Shown: positions 1 to 56,850 of the stretch, one piece after another
Layout: each line of letters starts with the position of its first letter
Numbering within the stretch: position 1 is the stretch's first letter
The notes under the pieces: generated by a model
The model's input: only the letters and a program-made list of their open reading frames with translations
Told to the model about the DNA's origin: nothing
The model's database searches: none
Position numbers and translations under genes: made by a program
Origin: a virus
Lineage: Duplodnaviria; Caudoviricetes
Reading direction: 5' to 3' (one strand)
DNA length: 56,850 nucleotides
IMG/VR virus record: IMGVR_UViG_3300046171_000223
Span: 1 to 56,850 of that record

Positions 1-151
1 AAATGCAAATAGGTTTTACCCTATTCGCAGACTTGCACCAATTGATTTCTATGATCCTTGTAGTGCTAAAATTACTAAACTAAACAAGGAGGTAGAACTA
101 GCGTTATACGAAAGCCTAATGTGGCGACGATTAGAAGAACAGTCTAAATAA
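1..151 (+). CDS. 3' part of 60-aa hypothetical protein that starts at 56819 and crosses the window junction
   Basis: ATG 56819 with TCGGAG RBS; ...CGA TT|A AAT GCA... stays open to TAA 149-151 (METREEILQRLNANRFYP...EEQSK). Confidence 0.7.
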   Translation, partial: NANRFYPIRRLAPIDFYDPCSAKITKLNKEVELALYESLMWRRLEEQSK

Positions 152-168
152 TTAAACACTCAAGAAGA

Positions 169-330
169 ATGAATCTTTTAGTCTTTATCCTACTATCTGT
201 GACGTTCACACTAGCTGGTTCTTTAGTTTGTTTCTATCTGTTCTGTCGAGTCTTGAATGCACCCTACAAACAGACAAGTTATGAACTAAATGCAGCACTA
301 AGTCACGGCAACCAAGAACCGCATATCTAA
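169..330 (+). CDS. Small membrane protein (53 aa)
   Basis: Hand translation MNLLVFILLSVTFTLAGSLVCFYLFCRVLNAPY...; N-terminal hydrophobic helix; fills the gap between genes. Confidence 0.55.
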   Translation: MNLLVFILLSVTFTLAGSLVCFYLFCRVLNAPYKQTSYELNAALSHGNQEPHI

Positions 331-349
331 AAAAGGAGCAAAAAATATC

Positions 350-385
350 TTGACCATCTCACGAGATCTCAATACAATTAGGATA
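350..385 (+). promoter_or_regulatory. Sigma70-type early promoter with CTCACGAGATC spacer and degenerate palindrome
   Basis: TTGACC(350-355)-17 bp-TACAAT(373-378). Confidence 0.8.
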
Positions 386-425
386 CTTTGAGAGTTTAAC
401 AATCCAGCTAGACTCTCAAATATCC
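381..425 (+). other. Leader RNA hairpin with ACAATCCAGC loop
   Basis: GGATA-c-TTTGAGAGTTTA pairs with TAGACTCTCAAA-TATCC; loop at 399-408. Confidence 0.7.
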
Positions 426-444
426 ACCTTTAACGGAGTGACTA

Positions 445-639
445 ATGCCGCTACAAATGATAGAAACAGACACTACCTACGATGTTGTAAACCGTGTAAA
501 GAACGGTAACAATGGGTACGCTATAACCTATGACTCGAATGCAGCAGAAGGTGCAATTAGATTCTCAAAAGATCGCTATATCAAGCGAGAATTAAAAGAC
601 CGTGACGGAGATACTTACTTCATCATTCAACCACGATAA
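445..639 (+). CDS. Hypothetical early protein
   Basis: ORF with CGGAG RBS after promoter and hairpin. Confidence 0.7.
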   Translation: MPLQMIETDTTYDVVNRVKNGNNGYAITYDSNAAEGAIRFSKDRYIKRELKDRDGDTYFIIQPR

Positions 640-652
640 TCTGAGCAATATA

Positions 653-958
653 ATGAGAAAAACTATCAATATTAAAGAAACAGTAGAGTACTTCAATAAG
701 TTATTGTTACTTAGTGATTTTAAGGCAAAAGATCGCACTGAAGGTAAGCAATTTAGGATGGGTTTGATTTCAGCAGTGGAGCATATTCTCCATACTACTG
801 GAAACTATAAAGGTTATCGGTACGTTGACAAAAAAGAAGCAATCAAACCGTATGCTTTTGGTTGTGATTATTCCAAAATCAGTAAAGATCCAGACTCAAC
901 TGAGTTATCTTTAGCTGGTGGAGATGAGTCTAGAAGACAGTATGTCATTCAATTATAG
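653..958 (+). CDS. Hypothetical early protein
   Basis: ORF track 602..958; ATG 653 preferred because it avoids the overlap. Confidence 0.7.
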   Translation: MRKTINIKETVEYFNKLLLLSDFKAKDRTEGKQFRMGLISAVEHILHTTGNYKGYRYVDKKEAIKPYAFGCDYSKISKDPDSTELSLAGGDESRRQYVIQL

Positions 959-971
959 TCGGAGATAGAAA

Positions 972-1403
972 ATGTTCGAATATCTTATTAATATATACCG
1001 TAAAGAAGCACCTTATTATGCATCCAACAACAAGGTGATGCAACAGTATCAATTTAAAAAGAGTGGAACCCTACTAAGTACTAAACGAAATGCATCCAAA
1101 CACGTTCAGGAAATCTTAAGTGCTATCCATCTTTTAGAATCTACACTCAACGGAGGGATATCTTATAATGTTCACCTAGATGTAAACATTTGCATGATAG
1201 ACTCGGACGTATCAGATAAAGATATATGGTTAGCTAGTCAGCATTTAAGCTTTAACCCTAAAAAAGAGAGGTGCTGTAATACGCAAGACTCTAAGTGGTA
1301 TACTACTCATCGTGGTGAGCTTCAATCCTTTAGAGAAAAACATTTCCCTGAACTTGCGCTTGATTCGGGGGATCTACTTAAAAAGTTTATTAGCTTAAGT
1401 TAA
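972..1403 (+). CDS. Hypothetical early protein
   Basis: 143-aa ORF with TCGGAG RBS. Confidence 0.7.
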   Translation: MFEYLINIYRKEAPYYASNNKVMQQYQFKKSGTLLSTKRNASKHVQEILSAIHLLESTLNGGISYNVHLDVNICMIDSDVSDKDIWLASQHLSFNPKKERCCNTQDSKWYTTHRGELQSFREKHFPELALDSGDLLKKFISLS

Positions 1404-1410
1404 ATTTATC

Positions 1411-1446
1411 TTGACACTCTAACTAGATCCCGAGATAATCGGGATC
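1411..1446 (+). promoter_or_regulatory. Sigma70-type promoter overlapped by perfect 8-5-8 palindrome (putative operator)
   Basis: TTGACA(1411)-17-GATAAT(1434); GATCCCGA-gataa-TCGGGATC at 1426-1446. Confidence 0.8.
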
Positions 1447-1525
1447 ATTGACGATAACTGCAAGACAGTCTCTTGAATGCAGCACTTCTAGTAGTTATCT
1501 CAAATAACTTAATCGGAGCAGACAA

Positions 1526-1825
1526 ATGAAGTTCACAGTAACAGGAACCACAGAATTTATAGTAACCGTCAACTGGCAACGCAAAGTCGATGTCACTAAA
1601 GCGCAGGTAGTCGAAGCTTTAGACTTAGAAGGTGAAGATAAGCGAGAGTGGAGAGACTCTGTTCAAGACTTTTTGGATTCAGAACAGCATCGAGATTGGG
1701 CCAATGAATTAGAAATGTGCTTATCTGTTCAATGGGATTCATCGAATGGAGATATCGAAGCGATGGATATTCAAGAAGTGGAAGTAATCCAAGATCGATC
1801 AGATATCGAAGAAGTAGAACAGTAA
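1526..1825 (+). CDS. Acidic hypothetical protein; paralogue of 7443..7784
   Basis: 26 D/E versus 9 K/R in 99 aa; AATCGGAG RBS. Confidence 0.75.
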   Translation: MKFTVTGTTEFIVTVNWQRKVDVTKAQVVEALDLEGEDKREWRDSVQDFLDSEQHRDWANELEMCLSVQWDSSNGDIEAMDIQEVEVIQDRSDIEEVEQ

Positions 1826-1833
1826 CCAACATG

Positions 1834-1850
1834 CCCCGAGATAATCGGGG
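1834..1850. promoter_or_regulatory. Intergenic palindrome (operator-like or hairpin)
   Basis: CCCCGA-gataa-TCGGGG. Confidence 0.65.
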
Positions 1851-1880
1851 TTTCACAACATCCTATAAACGAGACATACA

Positions 1881-2985
1881 ATGCCAGCATTACGAGACTC
1901 AAAAGGTAGATTCATCAAAAAGTCAGATCTCCTCAAGCAGGGAGATATAATGGAGACAAGTTACAGTCTTCAAGCAGCCGATAACTCGCCCATCGGTGAC
2001 GAGAATATGTGTGCGGTTCAGGCTGGAGCAAGTCTCGACGCTATTCTTGAAGATCCAAATATGAATTGGAGAGTTTCAAAACTCCCCATCTATGACGGTA
2101 ACGGTAACGAGATCAAGAATCGTAAAGTGATTACTCGTGATGATACTGCTCAACATTTTGAGGTAGTCTCTGATCGTTACACTATTGTTCAAAACTCAGA
2201 AAACATTGAGTTCCTCCGCCCATTGTTCGAAACAGGCAGGTTTTCTTTAGACTGTGCAGGGACTTACCGTGACGGTTCAAGGGCTTTCCTAGTTGCTAAA
2301 CGCAATGACGCTAGGCCCATTGAACCTGTCAAGGGTGATGAGATCCACCCCTTCTTTGGAATTCGTTGGGGCCACGATGGAGATACTCCAATCAAGATTC
2401 AAGCTTTTGCGACACGAGTGTTTTGCTCAAATGTTTTTCCAGCTATCGACAGAGAAGCAAAAGAATCAGAGATCACGATCAAGCACCGTCGAGGTGTGCA
2501 TGATGCGCTTGATGTCTTGTCTGATCTGACTGCTAAATCTGTCCAGAAATATGCTGACACTGAAACTGCTCTCAAAAAGCTAGCGAATGCACCGATCTCT
2601 AAGGGTAAACTGGAGACTTACTTCCGTAACGTGCTCCATCTGCCCTACAGAGATCCTGATGCTATCGTCAAGGACGATATGATTGCTGTCATCCTTGCCG
2701 AACCGTCAACGTATGACGGTATCGCAAGAAGAGTTCGACCGTCTAATGGATCTTGGTAAACGCAAGCTTGGCTGGTTGATGAAAGCCTATGAGGAAGAGG
2801 CAGACACAATGCCCTCATCCGCCCAAGAAACGTACTACCATGCTTGGAATGCAGTAACTCGACACGTTACGCATGATGCACCTACGGTCGCTAGTCAGTC
2901 TCGCTTTGAGAAAGCCATAGCTGGGCTAGGTGCAAACCTTTCAACTCGTGCATATTCGCAAGCAATTGAGCTTGCAGTTGCATAA
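1881..2985 (+). CDS. DUF932-like phage/plasmid protein, split by a frameshift near 2680
   Basis: Motifs VSDRYTIVQN, GHDG, RVFCSN in 1881..2759; C-terminal YHAWNAVTRHVTH in 2683..2985. Confidence 0.75.
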
Positions 2986-2994
2986 GTTGTTTAC

Positions 2995-3021
2995 TAAGAT
3001 CCCGAGAACATCGGGGTCTTA
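2995..3021. promoter_or_regulatory. Intergenic palindrome (operator-like or hairpin)
   Basis: TAAGATCCCGA-gaaca-TCGGGGTCTTA. Confidence 0.65.
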
Positions 3022-3048
3022 CCTTTTAATCCCTATCGGAGACAATCG

Positions 3049-3762
3049 ATGTCTATCTCATTAGCCAAAAACACAACACTGTTTTCTTCAAAGCAGGTAC
3101 TAACGCATAAAGAAGCAACCGAGTATATCCACAAACATTTTGGGTATACACCAAAGACTGCTAACCAGACACTCTACAATTGGACAACTACCGGAGCAAT
3201 CCCTTGTCAACTGGTCAGAGGAAAAAGGCATTATGCACTTAGCGATATCCTAAAGTTTTCTACTCCTAAAGATCGAAGGCGGATGATACTGGTTGCTAAG
3301 TGGAAACGAGCAAGAGGTCTTTACGCTGAGTTTGATCAGTACGCTAAATCCAAGTACGACACTGTAGGAGAAAAACAAAGAAAAGAAGCTATGTTTGCTG
3401 AAGCACTTAAACCTGTTCCAGCTATTCAAGAGGATCTGATGCTGCAACAGATGGAGACCTATACGGAACAGCCTGAGTTGCCGCTTGATCCTGTAGACCG
3501 TCTAAACAGTTTACCTATAGAAGAACGGAGAAAAGTTTTTGCTGAAGAATATATCAGTGCAAAGGACATCCTCAGAAATTATAGGACTGATGCAAAGCAG
3601 TTAGCAAGATTAGCCAGAGACAAGAAGCTAGACCGTATCACGGTAAGATGTACCAAGACCAATCAAGCTAGGTATGCTTACCCCAGAGAGCAGATAACTA
3701 AACTGTTTAAAGATCGAAACTCAGTGTTGCATTCATCAACAGGGTCAGAGGTCTTTATCTAA
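3049..3762 (+). CDS. DNA-binding protein with two excisionase/MerR-like winged HTH domains
   Basis: N-term LTHKEATEYI...TLYNW...GAIP...GKRHYALSDI; C-term YISAKDIL...QLARLARDKKL...YAYPREQI. Confidence 0.65.
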   Translation: MSISLAKNTTLFSSKQVLTHKEATEYIHKHFGYTPKTANQTLYNWTTTGAIPCQLVRGKRHYALSDILKFSTPKDRRRMILVAKWKRARGLYAEFDQYAKSKYDTVGEKQRKEAMFAEALKPVPAIQEDLMLQQMETYTEQPELPLDPVDRLNSLPIEERRKVFAEEYISAKDILRNYRTDAKQLARLARDKKLDRITVRCTKTNQARYAYPREQITKLFKDRNSVLHSSTGSEVFI

Positions 3763-3767
3763 CATCC

Positions 3768-3864
3768 AGACCTCGACATCATCGGGGTCTCACAGAACTG
3801 GACATCTGAGTGTCTATGGGGTTCGACCATTATCTGACAATTCAGCCAGATAACGGATGTCCAG
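3768..3864 (+). promoter_or_regulatory. Palindrome followed by a three-way-junction leader hairpin with ACAATTCAGC loop
   Basis: AGACCTCGA-catca-TCGGGGTCT (3768-3790); CTGGACATCTG/CGGATGTCCAG outer stem; TTATCTG/CAGATAA inner stem. Confidence 0.65.
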
Positions 3865-3886
3865 CACACTCTAATCGGAGAACACA

Positions 3887-4096
3887 ATGCGACTTACACA
3901 CCGTCAAGCTTGGAGTCTGGGGCGTTTCGACAATGCTAAACGATGGTATCCAGATAAGAAGATCGCTGAGTATTTTGAGAATTATCGATCCCCATCCAAT
4001 GCGTGGCCCTACTCTTATCTTCATGCTGCGACAACCAAGAAATTCTACAATTGGATGCGGGAGAATCATCCAACCTTACTAAACTCAATTAAATAA
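3887..4096 (+). CDS. Hypothetical phage protein
   Basis: AATCGGAG RBS; GRFDNAKRWYP...RSPSNAWPYS resembles a motif I recall from small phage proteins. Confidence 0.75.
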   Translation: MRLTHRQAWSLGRFDNAKRWYPDKKIAEYFENYRSPSNAWPYSYLHAATTKKFYNWMRENHPTLLNSIK

Positions 4097-4118
4097 ACCA
4101 TCTAATCGGAGACAATCA

Positions 4119-4580
4119 ATGATCTATTCTGTCAACGGTTCACCAGCCTTTGAACAGTACAAAGGTTGTGGCAAAGCTTGGGTAGCTACAAACAAGAATG
4201 CAGAGATCGTAGGCATTCGCTACATGCATGACTTTGAGCCTGACTTCACGAAACTCCCCAAATGGGTGCAAGCTATACGAGAATCTTACCCAACAATTCG
4301 ACAGTGGGATGGTAACTATTCTCGACGATATTGCCCTGATGCTGCTCGTTTGGGGAAACTTAAAAAGATAGCAATCGCTAACGGACATCCTGCAACAGGG
4401 CTGAATGGTGGCTACATTAAAGCCTCAAAGATTGTCCAAGATGCTAAGACACAACTCTCAAAGACTGAGACTGATCAGTTCAGTCAATATCGTCTTAACT
4501 GCAGGAAAGAACTAGCTGAACTTGGTGAGGTCAGTAGCGGAATGCTTTCCTGCTACGAGTTTATTCCTAAATACTGGTAA
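4119..4580 (+). CDS. Hypothetical early protein
   Basis: 153-aa ORF with AATCGGAG RBS. Confidence 0.75.
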   Translation: MIYSVNGSPAFEQYKGCGKAWVATNKNAEIVGIRYMHDFEPDFTKLPKWVQAIRESYPTIRQWDGNYSRRYCPDAARLGKLKKIAIANGHPATGLNGGYIKASKIVQDAKTQLSKTETDQFSQYRLNCRKELAELGEVSSGMLSCYEFIPKYW

Positions 4581-4592
4581 GGGAGACAATCA

Positions 4593-4742
4593 ATGGAATG
4601 GATACCAATGATCTTAATTTTTCTCGTAGGTGTTGCAGCAGGTATCGGGATCTGGTGGGTTACCGATCTGGTAACAAACACTGAAGATTGGCCCTTCGAC
4701 GATTGGCCTTTTGACAAACCTAACAACGGAGACAACCGATGA
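4593..4742 (+). CDS. Small membrane protein (49 aa)
   Basis: MEWIPMILIFLVGVAAGIGIWWV...DWPFDDWPFD; GGGAG RBS; ATGA overlap with next gene. Confidence 0.65.
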   Translation: MEWIPMILIFLVGVAAGIGIWWVTDLVTNTEDWPFDDWPFDKPNNGDNR

Positions 4743-5149
4743 CTAAGTTAAATAAATCCTCTATCGATTTTCCAAATCCACAACCGTGTCCGTTCGCTAA
4801 GAAAGCGATCAACACGAGGTGCGATGCTTTCCTTACTGCAGATCTGGAGATCCCTTACGAACAGCAGGATCAAGTCACACTACCTGAACTGCAGATCTAT
4901 CACTCTCGACGCACTGATGGTGTGATTGATTACTATACACAAGGACAGTATCACTATGTGGATCATATTGTCGCAAATCTAAAGCTAGTCTGTGACGATT
5001 ATGATCGCAGAGGAATTGAGTACTACCTATTCTGTGATGCTAATTATTGCGATCCAGATTGCGAGTTCGACTATGTGCTCTGGTTGCCCAATGAACCTCA
5101 TATGAATTCACTGGTCAAAGGATCTCCGAAAGTAGAGGAGGTCGCATGA
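4739..5149 (+). CDS. Hypothetical early protein
   Basis: 136-aa ORF, CGGAG RBS, coupled to both neighbours. Confidence 0.7.
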   Translation: MTKLNKSSIDFPNPQPCPFAKKAINTRCDAFLTADLEIPYEQQDQVTLPELQIYHSRRTDGVIDYYTQGQYHYVDHIVANLKLVCDDYDRRGIEYYLFCDANYCDPDCEFDYVLWLPNEPHMNSLVKGSPKVEEVA

Positions 5150-5481
5150 TACAGACAAAAGAAGTATATCTCGTTACAGTTGAATTTCAACCTATGACAG
5201 ACGGGGTGTGGGACGGAAAATTCCCAAGTCATTGGATTGTTAAAAAGTTTTACACGTTGAGTAGTGCGATTATTTTCTATCGCAAATACGCTTATCATGA
5301 AAACACTGTTTCTTGTTTTGTAAGTGCTCCAATTCAATCATTAAATACAGTGGCTTTGACGAAATGGGAGTTTGAATCCGTTGACTCTATAGTAGATAGA
5401 GAACTGGCTTTCCAATCTGGATTACCTCACGAACAGTTCGATGAGGACGATCCTCAATATGATCCCGAGGAGGTCGCGTGA
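5146..5481 (+). CDS. Hypothetical early protein
   Basis: GAGGAGG RBS, ATGA overlap. Confidence 0.7.
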   Translation: MIQTKEVYLVTVEFQPMTDGVWDGKFPSHWIVKKFYTLSSAIIFYRKYAYHENTVSCFVSAPIQSLNTVALTKWEFESVDSIVDRELAFQSGLPHEQFDEDDPQYDPEEVA

Positions 5482-5609
5482 TGGTCTTCGACTATGTCCT
5501 ACGCTTTTGTGTGTTTGTTCTACTATCATCAATTAGTTTTTTGTTGATCACACCTTTGATCCTTGACGCTTTGTCATTCTGGTCAAAAGTGTTCAAGCTA
5601 ACCTTTTAA
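5481..5609 (+). CDS. Small hydrophobic membrane protein (42 aa)
   Basis: MVFDYVLRFCVFVLLSSISFLLITPLILDALSFW...; GAGGAGG RBS. Confidence 0.55.
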   Translation: MVFDYVLRFCVFVLLSSISFLLITPLILDALSFWSKVFKLTF

Positions 5610-5624
5610 ACAGAGGATCTAACA

Positions 5625-5969
5625 ATGACAGGTAGACCTATCGAACATGATCTGACAGACGAGCAATTTGGATATCTGATTGCCAAACGAGTTGCGTACA
5701 CGAAACCTGTTAAAGGCGCATACTGGTTATGCCACTGCACCAACTGTAAAGGAGAGACAGTCAAGTCCAGAAGTAGCTTATTAAACTGTTCAATCAACTA
5801 TTCGTGCGGTTGCCTTTACGGTTTCCGTACCCGAGTAGCCAAGTTATCAGGTTATGCACTACCAGTAGTTTCTCAAGCACTCAATAACAAAGGGTTGATT
5901 TCTGTTAAGATCAGAGACCATATCAAGCGAGTGGCTAAAGAACTCAAATCTAGAAAAGGATGGAAATAA
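5625..5969 (+). CDS. Cys-rich (HNH/AP2-associated type) domain fused to a LacI-like HTH
   Basis: FGYL...WLCHCTNC...SCGC, then VAKLSGYALPVVSQALNNKGLISVKIRDHIKRVAKEL. Confidence 0.65.
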   Translation: MTGRPIEHDLTDEQFGYLIAKRVAYTKPVKGAYWLCHCTNCKGETVKSRSSLLNCSINYSCGCLYGFRTRVAKLSGYALPVVSQALNNKGLISVKIRDHIKRVAKELKSRKGWK

Positions 5970-6220
5970 TGGAAACACTGCATTTCGTCGAAAAGAACTC
6001 TACTCTCTGGCATACCCTCTGGGCTAAGTTGTGGGAGCAAAACGGCAAACCCCTTGACGAGTATGGAGTACCTGATTTCTCGGAGTACAACCCTCAGTAC
6101 AATGAAATGTGGCAATATATGGGTACAGTAGATAAAGGGTCTAATCAACAGGAGCACCAGTTCCGCCACAGAGCACACCCTTCAAACAATGAAAGAAAAT
6201 ATATTTCAATCATCATCTGA
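5969..6220 (+). CDS. Hypothetical phage protein
   Basis: TAATG coupling; WQYMGT...HQFRHRAHP motif. Confidence 0.7.
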   Translation: METLHFVEKNSTLWHTLWAKLWEQNGKPLDEYGVPDFSEYNPQYNEMWQYMGTVDKGSNQQEHQFRHRAHPSNNERKYISIII

Positions 6221-6226
6221 ATTTAC

Positions 6227-6261
6227 TTGACTGCTCACGAGATCCCGAGTATCTTGTGATC
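6227..6261 (+). promoter_or_regulatory. Sigma70-type promoter with CTCACGAGATCCCGA spacer
   Basis: TTGACT(6227)-17-TATCTT(6250). Confidence 0.75.
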
Positions 6262-6264
6262 TTA

Positions 6265-6485
6265 CCAGATCTGGTAAGGGGTTGTCCCTGTTAGTTGTCT
6301 TGTAGCTTGGACAACTAAACCAGATCTGGATGTCTGCTGAGTGGGCAATCCCGAATTATCAAGTTTGGTAGACCTAGTATTCGGGAGTGCCTTGTATGGA
6401 CTCTCATCTTTAAATTGCAAGGCTGTTTCATCGTCAACTGCTGTTCAGTAGTCAGACGGTACAAGTCCCTTGCGAGATGAGAGTC
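6265..6485 (+). ncRNA. Candidate structured RNA or long structured leader with three stem domains
   Basis: Stems 6265-6275/6319-6329, 6344-6356/6379-6391 and 6399-6409/6475-6485 with nested helices; own promoter; no ORF in the track. Confidence 0.6.
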
Positions 6486-6515
6486 ACCCTCACCTCACCT
6501 AACTATCGGAGTGAC

Positions 6516-6920
6516 ATGTTATCCAAAACTTTTAATTACTGGACAGTACTTAGTGAGTCTCCTCCAGATATTGGAGATCCCAACAAAAAGTACTTGTACT
6601 GTCAGTGTGTCTGTTGCCGCAAACGACATGTACGAGAAGACGATTTAAAAAGTGGGAAGTCAAAGTCCTGCGGTTGTTCTCGTTCTGCAGGGTTGCTGAA
6701 CGTTGTTGGTCAGAAGTTCAACTATTGGACAATTCTGTCTATCGGTAAAATTATCAACACTCATCGGTATGTTAAGAGTCAGTGCGACTGTGGCTATATT
6801 GCCAATTTAAGACTTTCAGCAATTAAACAAAATCAATCTAAATCCTGCGGTTGTACTCGTGCAAAGAAAACCAGACATCCTAGTGATAGGCAAACGCAAA
6901 GCGAGAGAGTTGCTAGCTAA
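6516..6920 (+). CDS. Protein with two tandem CxCxC...KSCGC domains and no visible nuclease domain
   Basis: FNYWTVL...CQCVCC...KSCGC and FNYWTIL...QCDCG...KSCGC; TCGGAG RBS before ATG 6516. Confidence 0.7.
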   Translation: MLSKTFNYWTVLSESPPDIGDPNKKYLYCQCVCCRKRHVREDDLKSGKSKSCGCSRSAGLLNVVGQKFNYWTILSIGKIINTHRYVKSQCDCGYIANLRLSAIKQNQSKSCGCTRAKKTRHPSDRQTQSERVAS

Positions 6921-7128
6921 TGGGGAAGCAGAAAAGCTAAACCCTGTTCGTGATGAATTCACTGGCATCGTCTTTCAGACCATCTATTGGAAACGCAAAG
7001 ACTTACACCTTCACTACCTACTGAGATTACCCGATGATTCATATCGTCAAGCACCTGAAAAACAAAACAGAACTGTTGGTGACCGAAGACTTTCAAGAAG
7101 CAGTCAACGCCAACGTCAACCAGCCTGA
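6859..7128 (+). CDS. Possible hypothetical protein (overlaps both neighbours)
   Basis: GTG-start ORF with protein-like N-terminal two thirds that fills the 6920-7034 gap. Confidence 0.35.
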   Translation: MQRKPDILVIGKRKARELLANGEAEKLNPVRDEFTGIVFQTIYWKRKDLHLHYLLRLPDDSYRQAPEKQNRTVGDRRLSRSSQRQRQPA

Positions 7129-7207
7129 TACTTGGGTTGATACTATCGATGCAGACATAGAAGACATAGAAAAATATCCTGACTACCCTGATGTATTAAC
7201 CTTTTAA
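7034..7207 (+). CDS. Small acidic hypothetical protein (57 aa)
   Basis: Hand translation MIHIVKHLKNKTELLVTEDF...PDYPDVLTF. Confidence 0.55.
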   Translation: MIHIVKHLKNKTELLVTEDFQEAVNANVNQPDTWVDTIDADIEDIEKYPDYPDVLTF

Positions 7208-7219
7208 AGAGTCTAACAA

Positions 7220-7453
7220 ATGAATCGCATGTTTATGATTAGCAGACCTCGCAATCTTCCAGATGTACCTCGTGAGATCGTAGAAGCAGCCACTGCTAAC
7301 TATCTAAAAAAGGGAGGAGTGATCAAGAAGCTACCCCCTTCTCCTGCATTTGAAGTCAACTGGAAGACCATTCAGGCTGGAGCATTTTCAAGCCTAGACG
7401 CATTCGACAATGTACCTCTGTCAGAACTGGGAGATGATTCTTATGGAGTTTAG
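7220..7453 (+). CDS. Small protein with SutA-like RNA-polymerase-binding motif
   Basis: REIVEAATANYLKKGGVIKKLPP resembles the FLxxGGxI motif of SutA-type domains. Confidence 0.55.
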   Translation: MNRMFMISRPRNLPDVPREIVEAATANYLKKGGVIKKLPPSPAFEVNWKTIQAGAFSSLDAFDNVPLSELGDDSYGV

Positions 7454-7784
7454 ATTCATGATGACAGTCCGCAAACAGATCGAATGCCATAAGCATGTAA
7501 AGATTAAGATTGCTCATCGGGATGTTATCAGTCGTTTGAACCTAAACGAAACCGATGCAAAGAATTGGAAAGATTTTGTTCCTGACTATCTTGAACAGTT
7601 TAAAGAACCTTTCGATCCTGAAGCAGAGTTAGCTAAGTATCGGAATGAAATTGAGAATATGTCCTTGATTGAGATGGTAGAAGCTCATCCAAGCAAAACA
7701 TCGCTGATGCATTTTGAACACAACACCCCTTCATCCGATTGGGATATCAGGGAACTGGATGCTGGTCGCTTGTCGCATAGCTAA
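7443..7784 (+). CDS. Hypothetical protein; paralogue of 1526..1825
   Basis: GGAG RBS before ATG 7443; ungapped similarity to the 1526 ORF. Confidence 0.7.
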   Translation: MEFRFMMTVRKQIECHKHVKIKIAHRDVISRLNLNETDAKNWKDFVPDYLEQFKEPFDPEAELAKYRNEIENMSLIEMVEAHPSKTSLMHFEHNTPSSDWDIRELDAGRLSHS

Positions 7785-7786
7785 TC

Positions 7787-7815
7787 TTGAGAGTATCGGG
7801 AGTCTGTGGTATACT
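7787..7815 (+). promoter_or_regulatory. Sigma70-type promoter of RNR
   Basis: TTGAGA-17-TATACT with TCGGG half-site in spacer. Confidence 0.7.
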
Positions 7816-7865
7816 ACAAGGTTCCCTTTCACCCTGTTTTCTTAGACCCTCTGAGCTAAAATGCT

Positions 7866-9782
7866 ATGCAATTCCCCAATGAATTATCTGAAAACATCTT
7901 TGTCCGTACCTACGCCAGATTCCTCCCAGATGAAATGCGAAGAGAAACCTACCCTGAAATGGTGGATAGGGTAGTTAGCTTTTACAAAGAAAGCTTCCCT
8001 GCTCTGTCTGAGCACGATGAAGGGATGATCCGTAAGTACATGTTGAATTTTGATGTCATGCCATCAATGCGACTAGCTTGGACTGCAGGGCCACCTGCTC
8101 GACAGTGTTCCATTGGAACCTATAACTGTTCAGCGATTGCAATTGAAAACATTCACTCCTTTGCAGAAGTGCTGTATCTCCTCCTTCATGGCACAGGTGT
8201 CGGATTTAATGCCCAGAAGAACGTAGTCTCCAAGCTACCTGTCATTGGTAAACCCCAGAATGTTCCTTCAAAAACAGTAGTCTTTGAAGACTCTAAAGAA
8301 GGTTGGGCTAGAGGTTTGTTAGAGTATCTAACGTATCTCTGGGATGGGTATGATGTTGAATACGATGTCAGTAAAATCAGACCGGAAGGCGCACCTCTGA
8401 AAACATTTGGAGGTAGAGCCAGTGGCCCACAACCTTTGATTGACACTCTAGTTTTCTGTAAGAAAATCATTCAAGGTGCAGCAGGAACACAATTAAGACC
8501 TATCGAAGTTCACGATATCATTTGTAAAATCGCTCAAAGTGTTGTGGTTGGTGGAGTTAGACGATCTGCTTTAATTTCCCTGTCAGATCTTGACGATAAA
8601 GAAATGGCTGTTGCCAAGGCTGGAGAGTTCTGGAACCACAATCCGCAACGTTCTTTAGCGAACAATTCAGTAGCTTACAACGGTAGACCGTCTGAGTCTC
8701 AGTTTTGGCAGGAGTGGGTCAATCTGGTAGCATCAGGCTCTGGAGAACGAGGCATCTTCAATCGGGAAGCAGCACTCAAAACTAGTCCTGCTCGTAGACA
8801 ATTTTCCGAGTACGACAAAGAGACTCTCTCTACGAATCCTTGTGCAGAGATCCTCCTCAAAGCATCAGGAGAGTTCTGTAACCTAACCAGTGTAGTAGTT
8901 AGACCCTCTGATGAGAAATGGGATCTAGCTTCCAAAGTCAGGGTCGCTACGATTATGGGTACGATCCAATCCAGCTTGGATAACTTTGGCTTTTTGGAAA
9001 AGCTCAATCCTGCGTGGCGAGAGAACTGTGATGAGGAGAGGTTGCTTGGATGTTCACTTTCAGGAGTAATGGATCACCCCACTCTCAGCAAAGATAAGCA
9101 GTTACTTAGAGACTTAAAAGAAGTAGCTATTCAAACCAACTGGGAGTACGCCAAGAAAATGGGAATTCGTCAAGCTGCAGCAATCACTACCGTAAAACCG
9201 GAAGGGACTGCTTCTACCTTGAATAATTCCTCATCAGGTTTTCACGCCAGATATGCCCCCTACTACATCCGCCACGTTCGCATCAACGCAACAGACCCTC
9301 TATACAAGATGATGCGAGATCAGGGTGTGCCGTTTCATCCTGAAGTAGGTCAGGAAAATCTAGAACCTGACCAAGTAAAAACTTGGGTGGCTGCTTTCCC
9401 TGTCAAATCACCAGATGGTGCAGTGACGATTGATCAGCTATCAGCTATCGACCAGTTAGAGATCTGGAAGACTCTTAAAGAGAGTTGGGCCGAGCATTCT
9501 GTTTCTGCGACCATCAACGTAGGACAGACAGAATGGGCTGAAGTAGGTCAGTGGGTCTGGGACAACTTTGACTTAATTACAGGTTTGTCCTTCCTCCCTC
9601 GGACAGATCATGTCTATAAACTGGCTCCGTTTGTTCCAGTGTCTAAAGAAGACTACGAAGAAGCGAAGGCTAAGTTTCCTACCCTTGATTACTCCCTCCT
9701 GTCTCGCTACGAATATGAAGATCACAACAACGGCACTCAGCAGGAGTGGGCTTGTGCTGGCAACAACTGTGAGTTGATCTAA
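7866..9782 (+). CDS. nrdJ: Class II (adenosylcobalamin) monomeric ribonucleoside-triphosphate reductase
   Basis: RTYAR, YNCS, GTGVGF, GGRASGP, GGVRRSA, TNPCAEI, VKPEGT, C-terminal CAGNNC; no small-subunit gene seen. Confidence 0.92.
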   Translation: MQFPNELSENIFVRTYARFLPDEMRRETYPEMVDRVVSFYKESFPALSEHDEGMIRKYMLNFDVMPSMRLAWTAGPPARQCSIGTYNCSAIAIENIHSFAEVLYLLLHGTGVGFNAQKNVVSKLPVIGKPQNVPSKTVVFEDSKEGWARGLLEYLTYLWDGYDVEYDVSKIRPEGAPLKTFGGRASGPQPLIDTLVFCKKIIQGAAGTQLRPIEVHDIICKIAQSVVVGGVRRSALISLSDLDDKEMAVAKAGEFWNHNPQRSLANNSVAYNGRPSESQFWQEWVNLVASGSGERGIFNREAALKTSPARRQFSEYDKETLSTNPCAEILLKASGEFCNLTSVVVRPSDEKWDLASKVRVATIMGTIQSSLDNFGFLEKLNPAWRENCDEERLLGCSLSGVMDHPTLSKDKQLLRDLKEVAIQTNWEYAKKMGIRQAAAITTVKPEGTASTLNNSSSGFHARYAPYYIRHVRINATDPLYKMMRDQGVPFHPEVGQENLEPDQVKTWVAAFPVKSPDGAVTIDQLSAIDQLEIWKTLKESWAEHSVSATINVGQTEWAEVGQWVWDNFDLITGLSFLPRTDHVYKLAPFVPVSKEDYEEAKAKFPTLDYSLLSRYEYEDHNNGTQQEWACAGNNCELI

Positions 9783-9787
9783 AATCC

Positions 9788-9816
9788 TTGACATACCCGA
9801 CATCTTACAAGATACT
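9788..9816 (+). promoter_or_regulatory. Promoter convergent on the integrase 3' end
   Basis: TTGACA-17-GATACT with CCCGACATC half-site. Confidence 0.6.
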
Positions 9817-9932
9817 ATCATTATCAACAGTCGATGTCGGCAAATCAAGAAAAGGCGAGTCCCTCTTGATCAGATCGTGAGTGAAGTGCAAGCATTGCTT
9901 GCACAATCTCTGCTGGAAAGCTGGCCCTCCGA

Positions 9933-9969
9933 GACTCGGGAGATGTTTGTTTATTTCTGCTCCCGAGTT
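9933..9969. terminator. Hairpin just downstream of the integrase stop
   Basis: GACTCGGGAG...CTCCCGAGTT; no clear U tract. Confidence 0.4.
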
Positions 9970-9976
9970 CCCTCCC

Positions 9977-11110
9977 CTATCTTTGCAGTGTCTCCAATGC
10001 TTTGCTGCTTGCTCCCTTTTTGTTAAGGTAGCCCATCGTAGTTTCGATGTTGCAGTGACGAGCAATCTGTTGTACGTCTGAAACAGGCACTCCAGCTTCC
10101 AGCATATGCGTAATTGCACTGGCCCGAAAACCATGCAAAGTTTTAGCAGCATCTTGCAACCCGACTTCTTTTAACACTTTATAGATAGTCTTGTTCAGCG
10201 AGTTCGGAGTAGCAGTCGCTGGAGTCCCATCTCCTTTGTCGAGAAAGTATTTCTCATCCGCCTTTCTGTTATTTAGATCCTCTAAGAGAAACTCTCGGAT
10301 CTTACCAACAATTGGTAGTTTTGCTTCTTTGTCTTTTTTTGGTTTCCAATCCAGTTCAGGAACAGCAGCAATCGTGATACTCATCTCCGACAAATCAATA
10401 TGTCGTAAAGGCAGTGACCACACTTCCCCTGCTCGGAGTCCGAAATAGCGTAACATCATCAAGGCTCTGTAGTTATTCATTGGACGATTCGGTGACCATC
10501 GTTGAACCCAAGCATCTCCTGAAGTGTCCTTTTGACTCTCTAAGTATTGCTCAAGTCTGTCGAGATCTGCTTCACTATAGGTTCTGACATTTTTGATGGC
10601 AGCATTTGGCTTTTCCAACTGTGGTGCTTTTGCAAGTAAACCTTCAGCAACCGCATAGTTGAGCATCATCTGGACAGGTTTAATATATGACCGAATTGTG
10701 TTTGCAGAACGTCCTGATTCTTTTAACTCTTTAATCATCAGACGAGTACTGACGTTTGTGATTTCTCCGATTTGTTTGTCTGAATTTTGTTTTTCAAAAA
10801 AAGCTAACCCCATTTCGTAGATCTTGATCGTCTTTGGATTCACCGACAAGTTAGCTAACCAATGTTCTTTGTACTCTTTAACGGTTGGGGTCTTTTGTCT
10901 ACTCGGTTGTCTTGGGGTTTTTAGACCGTCAAACTGTCGCAGCATTGCTTCGACAATTTTCTTATGTAGATAGTCTTCAGGATCTTTAGCGTTCTCCACT
11001 TCTTTGACGTTACAAAGAACCGTCATTCTCTCTTTGTTTTGAGTGGAGAACCGCAAGTAGTATTGTGGCTCAGATCCTTTATGCCACTTTTTGATTACGG
11101 TTCTCTTCAT
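9977..11110 (-). CDS. int: Tyrosine recombinase/integrase
   Basis: GLRAGE (R), LHGFRAS (HxxR), ARH, TTMGY catalytic motifs; central SAM-like domain. Confidence 0.92.
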   Translation of the reverse strand: MKRTVIKKWHKGSEPQYYLRFSTQNKERMTVLCNVKEVENAKDPEDYLHKKIVEAMLRQFDGLKTPRQPSRQKTPTVKEYKEHWLANLSVNPKTIKIYEMGLAFFEKQNSDKQIGEITNVSTRLMIKELKESGRSANTIRSYIKPVQMMLNYAVAEGLLAKAPQLEKPNAAIKNVRTYSEADLDRLEQYLESQKDTSGDAWVQRWSPNRPMNNYRALMMLRYFGLRAGEVWSLPLRHIDLSEMSITIAAVPELDWKPKKDKEAKLPIVGKIREFLLEDLNNRKADEKYFLDKGDGTPATATPNSLNKTIYKVLKEVGLQDAAKTLHGFRASAITHMLEAGVPVSDVQQIARHCNIETTMGYLNKKGASSKALETLQR

Positions 11111-11117
11111 AAATCCT

Positions 11118-11531
11118 TTAGCGTTTAGCGATTGGTGCGAGTGCCGCTTTCAGCAAATCTGATTCACCCTCTTCATTATCCATTCGTTTAATAATATCTC
11201 TCAACATTAGATTATTTCTCGCTACGATTTCCCGAATCATACGGACATCTTCAGAGATCATTTCCGTATTTACGGATTGGGCAGATCGCTTAACGATAGT
11301 TGTATGTCGAGCATCATCGGTTGCTTGACGTATTTTAACGGCAAGATCGTCAGGTAGTCCCAGTAGCTCAACAGCATCAAAGTAGGTATCGTCAGGGTAC
11401 TGATACCCACACTCTAACCTACTGATTTTCTTGATGTCCATCCCTGTTCTTTCCATAAACTGGAGTTGAGTCATCCTCAAATCTTTCTTTCTCACTGATT
11501 TGATTAGGTTTCCCAGTTCTATGTTATCCAT
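11118..11531 (-). CDS. XRE-family HTH repressor candidate
   Basis: LGNLIKSVRKKDLRMTQLQFMERTGMDIKKISRLECG; directly upstream of int and divergent from replication genes. Confidence 0.8.
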   Translation of the reverse strand: MDNIELGNLIKSVRKKDLRMTQLQFMERTGMDIKKISRLECGYQYPDDTYFDAVELLGLPDDLAVKIRQATDDARHTTIVKRSAQSVNTEMISEDVRMIREIVARNNLMLRDIIKRMDNEEGESDLLKAALAPIAKR

Positions 11532-11568
11532 GCGTCCTTTGTTTTTAGAATTAATATGAAAAAAATGC

Positions 11569-11597
11569 TTGACTCTCGTGAGTGCTCACTTTAATCT
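11569..11597 (+). promoter_or_regulatory. Promoter of replication operon
   Basis: TTGACT-17-TAATCT; spacer contains CTCGTGAG and GTGAG-tg-CTCAC. Confidence 0.65.
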
Positions 11598-11637
11598 CAT
11601 ACTTCATCGGGATCAACAACGATCCTGACTTGAGATA

Positions 11638-11666
11638 AGTGTCATATTTGTCTCAATATAAGTCAA
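11638..11666 (-). promoter_or_regulatory. Possible repressor/integrase promoter
   Basis: Minus strand TTGACT(11666-11661)-17-GACACT(11643-11638); weak -10. Confidence 0.4.
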
Positions 11667-11710
11667 GGAAAACTTTGACATTATTTAAAAAACTTTATTT
11701 TCGGAGTGTC

Positions 11711-13030
11711 ATGAAATTCAAAGGGAAACTGATAGGGGGTAGGCACAAACCCTATCCCTATCAGCGTAAGATCATCCGTCAGATGGCGAGAATGCCAGTG
11801 GCAATTCTCGGTGCAGAGATGGGAACTGGAAAGACTCTTATGTCTTTGATGTCAATGGAAGCCAGTGGTATCCAGAGACTTCTCGTGCTCTGTCCAGCAA
11901 TTGCAGTTAGAAACTGGTACAGGGAAGCCAAGCTTTGTGGATTTACAGGTGAAATCAGAGTGATGTCTTATGACATGGCAAGAGTTCCTAAACGGTCTAA
12001 AGAACTAAAAGCTTGGGGGTTTGATGGGATCATTCTTGATGAGGCACACTATTTAAAGAATTCTCAGGCTAAACGTACTCGTGCTGTTTACGGTGTAGCC
12101 TGTGATGGCAAAAGAGGTTTAGTCGAAGGGTGTGACAGGATATATGCACTGAGTGGCACGATAGCACCGAATAACGTGACCGAGTTGTATCCTCACTTAC
12201 GGTTTATGACTCCGACAAGGATCAAGTCTACCTTTTGGGGTTTTCGTACTCGCTACTGCTCTCTTAGAGAAACTCGCTACGGTGTCGAAATAACAGGCGC
12301 AAGGAATGTAGCCGAGTTGAAAGAGATCATGCGAGACATCTACATCCCACTACGACAGAAGGATGTCCTACCTGATCTACCTCCGCTAGTGATTAATGAT
12401 CGTGAGGTTGATCCAATCGACGCAAAAGAAGCGTTGCTGGAAATCAAGGAGTTGGAGAAACTGCCAGAGATCCAAGCAATGGTTGAGCATTTGGAAAATG
12501 CCGCAAGACCATCACCGTTGAATATGGGCGAGCATGTTGCTACACTCAGACGGTTGATTGGATCAGCCAAAGTCGGTGCAGCTTGCGAATATATACTCGA
12601 CATAGTCGAGAACTCACCAGAAAAGCTGATTGTTTTTTGCTACCATAAGCATGTCATGCAAGCTTTACTGGAGATTCTGCAGAAGAAGAAAGTCGATACT
12701 GTACTGGTGGATGGTAGTTGTAGCCAGAAACAACGTGCAGTAGCGATTGAAAGATTCCGTACCAAACCAGAGTGTAAGGTTTTTATCGGACAACTCAATG
12801 CTTGCGGTACGGCAATCACATTGACAGAAGCAAACCAAGTATTGTTTATTGAGCAGGATTGGACTCCAGCTAATAATCTGCAAGCAGCCAAAAGAGCGCA
12901 CAGAATTGGGCAGGATCGTCCGGTCTATGTAAACAACCTAATGTTGCACAATTCAATCGATGAGAGAATCAGTGCAGCTTTGACTGCTAAAACCCTACAC
13001 CTGATGGAGATCGGATTATGTGCAGCATAA
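11711..13030 (+). CDS. SNF2-like superfamily 2 helicase
   Basis: EMGTGKT, LDEAH, LSGT, QAAKRAHRIGQ; TCGGAG RBS before ATG 11711. Confidence 0.92.
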   Translation: MKFKGKLIGGRHKPYPYQRKIIRQMARMPVAILGAEMGTGKTLMSLMSMEASGIQRLLVLCPAIAVRNWYREAKLCGFTGEIRVMSYDMARVPKRSKELKAWGFDGIILDEAHYLKNSQAKRTRAVYGVACDGKRGLVEGCDRIYALSGTIAPNNVTELYPHLRFMTPTRIKSTFWGFRTRYCSLRETRYGVEITGARNVAELKEIMRDIYIPLRQKDVLPDLPPLVINDREVDPIDAKEALLEIKELEKLPEIQAMVEHLENAARPSPLNMGEHVATLRRLIGSAKVGAACEYILDIVENSPEKLIVFCYHKHVMQALLEILQKKKVDTVLVDGSCSQKQRAVAIERFRTKPECKVFIGQLNACGTAITLTEANQVLFIEQDWTPANNLQAAKRAHRIGQDRPVYVNNLMLHNSIDERISAALTAKTLHLMEIGLCAA

Positions 13031-13482
13031 CAAGTTTAACTATCGACACCTCAAATTTCTCAACTCAGCAGGTTGATCACTTGATGGCTTGTATTGCGGA
13101 GATTGAGACTGAAGTTCGTTATAAAAGTCTCAAGAATACCGACACCTCACCAAAGCTCACAACGGATCAAGCTCACGATGACATGGTCAGAGCAGTGCTT
13201 GATGCACCGTTACCCTTCTGGGAAGACGAGGATGGTATTGAGAAAATAGAACACAGTGAGCTATTCGCTAAACACGAAGCTTTGGTTGATAAGTTTAAAG
13301 AAGATTGGTTCAAGCAGTTTCGCATAACTGCCCAAGTCATTCGGGAGAAACAAGGTTGTGATCGATTCCAAGAACTCGTTCAAGATCTGAAATCTCTTGC
13401 TAACGGTGTCTCGTATGACGAGATACACAACTATCCAGAACAACAAGAGAAAATGATCTTCAGAATCCTGAGTGAACTATGA
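13018..13482 (+). CDS. Hypothetical replication-module protein
   Basis: 154-aa ORF coupled between helicase and nuclease. Confidence 0.7.
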   Translation: MCSITSLTIDTSNFSTQQVDHLMACIAEIETEVRYKSLKNTDTSPKLTTDQAHDDMVRAVLDAPLPFWEDEDGIEKIEHSELFAKHEALVDKFKEDWFKQFRITAQVIREKQGCDRFQELVQDLKSLANGVSYDEIHNYPEQQEKMIFRILSEL

Positions 13483-14642
13483 GAGCACATTCTAGATTTT
13501 CCGCATCAGCCTCTCATCGATGGCTGGAGTGTCCGGGTACAATTAAACTCTGTGAGCAGATTCCCAGAAAGACTAGCTTCTTCTCACAGGAAGGAACAGT
13601 AGCGCACACTCTCGCAGAACAGTGTTTCACTGGTGACATTCTCTTCCCTGAAGAAATGCTTGACCAAGAAATTGACGGTATAAAGATCACTCAGGAGATG
13701 GTCGATGCAGTCAACCTCTTTATCAATACAGTAGATTTATTTGGTGAGGGAAAAACAGAGTACGAAGTCCGACTCTCACTGGATTTGAAAGTTGGTAGAG
13801 ATGCAGGAGACCTGTTCGGAACAGCCGATGTCCTGCATGTCCTCAAGCAAGCAGGTAAGTTGCTGATCACTGTCTGTGACTACAAACATGGCAAGAACGT
13901 AGCTGTCGAAGTAGAGCATAACCCTCAGTTGATTTACTACGGATTAGGTGCAATTTTCCGAGAGATGAAGGCTCAAAAAAAGAAGGATCTCAACAAGTTT
14001 ATTCAGGATAACAATGTTCATGTCCGCCTGATGATCGTGCAACCCAGAGCAGAACACGAAAGTGGGCCAGTGAGAGAGTGGGTTGCTCTACCTGAAGATA
14101 TGATGGCCTATGCCAAGGTATTTGCTGAAGCAATCAATTTTGCACTGAAAAACCCAGATAAATACAATGTGGGAGATCAGTGTCGCTTTTGTGATGGCAA
14201 AGGGATTTGTCCTGAATACAACAAGGATGAACAAGACGAGATTGCTGAAATCAATCCTGAGATTTTATCTAAGTCTCCCAATGAATTGACACCTGAAGAA
14301 TTGGCTGATGCGTTGGATCAGTGCCAACTCTTAGAGGGTGCAATCAAACGGTTCCGTTCCTACGCACTTGCTGTGATGGGAGAAGGAACCGTCCTCCCGA
14401 GTTGGACTCTGGAACCAACTCGCCCGACTCGACGATGGACTGATGAGTCGGCTGTTCGTGAGAAACTTCTGAAGATGGGGGTCACCCCAGATCTTTTCAG
14501 TAGTGAACAACTCCGGTCTCCAGCACAGATTCGTTCTGTCTTGGAGACTGAGCAGTATGATGCGTTGTCTGAATTTATAGAGTCTAAATCTTCTGGACTC
14601 AAACTATCTAAGTCCGACTCGGACGGTTTACACTTATTATAG
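13479..14642 (+). CDS. DUF2800-like Cas4/PD-(D/E)XK exonuclease
   Basis: HSRFSASASHRWLECPG, EGTVAH, FGTAD, DYKHG, QLIYY, CRFC...CP. Confidence 0.88.
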   Translation: MRAHSRFSASASHRWLECPGTIKLCEQIPRKTSFFSQEGTVAHTLAEQCFTGDILFPEEMLDQEIDGIKITQEMVDAVNLFINTVDLFGEGKTEYEVRLSLDLKVGRDAGDLFGTADVLHVLKQAGKLLITVCDYKHGKNVAVEVEHNPQLIYYGLGAIFREMKAQKKKDLNKFIQDNNVHVRLMIVQPRAEHESGPVREWVALPEDMMAYAKVFAEAINFALKNPDKYNVGDQCRFCDGKGICPEYNKDEQDEIAEINPEILSKSPNELTPEELADALDQCQLLEGAIKRFRSYALAVMGEGTVLPSWTLEPTRPTRRWTDESAVREKLLKMGVTPDLFSSEQLRSPAQIRSVLETEQYDALSEFIESKSSGLKLSKSDSDGLHLL

Positions 14643-14653
14643 ATAAGGTCGAT

Positions 14654-15250
14654 ATGGCTAAAGCAAATGATACATTCAAACCAGTACTGGTCGCTACTCC
14701 AAAAACAGAGATGATCTTTGTGAAACTCCTGCAGGAAGCTACCTACGAAGGTGACAAGCAGGGCCACTACGAAGCAACAATGCTGATGAATCCTAAAGAT
14801 AATTGGGATGATGTCCGCAATGCAGTAGCCGAAGCTGGTGCAGGATTTAAGGGGAAGTGGCATAACCCGATTCGAAGTGATGCCAAGGATTGGCTTCCTG
14901 ACGGATGGGAGTATATCAAGATTAAGAAGACCATTCAGAAACGTGATGATCGTGGCGAACCGTTGACCAATGTCAATATCGTTGATGGGCAGAAGCGTAA
15001 GCTCACCGACGATGCTGCTGCGGATCAAGTCTTCAATGGTATGCATGGTCGTGCTGCTCTTTACATTATGCCCTATTCTAAGGGAGGTAATGGCGTGACT
15101 GCGAGAATCGATACGATTCAAGCATTGGGTGGCGAACGTCGAGCATCTGGTTTGGGACTTCTAGATGTCGAGGATACTGACATCTCAGAAGACTCAGATC
15201 ATCTAACGGATGATGCACTTGATGAAATCTTCAAGGGCAAAGCCGCATAA
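14654..15250 (+). CDS. ssDNA-binding protein (DUF2815-like)
   Basis: Position between DUF2800-like gene and PolA; Y..GGNGVTARIDTIQ; acidic C-terminal tail. Confidence 0.75.
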   Translation: MAKANDTFKPVLVATPKTEMIFVKLLQEATYEGDKQGHYEATMLMNPKDNWDDVRNAVAEAGAGFKGKWHNPIRSDAKDWLPDGWEYIKIKKTIQKRDDRGEPLTNVNIVDGQKRKLTDDAAADQVFNGMHGRAALYIMPYSKGGNGVTARIDTIQALGGERRASGLGLLDVEDTDISEDSDHLTDDALDEIFKGKAA

Positions 15251-15261
15251 CTAGTAACGAT

Positions 15262-15284
15262 CTCGGGCGAAAGCCCGAGTTCTC
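15262..15284 (+). terminator. GNRA hairpin after the SSB gene (weak terminator or stabiliser)
   Basis: CTCGGGC-GAAA-GCCCGAG followed by TTCTC. Confidence 0.55.
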
Positions 15285-15292
15285 GGAGGACT

Positions 15293-17230
15293 ATGATTCA
15301 TTTGGATTTTGAGACCAAGTCTTTAGAAGATCTAAAGAAAACAGGAAGCTATCGCTATTCGGAAGGGGATACCGATGTTTGGTGCATGGCGTACAAAGAT
15401 GACGAGTCAGAAGAAGAAGGGGTTTGGCAACCCGGAGATCCGATTCCAGAGTTCTTCTCTGATCCGTTCCAAACATACTGTGCATGGAACGCTCGTTTCG
15501 AACGTGACATATACGATAACATCCTCATTCCTACATATGGGTTTCCTGAACTTGTCGTGGAGCAGTGGCGAGATCCGTCTGCCGTTTCTAGGTATCAAGG
15601 ACTCCCGGGTTCCCTTGCTAATGCCGGGAAACATCTTGGTTTATCGACAGATGAACAGAAGGATGCTGAAGGCCGCAAGATCATGCTTCAAATGTCTAAA
15701 CCTCGTAAGAATGAAGACGGTCAAGTTATCTGGTGGGACGCACAAGAAAAGCTAGACCGTTTAATTGCGTATTGTGAACGTGATGTACAATCTCAGATCG
15801 CTATACATCGTCTGCTAGGCGGACTTCCTTTCAATGAACTGGAAGTATTCTGGTTAGATCAAAAAATCAATGACAGGGGTGTACGGATTGATATAGAGGC
15901 TGTTTACGGTCTGATCGAAATTCTTGCGATCCTTGATGAGAAGAGCGACATCGAATGTCGTAGTCTGACAGGGGGAGCAGTTGATTCTGTCAGCAAACTG
16001 CAACAGGTTAAGAACTGGATGCTGCAACGTACAGGAGTTGCGGTTGACGATTTCTCACAGGGTAACCTCACTCTGTTAATTGAAGAGTTTAAGGATGACC
16101 AGACACTGCAAGCCTTGCTAAAACTCAGAAAGGATTCAGCAAAAACATCGACTGCTAAGATTCGGGCAATGGCTGAGTCTGTTGCCAAGGACGGAAGAAT
16201 CCACGGTATGATGATGTACTACGGTGCTCATACAGGTCGTTGGACTTCTCGACTCGTGCAACTCCAAAATCTACCGCAAGGGATTGGGCTATCCGAAGCA
16301 GAGTCTGATGACTATTTATCGAAAGTAAAGAGTCTATCTAGCAAAGCTTGGATTGACGAGGTCTCACAGAAAGCACCTCCGATGGAAGTCATCTCCTCAT
16401 TGATTAGACCCTTAATCATTCCAGCAGAAGGTCACACTTTTTATGTCTACGACTACAAAGCGATTGAGCCGAGGGTACTAAGCTGGATTGCCAAGGAAGA
16501 CAAACTCTTATCTGCCTACGCAGAAGGTCGAGATGTCTATTGTGAAATAGCATCGGTTCTTTACAACATTCCAATTCAGGAGGTCACCAAACAGCAAAGA
16601 CAGTTCGGTAAAATTATCATTATTGCTTGTGGGTATCAGATGGGTGTCAAACGATTCGCTCAGACTTGTGCGAGTTGGGGTATCCCTGTTTCCGACAAGG
16701 ATGCTGATCAAGCAGTTAACACCTATCGTGAGCATTACGAGAACATTCCAAGGTTTTGGTATGCTCTGCAAAACTGTGCCAACGATAGTTACAACAATCC
16801 GGGTAGTTTCAAGATCGCCTGTGGTCTGCGTAAGATGCTCAAGTTCTTTAGACGGTCTGCGGAAGGTGCGATCCAGATTAGGCTACCATCTAATAGGGTG
16901 CTACACTATCAGCAACCTACCAACAATCCTTCTCTCAGTTACTACACTGACCGCTTTGGCAAGTGGCAACTCAAGTCCCTGTATGGTGGCTTGCTGGCTG
17001 AGAATATTGTCCAAGCTATTTCCCGAGACCTAATGGCTGATGCAATGCTTCGACTAGAAGCAGCAGGGTATCCTGTAGTTTTCAGCGTACACGATGAGAT
17101 CGTATGCGAGGTTCCAGATGGTTTCGGTTCAACAACGGAGTTTGAAAATATCATGACCCAGACACCAGAGTGGGCCACTGGCTTACCTGTCGAGGTGGAG
17201 GGTTACACATCTAAAAGGTATCGCAAATGA
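15293..17230 (+). CDS. Family A DNA polymerase (APSE-like) with 3'-5' exonuclease
   Basis: LDFET, WNARFE, HTGRW, DYKAIEPR, RQFGK...GY, ENIVQA, VHDE. Confidence 0.95.
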   Translation: MIHLDFETKSLEDLKKTGSYRYSEGDTDVWCMAYKDDESEEEGVWQPGDPIPEFFSDPFQTYCAWNARFERDIYDNILIPTYGFPELVVEQWRDPSAVSRYQGLPGSLANAGKHLGLSTDEQKDAEGRKIMLQMSKPRKNEDGQVIWWDAQEKLDRLIAYCERDVQSQIAIHRLLGGLPFNELEVFWLDQKINDRGVRIDIEAVYGLIEILAILDEKSDIECRSLTGGAVDSVSKLQQVKNWMLQRTGVAVDDFSQGNLTLLIEEFKDDQTLQALLKLRKDSAKTSTAKIRAMAESVAKDGRIHGMMMYYGAHTGRWTSRLVQLQNLPQGIGLSEAESDDYLSKVKSLSSKAWIDEVSQKAPPMEVISSLIRPLIIPAEGHTFYVYDYKAIEPRVLSWIAKEDKLLSAYAEGRDVYCEIASVLYNIPIQEVTKQQRQFGKIIIIACGYQMGVKRFAQTCASWGIPVSDKDADQAVNTYREHYENIPRFWYALQNCANDSYNNPGSFKIACGLRKMLKFFRRSAEGAIQIRLPSNRVLHYQQPTNNPSLSYYTDRFGKWQLKSLYGGLLAENIVQAISRDLMADAMLRLEAAGYPVVFSVHDEIVCEVPDGFGSTTEFENIMTQTPEWATGLPVEVEGYTSKRYRK

Positions 17231-19641
17231 CTATGTTATCGTGGTTTGAAGCAGGGTTTGAAGACATCATCCCTAATGTTCCTCCTACTGCTCGGCTAGC
17301 TGACGGAGTGACTCTACCAAAAGGGAAATGTCCCGGCAGACCAAACCCAAACGGAGATTGGGTAGGATTTAGTAATTGGCAGAACCATAAGACTACCATT
17401 GCAGAATGTACACACTGGGACAGTTATGAGTGTTCTGTAGGTTTACGGTCTAAGTACTATCCTGCCATTGACATCGACATTCGTGATGAAGAGAAAGCGT
17501 TAGAGTTTGAGGAATTAGCTTTTAATATTTTTGGAAAAACGATGGTTCGTATTGGGAATGAACCAAAGCGACTGTTGATGTACAGGACAGATGAACCGTT
17601 TTCTAAAATGCAACTCTCTTTTGATATTGAGGATGATACTCATAAAATAGAGGTTCTAGGAGATGGTCAGCAGTATGTCATTGAAGGCATTCATCCGGTG
17701 ACGATGAAACCTTATTGGTTTGTAGAGGAGACCCTCCAGTACATAGACCTTCCGAAGATTACTGCCGAGCAAGTCAGAGTTTTCCTTGAACGAGTACAGG
17801 AACGCCTAAAGCTATACGGTTTGTATATCCGTGATGTATCTACAGGGACGGTTGGATTTTCAGGACGAACAACCATTAATCAGGATTCTTTGGTTGCCAC
17901 CAATCTTGTACATGTCGCAGAAGCTTTAGACTATCTACCTAATCACGAACCAAATGCTTATCGTTTTGATGATATGGTTAAGATCTGTGCTGCAGTCAAA
18001 GCTGCATGTTTGAGAGATCCCGATCAAGGATTTAACCTGTTTTCAAAATGGGCTGAACGCTACCCCGGCAGAGAAGGACAAGGGAGTAATCGTTCTATTT
18101 ATAAAGGGGTCTGGGATCGAATGGAACCTCCTTATGCTGTGGGTGCTCAGTACCTCTATGAGCTTGCATCTGAGTTCGGATTCAACGTAGCAGATACTTA
18201 TGCTGATGATCTGCTACCTGTAGTCCCTAATACAGCAGAGTTAGACGGTTCACGTTGGACACCGTACAGTCATGCGTGGATGGCAGAGGAGTTTATTAAA
18301 GACTACAAGAATGTGATCCGAGCAATCGGGGAGTTTGATCGTTTTATTATTCGCAATGGCCCGATCTGGAAATTGGATGATGTCGGTAATCCTTTTGTCG
18401 GTGATTTGCTCAGACGATATACAGAGTCCAAGTTCTCCGACATTCGCAACATTGTCGGTGAGGAAGAGGCTGCTCAACTGGAGAAGACTGTTGGTACTTA
18501 CGGATGGCAACACTCGGTAATGCGGTTTTTATTATATAAACATTTGGAGTTGCGAGTAACAGCCAACGATTTGGATAGCAATCCTGATATCCTCAATACG
18601 GACAAAGGAGTTTATTGTCTAAAAACTGGAGATCTAATTCCTAGTACTGCTGGGCTACCACAAGATATTTGTTTGAAAGTAGCTGGTGTTGTGCCTGACT
18701 TTGAAATGGAGACTCCGACTTGGGACAAGTTCCTTTATGACATCACTCTCGGTGATAAGCAGATTCTTGAATATTTAAATATTTACTTTGGATATGCAAC
18801 TACAGGTCATACCTTAGAGCATGTATTTTTTGTAATCACTGGAAAAGGTGGTAATGGGAAATCAACAATGCTCAAAGTATTGGCAGATGTTTTAGGCGAT
18901 TATGCGGTGACGGTTCCCGGCAATGTTTTCCTACAGACCCCCGGTAGAGAACATCCTACCGAGTTGATGACTTTTCAAGGCAGACGATTGGTGGTAGCTA
19001 GTGAGTTTTCTCAACGAGCAGTTTGGGATTTAGGTCGAATCAAAACTCTGACAGGTGGAGATAAAATCTCAGCAAGGCGGATGCATAAGGACTTTGTCGA
19101 GTTTGATCCCACTCATACCATTGTCATTGCGGCTAACCACAAGCCGAAGGTCGAGTATGTCGATGATGCGATTCGTAGAAGAACTCGTCTGATTCCTTTT
19201 GATCTGGAGTTAAAAGAATCGGAGAAAGATCCCGATCTACCAAACAAACTCCGTAAAGAATATCCCGGTATTCTTGCATGGTTAATTAGAGGATCTATTA
19301 AATGGTATGCCAAAAGATTACCTGTAACTCCAGCTAAAGTGAAGGTAGCTACAAATACTTATTTTGGAGATTCAGATATCGTCAAGATGTGGTTGGAAGA
19401 CTGTTGTGTTTTAGACTCTGAGTCTTATGTTCGGGCAGACCCTCTTTATCAGAGTTGGAGATATTATCTGAAGCAGCAAGGGGAATTGGCTGGAAGCAAA
19501 CAGGGTTTTCATGATTTACTTGCTCGATTCGGCATCACTCCGAGTAAGAAGTATATCGACAAGCGTCAGGTAAGGATTTACGAAGGGGTTCGTTTACAGG
19601 AGGAACAGATGCAGGAAGAAGCTGATTCCGTATTTACATAG
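17227..19641 (+). CDS. Prim-Pol primase fused to D5/P4-family SF3 helicase
   Basis: N-terminal AIDID and GIHP; GKGGNGKST Walker A; VASE; TGGDKISARRM; ANHKP; C-terminal winged-helix-like region. Confidence 0.9.
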   Translation: MTMLSWFEAGFEDIIPNVPPTARLADGVTLPKGKCPGRPNPNGDWVGFSNWQNHKTTIAECTHWDSYECSVGLRSKYYPAIDIDIRDEEKALEFEELAFNIFGKTMVRIGNEPKRLLMYRTDEPFSKMQLSFDIEDDTHKIEVLGDGQQYVIEGIHPVTMKPYWFVEETLQYIDLPKITAEQVRVFLERVQERLKLYGLYIRDVSTGTVGFSGRTTINQDSLVATNLVHVAEALDYLPNHEPNAYRFDDMVKICAAVKAACLRDPDQGFNLFSKWAERYPGREGQGSNRSIYKGVWDRMEPPYAVGAQYLYELASEFGFNVADTYADDLLPVVPNTAELDGSRWTPYSHAWMAEEFIKDYKNVIRAIGEFDRFIIRNGPIWKLDDVGNPFVGDLLRRYTESKFSDIRNIVGEEEAAQLEKTVGTYGWQHSVMRFLLYKHLELRVTANDLDSNPDILNTDKGVYCLKTGDLIPSTAGLPQDICLKVAGVVPDFEMETPTWDKFLYDITLGDKQILEYLNIYFGYATTGHTLEHVFFVITGKGGNGKSTMLKVLADVLGDYAVTVPGNVFLQTPGREHPTELMTFQGRRLVVASEFSQRAVWDLGRIKTLTGGDKISARRMHKDFVEFDPTHTIVIAANHKPKVEYVDDAIRRRTRLIPFDLELKESEKDPDLPNKLRKEYPGILAWLIRGSIKWYAKRLPVTPAKVKVATNTYFGDSDIVKMWLEDCCVLDSESYVRADPLYQSWRYYLKQQGELAGSKQGFHDLLARFGITPSKKYIDKRQVRIYEGVRLQEEQMQEEADSVFT

Positions 19642-19663
19642 TATGTAAATTTTAAAATATTTC

Positions 19664-19692
19664 TTGACATCTCACAAGCACTCAAGCACTAT
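19664..19692 (+). promoter_or_regulatory. Possible promoter of the early family
   Basis: TTGACA followed by TCTCACAAG as in other promoters; -10 region poor. Confidence 0.4.
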
Positions 19693-19756
19693 TACGATTT
19701 GGCGACGCATTAAGATACATTTAGTATACCTATCCCGAGTAATGGAAAGGAAGTAG

Positions 19757-19963
19757 ATGGATGAACGAGTACTAAAATATATCCAAACGCTAGAAGATCG
19801 TTTAAGTGAGTTGGAACAAACTGTGGAGTCTTTGAACGAAGAAATTCATGTGCTTCGTAATGAGTGCTTTGCAGATACCCCTATCTTAGGCGCAAGCATC
19901 GATATTGACGCTTTAAGTAAACACAAAGTGCAGCAGCCAAGTAAACTGCACTCTAAGATCTAG
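19757..19963 (+). CDS. Small coiled-coil protein
   Basis: 68 aa with heptad pattern; AAGGAAG RBS. Confidence 0.6.
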   Translation: MDERVLKYIQTLEDRLSELEQTVESLNEEIHVLRNECFADTPILGASIDIDALSKHKVQQPSKLHSKI

Positions 19964-19989
19964 TGTTTACCTGTTTCGTCTGGGAGATC

Positions 19990-20040
19990 GCATTTGACTT
20001 CGGATCAAAGGGTCGGGGGTTCGAATCCTCCCGGGCGCGC
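19990..20040 (+). other. 3' fragment of tRNA-Arg(TCG); putative attP core
   Basis: Anticodon arm TTTGA-CTTCGGA-TCAAA, T arm GGGGG-TTCGAAT-CCTCC, 3' acceptor strand CGGGCGC-G; no 5' acceptor strand or D arm upstream. Confidence 0.8.
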
Positions 20041-20078
20041 ATAGAAACTGGGTTCTAGATAGAGCAGTTGACCTTTTT

Positions 20079-20158
20079 GCAGCACAAAAGGCAGCACAAA
20101 ACAAAGCACAATTTATTTTGAGGGTTTATTTAAATTCTCGGGTTATCTTGTGCTTTGT
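20079..20158. repeat. Short direct and inverted repeats next to attP (candidate arm-type sites and/or terminator)
   Basis: GCAGCACAAAA at 20079 and 20091; ACAAAGCACAA 20101-20111 inverted at 20148-20158. Confidence 0.6.
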
Positions 20159-20164
20159 CAAGTG

Positions 20165-23100
20165 CTATTGAGCTACTGCTTCAACTGAAATTATGCGTAC
20201 AGGTTTTTCAAAATCTGGCAAATTTTTCAGTGCTCTGTTGACTTTCTTTAGACCCTCCATCAATCGCTTACGCTTCTCTAAAAATTCCAGCTTTTTCTGA
20301 CGCTTCCCTTCTGCAGTGGTCTGCTGCTTGATAGCTGTCCGTTCTCGGTATCGATCACTCCTGAGTTCTTCAATAATCCTGCTACGTCTAAACTTTAAGC
20401 TGTCTTCAATGTTTGCTGGTCTGTTTGCAGGGTTAAAGAGTAGTGGCGAGTTCAGTGGTAATGTCAGTACATCAAGCATACTCTGTGGGAACTCCGCTTG
20501 CGACAATCCTGTCAGGTCGGCTTTACCCAAGATTTGAGTTGGAGTTAGTTTTGGCTTTCCTTCTCTGTCGAGAGTAGCAGAGTCTAAACCAAGTCCGCTT
20601 AGAAGATTCGGATCACCAGATACAGTCTCTAACATTTGCTTACCCCAACCACTCGGTGCAATGAGTTGAGGTAGTACCCCATCTGCAAAATGTAAGAGTG
20701 CTTTCTTGGCTTTCTGACCACCAGTGTCGAACTCGCTATACAGTGGTTTGCCCGTATAAAGATTTTTATTGGCAGACTGCTCAATGATCTGTTGCAAGAT
20801 CGGATGATTCGTAAATCCTAGATCAACAAATGCTTCGAAAATGGGATATCGATCATCGAACATCGTATTGAAGAATTGATAGATGAATGCATGTGGTGCA
20901 GCATAACTATAGTCTTTAATCTGTATTCGATCATTCTCATCTTTTTCGGGCATTGGCACAGCAAAGAGTCCTTTCTTGCGATACCAATCGGGTAGCCCTT
21001 CATAGAATGCATCACGTTCGTCATCGTCCAGATCTGCCATCTTCATTGACATTGCTGCGTAGAGAATGCCGTAATAAGCAGCAGCCCGGAGTGATGCTTT
21101 TGGATCTCCCATCATTCTAGTTAGACGATCTACTGTTTTGTATGTCCAAGTTAGGAAGGGAGCACCAAGCAGAGACTTTCTGAGCTTACGAACTTTTGGT
21201 GAGACATCACTATAGTCGTAGAGCCACTTGTTTGCCTCACGCATTGCTTCTTGAGGAGTGAGCTTGTCTTCATTGATAAATGGAATCCCTGCTACGTTAG
21301 CACCTTTATCTTCTAGATACATTGCCAATGCAAGCTTGTCAATAACTTCAAGTGACTGATATATATTACCAAATCCGTTGAAAATCTTACCAAATATATT
21401 GGCTACTTGGGCATAACCGTCTGCTGATTTAAGGTTTGGAAACCAACTATCATCGTACATAATTCGACGATCTTTTGGTGTCAACTGCGTTTTAAAGTTA
21501 GACTGCAATCGACCTAGTTCATCGGCAGCAAAAGTAGACAGTGTAAGTCCCTGATCTTTATAATCTTGATAGCGACTTCCGTTGGTTGCCATCTCTTTGA
21601 TTGCTTTGGCCCGATACTGCAAATTCTGATGAATCGGCAAACCTCCAAAAGCCATCATCGCTGAGTTAGAGACGACGTTGTTGACCCATGCAACAGGGTA
21701 AGCTGCAGTTGCTCCCCATTTAAATAGAGTGTTTATTGTGGCAACCCCTCGTTCAAGCGATTTAAAAGAGGAGTCTTCATTTGTAAAGAACGGATCTCCT
21801 GCCACAACATCAGCAATCTCTTTTAAGACATGTGCCCCTCGTAAGTCTCCATAACGATTTGTATTTGGCAACTGACGATACTTGTCTACAGCATAGTTCG
21901 GTATGTCTGCTCTCGCTTTGTTGGCTAAGTTGCTGTACTCACTAATGATTTCTTGAACCAGTGTGCGTTGAGCAGAACCTAATGGCTTAGACGGTAAAAT
22001 CTGATCCTGTAGTCTTTTTGCTTCAGCCTCTAAAAACTCAGGAGATACATTACGATCAACAGCCTGTCGAGTTGCAGCAGGTAGCCCTTCCTGAATCAGT
22101 TGTGGCCCTAGATTGTTACGCTGAATAATGTCGTTGGTCAGCTTGGCAATGTTGAGTTTGACCTGAGATGAGGGCAGTACCCATTGCTTGTTCTGAGCGA
22201 CTTCTTTCAAGAAATCCATTCGGGCTACATCTTGTCCAGCTTGCATAATGGTTTGACCCACTAAATAACCTGGAGACTTGATTTGGCCTAGATACATTGT
22301 TCGAATCAGCGGATCGATATCTCTCATCATCTTGAGATATCCTTGTGGTGACACTTTTAGAGATCCTCCTGCACCACTGAACAGGTTGTTGTCATCCAGA
22401 TACTTCAGGTAGAGTCTCGGTAAGTATTGTCCGCTTCTCGCTTTAAAAGTTTGAGGGTCTAACAAACCTTGACGTACTAGATCTCGTCCGATTCCTTCGA
22501 TGATTTCTTTTGCTTCAACTGCAGCTTCTCGGAGTGTTGGGTTTTCTCGGTTAAATCGTTTACGAATCTGTTTTCCGATAAACCCTCTAACTTGTCGATC
22601 AGGAATGGTATTCGGATCAGCATCCCGATCTGTCATGTAATCATAGATCAGCTTTTGCTCTGCTTCATTGGCTTCCATCATTACAGAGGCTAACTTTTGT
22701 CCTGCTTCGACATATTCATTCTGGACACCTTTTGCTCGTTGCAGAATTTTCTCAAAGAACTCCCGATCTGGAACCAATGCTCTCGGATCAAAGGCTTTAT
22801 TGAGTCCATCCAGTGCTCTGCGTAGTCCTCGTTCTTGTTGTGTACCTGTTGTATTCGGAGGAGGTGTCTGCTGACGGTTAGAAGAGAATGATGCTTCAGG
22901 GTTCACCTGTCGGGCAACAATCCCTCTTCCTACGGGTGCAGGGTTGTCGTAGCGTACTGGGTTTTCCATCGGATATAGATACTTCTGACCGTTATCTTGA
23001 ATGTCAAAAGTAGATCCTTCAGGAACCAGATGCAGATCCTGCAAGGCTCTGAACTGCTGTTGATTGACTACTTGAGGTTCGCCTACAGTGACCTCACCAA

Positions 23101-26100
23101 TGGCTTGAGCCTGACCTTCTCCAGTACGGACAATTGCCATTCTCTGACCTACATAAGGTCTCAAAGAATCTGTATTTCTAGACTCTAAAAATTTCTCTCC
23201 ATCGACAATTAGGTCAGCATAAGATCGTTGCGCTTGTCGGTCTGTACGAACATTGATGCCCATTTTAGGACTATCAGCCCGATTAGAAGAGAAACTTCCC
23301 ATCGGAGATAAAGTTACAACATCGTCATCCTGATCAGCTTGCTGACTAGTTTCCTGACTAGTCTGGTCTGGTTGACTTGCTGGAGTCTGGCTGGTCTGTT
23401 GAGGTTGCTCACCCTGAATGTTCTTCAGTGCTTGCAGACGAACCTTTAATTTATTTAGATTGTCTAACTGGTTATCTGATGCTCCATCTTTTTGGTTGGC
23501 TTCCTGAATCTTTGCATCCAGAGCAGCAAGTTTCTTTCTAGTATTTTCAATAGCAGTGTCTAGTATTTGAGTGTCTTTGGCAGAATTCGTGTTGAACTTC
23601 TTTGCCAGATTGAACTCTGTTCGGGACACTGCTGCCTCATCTGGTGCAGAATACCCAAGCATATCGTCTTGTTGGGTTTGTTCAGGGACAACAACTTGAC
23701 CACTCATTTCTAGTTCTCGAAGTGCTAGAAATTCAGCTAATTTTGCTCTGACTTTATTAGCTTTAGTATTTGTGGGAAGTTGCAGTTGTTCTGAAGAAAG
23801 TCCCTCAACTAGAGGCTTGACATCTTCTAAGATTTTTTCTCTTGTTGCTAGAAACTCGTCTACATCTTTAATCCCTTTTACTTTCTCTTTAGCTTGGTTA
23901 AGTTGTTTTTCGGTTGGATTCGGTACTGGTTTACCATAAAACCTATGTTCTCCTGAATAGTTTTCGTAAAAAATGTTCTGAGATAAGGTTTCCTCATCAG
24001 GTTCCGGTGCATCTGTGGTTTCTGTAGAGGCTCTACCTGTCGGTCTGATGACGATCTCTGGTTTTCTACCTGCTGCTAAAGTGTTATAGACTTGCTGGTA
24101 CTTACGCTTGATTCCAACATCTGAGGTCTCACCCCGTAGGACAGCAGTCACCGTGTCGAGTATGCCTAACTGCTCCACACCCTGCTCTGTAAAGTTAATT
24201 GCTAGCCATTCGCTTGCTCTGCGTACAGGAGTGTCATCAGGGAGTCCGTTCGGGTATTCATTCTTGATGAAGTTGTCAATTTCCGTTTGTCGATTCTTAT
24301 AGACTTTATTTGCAAAATCATTGTAGCGAGATCCAAGCATCTGCATCAGACCAGCATGTCCAATTGATTCGTGATGGTAGATCTTCACTCCCTTTTCAAT
24401 TGCAGAACGTAAGTCTTTGCCTTTGAGGTTCTCACCAATTAAATAGACAACGTAACCATCACCTTTACGAAAAGTTGCGCCTTCAATACCTGTAACGTCA
24501 GCAGGGATGTTTTCCCGTTGCTTGAGTTCTTCTGTCGTGTCCAGCACGACAACTTCAGATGCTTCAGGAAAATACTGACTCATTACATCTTTTAGAACTT
24601 CTAATTCTCGTTGCTTGAGAATTTCCTGACCTCGTTTGGTGTCTGGATTAACTTTCACACCATTGAGAACTTCCGACTTCTTAGTAGTCTCGGGACTTAA
24701 ATCAAATGTTAAATCAGCAGGTTGATCCATTTCTGCTTCAATGTCTCTTGCATCCTGTAACTCTTGCAGTCCTGCTGCTGGATCTTGAGTGATATCTTCT
24801 TGAAAGGTTTCACTTTCTGCATCTGCAACTGCTTGATCATCTGCTAAGACTGCTTGAGTAGTCTCTTCAGATTCCATCTGATCGATCTGACGAATTATAT
24901 CTTCATCACGTTCAACTCGGTTTCTTATACCCTCTAAGTTGGTAGCAAGAGTTTGAGCTTGTTGTTGGGTCTCATCAAAGATTTGTTGATCTACTGCTTG
25001 GTCTTCTTCAGTTTGCAAATCAAAAGCTACTTCTCGACGTAATTGGTCATCAGCTTGTGAAACATTTTCAATTTGTTGTTGCAGATCTGCCTCTGCTTGG
25101 ATTTCTTGTTCAATCTCCTCATCCACTTGTTGAATCGGTGAGACCTCATCAGATTCTAGATCAAAGCCACGATCTGTAAATGGCATGATCTCGTCCAGTT
25201 CCTGTTCAATTTGTTCCAACTCTGCTCGTGTCAACGGTTGCTGTTCTGCAAGTTGTTGATCTAGTTCGGCAAATGCTTGTTCTTCTTCTGTTTGGACAGG
25301 TTGAATAGATCGTGTACCTTCTTGATTAAATGTTGGAAGGTCTAACTGTTGACCGACACTTGGTTCTGGTCGTGCAGCTTGTCGATAGAAATCGATCAAT
25401 CTTTGTTCTTCTTGAGCCTGTCTAGCAGTTTCTTCATCAACCTCAGTTTCCTGTAAGGGTTCAAAACCGGGACTTTGTCGTAGAGGAGGAATGCCGGGTA
25501 GGTCTACTTGGACGGTTACTGCTGAACATAGCAAAACGGGGAGTCTGTACTCGTCGGTTCTGTCTTGGCAGTAGCACGTTTTTGCTTGGTTCTCTAGATT
25601 TGTGAAATAATTGAAACTCATCACCTACTCCCTCTGCTAGCTGTCTTTCTGGTTCAGCTAAAACATCAGATTCTGGTTGAGTTGTAGACTCTAAGAATTG
25701 TTGACTGCGTTCTAAAGACTTACCTACATACTCCTGATACCATTTACTAATTTTCCGTTCTTTTGGTTGCAGTTCTCGTCCGTTATCTACTTTATTGTTG
25801 ATCCCTCGGATAGTGTCCTGAAACTCAGGTTGAGTGACGAGGTCTTCTGCTAGCGCATCATTGTTGCCGGAAGAGTCTGGATATTTTCAAAAATCTTGTT
25901 GGTCATTCTGCTGAATCTCTTCAGGATTTCCAACAGGTCGATTGATGGATGGAGATGCTACCTGCTCAACAAGACCAACGCTACCAGAGACAGGGAGTGA
26001 AGCAACAGCACCCATTGCAGCACCTTCTAGCACTGCTTCAGGGATTTGCCTTGATCCAATCCCAAACGGTTGGTGATTAGAGTCGGATCATTTTGCAGGG

Positions 26101-27134
26101 GGTTGTTTGTATTCCTTAAATAGTTTTGTAAATTCTGATTAACAACTGTTGCCAAACTATTGGTTGATCGTCAAAACCTTCTTCTGCAGCTTCTGCTAAA
26201 ACATCTGCAGTTAGACGGGCAAAGAAAGATCCTTGTGGTAAAGCAGTACCAGCTTGGATCAACTGCATTGTATTTAAAAACTTCTCATCAAAAATAGCAC
26301 TGTTGTTGGCACTTCTCAGTTTCTGACGCAAATTGTTTTTCTCAAACGTCAGGCATATTCTTAGTCAGTTCTTGCCAAACCGGATGAGCATCGATAGACC
26401 TGTTTGCTTCTGAGGCTAGCAAAAGCTGGAGCACTACTGAGCGCAGCACCAGTACCTGCTACTCTTGCTGTGACATCTGCCGCTTTTCTACTGACAACCT
26501 CTACCAATTCCTCCTCCAACTACACCTGTCCCGATTCCAATTGCTGTCGGAGCAATGGATTCAGGAATTGAACGTGCTGCTTGACCAAGAAAAGTCCTTT
26601 GCATTGGGATCTGACCATAGTCCTCTGCATTTTCGGTGATCATTTCCTGTCCGGTCTGATACATTCGTGGCTTTACTTCTTCACGATAGAGATCCATCAA
26701 ACCCTGTCGGCTCTAGAACGTAATCTCTAAACCCTCGTGCTGCCATACCGGGGAGTTCAAAACACATCTGGAATTCTAAGAGGCTGATCTACTTCCTCAA
26801 TTGTTTTGACTCTCAAAGAGTTTCTGATCTTCCGGTGGACAGATCAGGTCTGCCAAACTCTGTCAGTGTATTAGCAAAACTTTGTTTGGCGAGTGGAACT
26901 AGATTAGACCCTACATCACTGAGTTCTTGACCTGTTTGTTTGAGATAGCCACTAACGGTTCCAGTGTCCTCTCCGAGCAGTTGTTGTTTAACAAAAGAAT
27001 CGCTCAGTGTCTGTCGGATTCAACTCACTCAATATATTGTCAATTTCTCTAGAAGCTTGAGCGTAGTCTCCACCAGCATAGTATTGTTGTGAGATGTTCG
27101 CTAATTTCTGAGCAATCGATTGCGGAGTTGCCAT
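20165..27134 (-). CDS. Giant internal virion/ejection (polyvalent-type) protein, ~2300 aa; 5' part frameshifted
   Basis: 1819-aa open frame 20165..25624 plus upstream fragments back to ATG 27134 (MATPQSIAQKL, TAATG coupling); HESIGH motif, ASCH-like domain, helical C-terminal region. Confidence 0.75.
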
Positions 27135-28478
27135 TAGTTTCTCCCACCTAAAGCTTTGATTTTACTGGCAAGCATTTGGAAGTCAGTCTCTAGTCCTCTT
27201 CTAATAAAATTAATTTGATTAGCTTCTTCTTGCGTTGTTGGGTTTTGAGGTAAGTTCTCTGCTCTCTTCATAGTACTAATCATAATGTCTATATCCGCAA
27301 CAAGGTTTTGAACATTTAAATTATTCCTGTTGCGTGATAGATCTTGTTCAAGATTACCTTTTACTTTTGTTAAATAGTCTAAATAACGACCGTAAGATCC
27401 TGTGTTTTGAGCATTTGCTGGAGGTCTTGTGTTTGATTGAGGTTGGGGCACATTTTGAACAGGAGTCTCTGCTTTTGGTGTTTGCTCTGCTTGTCGGAGA
27501 CTCAAGGCATTAGAAGTTGCGTCAGCTATTGAAACTACTAATATCGGAATTTTCAGAAAACTGGTTGCGTTGGTTGTTGAGCAGTTTCAAGATCAGATCG
27601 GGTGTTGGCTTCTTTCTATTTGAGTACCTGTTGGCATCAGGAATTCTTCAAGTGCAGCCTGTAAGCTAATAGACCGTTTAGATGCAGGGATAGATAAAAT
27701 CATATCCCGAATCTGTTGATCAGTCTTTGGTGCTCGACCTTCAAGATATCCATCTACGCCTATAAACTCACTCCGCACACCTTTCCGATGGAACTTGATG
27801 AAATCCTCTGCACTGGTCCTATCTGGTTCTTTGGTATATTTTCCTGTGACTCCTGTTACTTTACTGCTACTGGGTTTCGGCCCTAACATTCTGTAACAAC
27901 AACCTCATATCTTCATTAGTTGTTGCATTATTAATTAATTTATTGCGTAACTCACCCTGCTCAAACGGAATCTTTTCCATTACAGATAGAGTTTGATTAA
28001 ACAGTCTATCTTGAGCTTTTCTGAGCTTCTGCTTGTGTCTTTGCTTGTTGTTGTGCCGTATATGCAGTGGCTTGAGCAGAAGCTAGACCGTCCACCGCTG
28101 TAAGCAATCTCAGGTGTCATTTCTCCGATAGATTTAAAGGCGTTCGCATCATACGGAGCACCAGTTTGGATCGCTTTTAAATTAATTTCAGCAAGCTGCA
28201 AATAAAGCGCATTTTGCTTCATCCTGTGGTGCTTTAGCAATTTTGCGTTTCAGTTCTGCAGTTCTTGCTTTTTAACTGATCTAAGTTTAACCCTGCTGTT
28301 TCAGAAGCAATAGCAGAAGCTTCCATCCCCACTCTGAACACTCTGTTGCATTGATTCCAAACCCATACTTCGGAATCAGATCTGCTCTAGATTGTCCGTA
28401 GGTATTCTGCCAGTTTTGCAGTGCTTGTTGCTTTGCTTGATTATTATCTAGACCGTTTATGAATTGCAGACCAGCCAT
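27134..28478 (-). CDS. Putative internal virion protein, fragmented by frameshifts
   Basis: Co-linear fragments 28287..28478, 27980..28240, 27593..27889 and 27134..27505. Confidence 0.5.
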
Positions 28479-29191
28479 TGCACTTTGACTGATCTGGTCC
28501 GTAGGTGTTTGTTGGCAATCGACAGAGCAGCAGAGTCGTTGACTAGTTTCTCACCGAACAGACCTGTCGCATTCTGCCAACTAGGAAGAGATTTGATCCG
28601 GTCTGAAATTTGTGAGGCTGTTGCGTTTTTTATAGTCAAAGTAATTTTCATTCTTTTGGTTTAAAGTCTCCCATTGAGTCTTTAAGATATGTCTTCTGTT
28701 GCATATCCGCTTTGATTTCATCCATCAAATCTTGTTTTGCCTGTGCTGCGGCTGCTTGTGAGTACATCCCATACGCCTGAAGGGCCCGTATTTGATCGTA
28801 GACCCCAACCGTGCCATGTCAGACGGTTTGTTGTAGTACGGGTTACTGCCAGACGGTTCGGTTCCCCCCAATATTCGGGAACAGGTTCATCAATGTGGAC
28901 GCACCAGCAGAACCTAGTTGTGAAACCTGCGATTGCACCTTGCGGTGTCCCTGTAGAAATACCCCCGGCAATTGCACCCACCGATTTGTCCGATTGTTTG
29001 TAGGGTCCTGACCAAACGCACCGTGCTGAGAAGCTTTGCGCCTTTGCTCTTCCTGTCTGCGCCTTTCCGCTTCTCTTCGTTGACGTTCTTCTTCTAGTGC
29101 TTTTTCTTGAAAATACCTGTTGGTTCTTATCTCTTTGATACTGAGAATAAAGCTGCATCCCCAGTGTTCCTGAGTTTCCGTATCGTGCCAT
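28457..29191 (-). CDS. Putative internal virion (pilot-like) protein, frameshifted
   Basis: MARYGNSG start coupled to upstream stop; Gly/Ala-rich GAIAGG segments; 3' end uncertain. Confidence 0.5.
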
Positions 29192-31726
29192 TAGTCTATC
29201 CCATAATTAGAGAGTTCATCCTTCAACCAATCTGGTACGTCTTCGTTCCTATCTTTAAACATATTCTCTAGTGTTATGTAATTAAACTTGTCAGAATTTA
29301 GATCCTGATTGAAATCAAGAATCGATTCGGTCGCATCTTTGCCCTTCCTGATTTGCAGTATTTCGGAGGTTACCAAAGGCATCAAACTCATAACCTAAAT
29401 TCTGGAATTTTTGACGATAGAAATCATTATTCAACCCTAGTTTAGTGTTGAACTGAGTTTGATCTGCTCCAATACCTGTCAGGTTTGTATCCAAAACGGT
29501 ATTTAAACCAGACACACCTAAGTCCGCTTGATTCTTGTTTGCATTATAGATCTGACCGATCATATCTCGTCTAGTATTTAGCCCCCTCTAGTTTTACTCC
29601 ATACAGTGAATCCAGAGCATTCATCTGCTGGCCCCCATCGAATTCATGACTTGCCTGATAGGCGTTACCTGCAGAATTCAGAGCAGTGGTTCGGGTTGCC
29701 CCAGCATCTGCTGGCCCAATCCGTAGGAGTCCAGAATCGCTTGACGGTTTGCAGAGCGTTGAGCGTCAGATCTAGATTTCGCCAAGTCCATCATTGCAGA
29801 CGTATAAGCTGGTGAAGAGGTGTCCATTCCAGCGTTGGCGTACATCTCCTGCAAAGAAATCTCTTGCAGATCGTGAGGATCTATCTATCTGATCTGTAGC
29901 ATCCGCATAGAGTAGGTTCTTTAATTTGGTATAGTAATTTTGATCTCCTGCATCTGCGGCAACATCCATTGCTGCATCGGCTACTGTCCCAAGTTTCCCT
30001 CTAGTGGTTGCCATTTCACCACCTGAACTAACTTGAACTCCATCTTTTTCTAATGCGCCTGTATCCTCATTGACCCGTAAACTCTTCACCATTTGGCCCT
30101 GTAAACGTCCCATCTTCATTTTTCCGGTAACCGAATTGGGACGCATTTGCTGAGTTTAATGGTACTCCCCCCCGATTAGTGGAGACAGCGCAGTTTCATA
30201 GTCTCTGTACGCCTGATCATACAGACCACCCTCACCCCCTAATGCTGTGATGTCCTTTGTAAAAGTCTCAGCAGCAAGTCTCAAGATCACTTTGATAGTC
30301 TAAAAAGCCTTTGATGGGGTTACCGTCAGGATCAAGAATGTCGTTTCCTTCAGCATCCTTTCCGGTAAGAAATTGAGTTAGTTGAGCGTTGATTTGTCCT
30401 GCAAAATCTTGCTCATCGAATTCGGCTAAAGTGTCGGTTGCGAATTGATCATAGTCATCTCGTAAGCCCACCTATCTCATCAGCGAGTCCTTGCTGATCC
30501 TGAAAGAGTTGATCTTCCGTATCCTGCATCTGGTCGGCACGTTCGCGGCAATCCCACCTACGCCTAAAACGCTCCCCGTCTTTCTCTCCTCCAACATAAA
30601 TGACCTGATTATTATCCGCATCAACTGCGAATTCTTGCGAGGTAGTGTTCCCTGCTTCGTCTGTAGTAAGTAAGTAATATTTTTTAGAACCATCTTGCTG
30701 GACTTGTTCTTCGTATTCAACATTGTCGTTTTCATCTGCATAATCTCTTAGACTTTCTAAATCACTACTACCTAAAACCGTGTCACTTGCAGCATCTTGT
30801 GCAGATTGCTGGGGTGTGTCTGCAGTGGGCAACGGAAAACAGTGGTTTGGTCAGTGGGAGTTATCCCCGTATTGCTGTTTATTAGGGATTAAAACCTGTG
30901 CCAGTTCCATCTCCAGTTCCATCTCCAGTTCCATCTCCAGTTCCATCTCCAGTTCCATCGCCAGTTCCATCTCCAGTTCCATCTCCAGTTCCATCTCCAG
31001 TTCCAGTATTATCGTCATTAGAAGGAGTGTTGTTAATTAGTATATCCCCTAATTCTTTTGTGTCAGAGTCTTGTGCATCGCTCTGGGCTTGAGTTAAAAG
31101 TACTTGAAATTGCTGACGATCTTCTCCAGATTGTTTCCAAGTATCTGCTAAATTAGTAATGGTATTAGAAACAGCAGTAGCATCTCCCCAATTTTTATTT
31201 TCTAAATAAGTTTGAATTTCTGCTGGCGTTGCCCCGTAAGACTCAAGGTTTGTAACTAAAGTGTCTAAGTTAGTGGTGTAATCTCGTACAGACGAAAGAT
31301 TTCGGTATTTAGAAACATACTTACTTTGGCTACTATTAGGATCGACGTTTCCACGACCATATGCCCCTAGAATAGCATAAATTTGTTCTTTACTTGCATT
31401 CTCAAATTCTTCCCAAGAATCAGCTATCCCTGTTGACTTTAGTTGGTCTAAAGTTAGTATCGAACTAGATTTAATAAACTTTTTTAAATAGTCTAAATCT
31501 TGAATTTGCTCCTTGGAAAAAGTACCCGTAAAGTTTCGATTTCCGTCAATAACAGGAGTTACGAAAACTACGCTCAAATCGAATACCTAACGCATCAATT
31601 CTATTATTAAGGTACTGAGGGTCATATGGCCCCTGACCCGACCATTTTTTTTTGCATGTTGTTCCAATCAACACTATTGGAACCTACATCCAGTGATTTG
31701 TAATATTTTGAATAATCGACTGCCAT
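29191..31726 (-). CDS. Large virion protein with TGDG repeat, fragmented by frameshifts
   Basis: ATG 31726 (MAVDYSKY) with GGAGG RBS; several co-linear acidic ORF fragments to stop at 29191. Confidence 0.55.
30901..31007. repeat. 12-bp tandem repeat (CCAGTTCCATCT), 8 full units plus a partial; encodes (TGDG)n
   Basis: Directly visible; one unit variant ends in CG. Confidence 0.95.
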
Positions 31727-31727
31727 T

Positions 31728-34700
31728 TTAACTTTCCTCCGCTTGAGGTCGCATTGCTTGTTGTTCCCAGATCCCCTAACGTGACATCTGTTTCTACAAT
31801 ATAAACTTTACCACCATCCTCTGGATTTACATGTGTGTACTGAAGCACATGACCGATTGTTACCAGAAGGAAAAATAGGCTTTTTCAGTAACAGTGTTGG
31901 TCGTGCTAAAGTTGTAGGTTCCGATACTTGTACCATCTAAAAACCACTCAAGATCAACATCACCTTTATACGTTATCTGAAACTCAGCGTGAGTCCCGAA
32001 TCCCCCGATAAAATCGTGGTGGTAACGCTACAAACCTAGTCCAAAGCAACTCGACATCATCTGTTGATGTGCCATTATTGTAGATATGGGGGATGTAAAC
32101 CGTATGATAGCGGGTTAAAATAGATTCGGGCTACATCTACATTTTGCTGAGTAGTAATAGTGTAGGTTTGTGTCTGGGGAGATCCGTCTAGAAAAATCTT
32201 GGGAACTAGACTTCCACTACCCCGAAAGCCGTACTCCGCATAATGAAACAGTTGCTGCTGGGGCAAAGCTTTCAATCGGAACAGCCTCAAAGTTTTCATT
32301 CTGTAGATTGATCGCAGACGCAGTTTCCATATGCGAAATATAACCGGATACCGATGCTGGTAGCGTCATCCGTCTGCCACGAAACGTGTTATGAAACGGA
32401 AGGGCTATCGTGCTAATCAGACTCCCCATCAACGCTAATAATGACGGTGGGTTGCCCGCTATATTCCAATCGGGAATGCGGAGTATACGCTACGTTGCAT
32501 CGGGGGAAAATTACTTTGTATGGCTGTTTGCAGTGCTGCTAAGTCGGCAGCATTTAGGACAAGGCTCAGAAGTAGATCGAATTGAGCCTGAATGTTGGAA
32601 GTGTTATCGAAAACTTGTTGAAAAGACTCTCTGACTTTTTGATCGTCCTAAAAGAAAATAAGTTTCAAAATCTGCATTTCTGGAAACTGTCATGTTGCCA
32701 CTATCTCATAATCAGTGTCGATCCAATCTATGATTCCGTTCCAATCACGCACTTCAACCCACCAAGTATCTGCCATCGGCAGTCCATAAGCATTTGTGCG
32801 GCTTGCTGGCAGAAAAACACGTTTTGGTTCAGATTCTAAACCGGACGTAATCGTTACCGGAAAATCATAGGAAATCGTTTTATAACTGTAATAACTAAAC
32901 ACCGTTATAAGTAGATCTTGGTACAGAGTTAAATTCGTAAATTGTACCTGTGGTTGACTGCTCCCAAACACACCACCCGGAATGATTTCACTTTGTGCGT
33001 TTGGCGCAGTATATTGAGTGATTGAATTGATTACGAAAGAGGTGGTTGTGGACGAAAACCGTCATCCCAGATTGTAAACTAGTGTTTTGCCAATATCCGC
33101 TTTCTCCCGTGTAGATATAGACCGGCCCACCGGAAATAAAATATTCAGACAAATTTCTTGAAATTGCTCTTCCATCTAAATAAATACGAATATTACCATT
33201 GCCGTTACCATTAATAGTCACACTGCGAATCAGTTTTAGCGTACCAAATGCACCCCCAATCAAAACCCCGTGTTGTGTAGTTTAGCGGCAACCGTTGACC
33301 TGTATTCCCTTCAATAAATTCCTCTACGAGAATACAGTTTGTTTTCAGAGGGTTTATAGACTAGTACACTTGGGAGGGGTGTAGGTTGTACCGGAGAGGC
33401 TATTTGTCGGTTTTGCGGGTCCCATCTTCGTTCAAGTCAATTCCAATAATCGGAAACCCCGTTAGCGAGAAATCAACGATATAGCCTTTTTTCTGTAACC
33501 CCGTTGATGACGTAATACTTATCATTAAACTGACTAGCATTGATATTTGCACCAGCATTTTAAAATATCTAAATCCTCAAAACGTCCCTCTTGTCAGGTT
33601 GGTTACTTTTGACCCATCGTAAAAACAAATACCAGATTGTGATACCCCAAACTAGATAGCTTCCGACCAGTGCGATGCTTCGTTCTTCGTTTGCCAATAA
33701 ACCTTCCGTGGTGGCTAACTTGATCTTTCGCATTTCATTAGGTCGTGATCCAAAAACCCGGTAGGTTGCATTCTTTGTCCAAACGATCAATTCACCGGGG
33801 TACGAATGAATGCCAGTGATCTCCTCATCGAACTGGACATAACTACCCGTATCCCAGTTACGAGGGTTGTTGTAATCACTGACGAAAAGGAAACTTCCAG
33901 CTTTATTATCCCCTCCTCCGTAGTAACTAGTATTTGTTCTATCTGTACCAACTCCGAAGAAGAAATTGTTAGACTCTTCAAGAAACTTTAAATAGTCAGG
34001 AACACCTGTCAATGTGCCACTGGAATCCAACCCTCCACATCCTAGTCCATTGGGCCACCCTTCCAGAAAATCACACTCCCCACTCAAATAGGTTCCATTC
34101 CCATCATCTAAATCAAACACGTCAAAGCAACGAGTCAGGGCAAAAGTTCCAGTAATGGCGATATTTGTGGGATGAGGTTCGATCACTCGGACAGATAGTC
34201 GAAAATCTGCAGCTTGATACCGTTGGTCAGCACCATCAACTAACGTAAAATAAGGAGCAGGACTTGCGTTTCCAGCAAATTCATATGACCCGGAAACGCT
34301 AGAACTCGTTGAACCGTTGACGCTAACTTTTGTATCCTGATAGGCCACCCAACTGACAGTGTAGGTTTTTGTAGAGTCTAAGTTACTGAGTGAAATCTGT
34401 TTTGAGGTTGCATTGTAGCTAAAGAAATTCGGCACTCCCGTAGTCGGGTCATAGCTAGTCGGTACGAAATAACATAGATCAACACTTGATCTGGAGTCTC
34501 TACGTTCCAGCCGATAGCAGACTAATGGGTCAGAGCCAGAATAGGATGACGGTGCAGTGACATTAAATGTCAGACGTTGGGGTGTGTGAACGTAGTCACC
34601 ACCGGAATGATTGCCTCCGAAAATATACGAATTATTGGTAGCTAATGAAGCTAATCGATAGGTCTGCGATAAACTGGGAATATATTGATTCGACACTTCT

Positions 34701-36595
34701 CGCACAGTGCGAAAATAATAACCACTTCCGCTAACCGATAAATCTCGGCCCTGTTCTAACCATCCATTTGAAAATGCAGGACTACTATCTCCAACATCTG
34801 CATCGGTTACTTTGATGATATAAAGTTTACTCCGGGCATCATCGTAATAGTAGGCTGGAGTTGCTGGAACGTAGGCAACCTGTCTCTGCTCGGTTTTTGG
34901 CCCGGAATAGGAATAGTAGTAGTAGTTGTCAGTGTGATTCTGGTACGAATAATTATGATAAGTGTTTGTATGATCTGTAAGAGCGTTGGCAGTATAAGTA
35001 TTGGTATGATTTGAAAAGGTGTAAGAGGTCGTAGTAACGCTTCCAGAGACATAGTATCTGTCAGAGTTTGAACTGTTTTGACTTGCTGTAGATATTAGGG
35101 AACCTCGGTTTAGGGTAAAAGAATTACCCTGAGACGTTCCAGTGCGTGAAGTGACTGCGTCTGCAGCAGACTTGGTACTGAATGATATAATGCCCGGATT
35201 ATACCCACCATACTGTGCTTGAACTTCATAACCAGAAATCTGACCATTTATGACGACAGCAGTAACTCTCCAAAATATAGTGCTATCATTAGAAGCAGAG
35301 GGTAACTGGCTGGTGCTTGAAGTTCCTGATGACCTTTCCAGCAGGTTTCCAGAGTTTCCTAATGCCCAGAGTTCTTGCGTGTTACTGGTACTTCCTGCAA
35401 TATTCCGAAACCATTTGTAGTAGGTGTTGCCACCGTAAGCAAAAGTTGCGCTTGCAGGATCTTGATTGTAGGTATCTCCGTTACTCCAACTATAGGATTG
35501 GTAGTTTGTGGTAGTAACATTGATGGCAGAAGCAGTAGACGAACTGAGTGATTTGAGGTTACCAGAAGAAGCGTTATTTACTTTAGCGGCATATAATGTA
35601 ACGTTAGCACTATTTGGAACGCTTTTTGTCCACTCATAATAATCTGTAGAATTGATCGTAGTAACCGTTGTGGTCTCCGAATACGTTGCTGAATCATACC
35701 ACGAATACGAATTGTAATTGGTAGCAGTAACTGTAATCGGGGAAGACTGCGATGAGGTTCGGGTTGTTAAGGGAGTTGTAGGCGCTGTACTTAAAGTTCC
35801 GTTAGCCCAGTATTCATCTAATGACCCGTTCTGATACCAACGATAACGTCCGTCTTCCTGATGGTTACCTGAATCTTGATAGTAGTAGGGGTTGAATTTT
35901 GTTGCATCCCCAATCGTAACGGTTATGTTTCCGGTGTTGAGGGTAGATCTTGTATAAAGATTGTCCCCGGAATAACGGTAATAAACCGTAGTGTCACCGG
36001 TTTTCTGCCACGTTTCATAGGTGTTGGTCAAATACGGCTGTTGATTAGCAGTACCTGTTTGTGAGTAATTGAATTCAGCCGCATTGGAATTGACCCCGGC
36101 TACATCAACTGTCACGGTCTGTGTGGTTGCTGATTGAGATGGGATGGCAGCAATCAGTGCGGTGTTATTGTTGTTTTCAATGTCTACTTCTACTGTGACT
36201 GCGTCCGGTGGGTCAAACGCAAGAGGTGCAGGAGTAGAAGAACCATCACGGAAAATCTGAAGATCCCCTGTGCTTCCTGCTCCTGCTAATGAAACGTACA
36301 GATCCCGATTCCAGACTGCAAAATCTGTCGCATACTGAATATAGGGTTCGTTTGGCGTACCAGAATCGTCTTCCTGATATTTACTGACCCAACGTCCGGT
36401 AGAGACACCGGAGTCATACCAGAAACTGCCATAAGCGCGATTTGCAGATAAACGGTCTGTTTCAAACCGTCCTTGCAGTCGAACAGCCGACAGGTCAAGA
36501 TCTGTTCCGTCTTGTCCTTGAGAATCCCCAATCATATGCGGAGAGATCTTTGTATTGATCCCCCCTCTAAAATCGACTAAGCGTTGTTTAGCCAT
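31728..36595 (-). CDS. Tail nozzle/stabilisation-like protein (~1600 aa) with large insertion; 3' part frameshifted
   Basis: N-terminal DFRGGIN...SPHMI typical of podoviral nozzle proteins; propeller-like segments (SDYNNPRNW, ITGIHSYPGELIVWT); fragments continue to TAA at 31728. Confidence 0.65.
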
Positions 36596-36727
36596 TTACT
36601 TTTTCTTTTTGCCTTTCATTTTAGCGGCAGTAATAACGTCACCTCTGGTAATCTTATTTTTTGGTGCTTTCATTGCTGCTAATTTTTTCTGTCGTGGTGT
36701 CATTGCTTTTTTCTTTTGACCGTACAT
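36596..36727 (-). CDS. Small basic protein (43 aa)
   Basis: MYGQKKKAMTPRQKKLAAMKAPKNKITRGDVITAAKMKGKKKK; coupled on both sides. Confidence 0.7.
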   Translation of the reverse strand: MYGQKKKAMTPRQKKLAAMKAPKNKITRGDVITAAKMKGKKKK

Positions 36728-36948
36728 CATTTACCTTTCTTCCAACTGATTCGTTTAGAACTGGTTTTGGTTTTTGCCTTGGAATTACACTGGGCTTTAG
36801 TAGGTCGGCAGGCTGGGTAGGGTCGCTTTGACTTACCTTTCACAGACTTACGTCCGCACGGTTTTCCTGTCTTGCAGTCTATCCAGCCTCGACCATTATT
36901 TTGAGAGAACCAAGTGCGTAAAGAATTACTTTTACTTTTTAGTGCCAC
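36727..36948 (-). CDS. Small basic Cys-containing protein (DUF5872-like C-terminal half)
   Basis: GTG start; LRTWF...GWIDCKTGKPCGR...YPACRP. Confidence 0.7.
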   Translation of the reverse strand: MALKSKSNSLRTWFSQNNGRGWIDCKTGKPCGRKSVKGKSKRPYPACRPTKAQCNSKAKTKTSSKRISWKKGK

Positions 36949-37090
36949 TTTTGTTTCCCCAGTTTTTAGCGCCAACCTTACGGCACGTTGAAAGTGCGCC
37001 ACTAGCGTAAGCTGAAGGCCAAACCTTGTAGCGACTTTTAACTTTGTGGTAGCAAGCGTCTTTGGGTTTGCTCTTTTTCTTAACAGCCAT
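36932..37090 (-). CDS. Small basic protein (DUF5872-like N-terminal half, 52 aa)
   Basis: DACYHKVKSRYKVWPSAYASGALSTCRKVGAKNWG. Confidence 0.75.
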   Translation of the reverse strand: MAVKKKSKPKDACYHKVKSRYKVWPSAYASGALSTCRKVGAKNWGNKSGTKK

Positions 37091-37117
37091 AATTACAACC
37101 TGTAATCAGTTTTAATT

Positions 37118-37276
37118 TCATTTGCCCTTCATCTTAGGTTTCATTTTAGGCTTCATTCGATTCGGGGTAGGAATCACACCGGCTTTTCCCTTCATCATTG
37201 TCTTCTTCTTTGCTTTCATTGCTGCAGCTTTCCCGGCTTTTGTGTAGGGGAACTTTTTTCCGTTGACCATTGGCAT
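37118..37276 (-). CDS. Small Lys/Met-rich protein (52 aa)
   Basis: MPMVNGKKFPYTKAGKAAAMKAKKK...MKPKMKPKMKGK. Confidence 0.7.
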   Translation of the reverse strand: MPMVNGKKFPYTKAGKAAAMKAKKKTMMKGKAGVIPTPNRMKPKMKPKMKGK

Positions 37277-37287
37277 GTTTAGACCCT

Positions 37288-37359
37288 TTATTTACGTTTA
37301 TGAGAACACTTCATTTTGCCACACTTTGAACATTTCTTACCTTTCTTTGCACCGTACAT
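37288..37359 (-). CDS. Very small basic peptide (23 aa) with CxxC...CxH
   Basis: MYGAKKGKKCSKCGKMKCSHKRK; abuts the endolysin stop; GGAG upstream. Confidence 0.5.
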   Translation of the reverse strand: MYGAKKGKKCSKCGKMKCSHKRK

Positions 37360-37740
37360 TTAATAACTCCAGATAGTTGGGTTTTGGCGTAGGTCGGCAT
37401 GAAGGAAGCGATTTTCAAACTGACCTTTTTGGGAAACTCCGATTCCAGTGAAACCATGTTTGATCAATAATTTTAGAAGCTTAACTGCTTCCTCCCCAAA
37501 ACATAGAATGTCCACAGCATTTCCTCGTCCATGTTCTCCCGGTTTCATTTTCTTATTTTCAATAGGATGAAGTTCTGGATCACGATATGCAGATGATATA
37601 TTCATTGGGTGACCGTACTCCTCACGCACTAACTCAAGCCGATCCAACAGTTCAACTTGCATCTCACAATGGCCTGATGCCGAACATTGAAGTTCTTGAC
37701 GAGAGAAATGCTTAGAAGAATCAGTTGTTTGCATTGGCAT
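37360..37740 (-). CDS. Endolysin, peptidase M15 family
   Basis: HFSRQELQC, ISSAYR, HGRGNAVDI, FLHAD. Confidence 0.88.
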   Translation of the reverse strand: MPMQTTDSSKHFSRQELQCSASGHCEMQVELLDRLELVREEYGHPMNISSAYRDPELHPIENKKMKPGEHGRGNAVDILCFGEEAVKLLKLLIKHGFTGIGVSQKGQFENRFLHADLRQNPTIWSY

Positions 37741-38125
37741 TACTCCATTTATTTTTGAATAGCTTGGTAACACTGCGAATTCCAAAACTAGCAGCAATGA
37801 TTACGGAAAGAGAAACCTGATACCACTTTGGCATTGAATCTAATTGGGCAAAGCCTTGCTGAACCACACCGTCCATACCCGGAATAAACGCTAGTATCAT
37901 TGGAATTGAAAAAAGTATTGTTAACCACTCATCTTTCCAAGAATTTTGAGAACCCTTAATGGCTTCCAAATCCCAATCTATTTCTGCAGTGGCCTTTTTC
38001 TCATAAACTATTGCCTCTGCATTCTTCAATGCTACTTCGGCTGCTGTCTTTGCTCTAGATTTTTCGACAGTCCCTTCTAGCCATGTAGTCGCTAGTGACG
38101 CAAGAGGTGCAAGGAGTTGAATCAT
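37721..38125 (-). CDS. Putative holin-like membrane protein
   Basis: SWKDEW...two TM helices...SFGIR; adjacent to endolysin. Confidence 0.65.
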   Translation of the reverse strand: MIQLLAPLASLATTWLEGTVEKSRAKTAAEVALKNAEAIVYEKKATAEIDWDLEAIKGSQNSWKDEWLTILFSIPMILAFIPGMDGVVQQGFAQLDSMPKWYQVSLSVIIAASFGIRSVTKLFKNKWSNANANN

Positions 38126-38126
38126 G

Positions 38127-38459
38127 TCAGCTAGACTTTATAACGTTTAAACAGATCTTTGCGTACTCCTCCCCAAAAGCAGTTCTGTCTTCATAGGACA
38201 TATTCATCACCTCTGGTTGCGAGAAATTGCTGCGGTAGTTGTCGATCATGCAGCTACAGTTTTGAATAGACATTTGCAGTGCGAACTGATGAGGAGCACC
38301 GTTTCCCATATATTTCAGCTTTAACTGTTCAGAACACTGATAGACCCACTGCAGTAAGAATATCGTCTGATATTCGTTAGACCCTTCATGGGCTGGCGCA
38401 ATTGGGGGCATTGCACAGATAGATAATGATAGTACGAGAACAAGTATAAGATTTTTCAT
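38127..38459 (-). CDS. Exported hypothetical protein
   Basis: Signal-peptide-like N-terminus; four Cys in mature part. Confidence 0.65.
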   Translation of the reverse strand: MKNLILVLVLSLSICAMPPIAPAHEGSNEYQTIFLLQWVYQCSEQLKLKYMGNGAPHQFALQMSIQNCSCMIDNYRSNFSQPEVMNMSYEDRTAFGEEYAKICLNVIKSS

Positions 38460-38461
38460 GA

Positions 38462-38737
38462 TCACCATTTTGACTTATTAGCCCAGTAAGCTGCAGACAT
38501 TTTGCCTTTAGCAATGTTTTTCGCGTGTCTAGCTTTGAAGGACTTTCGTTTCGCTTTCATTCGTGCAGATTCACCAGCTTTGGGTTTTCCTGCGGTTTTA
38601 GAACCCTGCTCACCAAATCGAATCACCTTTTCTTTACCACCAGAACAGGCTTTGACAACGTGCGATTTCTTGGGATGAGAGGGAGTACGCTTTGGACTGT
38701 TGCACTTCATTTCCGATTTATTGACTCTGCTAGCCAC
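38462..38737 (-). CDS. Basic protein (DUF5754-like)
   Basis: KKSHVV...IRFGEQG...RKSFKARH...SAAYWANKSKW; GTG start after GGAG. Confidence 0.7.
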   Translation of the reverse strand: MASRVNKSEMKCNSPKRTPSHPKKSHVVKACSGGKEKVIRFGEQGSKTAGKPKAGESARMKAKRKSFKARHAKNIAKGKMSAAYWANKSKW

Positions 38738-39017
38738 GGTTCTTCTCCATGTGCATAATTGATTCATGGAGACTTGTAATAGCAACTCTCATCTCACTTA
38801 GCGTAATGTTTGTCTGCTCCATCGTTTTAATCAAAGCTGCATTAGACTCCCTCATAAGTGATCTCAATTCGTCATCATTGCGGCTATCTTTGTCAAGATG
38901 GATTTTTCTCTCTTCTGCAAACCCTCTAAGCAAGTAAACAATAAGGTATCCTGCGAATGCCAGAGATGCCATTGTTCCGCCAAGATCTCCCAATATTTGA
39001 ACAAAATCTTCTGGCAT
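38730..39017 (-). CDS. Single-TM coiled-coil protein (holin/antiholin-like)
   Basis: N-terminal TM helix followed by coiled coil, in the lysis cluster. Confidence 0.6.
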   Translation of the reverse strand: MPEDFVQILGDLGGTMASLAFAGYLIVYLLRGFAEERKIHLDKDSRNDDELRSLMRESNAALIKTMEQTNITLSEMRVAITSLHESIMHMEKNRG

Positions 39018-39087
39018 AGTTGTACTCGGTGTAAGTTAGTGAAATTCTTATAGGTTGACAGTTTACTAGCGTATGCTAGTGATTTTG

Positions 39088-39549
39088 TTAGCGGACGATT
39101 GCAACAGTAACTAGCTCTGAATCAAACGGATTATCAGATTCACTCCCACCAAGATTCCGAGTAACTAATATTCGTACTGATCCACTTAGTATGTCTGACG
39201 GTGATCTCACATTTACTAAACCAGGAAAATCAAAGTAATCTGTTGAATAATCGCCGATTGCATTTGAAACTACAGAATAGTTAGAATCTGGCAAAGCTGT
39301 TGCAAAGGTGATAGTATAATCCCCCCCAGACCCTCCGTTATCGGTTACGCCACTTACATTTCCGTTTGCTCGTCCTGTCCCAATACTGGCAGAACTACCG
39401 TCAAAATTTATCCACGCGCGACAAGCGTAAATGGGCGCAGAGCCTGTAGCGTTTAGACATCCTTTAATGTCAGTGCTTGAATTAAGCGTCACCGTGCCAC
39501 TGGATTCAGTCGCCAAACTGACACTGTTCAGTTGTATTTCACCTGCCAT
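39088..39549 (-). CDS. Tail fibre distal subunit
   Basis: ACRAWINFDG, NVSGVTDNG, DYTITFATALPDSNY. Confidence 0.7.
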   Translation of the reverse strand: MAGEIQLNSVSLATESSGTVTLNSSTDIKGCLNATGSAPIYACRAWINFDGSSASIGTGRANGNVSGVTDNGGSGGDYTITFATALPDSNYSVVSNAIGDYSTDYFDFPGLVNVRSPSDILSGSVRILVTRNLGGSESDNPFDSELVTVAIVR

Positions 39550-39550
39550 T

Positions 39551-39772
39551 TTAAGCCTTTAGATTTTTTAGTTCAGTCAGTGTTATGCAGGTTTCTACCT
39601 GTGCGGGTAAATCTCTAAGCACCTGTTTTTGTGCTACGATGACTGCCGTGTTTGCACCTGTTTCTAAAGCCCGTTGATACTGCACATCTAAGTCTTGAAG
39701 TTTTGGTAATCGTTCCTGTCGCAGACGGTCTGCGGTTACTATTTTCGCTTTGTCAAAATTTACCGTTATCAT
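39551..39772 (-). CDS. Tail fibre assembly chaperone-like protein
   Basis: LRQERLPKLQDLD...KQVLRDLP. Confidence 0.65.
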   Translation of the reverse strand: MITVNFDKAKIVTADRLRQERLPKLQDLDVQYQRALETGANTAVIVAQKQVLRDLPAQVETCITLTELKNLKA

Positions 39773-40009
39773 TTACGCACCATATCCATCGGGTGAACTA
39801 AAATCGGCTTCCCAAGCTGATCGAAACGATCTGTCGTAATTGCCATCATCATCTGTTGGTAAATCATCTGTGGTGATGTATTTAAATGGTTTCCCACTTG
39901 GTACGTCCTTGACTGCAATTTCTTCAACAGTCAGCCCACAATTTAAAACTGGGTGCAGTACCGAAATACCACCTTCATCGTTTGGGAAAATTACTATTCT
40001 GTTTGCCAT
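39773..40009 (-). CDS. Tail fibre-associated protein
   Basis: IAVKDVPSGKPF...DRSFRSAW. Confidence 0.65.
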   Translation of the reverse strand: MANRIVIFPNDEGGISVLHPVLNCGLTVEEIAVKDVPSGKPFKYITTDDLPTDDDGNYDRSFRSAWEADFSSPDGYGA

Positions 40010-40012
40010 ACT

Positions 40013-41986
40013 TTAAATCACGTTTAGGGTTCCGGTTATATTTAACGCACTCGCTGAAGTAAAATTTGCAAAACCGTGACTGATGACCAAATAACCAGCC
40101 ATCGTTCCACTACCACTAAAACTTGTGTTGCCAACATACATTCTGTTGGTCCCTGCGCTAATCGCTAGCGAGTCCGATACGGTTGAAGAGTGTTCGATGT
40201 AAGAACTACCAGAGCCACTACCACCGGTAGCTGATAAAACTCCTGTACTTGCATCAATACTTAAATTCGTTCCAACTTTGAAGCCACCTAATGCTGAAGC
40301 GGAAGCAATCGGAAGGCTATAATTGTTTGCGTTCGCAGCTATCCCGTCTAATTTCGTTTTATCTGTACTAGACATCAACCCGGTAGCAGAAGTTGTAGCT
40401 ACCGAATAAGTAGTATCGGTATCCGTTGCGTCAAGAACACCATTGGTAATTGTAAGGTTTGCACCGACTTTTATCCCACCGAGAACAGATGAAGATGCAG
40501 TAGGAAGCGAATAGTTGTTTGCGCTTGTTGCAACACTGTCCAATTTCGTCTTGTCTGAAGAAGACATTAAACCGTCGGCAGAAGTAGTCGCTACTGAATA
40601 CGTTGTATCTGTGTCGGTGGCATCGAGAACTCCGGTAGTGCTATTAATTGTCAGATTTGTGCCAACTTTAAAACCTCCTAGATCGTTTGCTGTAGCAATT
40701 GGTAAGGCATAATTATTAGCGTTTGTTGCTATCCCATCTAATTTCGTTTTGTCTGTACTAGACATCAGCCCATCAGCAGATGTAGTTGCTGCTGAATAAG
40801 TAGTGTCAGTGTCTGTTGCGTCTAATACACCCGTTGAATTATTAATTGTTAAATTAGCACCAACTTTGATACCACCTAAACTGTTTGTTGCTGCAATGGG
40901 TAAGGCGTAGTTGTTAGCACTTACTGCTATTCCATCTAATTTTGACTTATCTGTAGAAGACAGTAATCCATCAGCAGATGTAGTCGCTACTGAATAAGTA
41001 GTATCGGTATCCGTTGCGTCTAATACACCAGTTGAATTATTAATTGTTAAATTAGCACCAACTTTGATACCGCCTAAACTGTTTGCTGCTGCAATGGGTA
41101 AGGCATAATTATTAGCGTTTGTTGCTACCCCATCTAGCTTTGATTTGTCTGCAGAAGACAGTAATCCATCAGCAGATGTAGTCGCTACTGAATACGTTGT
41201 ATCTGTGTCAGTGGCATCAATCTGTTGGGTGCTGGTGTTGTAGGTCAGGTTTGCACCGAGACTCAGACTGACACCGATACTCCCACTTGTGGTAACAGGT
41301 GATCCTGTGACGCTAATTCCGTTTGATCCTGTGATGCCGACAGAAGTAACTGTGCCTGTTCCAGCAGCAACCCATTCAATATCATTCGTTGTGCTATTTA
41401 CTGCTAAAACTTTTCCTGCGTTGTTCGTGTAGCTTGGGAGAATGCCTGAAGCAGTCTGGGTTGGGAGAGTGACGTTGGAAGTAGTGGTTCCGTTGGAGAG
41501 ATCAAAGTTAATCGTGGTTGAGTTGACTTGATTGACATCTGTGACGCTTACTCCGTCACTTCCGTCTTGCCCATCTACTCCGTTGGTTCCGTTTGTGCCG
41601 GGATTCCCTTGATCTCCCTTTTGTCCTGTCGGGCCAGCAGGGATCGTAAAAGTAGGAGTGGTGCTGATACTGTAAGTTTGCCCGTCTTTTTGATAAGTAA
41701 AACTCATCGTGACTGTTGAAAGGTCAACAGACTGAGACAAGCTTACTGTATCGATTGCTGGGCCTTGCGGCCCTTCCGGGCCTTGGATATTTGCATTCGT
41801 CGGAATATCAGCATAGAAGGCAGAAAAATTAGCGTAAGTAGCATTGTTAGAATCTTGCACACCGGATGGCATGGGAATGTCATCAAGATCCAATAAAATC
41901 GGGTTAGTTTCTAGATCAGACCCTTTAACTTTTCTAGTTTGGAAGACAACGGTTTGACCTGCTGATCCTTGGACTGATACCGTCAT
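40013..41986 (-). CDS. Tail fibre protein with collagen-like segments and five 66-aa repeats
   Basis: GxY triplets; DGLMSSTDKTKLD and LGGIKVGANL repeats; ATGA overlap with adaptor gene. Confidence 0.85.
   Translation of the reverse strand: MTVSVQGSAGQTVVFQTRKVKGSDLETNPILLDLDDIPMPSGVQDSNNATYANFSAFYADIPTNANIQGPEGPQGPAIDTVSLSQSVDLSTVTMSFTYQKDGQTYSISTTPTFTIPAGPTGQKGDQGNPGTNGTNGVDGQDGSDGVSVTDVNQVNSTTINFDLSNGTTTSNVTLPTQTASGILPSYTNNAGKVLAVNSTTNDIEWVAAGTGTVTSVGITGSNGISVTGSPVTTSGSIGVSLSLGANLTYNTSTQQIDATDTDTTYSVATTSADGLLSSADKSKLDGVATNANNYALPIAAANSLGGIKVGANLTINNSTGVLDATDTDTTYSVATTSADGLLSSTDKSKLDGIAVSANNYALPIAATNSLGGIKVGANLTINNSTGVLDATDTDTTYSAATTSADGLMSSTDKTKLDGIATNANNYALPIATANDLGGFKVGTNLTINSTTGVLDATDTDTTYSVATTSADGLMSSSDKTKLDSVATSANNYSLPTASSSVLGGIKVGANLTITNGVLDATDTDTTYSVATTSATGLMSSTDKTKLDGIAANANNYSLPIASASALGGFKVGTNLSIDASTGVLSATGGSGSGSSYIEHSSTVSDSLAISAGTNRMYVGNTSFSGSGTMAGYLVISHGFANFTSASALNITGTLNVI
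40235..41218 (-). repeat. Five tandem ~198-bp coding repeats (one unit 192 bp)
   Basis: Unit DATDTDTTYS...TGVL; 984 bp = 328 codons. Confidence 0.9.
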
Positions 41987-43023
41987 ACCCACCTCCTGCT
42001 AACTTTCATCCGTACTCGGTTTGCTCCTCCTACTCGTCGGATTCTATTTTCATGTTCTTCTCGTCGGGCTTCAGCAACAAACTGCAGGAATCTCTCTCGG
42101 AAAGTACCACTTTTCTGGACGTTGCGGAGTTCGTTTTCTTTTAAGTACGCCCGTTCGACTGCCCCAAATACAAGTGCCTCGTGGAATCTAGACCCTATGA
42201 TAGGAACGTCTGTCCCTCCTCCTACATTCGCTAAAGTCTGCAGGGCATCTCGTGGTGGGTTCCTTGTTCCTTGCAGTTCTATAGACGGTAAAACTACGAT
42301 AGTACCCTGAAAGAACCCACCAGAATCATATAAGATGTCGGTTCCACTAATCGCGTCCACATCGGTAGTTGGAACCTGCAGTAAGTAATTACTGAATACA
42401 TTAGACGATACAAACGTGATGGATGCATTCGATACCGCACCAGTGTTGGTTGTGGTTTTTGTCAGGGTGATTGTTGTGCCACTGATCGAAGCAATTGCTG
42501 TCTTCTCGGGAATGTCGGAGTTCCCTCCGACATACATCCCAACCGTCAGGTCAGAAGCATCGGATACAATAATGTCGGTAGTTGTAGCGTCAAAGGAAGC
42601 GGTGACCGTACTGACAATGTTGCCAGCAGGAATAGGAAACAGACGAAACTTAGAAGCAGACTGATGATCCAAGACAACAGCCCGAATTGGCCCTGTCTGG
42701 GAACGCCAATCGGCATCAACCGATTCGTTTAGGAAGGTAGAGGATTCGTCAAGAACGGTAGGCGAGATAATAGGAATTTCAACGGCACGGTTGCGTACTC
42801 GTGCTCGTTGAATATCCATCAGGTCGGTTGGTACGTCATACTCCGCAACCAGACCCTGTAAATCTACGTTGGTAGTTAAAAGGGGGTAACCTGTGAGGCG
42901 GACGAATTCGTGTTGAGCATCAAAGAGGTAGTCATTGATTTCAGCGTCAGACCACCTTCGATTATCGGTATCTTGTAATAGTCGCTCAACTCTCGTTCGT
43001 AGTTGACCCAGATTGAGACTCAT
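41983..43023 (-). CDS. Head-tail adaptor protein with inserted beta-rich domain
   Basis: LGQLRTRVERLLQD...RWSDAEINDYL, FRLFPIP, RFHEALVFGAVERAYLK. Confidence 0.75.
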   Translation of the reverse strand: MSLNLGQLRTRVERLLQDTDNRRWSDAEINDYLFDAQHEFVRLTGYPLLTTNVDLQGLVAEYDVPTDLMDIQRARVRNRAVEIPIISPTVLDESSTFLNESVDADWRSQTGPIRAVVLDHQSASKFRLFPIPAGNIVSTVTASFDATTTDIIVSDASDLTVGMYVGGNSDIPEKTAIASISGTTITLTKTTTNTGAVSNASITFVSSNVFSNYLLQVPTTDVDAISGTDILYDSGGFFQGTIVVLPSIELQGTRNPPRDALQTLANVGGGTDVPIIGSRFHEALVFGAVERAYLKENELRNVQKSGTFRERFLQFVAEARREEHENRIRRVGGANRVRMKVSRRWV

Positions 43024-43504
43024 CTTCTCCTACAGTGTAGTTGTGCTTCCGTTTTGGAGGTGCTTTTACCGTTTTTGCTTCTGATTTGGCAGCATTCCCA
43101 GAGTCGGGGTCGATCAACACAGGAGAATTCTTAGGGGGTACAATCAGGGTAACCGGAAATCGTGGTCTACGATATCCTTCGGGAGGTCGAGAGTATTGAG
43201 TCTGAGTGTATTCAGTCTCGTAACACTCATTCATTAGACGGTTTATGTGGATGGCAGAGACTACTCTTGCGCTTCCTCTCGGAATCACTACTCGGAAACC
43301 GTTAATTGACGAAGCTACTTCATTCGTGTCATGAACATCTCGACCCATTTCAATACGGATTACACCGTATCCATCAGGGACACTGGCAGGATCTCCGTCC
43401 CACTCTTTCGCTAGATTAGCGTGAGCAGATACTTGAGAAAACCGTCCAATACCGGGGTTGTAGTAAGATTGGGAAAGAGATGGTTCGTAGTATTGTTGAG
43501 CCAT
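42986..43504 (-). CDS. Hypothetical virion-module protein
   Basis: 172-aa ORF between capsid and adaptor genes; SING...IPRG motif. Confidence 0.7.
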   Translation of the reverse strand: MAQQYYEPSLSQSYYNPGIGRFSQVSAHANLAKEWDGDPASVPDGYGVIRIEMGRDVHDTNEVASSINGFRVVIPRGSARVVSAIHINRLMNECYETEYTQTQYSRPPEGYRRPRFPVTLIVPPKNSPVLIDPDSGNAAKSEAKTVKAPPKRKHNYTVGEDESQSGSTTNES

Positions 43505-43525
43505 TTAAACTTCTAATTATACGGT

Positions 43526-43574
43526 AAAAAGAAGAAAGTCGCAAGACAACCAACCGGAGTCAATTGCCTTGCGA
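43526..43574 (-). terminator. Rho-independent terminator after capsid/decoration genes
   Basis: Minus strand TCGCAAGGCAATTGA...TTGGTTGTCTTGCGA then CTTTCTTCTTTTT. Confidence 0.65.
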
Positions 43575-43580
43575 GAGAGG

Positions 43581-43988
43581 TTATACCAACTGGGTTGGGT
43601 AAGAATTGGAGTCGAAGCGATAGTTCACCCAGACGTATACTACTCCTGCAGTATTTGCTGCGGTTCCAGTTACGCTTACTCGTACAATCTGGTCAGCAGG
43701 TACAGAGGTCATTCGATCCCCTGCATCTACACCAGCTACTCCAGCAGACCCACCCGATCCAGCATCGATTGCTGTGCCAGTATAGTCATTTGCTGTGGTA
43801 GTGTTCCCTAGATTGATGTCTGCGTTTGCCACCCCGAAAAGGGTTTTCTTGACAACAACAATGTCATCAATGATTGCCCCAATTGGAAGCTTGATGTCAT
43901 AGACATCTGTTCCGTTTTTGACAGATGTGATCTTAATGTGCTCCGACGTTTGTGGCACATAAGACATCTGCATTTTATCACTCTTCAT
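43581..43988 (-). CDS. Putative capsid decoration/cement protein
   Basis: Beta-rich 135 aa directly after the capsid gene; AAGGAG RBS. Confidence 0.6.
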   Translation of the reverse strand: MKSDKMQMSYVPQTSEHIKITSVKNGTDVYDIKLPIGAIIDDIVVVKKTLFGVANADINLGNTTTANDYTGTAIDAGSGGSAGVAGVDAGDRMTSVPADQIVRVSVTGTAANTAGVVYVWVNYRFDSNSYPTQLV

Positions 43989-44011
43989 AATATCTCCTTA
44001 TAGATGAGAGT

Positions 44012-44038
44012 GTCTCGGGGTCTTAACAGTCCCGAGAC
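44012..44038. other. Hairpin after the capsid gene using the TCGGGGTCTTA half-site
   Basis: GTCTCGGGG-tcttaacag-TCCCGAGAC. Confidence 0.55.
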
Positions 44039-44048
44039 TTATTGGTTA

Positions 44049-45150
44049 TCAGCTATTCGCACCGTAGAGAGTTCCGGCAGTTGGTTCGGTCAGAGCAGTT
44101 ACACCTGTTTCAATTGTAATGATCCAATCCTCGTTGAGAATTAACTGACCATGCATGAATGTGTATCCTACTGTACCACGTTGACCCAAGGGATCGGTTC
44201 CGCTAGGTGTCGGGCGTACAACTTTAGGAACGATGCTGTCCATCCCTCCGATAGTTGCAGTGCCTACAGCATCTTTTGCGAAAATCACAATCGGGTAAAC
44301 TTCTGCCCGAGTACCACTAGCATCTTCTACTAGAGAAGTTCCTGTAGCACCTGCACCGATTGAGTTATCACCGTTATAATCAAAAGCAACTGCTTGAGTG
44401 GTTACGAGGAAGCGTACTCCCTTGTAAGAGCCGATCTCATAGTCCATTGCTTGTGAGCTATTGGCGTACTGCTCGACAGGTACGAAACCAGCTAGATTCT
44501 CTAGGTCGTAGCGTAGAATCGGGTGGCAGATCGCAACATAGCTAGGTCGCAAAGGTTGCGTTGAAACGTCAGGAGTTGCGGCTAGCATCTCGGTCAGTTT
44601 CTCTGCATCCAAACCCTCTAAGTGTCGAATTGCAGCATCAAGGTCAGCAGTAGTTACTACCGCATTCACTTGATCTCGTTGAGTATTCTTTGTACCACCT
44701 GTTGAGCCAGCATAGATCGTATTCGCAGGATTGCGGAACGTCTTGTAGCAGAGTAGGTCGATTACTTCTGCAGCTTGCTGCGCTTGTCTCTCTGTAATGA
44801 TACTGACGTATGGGTCTTGACCAAGGAGTTCCATCAGATCCGGTCACAGGCACATATCTACCGTACTGGCGGATGGTTGTGCTAATGACTTCGCTTTCTA
44901 GCTGGTCAAAATCGGGAGTCACACCCTCACCCAACGGGGTGTCATTCAGAGGAAATTTCTTATACCGTCTATGTCGCATGACGTTGCCATCATTACGACC
45001 TTTGGTATCTTTTTGAGCAAACCGTGCAAAGGTTAAGTTCTTTTTCGCAACGGGCAGCATCTTTGACTGAATAGTGAGTGCGTCTTCCGTACTCAGGTCT
45101 CCGTAAAGATTACCGCTAGTCGTTGCGAATGCGGTAGTTGTAATAGCCAT
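44049..45150 (-). CDS. Major capsid protein (N4-gp56-like), 1-bp frameshift near 44841
   Basis: PLGEGVTP, QYGRY | MELLGQDP, HP...DL, YEIGSYKGVRF, DPLGQRGTVG; AGGAG RBS. Confidence 0.88.
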
Positions 45151-45163
45151 TTTAATCTCCTAG

Positions 45164-46111
45164 TTATCCTGTATTCATTAGTTGTGACCAGAACTTACTT
45201 TTATCGTCTGGTGTACTGATCGGTGCTGGGGGTTTTCTTTGAACAGGCTTTCGGGAAACCACTGTCGATGCTGTCTTTCTTCTCTCTCCCCTCTTAGTGG
45301 TGTCTACTTCCACTTCCGGTTTTGTTTCAGCTTCTGGTCGGATAGCTTCGGATGGGTACTCATAAAGAAAAGATCGCATCAGATCTACAAACCCGGACGA
45401 ATCCGAAAAGTCTGTGACCACTGATTTCCGCCACTTGTTCGATAAAACCCACTGAGCGAAAGTCGGATTGTTGAAATCCAGATCTCTCGCATTAGTAATC
45501 CCAAGTTGTTCATTGGCTTCCCGGTGTCGTTGGGCAAGCGCATTCTCAACCTGTCGGGCTTGTCGTTCTTTCCGGGCTACTTCTAAGTCCGGTTCAACCG
45601 ACTGTCTCACTGAGTTGATCCGTTCTTCAATCAAGTGATTGATTCCTCGGAACAAATCAGGAAACGCTTCGATTTCATCCCTCACATCTGCTGGCATTGA
45701 CGCTAGCAACTCCTTCAGATCCTGTTTAGAAACTGTCGGTGTTGGTTCGGGATTCGGTTGAGATTGAACGTCCCTCACAGATTGCAACTGTCCTTGCAAC
45801 TGCTGAAGGGTGTCCTTCATCTCCTTGTTTTCAGCCTTTAATTGCTGAATGAAAGCCTGTGAATCTCGGAACCGTTTGACCAGCTTCGGGTCATTGAGAA
45901 GCTCATCTTTCGGTGCTTCCGGTTCAGGCTCTGGTTCAATTTGAGGTTCCGGTTCAGGCTCTGGTTCCGGTTCCTCGGCTTTGGGTTCTGGTTTTGGCTT
46001 TTCCTGAACAATTGATGACCACAGTTCTGCAGGACTTATTTCAGCAGGGGTCTCTTCTACTGAAACGTCTTCCTCTACTTCCACAACCTCTGTGGTTTCC
46101 TGTTCTGCCAT
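45164..46111 (-). CDS. Putative scaffolding protein
   Basis: Acidic EP-rich N-terminus, coiled coil, position upstream of capsid. Confidence 0.7.
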   Translation of the reverse strand: MAEQETTEVVEVEEDVSVEETPAEISPAELWSSIVQEKPKPEPKAEEPEPEPEPEPQIEPEPEPEAPKDELLNDPKLVKRFRDSQAFIQQLKAENKEMKDTLQQLQGQLQSVRDVQSQPNPEPTPTVSKQDLKELLASMPADVRDEIEAFPDLFRGINHLIEERINSVRQSVEPDLEVARKERQARQVENALAQRHREANEQLGITNARDLDFNNPTFAQWVLSNKWRKSVVTDFSDSSGFVDLMRSFLYEYPSEAIRPEAETKPEVEVDTTKRGERRKTASTVVSRKPVQRKPPAPISTPDDKSKFWSQLMNTG

Positions 46112-46123
46112 AAAAAGTCTTCC

Positions 46124-46366
46124 TTAGAGTTGAAGTTTGTCCGGGTACGCTAGAATTTCTTTAAAGGCTTGAACTCTACCTACCCGGACATTGTGACTGT
46201 GAAGATCGTCATTACTGACTGACTGTGAAAGCCTCTCTTGCTCCGCTAGGATTTTGGTTCTGATCCACTCCTCTATATGTTGCCATATCTTGCTCTGTCG
46301 TAAGACCCCGATTTCCTCGGGAGTTAGAGGGTACTGCTGGGGGTTGTTGGCTTGCCATTTGTTCAC
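46124..46366 (-). CDS. Small portal-adjacent protein overlapping the portal 3' end
   Basis: GTG 46366 with GAGGA RBS; WQHIEEWI...GRVQAFKEIL...P. Confidence 0.6.
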   Translation of the reverse strand: MNKWQANNPQQYPLTPEEIGVLRQSKIWQHIEEWIRTKILAEQERLSQSVSNDDLHSHNVRVGRVQAFKEILAYPDKLQL

Positions 46367-48506
46367 GAGAAAGTTCCTCGGCAATCATTTGACGTTCTAA
46401 TTCTTGTTGTTGTTGGGCTTGAGCTTGTTGCATCTGCTGCTGCTCCAACTTCCTCAACTCTTCTTTTATCAACACGGAAAGATCAGAAAAATCAGTAGGT
46501 TGTACTGGTTGTCCCTGATCCATCATCTTGAGAATCCGTTGAATCTCTAAATCTCTACGTTGTTGTCCGATGCTCTGGCGTTCATCTAGTGCAGCTTTCA
46601 GTCGAGTTAACTGTTCTTCAATCTGCCCTTCCTGCAGTTTCTGTTGCGCTTCCATTTGCATTTTCATCTGGATCGCTTGCTCTTGCTGCTGCTGATCTCT
46701 CTGTTTTTCTTCAGGAGATTTGAGCAGAGCATCAGGTTCTAACTGGAAAGCATCCAGTATTGGCTTTGCTAATCGCTCAATCCGCATTTCCTGCGCTAGT
46801 TGCGGTAGTTGCTGAAGAACCTGCATAAATTGCAAGAGTTGCTGATTATGCACCTCCTCTGCGACATATCTCTCATAACCTGTGCAGAGTGCTTCCGCAT
46901 CACAGTGCAGATCAGGATCGTCGGTATCAACTAGAATCCACCGATAGATTCCGTTCAGCGCACCTCTCAACATGTCGGAAATAGACTGTACAACAGCAGC
47001 AGTTTGACGTTGCTGATTGCTGTTGAGAATACTCATTCCGGTGGCAGTACGGGTCTGGTAGCTTGCTGTCTGACCCATCCCAATCGGAGATTGTCCTGAT
47101 GAAAGATTCGCTTCTCTCTGCAGGAACTGCATGAACTCCATCAGACCGTGTGTCACATCAGGAATTACAATCGGCCTGAAAGCACTGGAAACGTCTGCGC
47201 CCGGAGCAAATTGCCATACCTTGCCGGGGTATAAGTCTGTTGGGTCTTCGTTAGCCGCAAGCTGACTTGCGTCCATCCCAACCATTGGTACGGAAGATAA
47301 CTCCTTCCCTTCGACATACATTGACATCGTAAAGTTGATTAGAGACTGTAAGTCCCGAATCGACCAGTAGATCCCATCACCCCAGATAGAGTGCGTATTC
47401 TGTTGCCAATAGGCGAAATGATAAGGAAGAGTACTATCGTAGGGATTGATCACAGACTTGATGACACGGTCTCCCAGTACTGTAATACAGACAGGGAGTA
47501 CCAACATCTCTTCCATATCCTGAATATCCAGATACCCTTCTAGATCTTCTTTGTCTAAGGTTCCCCAGAATTCAAGTAATTCATACTCTTTCTCTTCTTC
47601 CTGAAAGGACTCCTGATGAGGATTTAGTGGTTCCTCATAATGATATGCACCGATGTTTGTTTTGCGTTGTAAGACATCGGCAATCGCTTCTGCATCATAG
47701 CCAGTTTCCGTAGTCAACAATTGTCTGGCTTGCACACTGGAAATGCTGGTGCGCTCAACGATGTAACTTACATCGTCTAAAGAAGTTGCTTCAGGAGAAG
47801 GGTAAAGGTTAAAGCAAGAAACAAATTTTACTGTCGGGGTAAGTTCTGCCTCAACCGCACTTTCTATATTCTCTAACCGTCCTGAAAACTTCCCTGAATA
47901 TACCGGATAGTTCCTTCGCATCAGCACTGGAGACTTGAGAACTCCTGTGCCGTGTAGACACATTTCGTGTAGTGCTTTGCCGATTTCCTTAATGAAATGC
48001 GTCTGATCAAGGATGTCTCGGATTCTCTGCTCCATATTCCTTGCACGATCCTCTAAGATCTCATGCAACGGAAGATGCTTGGCTAACTCCTTGATATATT
48101 GCGTTCTCTCCTTATCTGACATATCTGGCATACCTTCAGCCATCTGATGGATGTCAGCAGGAATAAAACGAGGTTGTCTTGAGGGTTTGATCGTGAAAGG
48201 GATCTTGTTGTTCTGAAACAACATCGCATTGATCTTGATATGCGCTGAATTAACTTCCCTTCTCGTCAGGTTCATAAAGGGAGGGTTTTTGCCACTCTCT
48301 TTATGCAGATCATTTACATAAACTCCGTTGTACGCATCATCTCCGGGTAGCCACCTTTCACTGTCGAGAGTCCTCCGAAAATCACGGGCTGTTTCAAACT
48401 TTTCTCGGACTAAAGTAGCTAGCTCATCTTTATCTAAAGGCTCTGTTTCTCGTAAGTCCTCAATACTATCGGGATCTGTTGGTACTGCTGGATCAATCAA
48501 GGTCAC
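46212..48506 (-). CDS. Portal protein
   Basis: HGTGVLK, NLYPSP, LEFWG, WGDGI, PGKVW, RTATGM; Gln-rich barrel; follows TerL. Confidence 0.88.
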   Translation of the reverse strand: MTLIDPAVPTDPDSIEDLRETEPLDKDELATLVREKFETARDFRRTLDSERWLPGDDAYNGVYVNDLHKESGKNPPFMNLTRREVNSAHIKINAMLFQNNKIPFTIKPSRQPRFIPADIHQMAEGMPDMSDKERTQYIKELAKHLPLHEILEDRARNMEQRIRDILDQTHFIKEIGKALHEMCLHGTGVLKSPVLMRRNYPVYSGKFSGRLENIESAVEAELTPTVKFVSCFNLYPSPEATSLDDVSYIVERTSISSVQARQLLTTETGYDAEAIADVLQRKTNIGAYHYEEPLNPHQESFQEEEKEYELLEFWGTLDKEDLEGYLDIQDMEEMLVLPVCITVLGDRVIKSVINPYDSTLPYHFAYWQQNTHSIWGDGIYWSIRDLQSLINFTMSMYVEGKELSSVPMVGMDASQLAANEDPTDLYPGKVWQFAPGADVSSAFRPIVIPDVTHGLMEFMQFLQREANLSSGQSPIGMGQTASYQTRTATGMSILNSNQQRQTAAVVQSISDMLRGALNGIYRWILVDTDDPDLHCDAEALCTGYERYVAEEVHNQQLLQFMQVLQQLPQLAQEMRIERLAKPILDAFQLEPDALLKSPEEKQRDQQQQEQAIQMKMQMEAQQKLQEGQIEEQLTRLKAALDERQSIGQQRRDLEIQRILKMMDQGQPVQPTDFSDLSVLIKEELRKLEQQQMQQAQAQQQQELERQMIAEELSREQMASQQPPAVPSNSRGNRGLTTEQDMATYRGVDQNQNPSGAREAFTVSQ

Positions 48507-48648
48507 TCTCCACTTCTTTTAGGGTGTCCAGCAAAGCCTCTGATATACGTTCATTGATATCAATTAATTCAAAAGACGAGAACGCATCATTTCGCTTTTC
48601 TTCAATAAGATATTTCCACTCTTTAAGTAATTCCGTGACCTCAGACAT
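48493..48648 (-). CDS. Small hypothetical protein between TerL and portal
   Basis: MSEVTELLKEWKYLIEEK...; overlaps both neighbours. Confidence 0.55.
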   Translation of the reverse strand: MSEVTELLKEWKYLIEEKRNDAFSSFELIDINERISEALLDTLKEVESDLD

Positions 48649-50404
48649 GACTGAAATGCCTGTAGGAGTTTCGTGGTATATTTGGTTGCTCATTAAGAAA
48701 TATGCGGTTCGCAGGATGTCGGGTAGCACCCCAGCAAGCTAATGCAGCAGACATTACACAGTCATCATGAGCACCTGTGTTGGCTGCTTCTTTTCCATTT
48801 GGTAAGGTTACAAAAGTCATTAGCTCATCTACTAAAACCGGAGACCGAATCAAAAAAGACTCATCTCGGAGTAATTCTCTTAGAGTGTCTATTAACTGAG
48901 GACGAGACTTGATCGTTGTTAGAAAGCCTACTCGCTTTGTTCTTTTCTGCCCTCTCTCGTCCAGCCGAATCTCGTTGTACAAGTGCGTATAATTATGTTT
49001 GTCCAACAGAGATCTGAGAGTCACCAAACCGTGATTGTTTCGCTCAACGACCACTAAAGCTTCGTTAAAATACTGAGCAAGCGTAACAACCTTCCAAGCA
49101 AGCTGATCAGGATCTACTTTTGTCCGTAGATGGGCTACCTGCTCCATCGTAAATCCGTCAATGACTACTGCTACCGACCAATCCGTATCACGATCATTGA
49201 CCTCTATTCCTTCGGCAACGTCTACCCCAATCCGATACTCACGATTGGGTATTGGTTCTGCGTAGAGTTCCAACTCTCCTGTCGGATCTGGTTCCATCAA
49301 GTACTTCAAGATACCGTTGGTTGCGTCAGATCGATTTGTTGGAAGCGTATACTTTTCTGGTTTCTTTTGAGACTCTACTCTAGATCGTATTCTCTCCAGT
49401 GCATCTCGGTTGAAGACCATCCGTCCGGTTGCCAGAAAGGCTTCCCGACTACTTGTTGGATAATCCTGATGCATTTGGTCTAGTGAACCTTGACAGTTCA
49501 CATCAATACTCAACCTACGCCACTTCAGATTTTCTAGTGAGACCTCAAAGGTCTCGGGGTCTTTATTTCCTAAGTCATAAGAGATAGACTCTTCAAGTAA
49601 CCGTAGTTCTTCTTCACCCCCGTATCGGGGATCTTTACCAACGGATGCTTCGAACTCTTCCCTCTCTGCTTCCGAAGAAAAAGGAAGGGTGTAATCGTCA
49701 AAGACATACCAAGGAAAAAATGTCGCTTCCCACCCACCTCGGGATTCTTCCTTATATGCTGACCAGTAGCTGTCATAGAAGTAACCACCCATTCCACGGG
49801 CAGTACTTTCTAGGATTACCTCTGTACCCTCGGCAATCGCTACGTTTCGGAGAAGAGCACCAGCATAATCAAAGGCTTTATCTCCCCAACGAGACACTTC
49901 TGAACAGTGTAGATGCTTAATTTGATCACCGACAATGTCAGATCCTCCTGCTGTACCTAAACGGAAGCGCACGTTTAAGTCAGAGAAAGAAAGTTCCCGT
50001 TTACCCGAATACCCTTCTTTTGGTTTTAAAGGTGTCGGGTAGTGCTTGAGCATCAACCTCACCATATTGAACAAGGTGATGGTTGTCGGTTCATCGTGAG
50101 CTATAATTGCTACCCTCATGTTTTGTCCGAGCAGGGCAGCACGAAAGAACCTAGCCAAGCAGTATGTCGAGAGTCCAGATCTTCTGGGTTTTAAAACAAC
50201 TTGTCTAACAAACCCTGTCTTCTTTTTCTGTCTCTCACATCGATAATGAAGAATTCTCTGAACATTGTTAAGTTCAAAGGGTATCAACTCTCCTGTACCG
50301 AATTTTTCAATCTGGAACTTTGAAAAGTGCCAAAGCGGATCGTCTTTTAGCTGAGATAAGACTTTTAGAAATGCCTCTGAGTTTCTCATCACCAACCAAG
50401 ACAA
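48641..50404 (-). CDS. terL: Terminase large subunit
   Basis: LKPRRSGLST, HCSE, ESTA, FFPW, GVDVAEG, ERNNHG, HDDCVM; true start may be ~50389. Confidence 0.93.
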   Translation of the reverse strand: MSWLVMRNSEAFLKVLSQLKDDPLWHFSKFQIEKFGTGELIPFELNNVQRILHYRCERQKKKTGFVRQVVLKPRRSGLSTYCLARFFRAALLGQNMRVAIIAHDEPTTITLFNMVRLMLKHYPTPLKPKEGYSGKRELSFSDLNVRFRLGTAGGSDIVGDQIKHLHCSEVSRWGDKAFDYAGALLRNVAIAEGTEVILESTARGMGGYFYDSYWSAYKEESRGGWEATFFPWYVFDDYTLPFSSEAEREEFEASVGKDPRYGGEEELRLLEESISYDLGNKDPETFEVSLENLKWRRLSIDVNCQGSLDQMHQDYPTSSREAFLATGRMVFNRDALERIRSRVESQKKPEKYTLPTNRSDATNGILKYLMEPDPTGELELYAEPIPNREYRIGVDVAEGIEVNDRDTDWSVAVVIDGFTMEQVAHLRTKVDPDQLAWKVVTLAQYFNEALVVVERNNHGLVTLRSLLDKHNYTHLYNEIRLDERGQKRTKRVGFLTTIKSRPQLIDTLRELLRDESFLIRSPVLVDELMTFVTLPNGKEAANTGAHDDCVMSAALACWGATRHPANRIFLNEQPNIPRNSYRHFSHV

Positions 50405-50693
50405 TTAACTGAATGTTGTAGGATTTAAAAATGTCCTTGATCTCCGAGATGTTGTCGGGTTCCTTGTAGTGATAAGTGACTCCGACAAAGCGTTTTTTCG
50501 GCAAACACTTCTGGTTGATCAGTAACTGTCCTAGCAACTCCTTCCAGTTCTCATACTTCTTACACTCAATGATCGTGTCTCCAACCACGAGATCTACTCG
50601 TCCTAGCCGAGTTTGTACCTCACGGTCACCACCTAAGTTCATCTGAAGATACTGAACGATTTCAGATTCTTTGATGTCGGGTCTACGATTCAT
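50307..50693 (-). CDS. PD-(D/E)XK-family nuclease-like protein
   Basis: EV...GRVDLV...IIECK...LGQL. Confidence 0.65.
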   Translation of the reverse strand: MNRRPDIKESEIVQYLQMNLGGDREVQTRLGRVDLVVGDTIIECKKYENWKELLGQLLINQKCLPKKRFVGVTYHYKEPDNISEIKDIFKSYNIQLIVLVGDEKLRGISKSLISAKRRSALALFKVPD

Positions 50694-50739
50694 CTAAAAC
50701 GTTGATTATACAGTATAACTAATAAAGTTACAAGATAGG

Positions 50740-51363
50740 TCAGTAGCCAAACGCTTTTAGGGAATCTTGAAAGCGATCCTCTATTTTCACGAGTCGGAGC
50801 ATCTCTTCTGCAATGTCACAGATCTCTCGTTGAGCATGATCACTCATGCGTAATTTTAAAAAGCTCATAAAGCTTCTAAAGTTAAAGGTCACCACAAAGC
50901 GGATCTGGTTCGCATATGGTAGTAGAAACCGAGCAGATTCTTTTGCTCTAGAACGAGAAATTCCTGCTTCTTCCAGTTCCTTGATTGTCAAATGGTACTC
51001 CTTCTGTGCCTGTCGGATGACCTGTTCTGTCCGGGCCACTAGATCTTCAGGCCAATCTTCCGGTAAATAATAAGAATCTCGTTTCAGTTCTTTGTACCGT
51101 GCGGACTCACTATTGATGCTCACCCCGATCCGATGCTTGAGGAATTGAATGTGCGTTGCCATTTCAGATTGAACTCTAAAAGAAATCAGACTGTGCTCAA
51201 AAGGAGTCTCATGTTGATTCTCTGCTAAAAACTTCAATAACTTAGGAACCCTATCTAAATTGTCTTCGGTTAGTTCCTGATTGGTGCTGGCCCAAGCAGC
51301 ACGAGCATGAGATAAATCAGACCCTGCAATTTCTAAAAGAGTAACTGTATTTGTACTAAGCAT
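50740..51363 (-). CDS. thyX: Flavin-dependent thymidylate synthase
   Basis: HETPFEH, KHRIGVSINSESARY, ESARFLLP, LRMSDHAQREI. Confidence 0.92.
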   Translation of the reverse strand: MLSTNTVTLLEIAGSDLSHARAAWASTNQELTEDNLDRVPKLLKFLAENQHETPFEHSLISFRVQSEMATHIQFLKHRIGVSINSESARYKELKRDSYYLPEDWPEDLVARTEQVIRQAQKEYHLTIKELEEAGISRSRAKESARFLLPYANQIRFVVTFNFRSFMSFLKLRMSDHAQREICDIAEEMLRLVKIEDRFQDSLKAFGY

Positions 51364-51718
51364 TATCCTTCACAAACTTACCGTTGATCATCTTCCCTGT
51401 CCGCTTGCTGATGATGTTGTACACACTCTGTACACACTCTTCCATCGTCAGACCCCACTTCACTGACTGCATGACCAGAGTCACATAGATATCCCCGATA
51501 GCATCCTTGATCTCGTCTTGGTTATTCTCTTGGATCGCTATCTCCAACTCCTTTACTTCTTCTAAGGTCTTTTCAAACTGCGATCTCGGTGTCGAATGGT
51601 AACGGATACCTGTAGTTTCACCCCACTCTTCAATCTTTCTTGTTAGTTGATCTAGGTTTGACCAACTTGTCGAAGTTGTGTCGGGCTGAGAGTTGTCGTT
51701 GTAGTCTTCGTTTGGCAT
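51356..51718 (-). CDS. MazG-like nucleotide pyrophosphohydrolase
   Basis: QFEKTLEEVKEL...DAIGDIYVTL...RTGKMINGKFVK. Confidence 0.85.
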   Translation of the reverse strand: MPNEDYNDNSQPDTTSTSWSNLDQLTRKIEEWGETTGIRYHSTPRSQFEKTLEEVKELEIAIQENNQDEIKDAIGDIYVTLVMQSVKWGLTMEECVQSVYNIISKRTGKMINGKFVKDNA

Positions 51719-51977
51719 CTCGCTTTGCGGTATAGCGTTTAAATTTACCAGCTTCCATCTGCTTAACTTGCATGTAGATGTCTTTATTGGGCATACCCTC
51801 GTAGATAATCTGCTCCATATCGACTAAGCGAATAAAGTTCTTACCCTCAATAACTCTTACCTTCAACTTCCCATGCTCTACCCAACTTTGTAGTTTTTCT
51901 CGTCTGCACCCGAGTAGTTCTGCTGCTTCTGTCAGGGAGAAGTAAGGCTCTACACAATGTTCCATCATGAAGACCAT
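51630..51977 (-). CDS. Excisionase-like HTH DNA-binding protein
   Basis: YFSLTEAAELLGC...LQSWVEHGKL. Confidence 0.7.
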   Translation of the reverse strand: MVFMMEHCVEPYFSLTEAAELLGCRREKLQSWVEHGKLKVRVIEGKNFIRLVDMEQIIYEGMPNKDIYMQVKQMEAGKFKRYTAKRDAKRRLQRQLSARHNFDKLVKPRSTNKKD

Positions 51978-52009
51978 CCTATCCCAGTTCTTCTGCAGTA
52001 CTCGGGGAT

Positions 52010-52228
52010 CTATTTTCCCGACTTGTCTCCGGCTAAAAAAGACTCTGCGGTGTGCTTGATCATTAGCACCTCGTCATCTGTCAACAGATAGCTATCCTTA
52101 TTGGTCGGGTCTTTGAGTACTCTCTCCCACATACGCAGCATAGGAACCATCAAAGTTGTTGTGCGTGTCATGTATTCCTGAAAATCAGGAGTCATATCTT
52201 TCACCTTGTCGAAGTTAGGAGTTTTCAT
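52010..52228 (-). CDS. Hypothetical protein
   Basis: 72-aa ORF with ATGA coupling. Confidence 0.65.
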   Translation of the reverse strand: MKTPNFDKVKDMTPDFQEYMTRTTTLMVPMLRMWERVLKDPTNKDSYLLTDDEVLMIKHTAESFLAGDKSGK

Positions 52229-52479
52229 ACTATCCTTTCGGTTTTCCCGGTTTGTACGTTGTAGACTCGTGTTTTGAGTTTTGATTTCAGCTTCTGCAGA
52301 TAAAGCGTTGCATCCATCAACTCTTCCATTAGATGATCAACCCATTGATCAAAGTCTAAATCTTCACGATCCATAGTATGTCCGTACTTTGCCTGTCCCA
52401 CTTGAGCACGTTCACAGTATTTCTCGACTACGGATTTTAAAACAGAGTCCGTTTCTAGGACTGTCGATACATCCATCAA
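52225..52479 (-). CDS. Small phage protein, possibly all-alpha NTP-PPase-like
   Basis: RAQVGQAKYG...HLMEELMDATLY. Confidence 0.65.
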   Translation of the reverse strand: MMDVSTVLETDSVLKSVVEKYCERAQVGQAKYGHTMDREDLDFDQWVDHLMEELMDATLYLQKLKSKLKTRVYNVQTGKTERIV

Positions 52480-53144
52480 TTAATTTGCTCAGAAATATCT
52501 AGTTTTTTCAGCACCCTAACTGCTTCTTCAACCCCAATTTCGTGAGGATTCATTTGATCAGACATCAAAGCAGGTTGAAATTTATCAAGTAATTCCAGCA
52601 ACATATGAAATTCGTAGTGTGGAAACTCCGTGTCTTCTTCAATAGCCACCATTTGTGAGTCTTTATCATCAGGTAAGTGCTCACTCATGTACTCAGAGAG
52701 AAATCTGATCAATAAAAAGATCAAATTCTGGTCTATTTCAAAGACATCTCCTTCTGAATCTGGCTCAATTTCAGCTTCTAACTCCTCAATTCTGTCCAGA
52801 ACGATCTCGACTCTAGGCCATTCACGGTCAACAGCCATTCGATTGTAGGTTACAGAGTCTAATTGACTATCGTCCGGGTAGATCCCGGCATGTTGGAGTG
52901 CGTCCTGTAGTGCTTTTCCACAGAAATTGTCCAGATCTCGCCTTCTATTGTCGGGGGGATAGAAACTTACATCCAATGAAAGTCGATCATCCTTAGAAAA
53001 CCTCTCAATATCGGCAATCGTGTCTACTAAAGCGATGACGTTTTTGCGGAACTCCATACCTGCAGGACTGATAATCAGCTTGTTGCGGTATTTCTTGTAA
53101 TAAGTGTTGACCGAAGGGGGTAGCGGAAGAGTCAATTCAAGCAT
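52476..53144 (-). CDS. rusA: RusA-family Holliday junction resolvase with acidic C-terminal extension
   Basis: LPLPPSVNTYY, PPDNRRRDLDN..GKALQDAL...DDSQ. Confidence 0.88.
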   Translation of the reverse strand: MLELTLPLPPSVNTYYKKYRNKLIISPAGMEFRKNVIALVDTIADIERFSKDDRLSLDVSFYPPDNRRRDLDNFCGKALQDALQHAGIYPDDSQLDSVTYNRMAVDREWPRVEIVLDRIEELEAEIEPDSEGDVFEIDQNLIFLLIRFLSEYMSEHLPDDKDSQMVAIEEDTEFPHYEFHMLLELLDKFQPALMSDQMNPHEIGVEEAVRVLKKLDISEQIN

Positions 53145-53155
53145 TGAACGCCTTG

Positions 53156-53413
53156 TTACTTCTTAGATCGTCCGGGTTGATTCCTAGCACGGTTTTTACT
53201 GGCCTTCTCGTTGACTAGCGTACCGTTTTTCGTGTGGGACTTGTCATACCCCTTTGGACTAGGCTTAGTCCGGTTAGCTTGGTTTAGTTTAGCCCGATAC
53301 TTCTTACGTTCGGGTGTTGAATGGTACTCTGAATCGTACTTTTTCTTGTTTTCAGAGGCTTTCTGTTTGCCCTGTCCAGCTAACTTGTTTCTTCGTTGGG
53401 GTACTTTCTTCAT
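53156..53413 (-). CDS. Basic protein with degenerate HNH-like motif
   Basis: YHSTPERKKYRAKLN...DKSH...KNRARN. Confidence 0.6.
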   Translation of the reverse strand: MKKVPQRRNKLAGQGKQKASENKKKYDSEYHSTPERKKYRAKLNQANRTKPSPKGYDKSHTKNGTLVNEKASKNRARNQPGRSKK

Positions 53414-53416
53414 ATT

Positions 53417-53614
53417 TCACTTTACAGATAATTTTCGTTCTAAAATCAGGTAGTTGTCTGAATCGTTATTGTCGGGGTGCTCCTCTCGGAATCTCTCAAT
53501 GGCGTTCTTTTCGGCAGAAATCAACCCGATAGTGCTCCCTAGAACGGGTCGGGTCTCTTCGTAGTCAGTGACTTGCGTTTGGTTGTAGTTGGTCACCCTA
53601 AATCGGAAGCGCAC
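53417..53614 (-). CDS. Hypothetical protein
   Basis: 65-aa GTG-start ORF heading the operon. Confidence 0.5.
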   Translation of the reverse strand: MRFRFRVTNYNQTQVTDYEETRPVLGSTIGLISAEKNAIERFREEHPDNNDSDNYLILERKLSVK

Positions 53615-53674
53615 TTGCTATTTAAAAAATTGCATCGGTGTAAAAATGGCTGGAGTCCCATAATAATAAGATAC

Positions 53675-53704
53675 GAGGGGGTCGGAGACCCCCTCCCCCC
53701 CCTC
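53675..53704. other. G/C-rich hairpin and C-tract
   Basis: GAGGGGGTC-gga-GACCCCCTC followed by a C run. Confidence 0.6.
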
Positions 53705-53847
53705 TTCTGATTTTCCTTTTTTCTGCTGTCGATTGGATATCTTGAGATGTCGATTGTCTTGACTTTAAAACGTCAAAAGAATGAACAATCTTAGACAGTT
53801 AACAGGTAATCAAGTGCTCTATCTTTGTAAGTCACTAAAATCATTTG

Positions 53848-54333
53848 CTATTTTTTCTTATCATCTAATAACTGTTGGAGTTGTGCTTCATAATTAATCT
53901 CAATGTCTGTTTTATCTCTGCCTTTTTTCATCGTCTCAAGTACTCGTGCCGCTAGTTGAACTTGTCCTGTCTCAATGCAATACTTAACAAGATCCATCTG
54001 AACCTGTTCGATGTTAGCAGAGTTCCAAGTCTCTGATTTTACTTGTAATTTTGAGGCTTCGGCACGTTCAAAAAGTCTGAGTTTGTCTGCTAACAAGTTT
54101 AGTGCGGCTAAACTACCTCGAACGTCTTTCTTTTTGCTAGCTACTTGATATTGCTCGTGAATTTGCTCCGCTAACCAGAGAACATCAAGTTCACTTAACA
54201 ATTTCAACCGTTTTTCTTTGACTTCGTTTATCAAGTTTCGTTTAGCAGTATGAAATTGATCTAAATCTTTTGGTATGCCTAATTTCTTCGTATCTAATTG
54301 ATATCTAACGCTTTTTTCATTTTCTTTGATCAT
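53848..54333 (-). CDS. Putative terminase small subunit
   Basis: Helical WLAEQI...DVRGSLAALNLLADKLRLF resembles TerS oligomerisation region; first gene of the late arm. Confidence 0.5.
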   Translation of the reverse strand: MIKENEKSVRYQLDTKKLGIPKDLDQFHTAKRNLINEVKEKRLKLLSELDVLWLAEQIHEQYQVASKKKDVRGSLAALNLLADKLRLFERAEASKLQVKSETWNSANIEQVQMDLVKYCIETGQVQLAARVLETMKKGRDKTDIEINYEAQLQQLLDDKKK

Positions 54334-54440
54334 AAGGCAAAAACCATGCAAATTTTCTGATCATCTTACTACAAAACGAAAAAAAAGCCAAGACTAGCTA
54401 TCAAATAGAAAAAAATAGATAAACGATCAAAAGACCATTA

Positions 54441-54850
54441 AACAAGACAGACAAGACAGGCAAAAAATCAGACTGTTTTTCTCTATGTCGCTGATATCAT
54501 AGTTTTTTCTGTCCTATAACTACAAGACAGGCAAAATATAAAACTTTTCAGCAGGGGGAAATATCACTATTTTCGTTACATAATTGTAAGATATGTAACT
54601 ATTATCTTATATTTTACCTTATACTTTTTATATTTATTATTTGCCTGTCTTGCTGTCTTAAATATAAAAAAAGTAATAATAATAGAAAGTTATAAGAAAA
54701 TCTTACTGTCTTGTTTCTGTCTTTTTACTGTCTTGTCTGTCTTATTTTTGGCTATTATTCAAATACTTAAATATTATGGTATTTTAATTATGTTTGGATC
54801 GTGTAACCAAAAACCAGAAATTAGGACAGGACAGAAAAAAGTACTGTCTT
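54441..54850. repeat. Iteron-like AAGACAG/CTGTCTT arrays around an AT-rich core; putative replication origin
   Basis: 3 AAGACAG, 7 CTGTCTT and 3 AGGACAG-type copies in a non-coding AT-rich region. Confidence 0.7.
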
Positions 54851-54943
54851 ATTTTTGACAGAGATCTCACAAGTATTTTGAATTTTTATTTTCAATTATT
54901 TCAACTACTTACAGTTTTTCATACAGTTTAAAGAAAAAAATGC

Positions 54944-54972
54944 TTGACCATGACAAGGCAGTCTCATAATAT
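54944..54972 (+). promoter_or_regulatory. First early promoter
   Basis: A-tract, TTGACC-17-TAATAT; hairpin ATCAAACA...TGTTTGAT at 54980-55015. Confidence 0.7.
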
Positions 54973-55058
54973 CTCACTCATCAAACAAAACGATTGACTT
55001 CGATTTCTGTTTGATACTAGTAACATTTAATTTTTCCCTAATTTATCGGAGATCTGAC

Positions 55059-55259
55059 ATGTCAAATCATTATTATTTCGAAGACAAGCTAGGTAGTCGA
55101 GAAATTTCTCTAGTTCAATTTAGAGATCTATTGAAAAAATATAAACCGTCAATGGTTTCTTCTCTTCATTGCTCTTGTGTAGATGCTTATTCGTTTGTGT
55201 ATCGTTCAAAACGGTCTAAATACTCATTTGAAATTTCTGCTTTTTATCCAAACAGATAA
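55059..55259 (+). CDS. Hypothetical early protein
   Basis: ATCGGAG RBS before ATG 55059. Confidence 0.7.
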   Translation: MSNHYYFEDKLGSREISLVQFRDLLKKYKPSMVSSLHCSCVDAYSFVYRSKRSKYSFEISAFYPNR

Positions 55260-55262
55260 ATA

Positions 55263-55356
55263 ATATCTTGACACTCTCACGAGATCTCGACATCCTTTTG
55301 ATCTCGTGAGTATTTAGACCGTTTATTTTTTCCTAATTTATCGGAGATCGACAATG
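55263..55356 (+). repeat. Promoter/palindrome/RBS intergenic repeat, copy 1
   Basis: TTGACA 55268; CTCACGAGATC...GATCTCGTGAG; CTAATTTATCGGAGATC; near-identical to 55645-55736. Confidence 0.9.
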
Positions 55357-55641
55357 GAAACGCAAAAACATTTTGGATATTTTGGAGATTGTTTTGAGAT
55401 TGAATTGACTACAGAACAAATCAATCTTGCATCCCATCAAGGTAATTGCGAACAAGATGCACAAACCGTCGTGAAACAATCAAACGGTTTAAATATTCCA
55501 AGACAAGCAATGATTGACGGTTTGTCAGAGTATGGTGCGTGGGGTCGAGATGAATTAGCGGAAAAGTCAGATTTTGACTTGGAAACGTTAATTGTTTGGG
55601 TTGTAGCAGCTGATATAAAAGAAACACTAGTTTTTGAATAA
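55354..55641 (+). CDS. Acidic hypothetical phage protein
   Basis: SHQGNC...LSEYGAW...LIVWVVAADI; 18 D/E versus 6 K/R. Confidence 0.75.
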   Translation: METQKHFGYFGDCFEIELTTEQINLASHQGNCEQDAQTVVKQSNGLNIPRQAMIDGLSEYGAWGRDELAEKSDFDLETLIVWVVAADIKETLVFE

Positions 55642-55644
55642 TTT

Positions 55645-55736
55645 ATATCTTGACAGTCTCACGAGATCTCGACATCCTTTTGATCTCGTGAGTACTTAGA
55701 CCCTCTATTTTTCTAATTTATCGGAGATCTGACATG
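55645..55736 (+). repeat. Promoter/palindrome/RBS intergenic repeat, copy 2
   Basis: TTGACA 55650; same inverted repeat and RBS block as copy 1. Confidence 0.9.
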
Positions 55737-56489
55737 TCAAAGCAATTGACCACACCCAAAAGACTAACAGCGAAACACAATGGCGTTGTTTTGCACGAAG
55801 ATCAACATCGTGTTGTAATTATGACGGGGTTCAAACCCTCATCAAACCGTAAAACTGGTGAAATGTTGCAGGTTTGGATACTTGTAAAAGATCTTGATCC
55901 TATACAAGCATACAAGACAAAACAGGATCAATTGATTTGTGGGGATTGTCCGCACAGATGGGCTAGCGATGGCGCATGTTATGTCAACATCGGACAGGCT
56001 CCGCTATCCATCTATCGTGCATGGAAACGGGACAGATATGCATCGGGTGATGAATGGATAGAGTATTATCAAAATTTTGTCCTGCAAAATAATCTGCAAA
56101 TTAGATGGGGTGCATATGGTGATCCTGTCCATATTCCGCTTGCAAAAGTAGTTGCATGGAATTCGTTTGCTTATAGCTGGACAGGTTACACTCATCAATG
56201 GCGTATTAATCCCGAGTATATCGGTATCTATCAAGCATCTTGTGACAGTCTACAAGACAAACATGATGCTGAAAAACTAGGCTGGAAAACTTTCAGGGTC
56301 TTATATATTCCACACAATGCAGCGACCAATGCAGTTATACATCGTAAACAACTAGAACGTGATGAAATGATCTGTCCGGCTACAGTATCAGATATTACTT
56401 GTTCAAAATGCAATAAGTGCAACGGACGTTCTAAGAATGTAGTTGTGCAAGTGCATGGTGCAAGAAAATCTAAGTTTGCTCACGCTTAA
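55734..56489 (+). CDS. Cys-rich GP88-like phage protein (possible Fe-S/radical-SAM-like fold)
   Basis: SNRKTG, CGDCP, CYV, RWGAYGDP, TGYTH, ASCD, CPA, CSKCNKC. Confidence 0.65.
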   Translation: MSKQLTTPKRLTAKHNGVVLHEDQHRVVIMTGFKPSSNRKTGEMLQVWILVKDLDPIQAYKTKQDQLICGDCPHRWASDGACYVNIGQAPLSIYRAWKRDRYASGDEWIEYYQNFVLQNNLQIRWGAYGDPVHIPLAKVVAWNSFAYSWTGYTHQWRINPEYIGIYQASCDSLQDKHDAEKLGWKTFRVLYIPHNAATNAVIHRKQLERDEMICPATVSDITCSKCNKCNGRSKNVVVQVHGARKSKFAHA

Positions 56490-56491
56490 CT

Positions 56492-56527
56492 AATCTCGAC
56501 ATCATCGGGGTCTTACTTGATCCCGAT
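56492..56527. promoter_or_regulatory. Overlapping palindromes (three half-sites)
   Basis: AATCTCGA-catca-TCGGGGTC-ttactt-GATCCCGA. Confidence 0.65.
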
Positions 56528-56558
56528 ATACTTAAACACTCTAAACAGAGTAAAGACC

Positions 56559-56684
56559 ATGCAAAATCAAACAGCACTAGAGAGACTAGATCAGATAATT
56601 GCTACAAGAAAACCGAAAACAAATGCAGAGATCAGAAGACTAAAACAGGTGCGTGAACTTTTAATTAAAACCTACAAAAAATAA
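56559..56684 (+). CDS. Small basic hypothetical protein (41 aa)
   Basis: MQNQTALERLDQIIATRKPK...LIKTYKK. Confidence 0.55.
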   Translation: MQNQTALERLDQIIATRKPKTNAEIRRLKQVRELLIKTYKK

Positions 56685-56685
56685 C

Positions 56686-56782
56686 TTGAAATACTCACAA
56701 GATCCCAATACAATTGGGATCATCAATTGAGTTTGTTTAGACTGTCCATTGAATTGCGAACATCAGACAAACTCACTTGATG
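56686..56782 (+). promoter_or_regulatory. Promoter with perfect palindrome and long leader hairpin
   Basis: TTGAAA-17-TACAAT; GATCCCAA-tacaa-TTGGGATC; CATCAA-t-TGAGTTTGTTT pairs with AGACAAACTCA-c-TTGATG. Confidence 0.8.
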
Positions 56783-56818
56783 ATCAACTAATTACTAACA
56801 GCTATCGGAGCACAGACA

Positions 56819-56850
56819 ATGGAAACAAGAGAAGAAATACTGCAACGATT
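56819..56850 (+). CDS. 5' part of junction-spanning 60-aa protein
   Basis: ATCGGAG RBS and ATG; continues at position 1. Confidence 0.7.
   Translation, partial: METREEILQR

Follow-up and report, generated by a model that had tools for sequence, protein, structure and literature searches.

Early leader hairpins with a common apex, possible 5′ stabilisers of two operons, in an uncultured marine podovirus-like phage

Messenger RNAs of the ompA type carry a stabiliser hairpin at their 5′ terminus. The RNase III sites of phage T7 are duplexes that run almost unbroken for about two helical turns and are often cleaved at an internal loop, and the sequence of the apical loop is not known to take part in recognition by bacterial RNase III. 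In the nut site of lambda, which has a boxA motif beside the hairpin and works with an N-type protein, the boxB element is a short stem of about 5 bp with a small, GNRA-like, purine-rich loop, and the put element of HK022 comprises two adjacent stem-loops downstream of an early promoter, which need no protein factor to act on RNA polymerase. The gene 32 mRNA of T4 is stabilised by a 5′ hairpin, which provides a precedent for a generic role (PMC8948821), and in T4 and RB69 the operator hairpin of gene 43, about 40 nt ahead of the start codon, has a conserved apex made up of the loop and the top pairs (PMC3014915).

We compared these systems with leader hairpins in a 56,850-nt stretch of DNA (the window) from an uncultured marine podovirus-like phage, whose record is 67% complete and in which no T7-type RNA polymerase gene was seen. 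Folding and shuffling confirmed all three + strand hairpins of the original prediction at the positions it gave. H1 (381–425) has a 5-bp basal helix, a 1-nt bulge and a 12-bp stem, amounting to 17 pairs and one bulge, beneath the 10-nt loop ACAAUCCAGC at 399–408. Its fold of −18.6 kcal/mol (z −6.55) was equalled by none of 200 shuffles, and its core (387–420), the part expected in transcripts initiated from the promoter P350, still folds at −12.8 (z −5.46). H2 (1448–1503) belongs to a different apex class, with the hexaloop UUGAAU at 1473–1478, and folds at −17.5 kcal/mol (z −3.09; 0/200 shuffles equal it). H3 (3798–3864) is built from an 11-bp lower stem, a small side branch (3816–3830) and an apical branch (3830–3853) that ends in the loop ACAAUUCAGC at 3837–3846. 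Its helix is made up of 11 and 7 pairs with a junction between them, and its closing stem encloses two branches, in contrast to H1, which consists of one hairpin. The complete H3 fold reaches −23.8 kcal/mol (z −2.55), a value equalled in 3 of 200 shuffles, and its apex alone has a z of −6.07. Intrinsic terminators have a GC-rich stem with a U-run behind it; none of the three hairpins is among the 15 terminator-like sites, and a downstream T-run is absent.

As proposed, the hairpins are stable leader structures; they are on the coding strand, each with a promoter cassette just before it and a ribosome site after it. H1 follows P350 (350–378, + strand), a sigma-70-type promoter cassette that matches 10 of 12 consensus positions, with a −35 element TTGACC (350–355), a 17-nt spacer containing CTCACGAGATC and a −10 element TACAAT (373–378). 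Ahead of H2 lies P1411 (1411–1439, + strand; TTGACA, 17-nt spacer, GATAAT), the best cassette of the region (11/12), the −10 element of which sits within the GC hairpin GATCCCGA-GATAA-TCGGGATC. The cassette before H3 (3754–3790, + strand; TTTATC, 17-nt spacer, CATCAT) is degenerate, matching 7 of 12 consensus positions by our own count; it is not among the predicted promoters and aligns with P1411 at 24 of 45 columns, again by our own count. A GC hairpin at 3768–3790 (−12.3, z −4.34) stands there directly after the stop codon of ORF 3049–3762. Further + strand cassettes with leader hairpins are P56686 (56686–56782; TTGAAA, 17-nt spacer, TACAAT), followed by a hairpin at 56721–56782 (−21.8, z −5.23); P54944 (54944–55015; TTGACC, 17-nt spacer, TAATAT), followed by a hairpin at 54980–55015 (−9.1, z −3.06); and P6227 (6227–6329), followed by a Y-shaped hairpin at 6265–6329 (−34.0, z −7.10), which has the same layout of lower stem, small branch and apical branch as H3.

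Overall, a stable hairpin (z −2.55 to −7.10) comes after six of the eight promoter-type cassettes and begins 2–15 nt past the predicted −10 element. Since the usual start of transcription is about 7 nt past the −10 element, these would be 5′-proximal structures in transcripts with the predicted starts, a status that is weakest of the set for H3, with its poor promoter in front. In folds of the full leaders (375–445 and 3763–3887), the ribosome site stays unpaired, as would be expected of a stabiliser more than of a trap for translation. A stable stem-loop at the predicted 5′ end or within a few nucleotides of it, together with a free ribosome site, is also how these leaders would resemble 5′-terminal stabilisers such as those of T4 gene 32 and of the ompA type.

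H1 and H3 share their apex. The sequences ACAATCCAGC (399–408, H1) and ACAATTCAGC (3837–3846, H3) each form the entire apical loop in the same register, so that the near-identity of the two loops noticed at the outset holds; nine of ten letters are identical, and both loops are laid out as an unpaired A, a C-G pair, the hexaloop AAUYCA and an unpaired C. In a gap-free alignment of the apices, the likeness reaches four pairs into the stem, giving an 18-nt block (TYTR-ACAATYCAGC-YAGA) in which 15 of 18 letters agree. Three of the top four pairs are identical and the fourth is compensated, in a comparison of two copies only; the pair changes at the apex are from A-U to G-C in the closing pair and from U.G to C-G in another. 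The basal helices are likewise similar (GGAUA/UAUCC at 381–385/421–425 and GGACA/UGUCC at 3800–3804/3858–3862), and the mid-stems cannot be aligned. A covariance model of the common apex, searched over the whole window with filters off, gave 38.1 bits for H1 and 37.7 bits for H3; the next match reached 13.4 bits (E 0.65), and there are no further copies. H2, which had been counted as a third carrier of the loop, does not belong with them: TGAATGCAGC (1474–1483) agrees at 7 of 10 letters, the position of the hexaloop puts it in another register, and the model did not match H2 at E values up to 10. The initial observation thus stands for the hairpins themselves and for the loop common to H1 and H3, but not for H2 and not for stems that were said to share no sequence, given the similar top four pairs and basal GGAYA/URUCC helix.

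The H2 apex is matched by that of the hairpin at 56721–56782, which has the same hexaloop UUGAAU. This allows a reading with two regulons, one of class A (ACAAUYCAGC; H1 and H3) and one of class B (UUGAAU with a common 5′ flank; H2 and 56721–56782), in which the apex would either serve as operator for an RNA-binding factor, encoded by phage or host, or modify RNA polymerase as an RNA that needs no factor; we regard this arrangement as rather unlikely. Separately, a kissing interaction between the H3 loop and the loop of 56721–56782 (8 bp, −7.2 kcal/mol, 3/300 shuffles) is unsupported, because it comes from 36 tested pairs and no such pairing is formed by H1 (70/300). The reverse complement of the H1/H3 loop occurs in the window only with one mismatch, within coding regions at 4400, 13523 and 16482.

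Whether the common loop could have arisen by chance was judged from several counts. As a bare word it is not enriched, with two exact matches and eight matches at up to one mismatch against 7.86 expected, and the ungapped local similarity of the H1 and H3 leaders is not significant, being reached in 431 of 5000 shuffles. The word count would suit a pure coincidence between two unrelated hairpins, as would the fact that the motif was defined post hoc by a reader scanning 57 kb. Yet among 47 comparable + strand hairpins (stem of at least 7 bp, 10-nt loop), H1 and H3 are the sole pair within one mismatch, where arithmetic predicts about 0.04 such pairs (1081 pairs × about 3.5e-5), and none of 30 block shuffles gave any common loop of 10 nt or more. 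The two loops also share register and strand, both lie in early leaders, and their likeness takes in the top four pairs as well as the basal helix; mere coincidence is quite improbable. Compensatory pairs between H1 and H3 number 5 of 10, a figure as high in 16 of 500 shuffles, but two hairpins aligned by their loop yield such pairs by construction. The evidence is thus mixed; the census and the shuffles favour a non-chance origin of the common loop, and a chance likeness of H1 and H3 is unlikely. The argument from loop conservation with stem turnover, by which the original prediction had recognised a structured RNA element, is not supported in that form, with two copies in all, stems that are partly alike and H2 excluded.

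Common descent is a further source of likeness to be weighed, as the cassettes form a mosaic of repeated promoter–leader–ribosome-site paralogues that head early operons. The early intergenic regions contain 51 common exact blocks of at least 9 nt, compared with a mean of 3.4 in shuffles, so that residual paralogy or patchy recombination alone could leave a common patch. A reading as generic 5′ hairpins devoid of loop-specific function, with the apex left over from common descent or patchy recombination of cassettes, draws on this strong mosaicism, on a 9-mer common to H1 and the 3′ arm of H2 (414/1498), on the apex that H2 shares with 56721–56782, on the five different loops carried by the six leader hairpins, and on a local similarity of H1 and H3 that by itself falls within the shuffle range. 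Under drift, however, an unpaired loop should diverge faster than its stem, and here the loop is the conserved part and the mid-stems are the part that cannot be aligned. The genes behind the two hairpins are also unrelated: H1 heads an operon at 445–1403 (+ strand; ORFs 445–639, about 653–958 and 972–1403) without any family assignment, H3 heads one at 3887–6220 (+ strand; ORFs 3887–4096 through 5960–6220), and their first genes gave no alignment at E values up to 100. With unrelated genes behind a common loop and common top four pairs, a recent block duplication is not the cause. We consider this generic reading possible, if doubtful.

Thermodynamics does not settle the strand on which the elements act. 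The reverse complements fold as stably as the hairpins or more so (−19.7 versus −18.6 for H1, −28.8 versus −23.8 for H3), so folding energy does not discriminate between strands and does not prove an RNA of the + strand. A DNA-level element, with an early DNA-binding protein on either an operator or an extruded cruciform, would agree with inverted repeats that fold equally on both strands, with the clear DNA palindromes across the −10 element in other cassettes, and with the putative DNA-binding modules in the early ORFs 5625–5969 and 6516–6920. We nevertheless hold it to be very improbable, in that the conserved part is the non-palindromic centre and not the half-sites, arms of 12–17 bp with G.U pairs suit RNA better, and every copy lies on the transcribed leader strand. 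Action as RNA is what we infer for H1 and H3.

Two RNA-level functions named in the original prediction, antitermination and RNase III processing, can be compared with the described systems directly. GC hairpins occur at 1429, 1835, 3001, 3772 and 56495, several early genes having one downstream, and an antitermination signal of the put or nut type, acting on RNA polymerase, would let early transcription pass them. The promoter-proximal position of structured RNA in phage early transcripts is a point in common with lambda nut and HK022 put, and both H3 and the hairpin at 6265–6329 are two-branched. However, not one of the GC hairpins lies in the operons behind H1 and H3, and they moreover mostly lack U-runs, so that there would be little to antiterminate. 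The loop of 10 nt, on stems of 12 bp (+5) for H1 and 7 bp (+11) for H3, is unlike boxB, and the nut/boxB candidate does not agree with it in loop size or stem length; with respect to put, H1 is one hairpin and the two branches of H3 lie inside a closing stem. The early ORFs that were scanned yielded no RNA-binding or antitermination family, N-type proteins such as that of lambda nut and Q-like ones included; the only family matches were DUF932, weak HTH_17 (helix-turn-helix) and LacI, and a phrog_374 module, most of these ORFs being without any family. An antitermination role consequently appears quite unlikely.

Sites for host RNase III, at which polycistronic early RNA would be cut as it is in T7, so that stabilising hairpins remain at the ends, would fit the intergenic placement of H3, which has a 3′ GC hairpin before it and the next ribosome site after it, and the 17 pairs with one bulge in H1. 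As in T7, the hairpins are intergenic or in leaders of an early region transcribed by host polymerase, with a family likeness among sites. Unlike the T7 sites, their helices are shorter (H1 falls below two helical turns) or interrupted by a junction (H3), and their likeness resides in the apical loop and not around an internal loop. The apical loop not being known to play a role in RNase III recognition, this explanation would leave the common loop unaccounted for, and we give it a low probability.

The common loop is probably the mark of a small RNA regulatory element, and the motif appears to be undescribed, as originally suggested. Rfam gave no match at the gathering score in the whole window, and at E values up to 5 over positions 1–7000 only a chance, snoRNA-like match (18.3 bits, where the gathering score is 41); a literature search with four motif 10-mers returned no phage RNA among the matches listed, which look like primer or probe sequences. 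Part of H1 may resemble the ribosomal boxA motif. From the interpretation attached to the hairpins at the outset, stable leader structures and an undescribed motif survive; the argument from loop conservation is not supported in its original form, and nut/boxB does not fit.

A relative with a readable early region was not found in any collection searched. Megablast and blastn of positions 1–6000 against cultured phages gave no match, and blastn of each leader (E up to 10) gave a chance match (E 2) in a tail gene for one and none for the other. In viral contigs, the promoter pattern had no matches and the neighbouring 237-aa and 153-aa proteins no relatives. PolA had one relative there (77%), on a 34.9-kb contig without the early region, the promoter word or the apex model; the 251-aa protein had 490, all with about 40% identity, 80 of them retained; and the ribonucleotide reductase had 43, the best at 49%. 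In alignments, the ribonucleotide reductase reached 49% at best among the matches listed from metagenome contigs, and PolA 35% at best in genome contigs. The 18-nt module matched 39 times in viral contigs, about chance level, and in one of the 39 (contig L235) the closing pair was complementary and the stem extended by at least four pairs; this match is on the opposite strand, within an ORF, and a loop match in contig L004 falls within coding sequence. A looser promoter word had 21 single matches with no relative among them. Strain contigs X2 (212–421) and X3 (3562–3980) show 0 differences from the window, a point in favour of the reading preferred below, and run X5 contains a diverged relative, with 35 differences over 382–624 and 37 over 3402–4237 (roughly 4–14%).

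The reading we tentatively prefer is that of 5′-leader stabiliser hairpins in which the apex common to H1 and H3 is the recognition site for one trans-acting factor. H1 and H3 would belong to a set of at least six stable stem-loops with which early transcripts begin, each placed after a sigma-70-type promoter cassette and before a conserved Shine-Dalgarno block, and their generic role may be to cap the 5′ ends of early mRNAs, to block 5′-end-dependent decay and to define processed cistron ends. Stabiliser hairpins need no particular loop, so this role does not explain the one that H1 and H3 have in common. The 18-nt apical module (U-Y-U-R, ACAAUYCAGC, Y-A-G-A) would instead be a sequence-specific site, and through the factor, most probably a protein, the two otherwise unrelated operons would share one fate.

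A close parallel is the gene 43 operator of T4 and RB69, which shares with H1 and H3 a conserved apex and a comparable position, the two loops ending 37 and 41 nt before the AUG. A sequence-specific conserved apex, as in translational operators of the gp43 or coat-protein type, is found here on two copies only. Unlike that operator, which precedes an autoregulated polymerase gene, H1 and H3 form a pair, each ahead of a small gene unrelated to the other; their loop and stems exceed its own in size, and in sequence they are unlike it. The small number of copies, a leader similarity within the range of shuffles and the lack of an RNA-binding family in the early ORFs scanned count against the preferred reading, as do the exact blocks common to the early intergenic regions, the reverse complements that fold at least as stably and the poor promoter ahead of H3.

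Almost nothing is known about how uncultured marine phages regulate their early genes. Should the apex prove to be a true recognition site, it would give a compact RNA–factor pair that switches two operons together, and a motif with which to annotate early regions of the lineage. If two regulons exist, they would constitute a new phage cis-regulatory RNA family private to an uncultured marine lineage. If the likeness is only residual paralogy, the value lies in a map of the early region, with its host-type promoter cassettes, 5′ hairpins, GC hairpins and fixed ribosome-site block.

All three leader hairpins of the original prediction folded as claimed on the plus strand: H1 (381–425) at -18.6 kcal/mol (z -6.55, 0 of 200 shuffles as good), H2 (1448–1503) at -17.5 kcal/mol (z -3.09, 0 of 200) and H3 (3798–3864) at -23.8 kcal/mol (z -2.55, 3 of 200). 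The 10-mers quoted for H1 (399–408) and H3 (3837–3846) are their exact apical loops, with an identical layout of an unpaired A, a C-G pair, a hexaloop AAUCCA or AAUUCA, and an unpaired C; folding energies gave no strand discrimination. The H1 and H3 stems, described as sharing no sequence, proved alike in an apical 18-nt block and in the basal helix. In a gap-free alignment of 390–417 with 3828–3855, 15 of the 18 letters of the block (TYTR-ACAATYCAGC-YAGA) are identical; the closing pair is A-U in H1 and G-C in H3, the next-but-one pair U.G and C-G, respectively. In the folded structures, the basal helices (GGAUA/UAUCC in H1, GGACA/UGUCC in H3) have four pairs identical and one compensated, leaving only the middle of the stems unalignable.

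H2 had been put forward as a third carrier of this loop, which did not hold: its 10-mer TGAATGCAGC matches at 7 of 10 positions, and its hexaloop UUGAAU lies one register off. When a covariance model built on the apices of H1 and H3 was searched against the whole window on both strands with filters off, H1 scored 38.1 bits, H3 37.7 bits and the next-best match 13.4 bits (E 0.65); H2 was not among the matches at E up to 10. The H2 apex resembles that of leader hairpin 56721–56782, which has the same hexaloop and, by our own count on the alignment, 16 of 23 flanking letters alike. A kissing interaction between the H3 loop (3836–3847) and the apical loop of 56721–56782 (56747–56757; 8 bp, -7.2 kcal/mol, 3 of 300 shuffles) was rejected as not significant after 36 pairs tested, and the H1 loop showed no such complementarity to that loop.

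The verdict on chance varies with the test used. The motif shows no enrichment as a word (two exact matches; 8 with at most one mismatch, 7.86 expected), and the top ungapped local alignment of the H1 and H3 leaders was equalled in 431 of 5000 shuffles. Among 47 plus-strand hairpins with 10-nt loops on stems of at least 7 bp, only H1 and H3 have loops that differ at no more than one position; the remaining shared loops of at least 10 nt in this census all lie inside obvious sequence repeats, none of 30 block shuffles yielded any shared loop of that length, and about 0.04 such pairs are expected (1081 pairs at about 3.5e-5, our own arithmetic). Compensatory pairs number 5 of 10, a count as high in 16 of 500 shuffles, and are weak evidence because any two loop-aligned hairpins show such pairs. 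Given the loop census, the common strand, the location of both in early leaders and the likeness reaching into the stem, we consider chance quite improbable.

The record is linear, with 56,850 bases at 43% G+C and an estimated completeness of 67%. Its minus strand carries genes for a T7-type portal, a large terminase and tail proteins (about 20–54 kb) as well as an integrase, and there are genes for ribonucleotide reductase, helicase, exonuclease, family A DNA polymerase and primase on the plus strand. Small plus-strand genes make up the early region, which begins at about 54.9 kb, runs to the record end and resumes at base 1, reaching about 7.8 kb. Against 50,697 deposited phage records, the polymerase shows at most 38.2% identity, and the DNA of 1–6000 had no match there. 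Seawater metagenome runs contain near-identical DNA, with long pieces from runs X2 and X3 differing at 0–6 positions; the X2 strain contig over 212–421 and the X3 strain contig over 3562–3980 show no differences, and of the changes listed the sole one near H3, at 3868, falls beyond the hairpin. A diverged relative is present in marine run X5, with contigs spanning both H1 and H3. Queries by neighbouring and hallmark proteins, by the promoter word and by the 18-nt module across viral, metagenome and genome contigs found no relative with a readable early region among the matches listed; the one true relative among them, its polymerase 77% identical, lies on a contig that lacks that region.

Two further features were observed in this comparison and along the record. 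The DUF932 gene is split in the window (1881–2759 and 2683–2985); contigs from X2, X3 and run X6 have one base fewer at 2698–2700, which would join the frames into a single ORF of about 367 aa, close to the matched profile (355 positions). The frameshift in the window is therefore strain-specific or due to an assembly error. An AT-rich non-coding region of about 590 nt (54440–54860) separates the late (minus-strand) and early (plus-strand) arms; it contains iteron-like repeats ACAAGACAG(A/G)CAA in both orientations, and its role may be that of a replication origin or of a regulatory array.

H1, H2 and H3 each belong to a repeated cassette. Its promoters, of the sigma-70 type and with 17-nt spacers, are located at 54944, 55268, 55650, 56686, 350, 1411 and 6227; those at 1411 (11/12) and 350 (10/12) top 26 promoter-like sites in 1–12000, where shuffles give 22.2, and most spacers hold CTCACGAGATC or a variant. 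A stable hairpin starts 2–15 nt past the -10 in six of eight cassettes, the plus-strand cassette hairpins being 54980–55015, 56721–56782, H1, H2, H3 and 6265–6329. A ribosome site, a fixed block around ATCGGAG, closes every cassette; its word AATCGGAG occurs 7 times against 1.57 expected. Upstream of H3, 3754–3790 aligns with the cassette of the promoter at 1411, has a poor -35 and -10, and includes a small GC hairpin of the type CYCGA-N4-ATCGGGG. This pattern occurs 9 times where 0.19 is expected, with two palindromic sites counted on both strands: directly after stop codons at 1835–1850, 3001–3016, 3772–3787 and 56495–56510, and further at 1429–1444, 32003–32019 and 46306–46321 (minus strand). 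The same hairpin type spans the -10 of the promoter at 1411; a T-rich tail follows only at 2995–3021, and in the X5 relative the hairpin at 3001 keeps its stem with a different loop.

The 19 early intergenic regions (1503 nt) hold 51 common exact blocks of at least 9 nt (shuffle mean 3.4, maximum 9, n = 200), and the cassettes are mosaic paralogues. The main rival explanation, that the common apex is a leftover of this paralogy, we regard as somewhat less likely than the reading preferred below; the genes that follow H1 and H3 show no relationship to each other. Another shared leader module is the 12-nt block CTTAGACCCTCT, common to the leader of the promoter at 55650 (55695–55706) and that of the ribonucleotide reductase gene (7841–7852). 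An unrelated IMG/VR contig (L260, 1829–1857) has a single promoter-like site (TTGACA, N3, CTCACAAGATC, TATAAT) with the spacer word of the phage cassettes, followed by a ribosome site and start codon and no hairpin.

Other regulatory features were seen in the early region. Two near-identical promoters (55276–55313 and 55658–55695) carry a perfect 11-bp inverted repeat, CTCACGAGATC-N13-GATCTCGTGAG, straddling a weak -10 (CATCCT); they look like operators of a dimeric DNA-binding regulator. The half-site CTCACGAGATC recurs in the spacers of the promoters at 350 and 6227 and as a variant at 56686, with GATC in every copy. The proteins of 5625–5969 and 6516–6920 are candidate DNA-binding regulators with a common module matching positions about 194–256 of phrog_374, annotated as an HNH endonuclease (E 1.7e-09 and 4.9e-22, respectively); in the former, a LacI-type helix-turn-helix was matched weakly as well (E 0.00026, below the Pfam cut-off). 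Between the promoter at 6227 and the gene starting at 6516 lies a strongly structured 255-nt leader (6262–6515; -98.2 kcal/mol, z -5.33, 0 of 200 shuffles as good), which had no Rfam match, has a first domain (6265–6329) in the Y-shaped layout of H3, and may be a non-coding RNA or long regulatory leader.

A stable hairpin stands at or just past the predicted start of nearly every early transcript, with the ribosome site open in full-leader folds, a modelled arrangement that suggests the layout of a 5' stabiliser. At H3, 8 nt of single strand link a 3' GC hairpin to a 5' hairpin, a putative processing joint that would give rise to two protected cistrons. A stabiliser requires no particular loop, so the apex common to H1 and H3 needs a further explanation. 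A phage precedent for a 5' stabiliser is the T4 gene 32 leader (PMC8948821); for the common apex, the closest is a protein-bound operator of the T4/RB69 gene 43 type. In that operator, conservation falls on the top ten bases, loop included, and the hairpin stands about 40 nt before the AUG (PMC3014915), compared with 37 and 41 nt for H1 and H3. On this precedent and the similar distance, we tentatively read H1 and H3 as stabiliser hairpins whose apex, common to two operons, may bind a factor.

The remaining likelihood is divided among antitermination, including by a put-like signal, RNase III processing, a DNA-level operator and chance. Loop and stem sizes rule out boxB, the absence of a U-run rules out an intrinsic terminator, and no RNA-binding or antitermination family was found among the early ORFs scanned, most of which have no family at all. 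No Rfam family matches the element; among the literature matches listed, those for the four 10-mers held nothing on phage RNA, and those for early promoters with conserved hairpins no description of such an element. The evidence is thin; the H1/H3 element is best called a previously undescribed, lineage-private phage 5'-leader cis-regulatory or stabiliser hairpin.

Follow-up and report, generated by a model that had tools for sequence, protein, structure and literature searches.

The locus and its promoter

The window, by which we mean the whole 56,850-bp stretch of DNA analysed here, is an IMG/VR phage record whose completeness CheckV estimates at 67%. Its genes specify DNA polymerase A, a primase, a helicase and an exonuclease, together with an integrase, a portal protein, a terminase and a class II ribonucleotide reductase. 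The closest cultured terminase is that of Roseobacter phage CRP-7, with 31.6% identity, and judged by this match and its gene set the phage is not T4-like. Matches to positions 5900-7100 occur in seawater and marine metagenome runs (24 runs listed, no RNA run among them). All genes between about 600 and 9800 lie on the + strand. Among the large open reading frames, PHROGs identifies no phage-encoded RNA polymerase, a possible user of hairpin promoters.

An initial annotation had singled out the stretch at 6265-6485 as a promoter-driven, highly structured non-coding RNA. The stretch falls entirely within the 295-nt intergenic region 6221-6515, since the downstream gene almost certainly starts at ATG 6516. 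The features of the locus are the following.

6227-6255, + strand: sigma-70-like early promoter, TTGACT-17-TATCTT, matching 9 of 12 consensus positions and containing CTCACGAGATCCCGA in its spacer
6265-6329: domain 1 of the structured stretch; MFE -35.1 kcal/mol, z -5.99 on the + strand and -5.67 on the - strand, with 0 of 200 shuffles as good
6343-6392: domain 2; z -3.18 on the + strand and -5.18 on the - strand, with 2 of 200 shuffles as good
6399-6485: domain 3; MFE -38.8 kcal/mol, z -6.90 on the + strand and -3.90 on the - strand, with 0 of 200 shuffles as good
6486-6515, + strand: C/A-rich, unstructured linker with the ribosome-binding site GGAG at 6508-6511
6516-6920, + strand: zinc-ribbon gene of 134 aa, with two zinc-ribbon-like CxC...SCGC repeats

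What do the neighbouring genes encode? The protein of 6516-6920 matches phrog_374 (HNH endonuclease) in two stretches with an E-value of 7.6e-23. This match is confined to positions 194-252 of the 617-position profile, which make up the DNA-binding part, and the nuclease part is absent from the protein as matched to the PHROG profile. The gene at 5625-5969 carries one zinc-ribbon-like repeat and a weak match to a LacI-type helix-turn-helix (E 2.6e-4, below the Pfam curated cut-off). Longer relatives on other marine contigs combine three repeats with a helix-turn-helix. They adjoin what look like ribonucleotide reductase genes, as judged from conserved C-terminal sequence, and lie downstream of them without any long leader. 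The zinc-ribbon/helix-turn-helix proteins are probably DNA-binding regulators derived from homing-endonuclease modules.

Is the site at 6227 a genuine promoter? Promoter-like sites as a whole are not enriched in the window, numbering 26 versus 22.2 in shuffles. The 6227 site belongs to a family of six copies, at 350, 1411, 6227, 55268, 55650 and 56686, which have in common TTGAC, a conserved spacer CTCACGAGATCYCRA and the -10 element. Clear inverted repeats surround the -10 element at 1411, 55268, 55650 and 56686, and at 6227 the inverted repeat is imperfect (CACGAGATC ... GATCTTGTG). Downstream of the promoters at 350, 1411, 6227 and 56686, a leader hairpin begins within a few bases of the predicted start and is followed by an open linker and then by an ATCGGAG site. 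We also scanned metagenomes with the downstream protein and obtained four contigs of the same phage lineage (L045-L048), three of which, L046, L047 and L048, are collinear with the window. In these three, the promoter region 6220-6263 is 95.5% identical to the window, versus about 76% in the flanking genes. The promoter claimed at 6227 is credible because it belongs to a six-copy family with inverted repeats at -10 and a common leader layout, and its conservation at 95% in relatives adds to this. Transcription is predicted to start near 6262.

Fold and identity of the stretch

On the + strand, 6260-6490 folds with an MFE of -94.2 kcal/mol and a z-score of -6.73, and 0 of 200 shuffles fold equally well. 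It is the most stable of 494 sampled 230-nt segments of the + strand (mean -54.5, standard deviation 9.9, runner-up -82.3), the top-ranked segment being one deliberately set in register, while the closest segment of the regular grid (6211) ranks fifth. The - strand also folds strongly (-83.6 kcal/mol, z -6.44), because near-perfect inverted repeats necessarily fold on both strands. Overall, the + strand fold is the more stable by 10.6 kcal/mol, and all neighbouring genes are encoded on the + strand.

The three consecutive stem domains reported after the promoter are all recovered by folding, each at its reported position. Domain 1 is the three-way junction described: an 11-bp closing stem, CCAGATCTGGT/ACCAGATCTGG, surrounds two hairpins, one of 4 bp (6277-6289) and one of 10 bp (6291-6318). 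Each arm of domain 1 is itself a palindrome, a property that an RNA stem does not require and that suggests a DNA site. Domain 2 has the stem quoted for it, in the form of 5 bp plus 8 bp (GGGCA-UCCCGAAU / AUUCGGGA-UGCCU) with a 22-nt loop at 6357-6378, and at z -3.18 it is the weakest fold of the three. In domain 3, the lower stem GACTCTCATCT/AGATGAGAGTC contains the 11 Watson-Crick pairs previously noted and one additional U.G pair, which makes 12 bp. Above the lower stem lie a 6-nt one-sided bulge, UAAAUU, and three or four nested helices; this upper part begins with a 6-bp stem, continues with a middle helix that is variable and ends at the apex in a 6-bp hairpin whose loop is GUUC. Domain 3 favours the + strand (-38.8 versus -32.0 kcal/mol on the - strand, a difference of 6.8 kcal/mol) because of its G.U pairs, which are present in the + strand folds and in the RNAalifold consensus.

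Single-stranded spacers separate the three domains, which are compact and fold independently; their folds are unchanged when the whole leader is folded together with the start of the gene. In these whole-leader folds the GGAG ribosome-binding site is essentially open. The site is not sequestered, and there is therefore no obvious translational switch.

Does the stretch belong to a known RNA family? The initial annotation could not match it to one, and our search against Rfam 15 agrees: at gathering thresholds the whole window gives no match. A relaxed search of 6150-6600 yields best E-values of 0.65-9, far under the gathering scores (for example, DUF2800 RNA with 12.6 bits versus a gathering score of 60.2). 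ARAGORN finds no tRNA or tmRNA in the window. No match to 5600-7200 was obtained by blastn among 50,697 phage records, and IMG/VR searches with the two flanking proteins returned no relatives. The ribonucleotide reductase did have relatives in IMG/VR, at 43 loci and all with at most 49% identity, and neither blastn nor nhmmer detects the element in any of them. Exact-pattern scans of IMG/VR for four features, namely the promoter motif, the arm of domain 3, the core of domain 1 and the stems of domain 2, gave 0 matches each. A scan of species genomes with the domain 3 arm led to a GC-rich Verrucomicrobiota contig (L125), which we rejected as a chance match because the contig is otherwise unlike the window.

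Closer to home, blastn and nhmmer searches of 123 other loci with 6221-6520 recover L045-L048 only, and domains 1 and 2 each occur only once in the window and have no further copy in the 123 compared loci. A covariance model of domain 3 (R1), searched against the window and 36 of 124 loci (324,360 bases), finds only the four sequences from which it was built. Across the collections searched, the distribution of the element is narrow.

Could the stretch instead be coding? The initial annotation had named a frameshifted coding sequence as an alternative. We reject it: 6264-6398 is missing from collinear relatives, and 6486-6515 contains indels of 1 nt and 4 nt. Three small open reading frames across the stretch have no NCBIfam match, and in the sole open frame of domain 3 each of the 5 substitutions changes the amino acid (5/5, in an alignment read by eye). 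A micro-ORF is likewise rejected, as there is no conserved open frame and no family match for the small open reading frames. The stretch, which has no family match and is absent or indel-bearing in collinear relatives, thus qualifies as non-coding, as had been proposed.

Relatives, hairpin modules and covariation

Which parts of the locus are maintained in relatives? In L047 the order of genes is that of the window, from a 136-aa gene through the ribonucleotide reductase gene. Identities of L046-L048 to the window are listed by region.

5467-6180: upstream genes, 79%
6399-6486: domain 3, 92-94% (5-7 mismatches in 88 positions)
6516-6920: downstream gene, 67%

Measured against the 24% mismatch rate of flanking coding sequence, the conservation of domain 3 has a binomial P of 6e-6 to 7e-5. 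In L046-L048 the promoter is followed by 14 unrelated bases and then by domain 3, and domains 1 and 2 (6264-6398) are missing. The fourth contig, L045, is 88% identical and starts at 6464, so that it covers the 3' arm of domain 3 only. High identity stops at the base of the domain 3 hairpin, where the linker drops to about 70%; constraint on the hairpin is therefore favoured over a recent recombination patch.

The linker also bears on where the downstream gene begins. Positions 6487-6515 are about 70% identical in L046-L048, with indels, and close relatives carry linker deletions of 4 nt (L045 and the sequencing-run variant X13) or 1 nt (the variant X4). The listed open reading frame starts at 6477, a position within the 3' arm of domain 3, and in L045 the ATG within the domain 3 stem is out of frame with the downstream gene. 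The ATCGGAG context of the ribosome-binding site is also found upstream of other genes in the window. Because of this GGAG context, the poor conservation and indels of 6486-6515 and the out-of-frame ATG of L045, ATG 6516 is almost certainly the true start of the gene, and the start at 6477 is probably not used.

Further variants come from contigs of four of the 24 sequencing runs; the differences rest on single low-depth contigs, those reported here are the best-supported ones, and 114 further differences exist beyond these. X2 is identical to the window over 6041-6635. X4 is a variant of about 90% identity that has both domain 1 and domain 2, together with most of domain 3, and its three listed indels (6359, 6373 and 6378) all lie inside the 22-nt loop of domain 2. 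The X3 contig begins at 6287, inside domain 1. In X13, domain 1 is present, the match ends at 6331 and 129 unlike letters follow. On a second X13 contig the match resumes exactly at 6399, and domain 2 is not alignable in this variant. From these layouts it follows that three architectures coexist.

Promoter-domain 3: L046-L048
Promoter-domain 1-domain 2-domain 3: the window and X2, and X4 through most of domain 3
Promoter-domain 1-other sequence-domain 3: X13

The breakpoints, at 6263/6264, 6331 and 6399, each coincide with the base of a hairpin. By comparison of these contigs, domains 1 and 2 are a lineage-specific, exchangeable two-hairpin module, and domain 3 is a conserved core of 87 nt. 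The idea of one coherent RNA gene of 220 nt does not survive this result, as conservation is limited to domain 3, whereas domains 1 and 2 represent a lineage-specific indel.

Do substitutions respect the predicted pairs? In domain 1 of X13, the predicted partners 6279 (G>A) and 6287 (C>T) have changed together, converting G-C to A-U; X13 also carries 6281 G>A, located in the loop. Domain 3 has 34 pairs, of which 31 show no variation. One pair (6428-6463) is compensatory, U-A to C-G, in a helix whose register RNAalifold predicts independently, and two, both in the middle helix, are disrupted in relatives. The covariation score of domain 3 is reached by 132 of 500 shuffles and is not significant. 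With four sequences, three of them nearly identical, the covariation in domain 3 is suggestive and not proof. Covariation among homologues, a check proposed in the initial annotation, thus gives a single compensatory pair in domain 1 and another in domain 3, which is too thin to prove the folds.

Another leader of the same phage, at 3798, has alignable counterparts in L046 and L048, with 75-80% identity. Its three-way junction is kept through five pairs that have changed on both sides, a result reached by 7 of 500 shuffles. In view of this compensation, leader folds in this phage group are evidently under selection. Domain 1 had been described as sharing the topology of the 3798 leader. The topologies are indeed alike, but a relationship is not found by covariance model R2, which was built from the 3798 leader and its two homologues and run with filters off over the whole window. 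R2 recovers 3795-3867 at 90.4 bits and gives no match at 6265-6329 at E <= 10. The likeness is therefore topological and does not reflect homology.

A candidate leader, its rivals and its parallels

How can a conserved hairpin, an exchangeable pair of hairpins and an open ribosome-binding site be accommodated in one explanation? The reading that we prefer, with a probability of roughly 0.55, is that of a cis-acting structured 5' leader of an early phage mRNA, composed of a conserved core hairpin and exchangeable hairpin modules. The stretch reads best as a leader of about 250 nt beside a PeSL-like (promoter-early stem-loop) promoter cassette. A 5' leader fits better than a free small RNA because there is no terminator after the stretch and the linker with its GGAG leads into the gene at 6516; on the same grounds, the stand-alone small RNA offered by the initial annotation is not supported.

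In this reading, the RNA polymerase of the host would use the 6227 promoter to initiate near 6262. The transcript would contain three independently folding hairpin domains, then an open linker of about 30 nt that includes the ribosome-binding site, and finally the zinc-ribbon gene, which begins at 6516. The domain 1 stem, at about +3/+4 of the predicted transcript, could protect the message from RppH- and RNase E-dependent decay. According to PMC3997798, secondary structure at the 5' end stabilises mRNAs because both RppH and RNase E depend on a 5' end that is single-stranded. In L046-L048, domain 3 is preceded by about 14 unpaired bases and is therefore not a 5'-terminal protector there. Domains 1 and 2 (6264-6398) would constitute a hairpin module that is gained or lost exactly at hairpin bases.

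Domain 3 (6399-6485) would be the conserved functional core. We infer that it binds a specific partner and does not act as a generic stabiliser, because its sequence, fold, bulge and apical loop are conserved while the 3798 leader drifts and compensates. This pattern suggests a nuclease site or a regulator-binding operator, and candidate partners include RNase III, a phage regulator and possibly the product of the downstream gene itself. Transcription from this start, action at the RNA level and a stabilising, processing or operator role are what we infer for the leader as a whole. A more daring version, which we consider rather unlikely, would make domain 3 a new sequence-specific cis-regulatory RNA operator: the zinc-ribbon protein or another phage factor would bind it and set the level of an early regulator, and modules resembling domains 1 and 2 would be mobile, being gained, swapped or lost exactly at hairpin bases next to promoter cassettes. 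If this were true, the swapping of hairpin modules would be an RNA-structure counterpart of PeSL-mediated shuffling.

The main rival to a leader places the function of domain 1 in the DNA. The apparent stem would consist of two copies of a palindromic operator, through which a dimeric regulator, perhaps one of the neighbouring zinc-ribbon/helix-turn-helix proteins, represses or loops the promoter. On this view, domains 1 and 2 would have arisen by recombination at promoter/stem-loop cassettes and would have no role as RNA. A perfect 18-bp palindrome, CTTACCAGATCTGGTAAG, does span the predicted start at 6261-6278, each arm of domain 1 is self-complementary, and the palindrome core ACCAGATCTGG recurs at 6319-6329, 55 bp downstream. 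However, the palindrome is missing at the same promoter in L046-L048 and is therefore not needed for that promoter. The compensatory change in X13 likewise speaks against an operator pair, as it sits in an inner hairpin of domain 1 that has no palindromic arms. In the window, exact copies of CCAGATCTGG are limited to those two sites, and CCAGATCTGG-like sites (AGATCT-centred, with at most 2 mismatches) number 50 versus 22 expected. Related AGATCT-centred palindromes are held in promoter spacers, such as CGAGATCTCG at 55280 and 55662, and in other members of the promoter family inverted repeats flank the -10 element. The core of the domain 2 stem, ATCCCGA/TCGGGA, is similar to the -10 stem-loops of the promoter family (family D5), and for domains 1 and 2 the - strand z-scores (-5.67 and -5.18) match the + strand ones in significance. 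The neighbouring genes encode proteins of DNA-binding type, with the weak LacI-type helix-turn-helix match and the zinc-ribbon repeats. Domain 3, on the other hand, has non-palindromic arms, nested helices and G.U pairs, which fit a folded single strand and not a duplex site, and a pair of operators leaves it unexplained. On balance, we regard a purely DNA-level explanation as improbable, if worth serious attention.

Could the hairpins act in trans? One or more of them might be cut from the leader to serve as small RNAs or anti-defence decoys. Each domain is compact, very stable and independently folding, with single-stranded spacers in between, and the sequence of domain 3 is conserved with its loops included, as would be expected for specific pairing or binding. 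Against this, none of the domains is followed by a terminator or U-tract, domains 1 and 2 are dispensable in relatives, and there is neither an Rfam match nor a visible defence-related neighbour. The array of decoy hairpins suggested initially finds no support, given that there are no repeat units and no second copy in the window or the 123 loci. We consider trans-acting small RNAs a poor prospect.

Least probable is a put-like processive antiterminator, in which nascent hairpins would modify RNA polymerase for read-through of terminators: the hairpins would be transcribed directly after an early promoter, as is HK022 put, described in PMC8632103 as a double hairpin of about 65 nt just downstream of early promoters, but from 6486 as far as 7787, where the next promoter-like site lies, there is no convincing terminator, the sole terminator-like site (6652-6671) is weak and within the downstream gene, and the leaders of the other family promoters show no likeness in sequence or to covariance models R1 and R2.

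The locus amounts to a natural experiment, in which relatives that occur together combine the same promoter and gene with one, two or three hairpin domains, and in which one non-coding hairpin has been kept at 92-94% while the neighbouring genes drifted to 67-79%. Structured leaders of early mRNAs are known from few model phages, and to our knowledge they are almost uncharted in uncultured marine phages. Should the conserved hairpin prove to be a processing site or an operator that binds a regulator, it would represent a new small RNA motif, and leader hairpin modules would be shown to be exchanged as units. If it is a stabiliser only, the leader would be ordinary, though unusually elaborate.

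How does the leader that we propose compare with known systems? The early transcripts of T7 contain RNase III processing hairpins, and the leader of lambda N is sensitive to RNase III. Long, irregular, bulged hairpins in early transcripts and a long structured leader after an early promoter are common to these systems and to the stretch described here. The bulge of domain 3, in contrast, is one-sided, with 6 nt versus 0, and the comparison is one of fold layout only.

HK022 put (PMC8632103) is likewise a cis-acting hairpin RNA made immediately after an early promoter. Here, in contrast, no convincing downstream terminator was found, and no similar element follows the other early promoters.

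RNA hairpins also occur upstream of the free-standing homing-endonuclease genes mobE of Aeh1 and segB of T4 (PMC3014915). Here, too, the gene that follows the structured RNA is related to DNA-binding modules of homing endonucleases, and relatives of the gene at 6516-6920 adjoin apparent ribonucleotide reductase genes. The mobE and segB hairpins sequester the ribosome-binding site, whereas the present leader leaves it open, and the protein encoded here lacks a nuclease domain.

The 5'-terminal stabilising stem-loops of bacterial mRNAs, reviewed in PMC3997798, with ompA and papA as examples from its reference list, resemble domain 1 in that its stem lies within 3-4 nt of the predicted 5' end. 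The ribosome-binding site is free, and three other early leaders of this phage have the same layout. The stem-loops described there are single short hairpins, in contrast to three domains of about 220 nt here; the conserved domain 3 is not 5'-terminal in relatives, and the start here is a predicted one.

PeSL cassettes are known from T4-type phages (PMC2839356; PMC4122927). They differ from the present locus in their hosts, which are T4-type myoviruses, whereas the terminase of this phage is nearest to that of CRP-7 (31.6%). The stem-loops of PeSL cassettes are short and serve as terminators or attenuators located in the promoter or ahead of it, unlike the 220-nt structure described here, which lies downstream of the promoter, would be inside the transcript and has no U-tract. 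The resemblance lies in a sigma-70-like early promoter motif that is repeated at intergenic sites of the early region, with six copies here, in stem-loops of family members that overlap or flank the -10 box, and in the indel of domains 1 and 2, which begins at 6263/6264, directly after the 6227 promoter. By this analogy, a promoter family with -10 stem-loops at an indel breakpoint appears to parallel the PeSL cassettes closely.

Another structured leader in the window

The window carries a further structured leader beside the three-hairpin element at 6265-6485, which lies between the promoter at 6227 and a zinc-ribbon gene:

3798-3864, + strand: three-way-junction leader upstream of gene 3810/3888, with an accompanying hairpin at 3768-3790

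When this leader was compared with the collinear contigs L046 and L048 of the same phage lineage, five pairs were found changed on both sides with pairing kept, a result reached by 7 of 500 shuffles. The status of structured leader is better supported for 3798-3864 than for the 6265-6485 element.

Gene content around the element

The two small zinc-ribbon genes on either side of the element, at 5625-5969 and 6516-6920, look like split parts of a longer protein. Such a longer relative, composed of three repeats and a helix-turn-helix, is found at three loci of other marine phages (L049, L057 and L063), and in other marine phage contigs the zinc-ribbon/helix-turn-helix protein appears to be encoded directly 3' of a ribonucleotide reductase gene.

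ORF 5146-5481 (111 aa) is absent from contigs L046-L048 of the same lineage, and the alignments on its two sides share a 16-nt overlap in these relatives (L046 2028-2043). Because both adjoining genes terminate in an identical ...EEVA-stop/ATG overlap, the sequence suggests that this ORF was gained or lost through recombination at a short repeat.

Repeats and a large ORF elsewhere in the window

Three further repeats were recorded:

40225-41227: diverged 198-nt tandem repeats, five to six copies, inside a 659-aa ORF on the - strand
30889-31020: (CCAGTTCCATCT)n array with a 12-nt unit, inside ORF 30882-31577
54440-54465 and 54722-54747: inverted repeat I5, 26 nt, 88% complementary, arms 256 nt apart

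The tandem repeats and the 12-nt array probably encode repeat domains in structural proteins; the inverted repeat is located close to where the early promoter cluster begins. The 1819-aa ORF 20165-25624 (- strand) gave no PHROG match at E <= 0.001.

Early promoter cassettes

350, 1411, 6227, 55268, 55650 and 56686, + strand: early promoter cassette family whose spacer, CTCACGAGATCYCRA, is conserved
1425, 1831, 2997, 3768, 6240 and 56491: hairpins related to the cassettes

Two of the promoter spacers contain CGAGATCTCG, at 55280 and 55662. Across the whole window, palindromes like CCAGATCTGG (up to two mismatches) number 50 against 22 expected, and the motif TAGACYNTY, counted over both strands together, occurs 35 times against 8.7 expected. 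Copies of TAGACYNTY follow the promoter-like sites 350, 7787, 55268, 55650 and 56686 at a downstream distance of 15-40 nt.

In members of the cassette family the -10 hexamer is often enclosed by an inverted repeat of the form GATCCCGAG-[-10]-CGGGATC. With this enclosing repeat, the early promoter cassettes of the window resemble the promoter-early stem-loop (PeSL) cassettes of T4-type phages.
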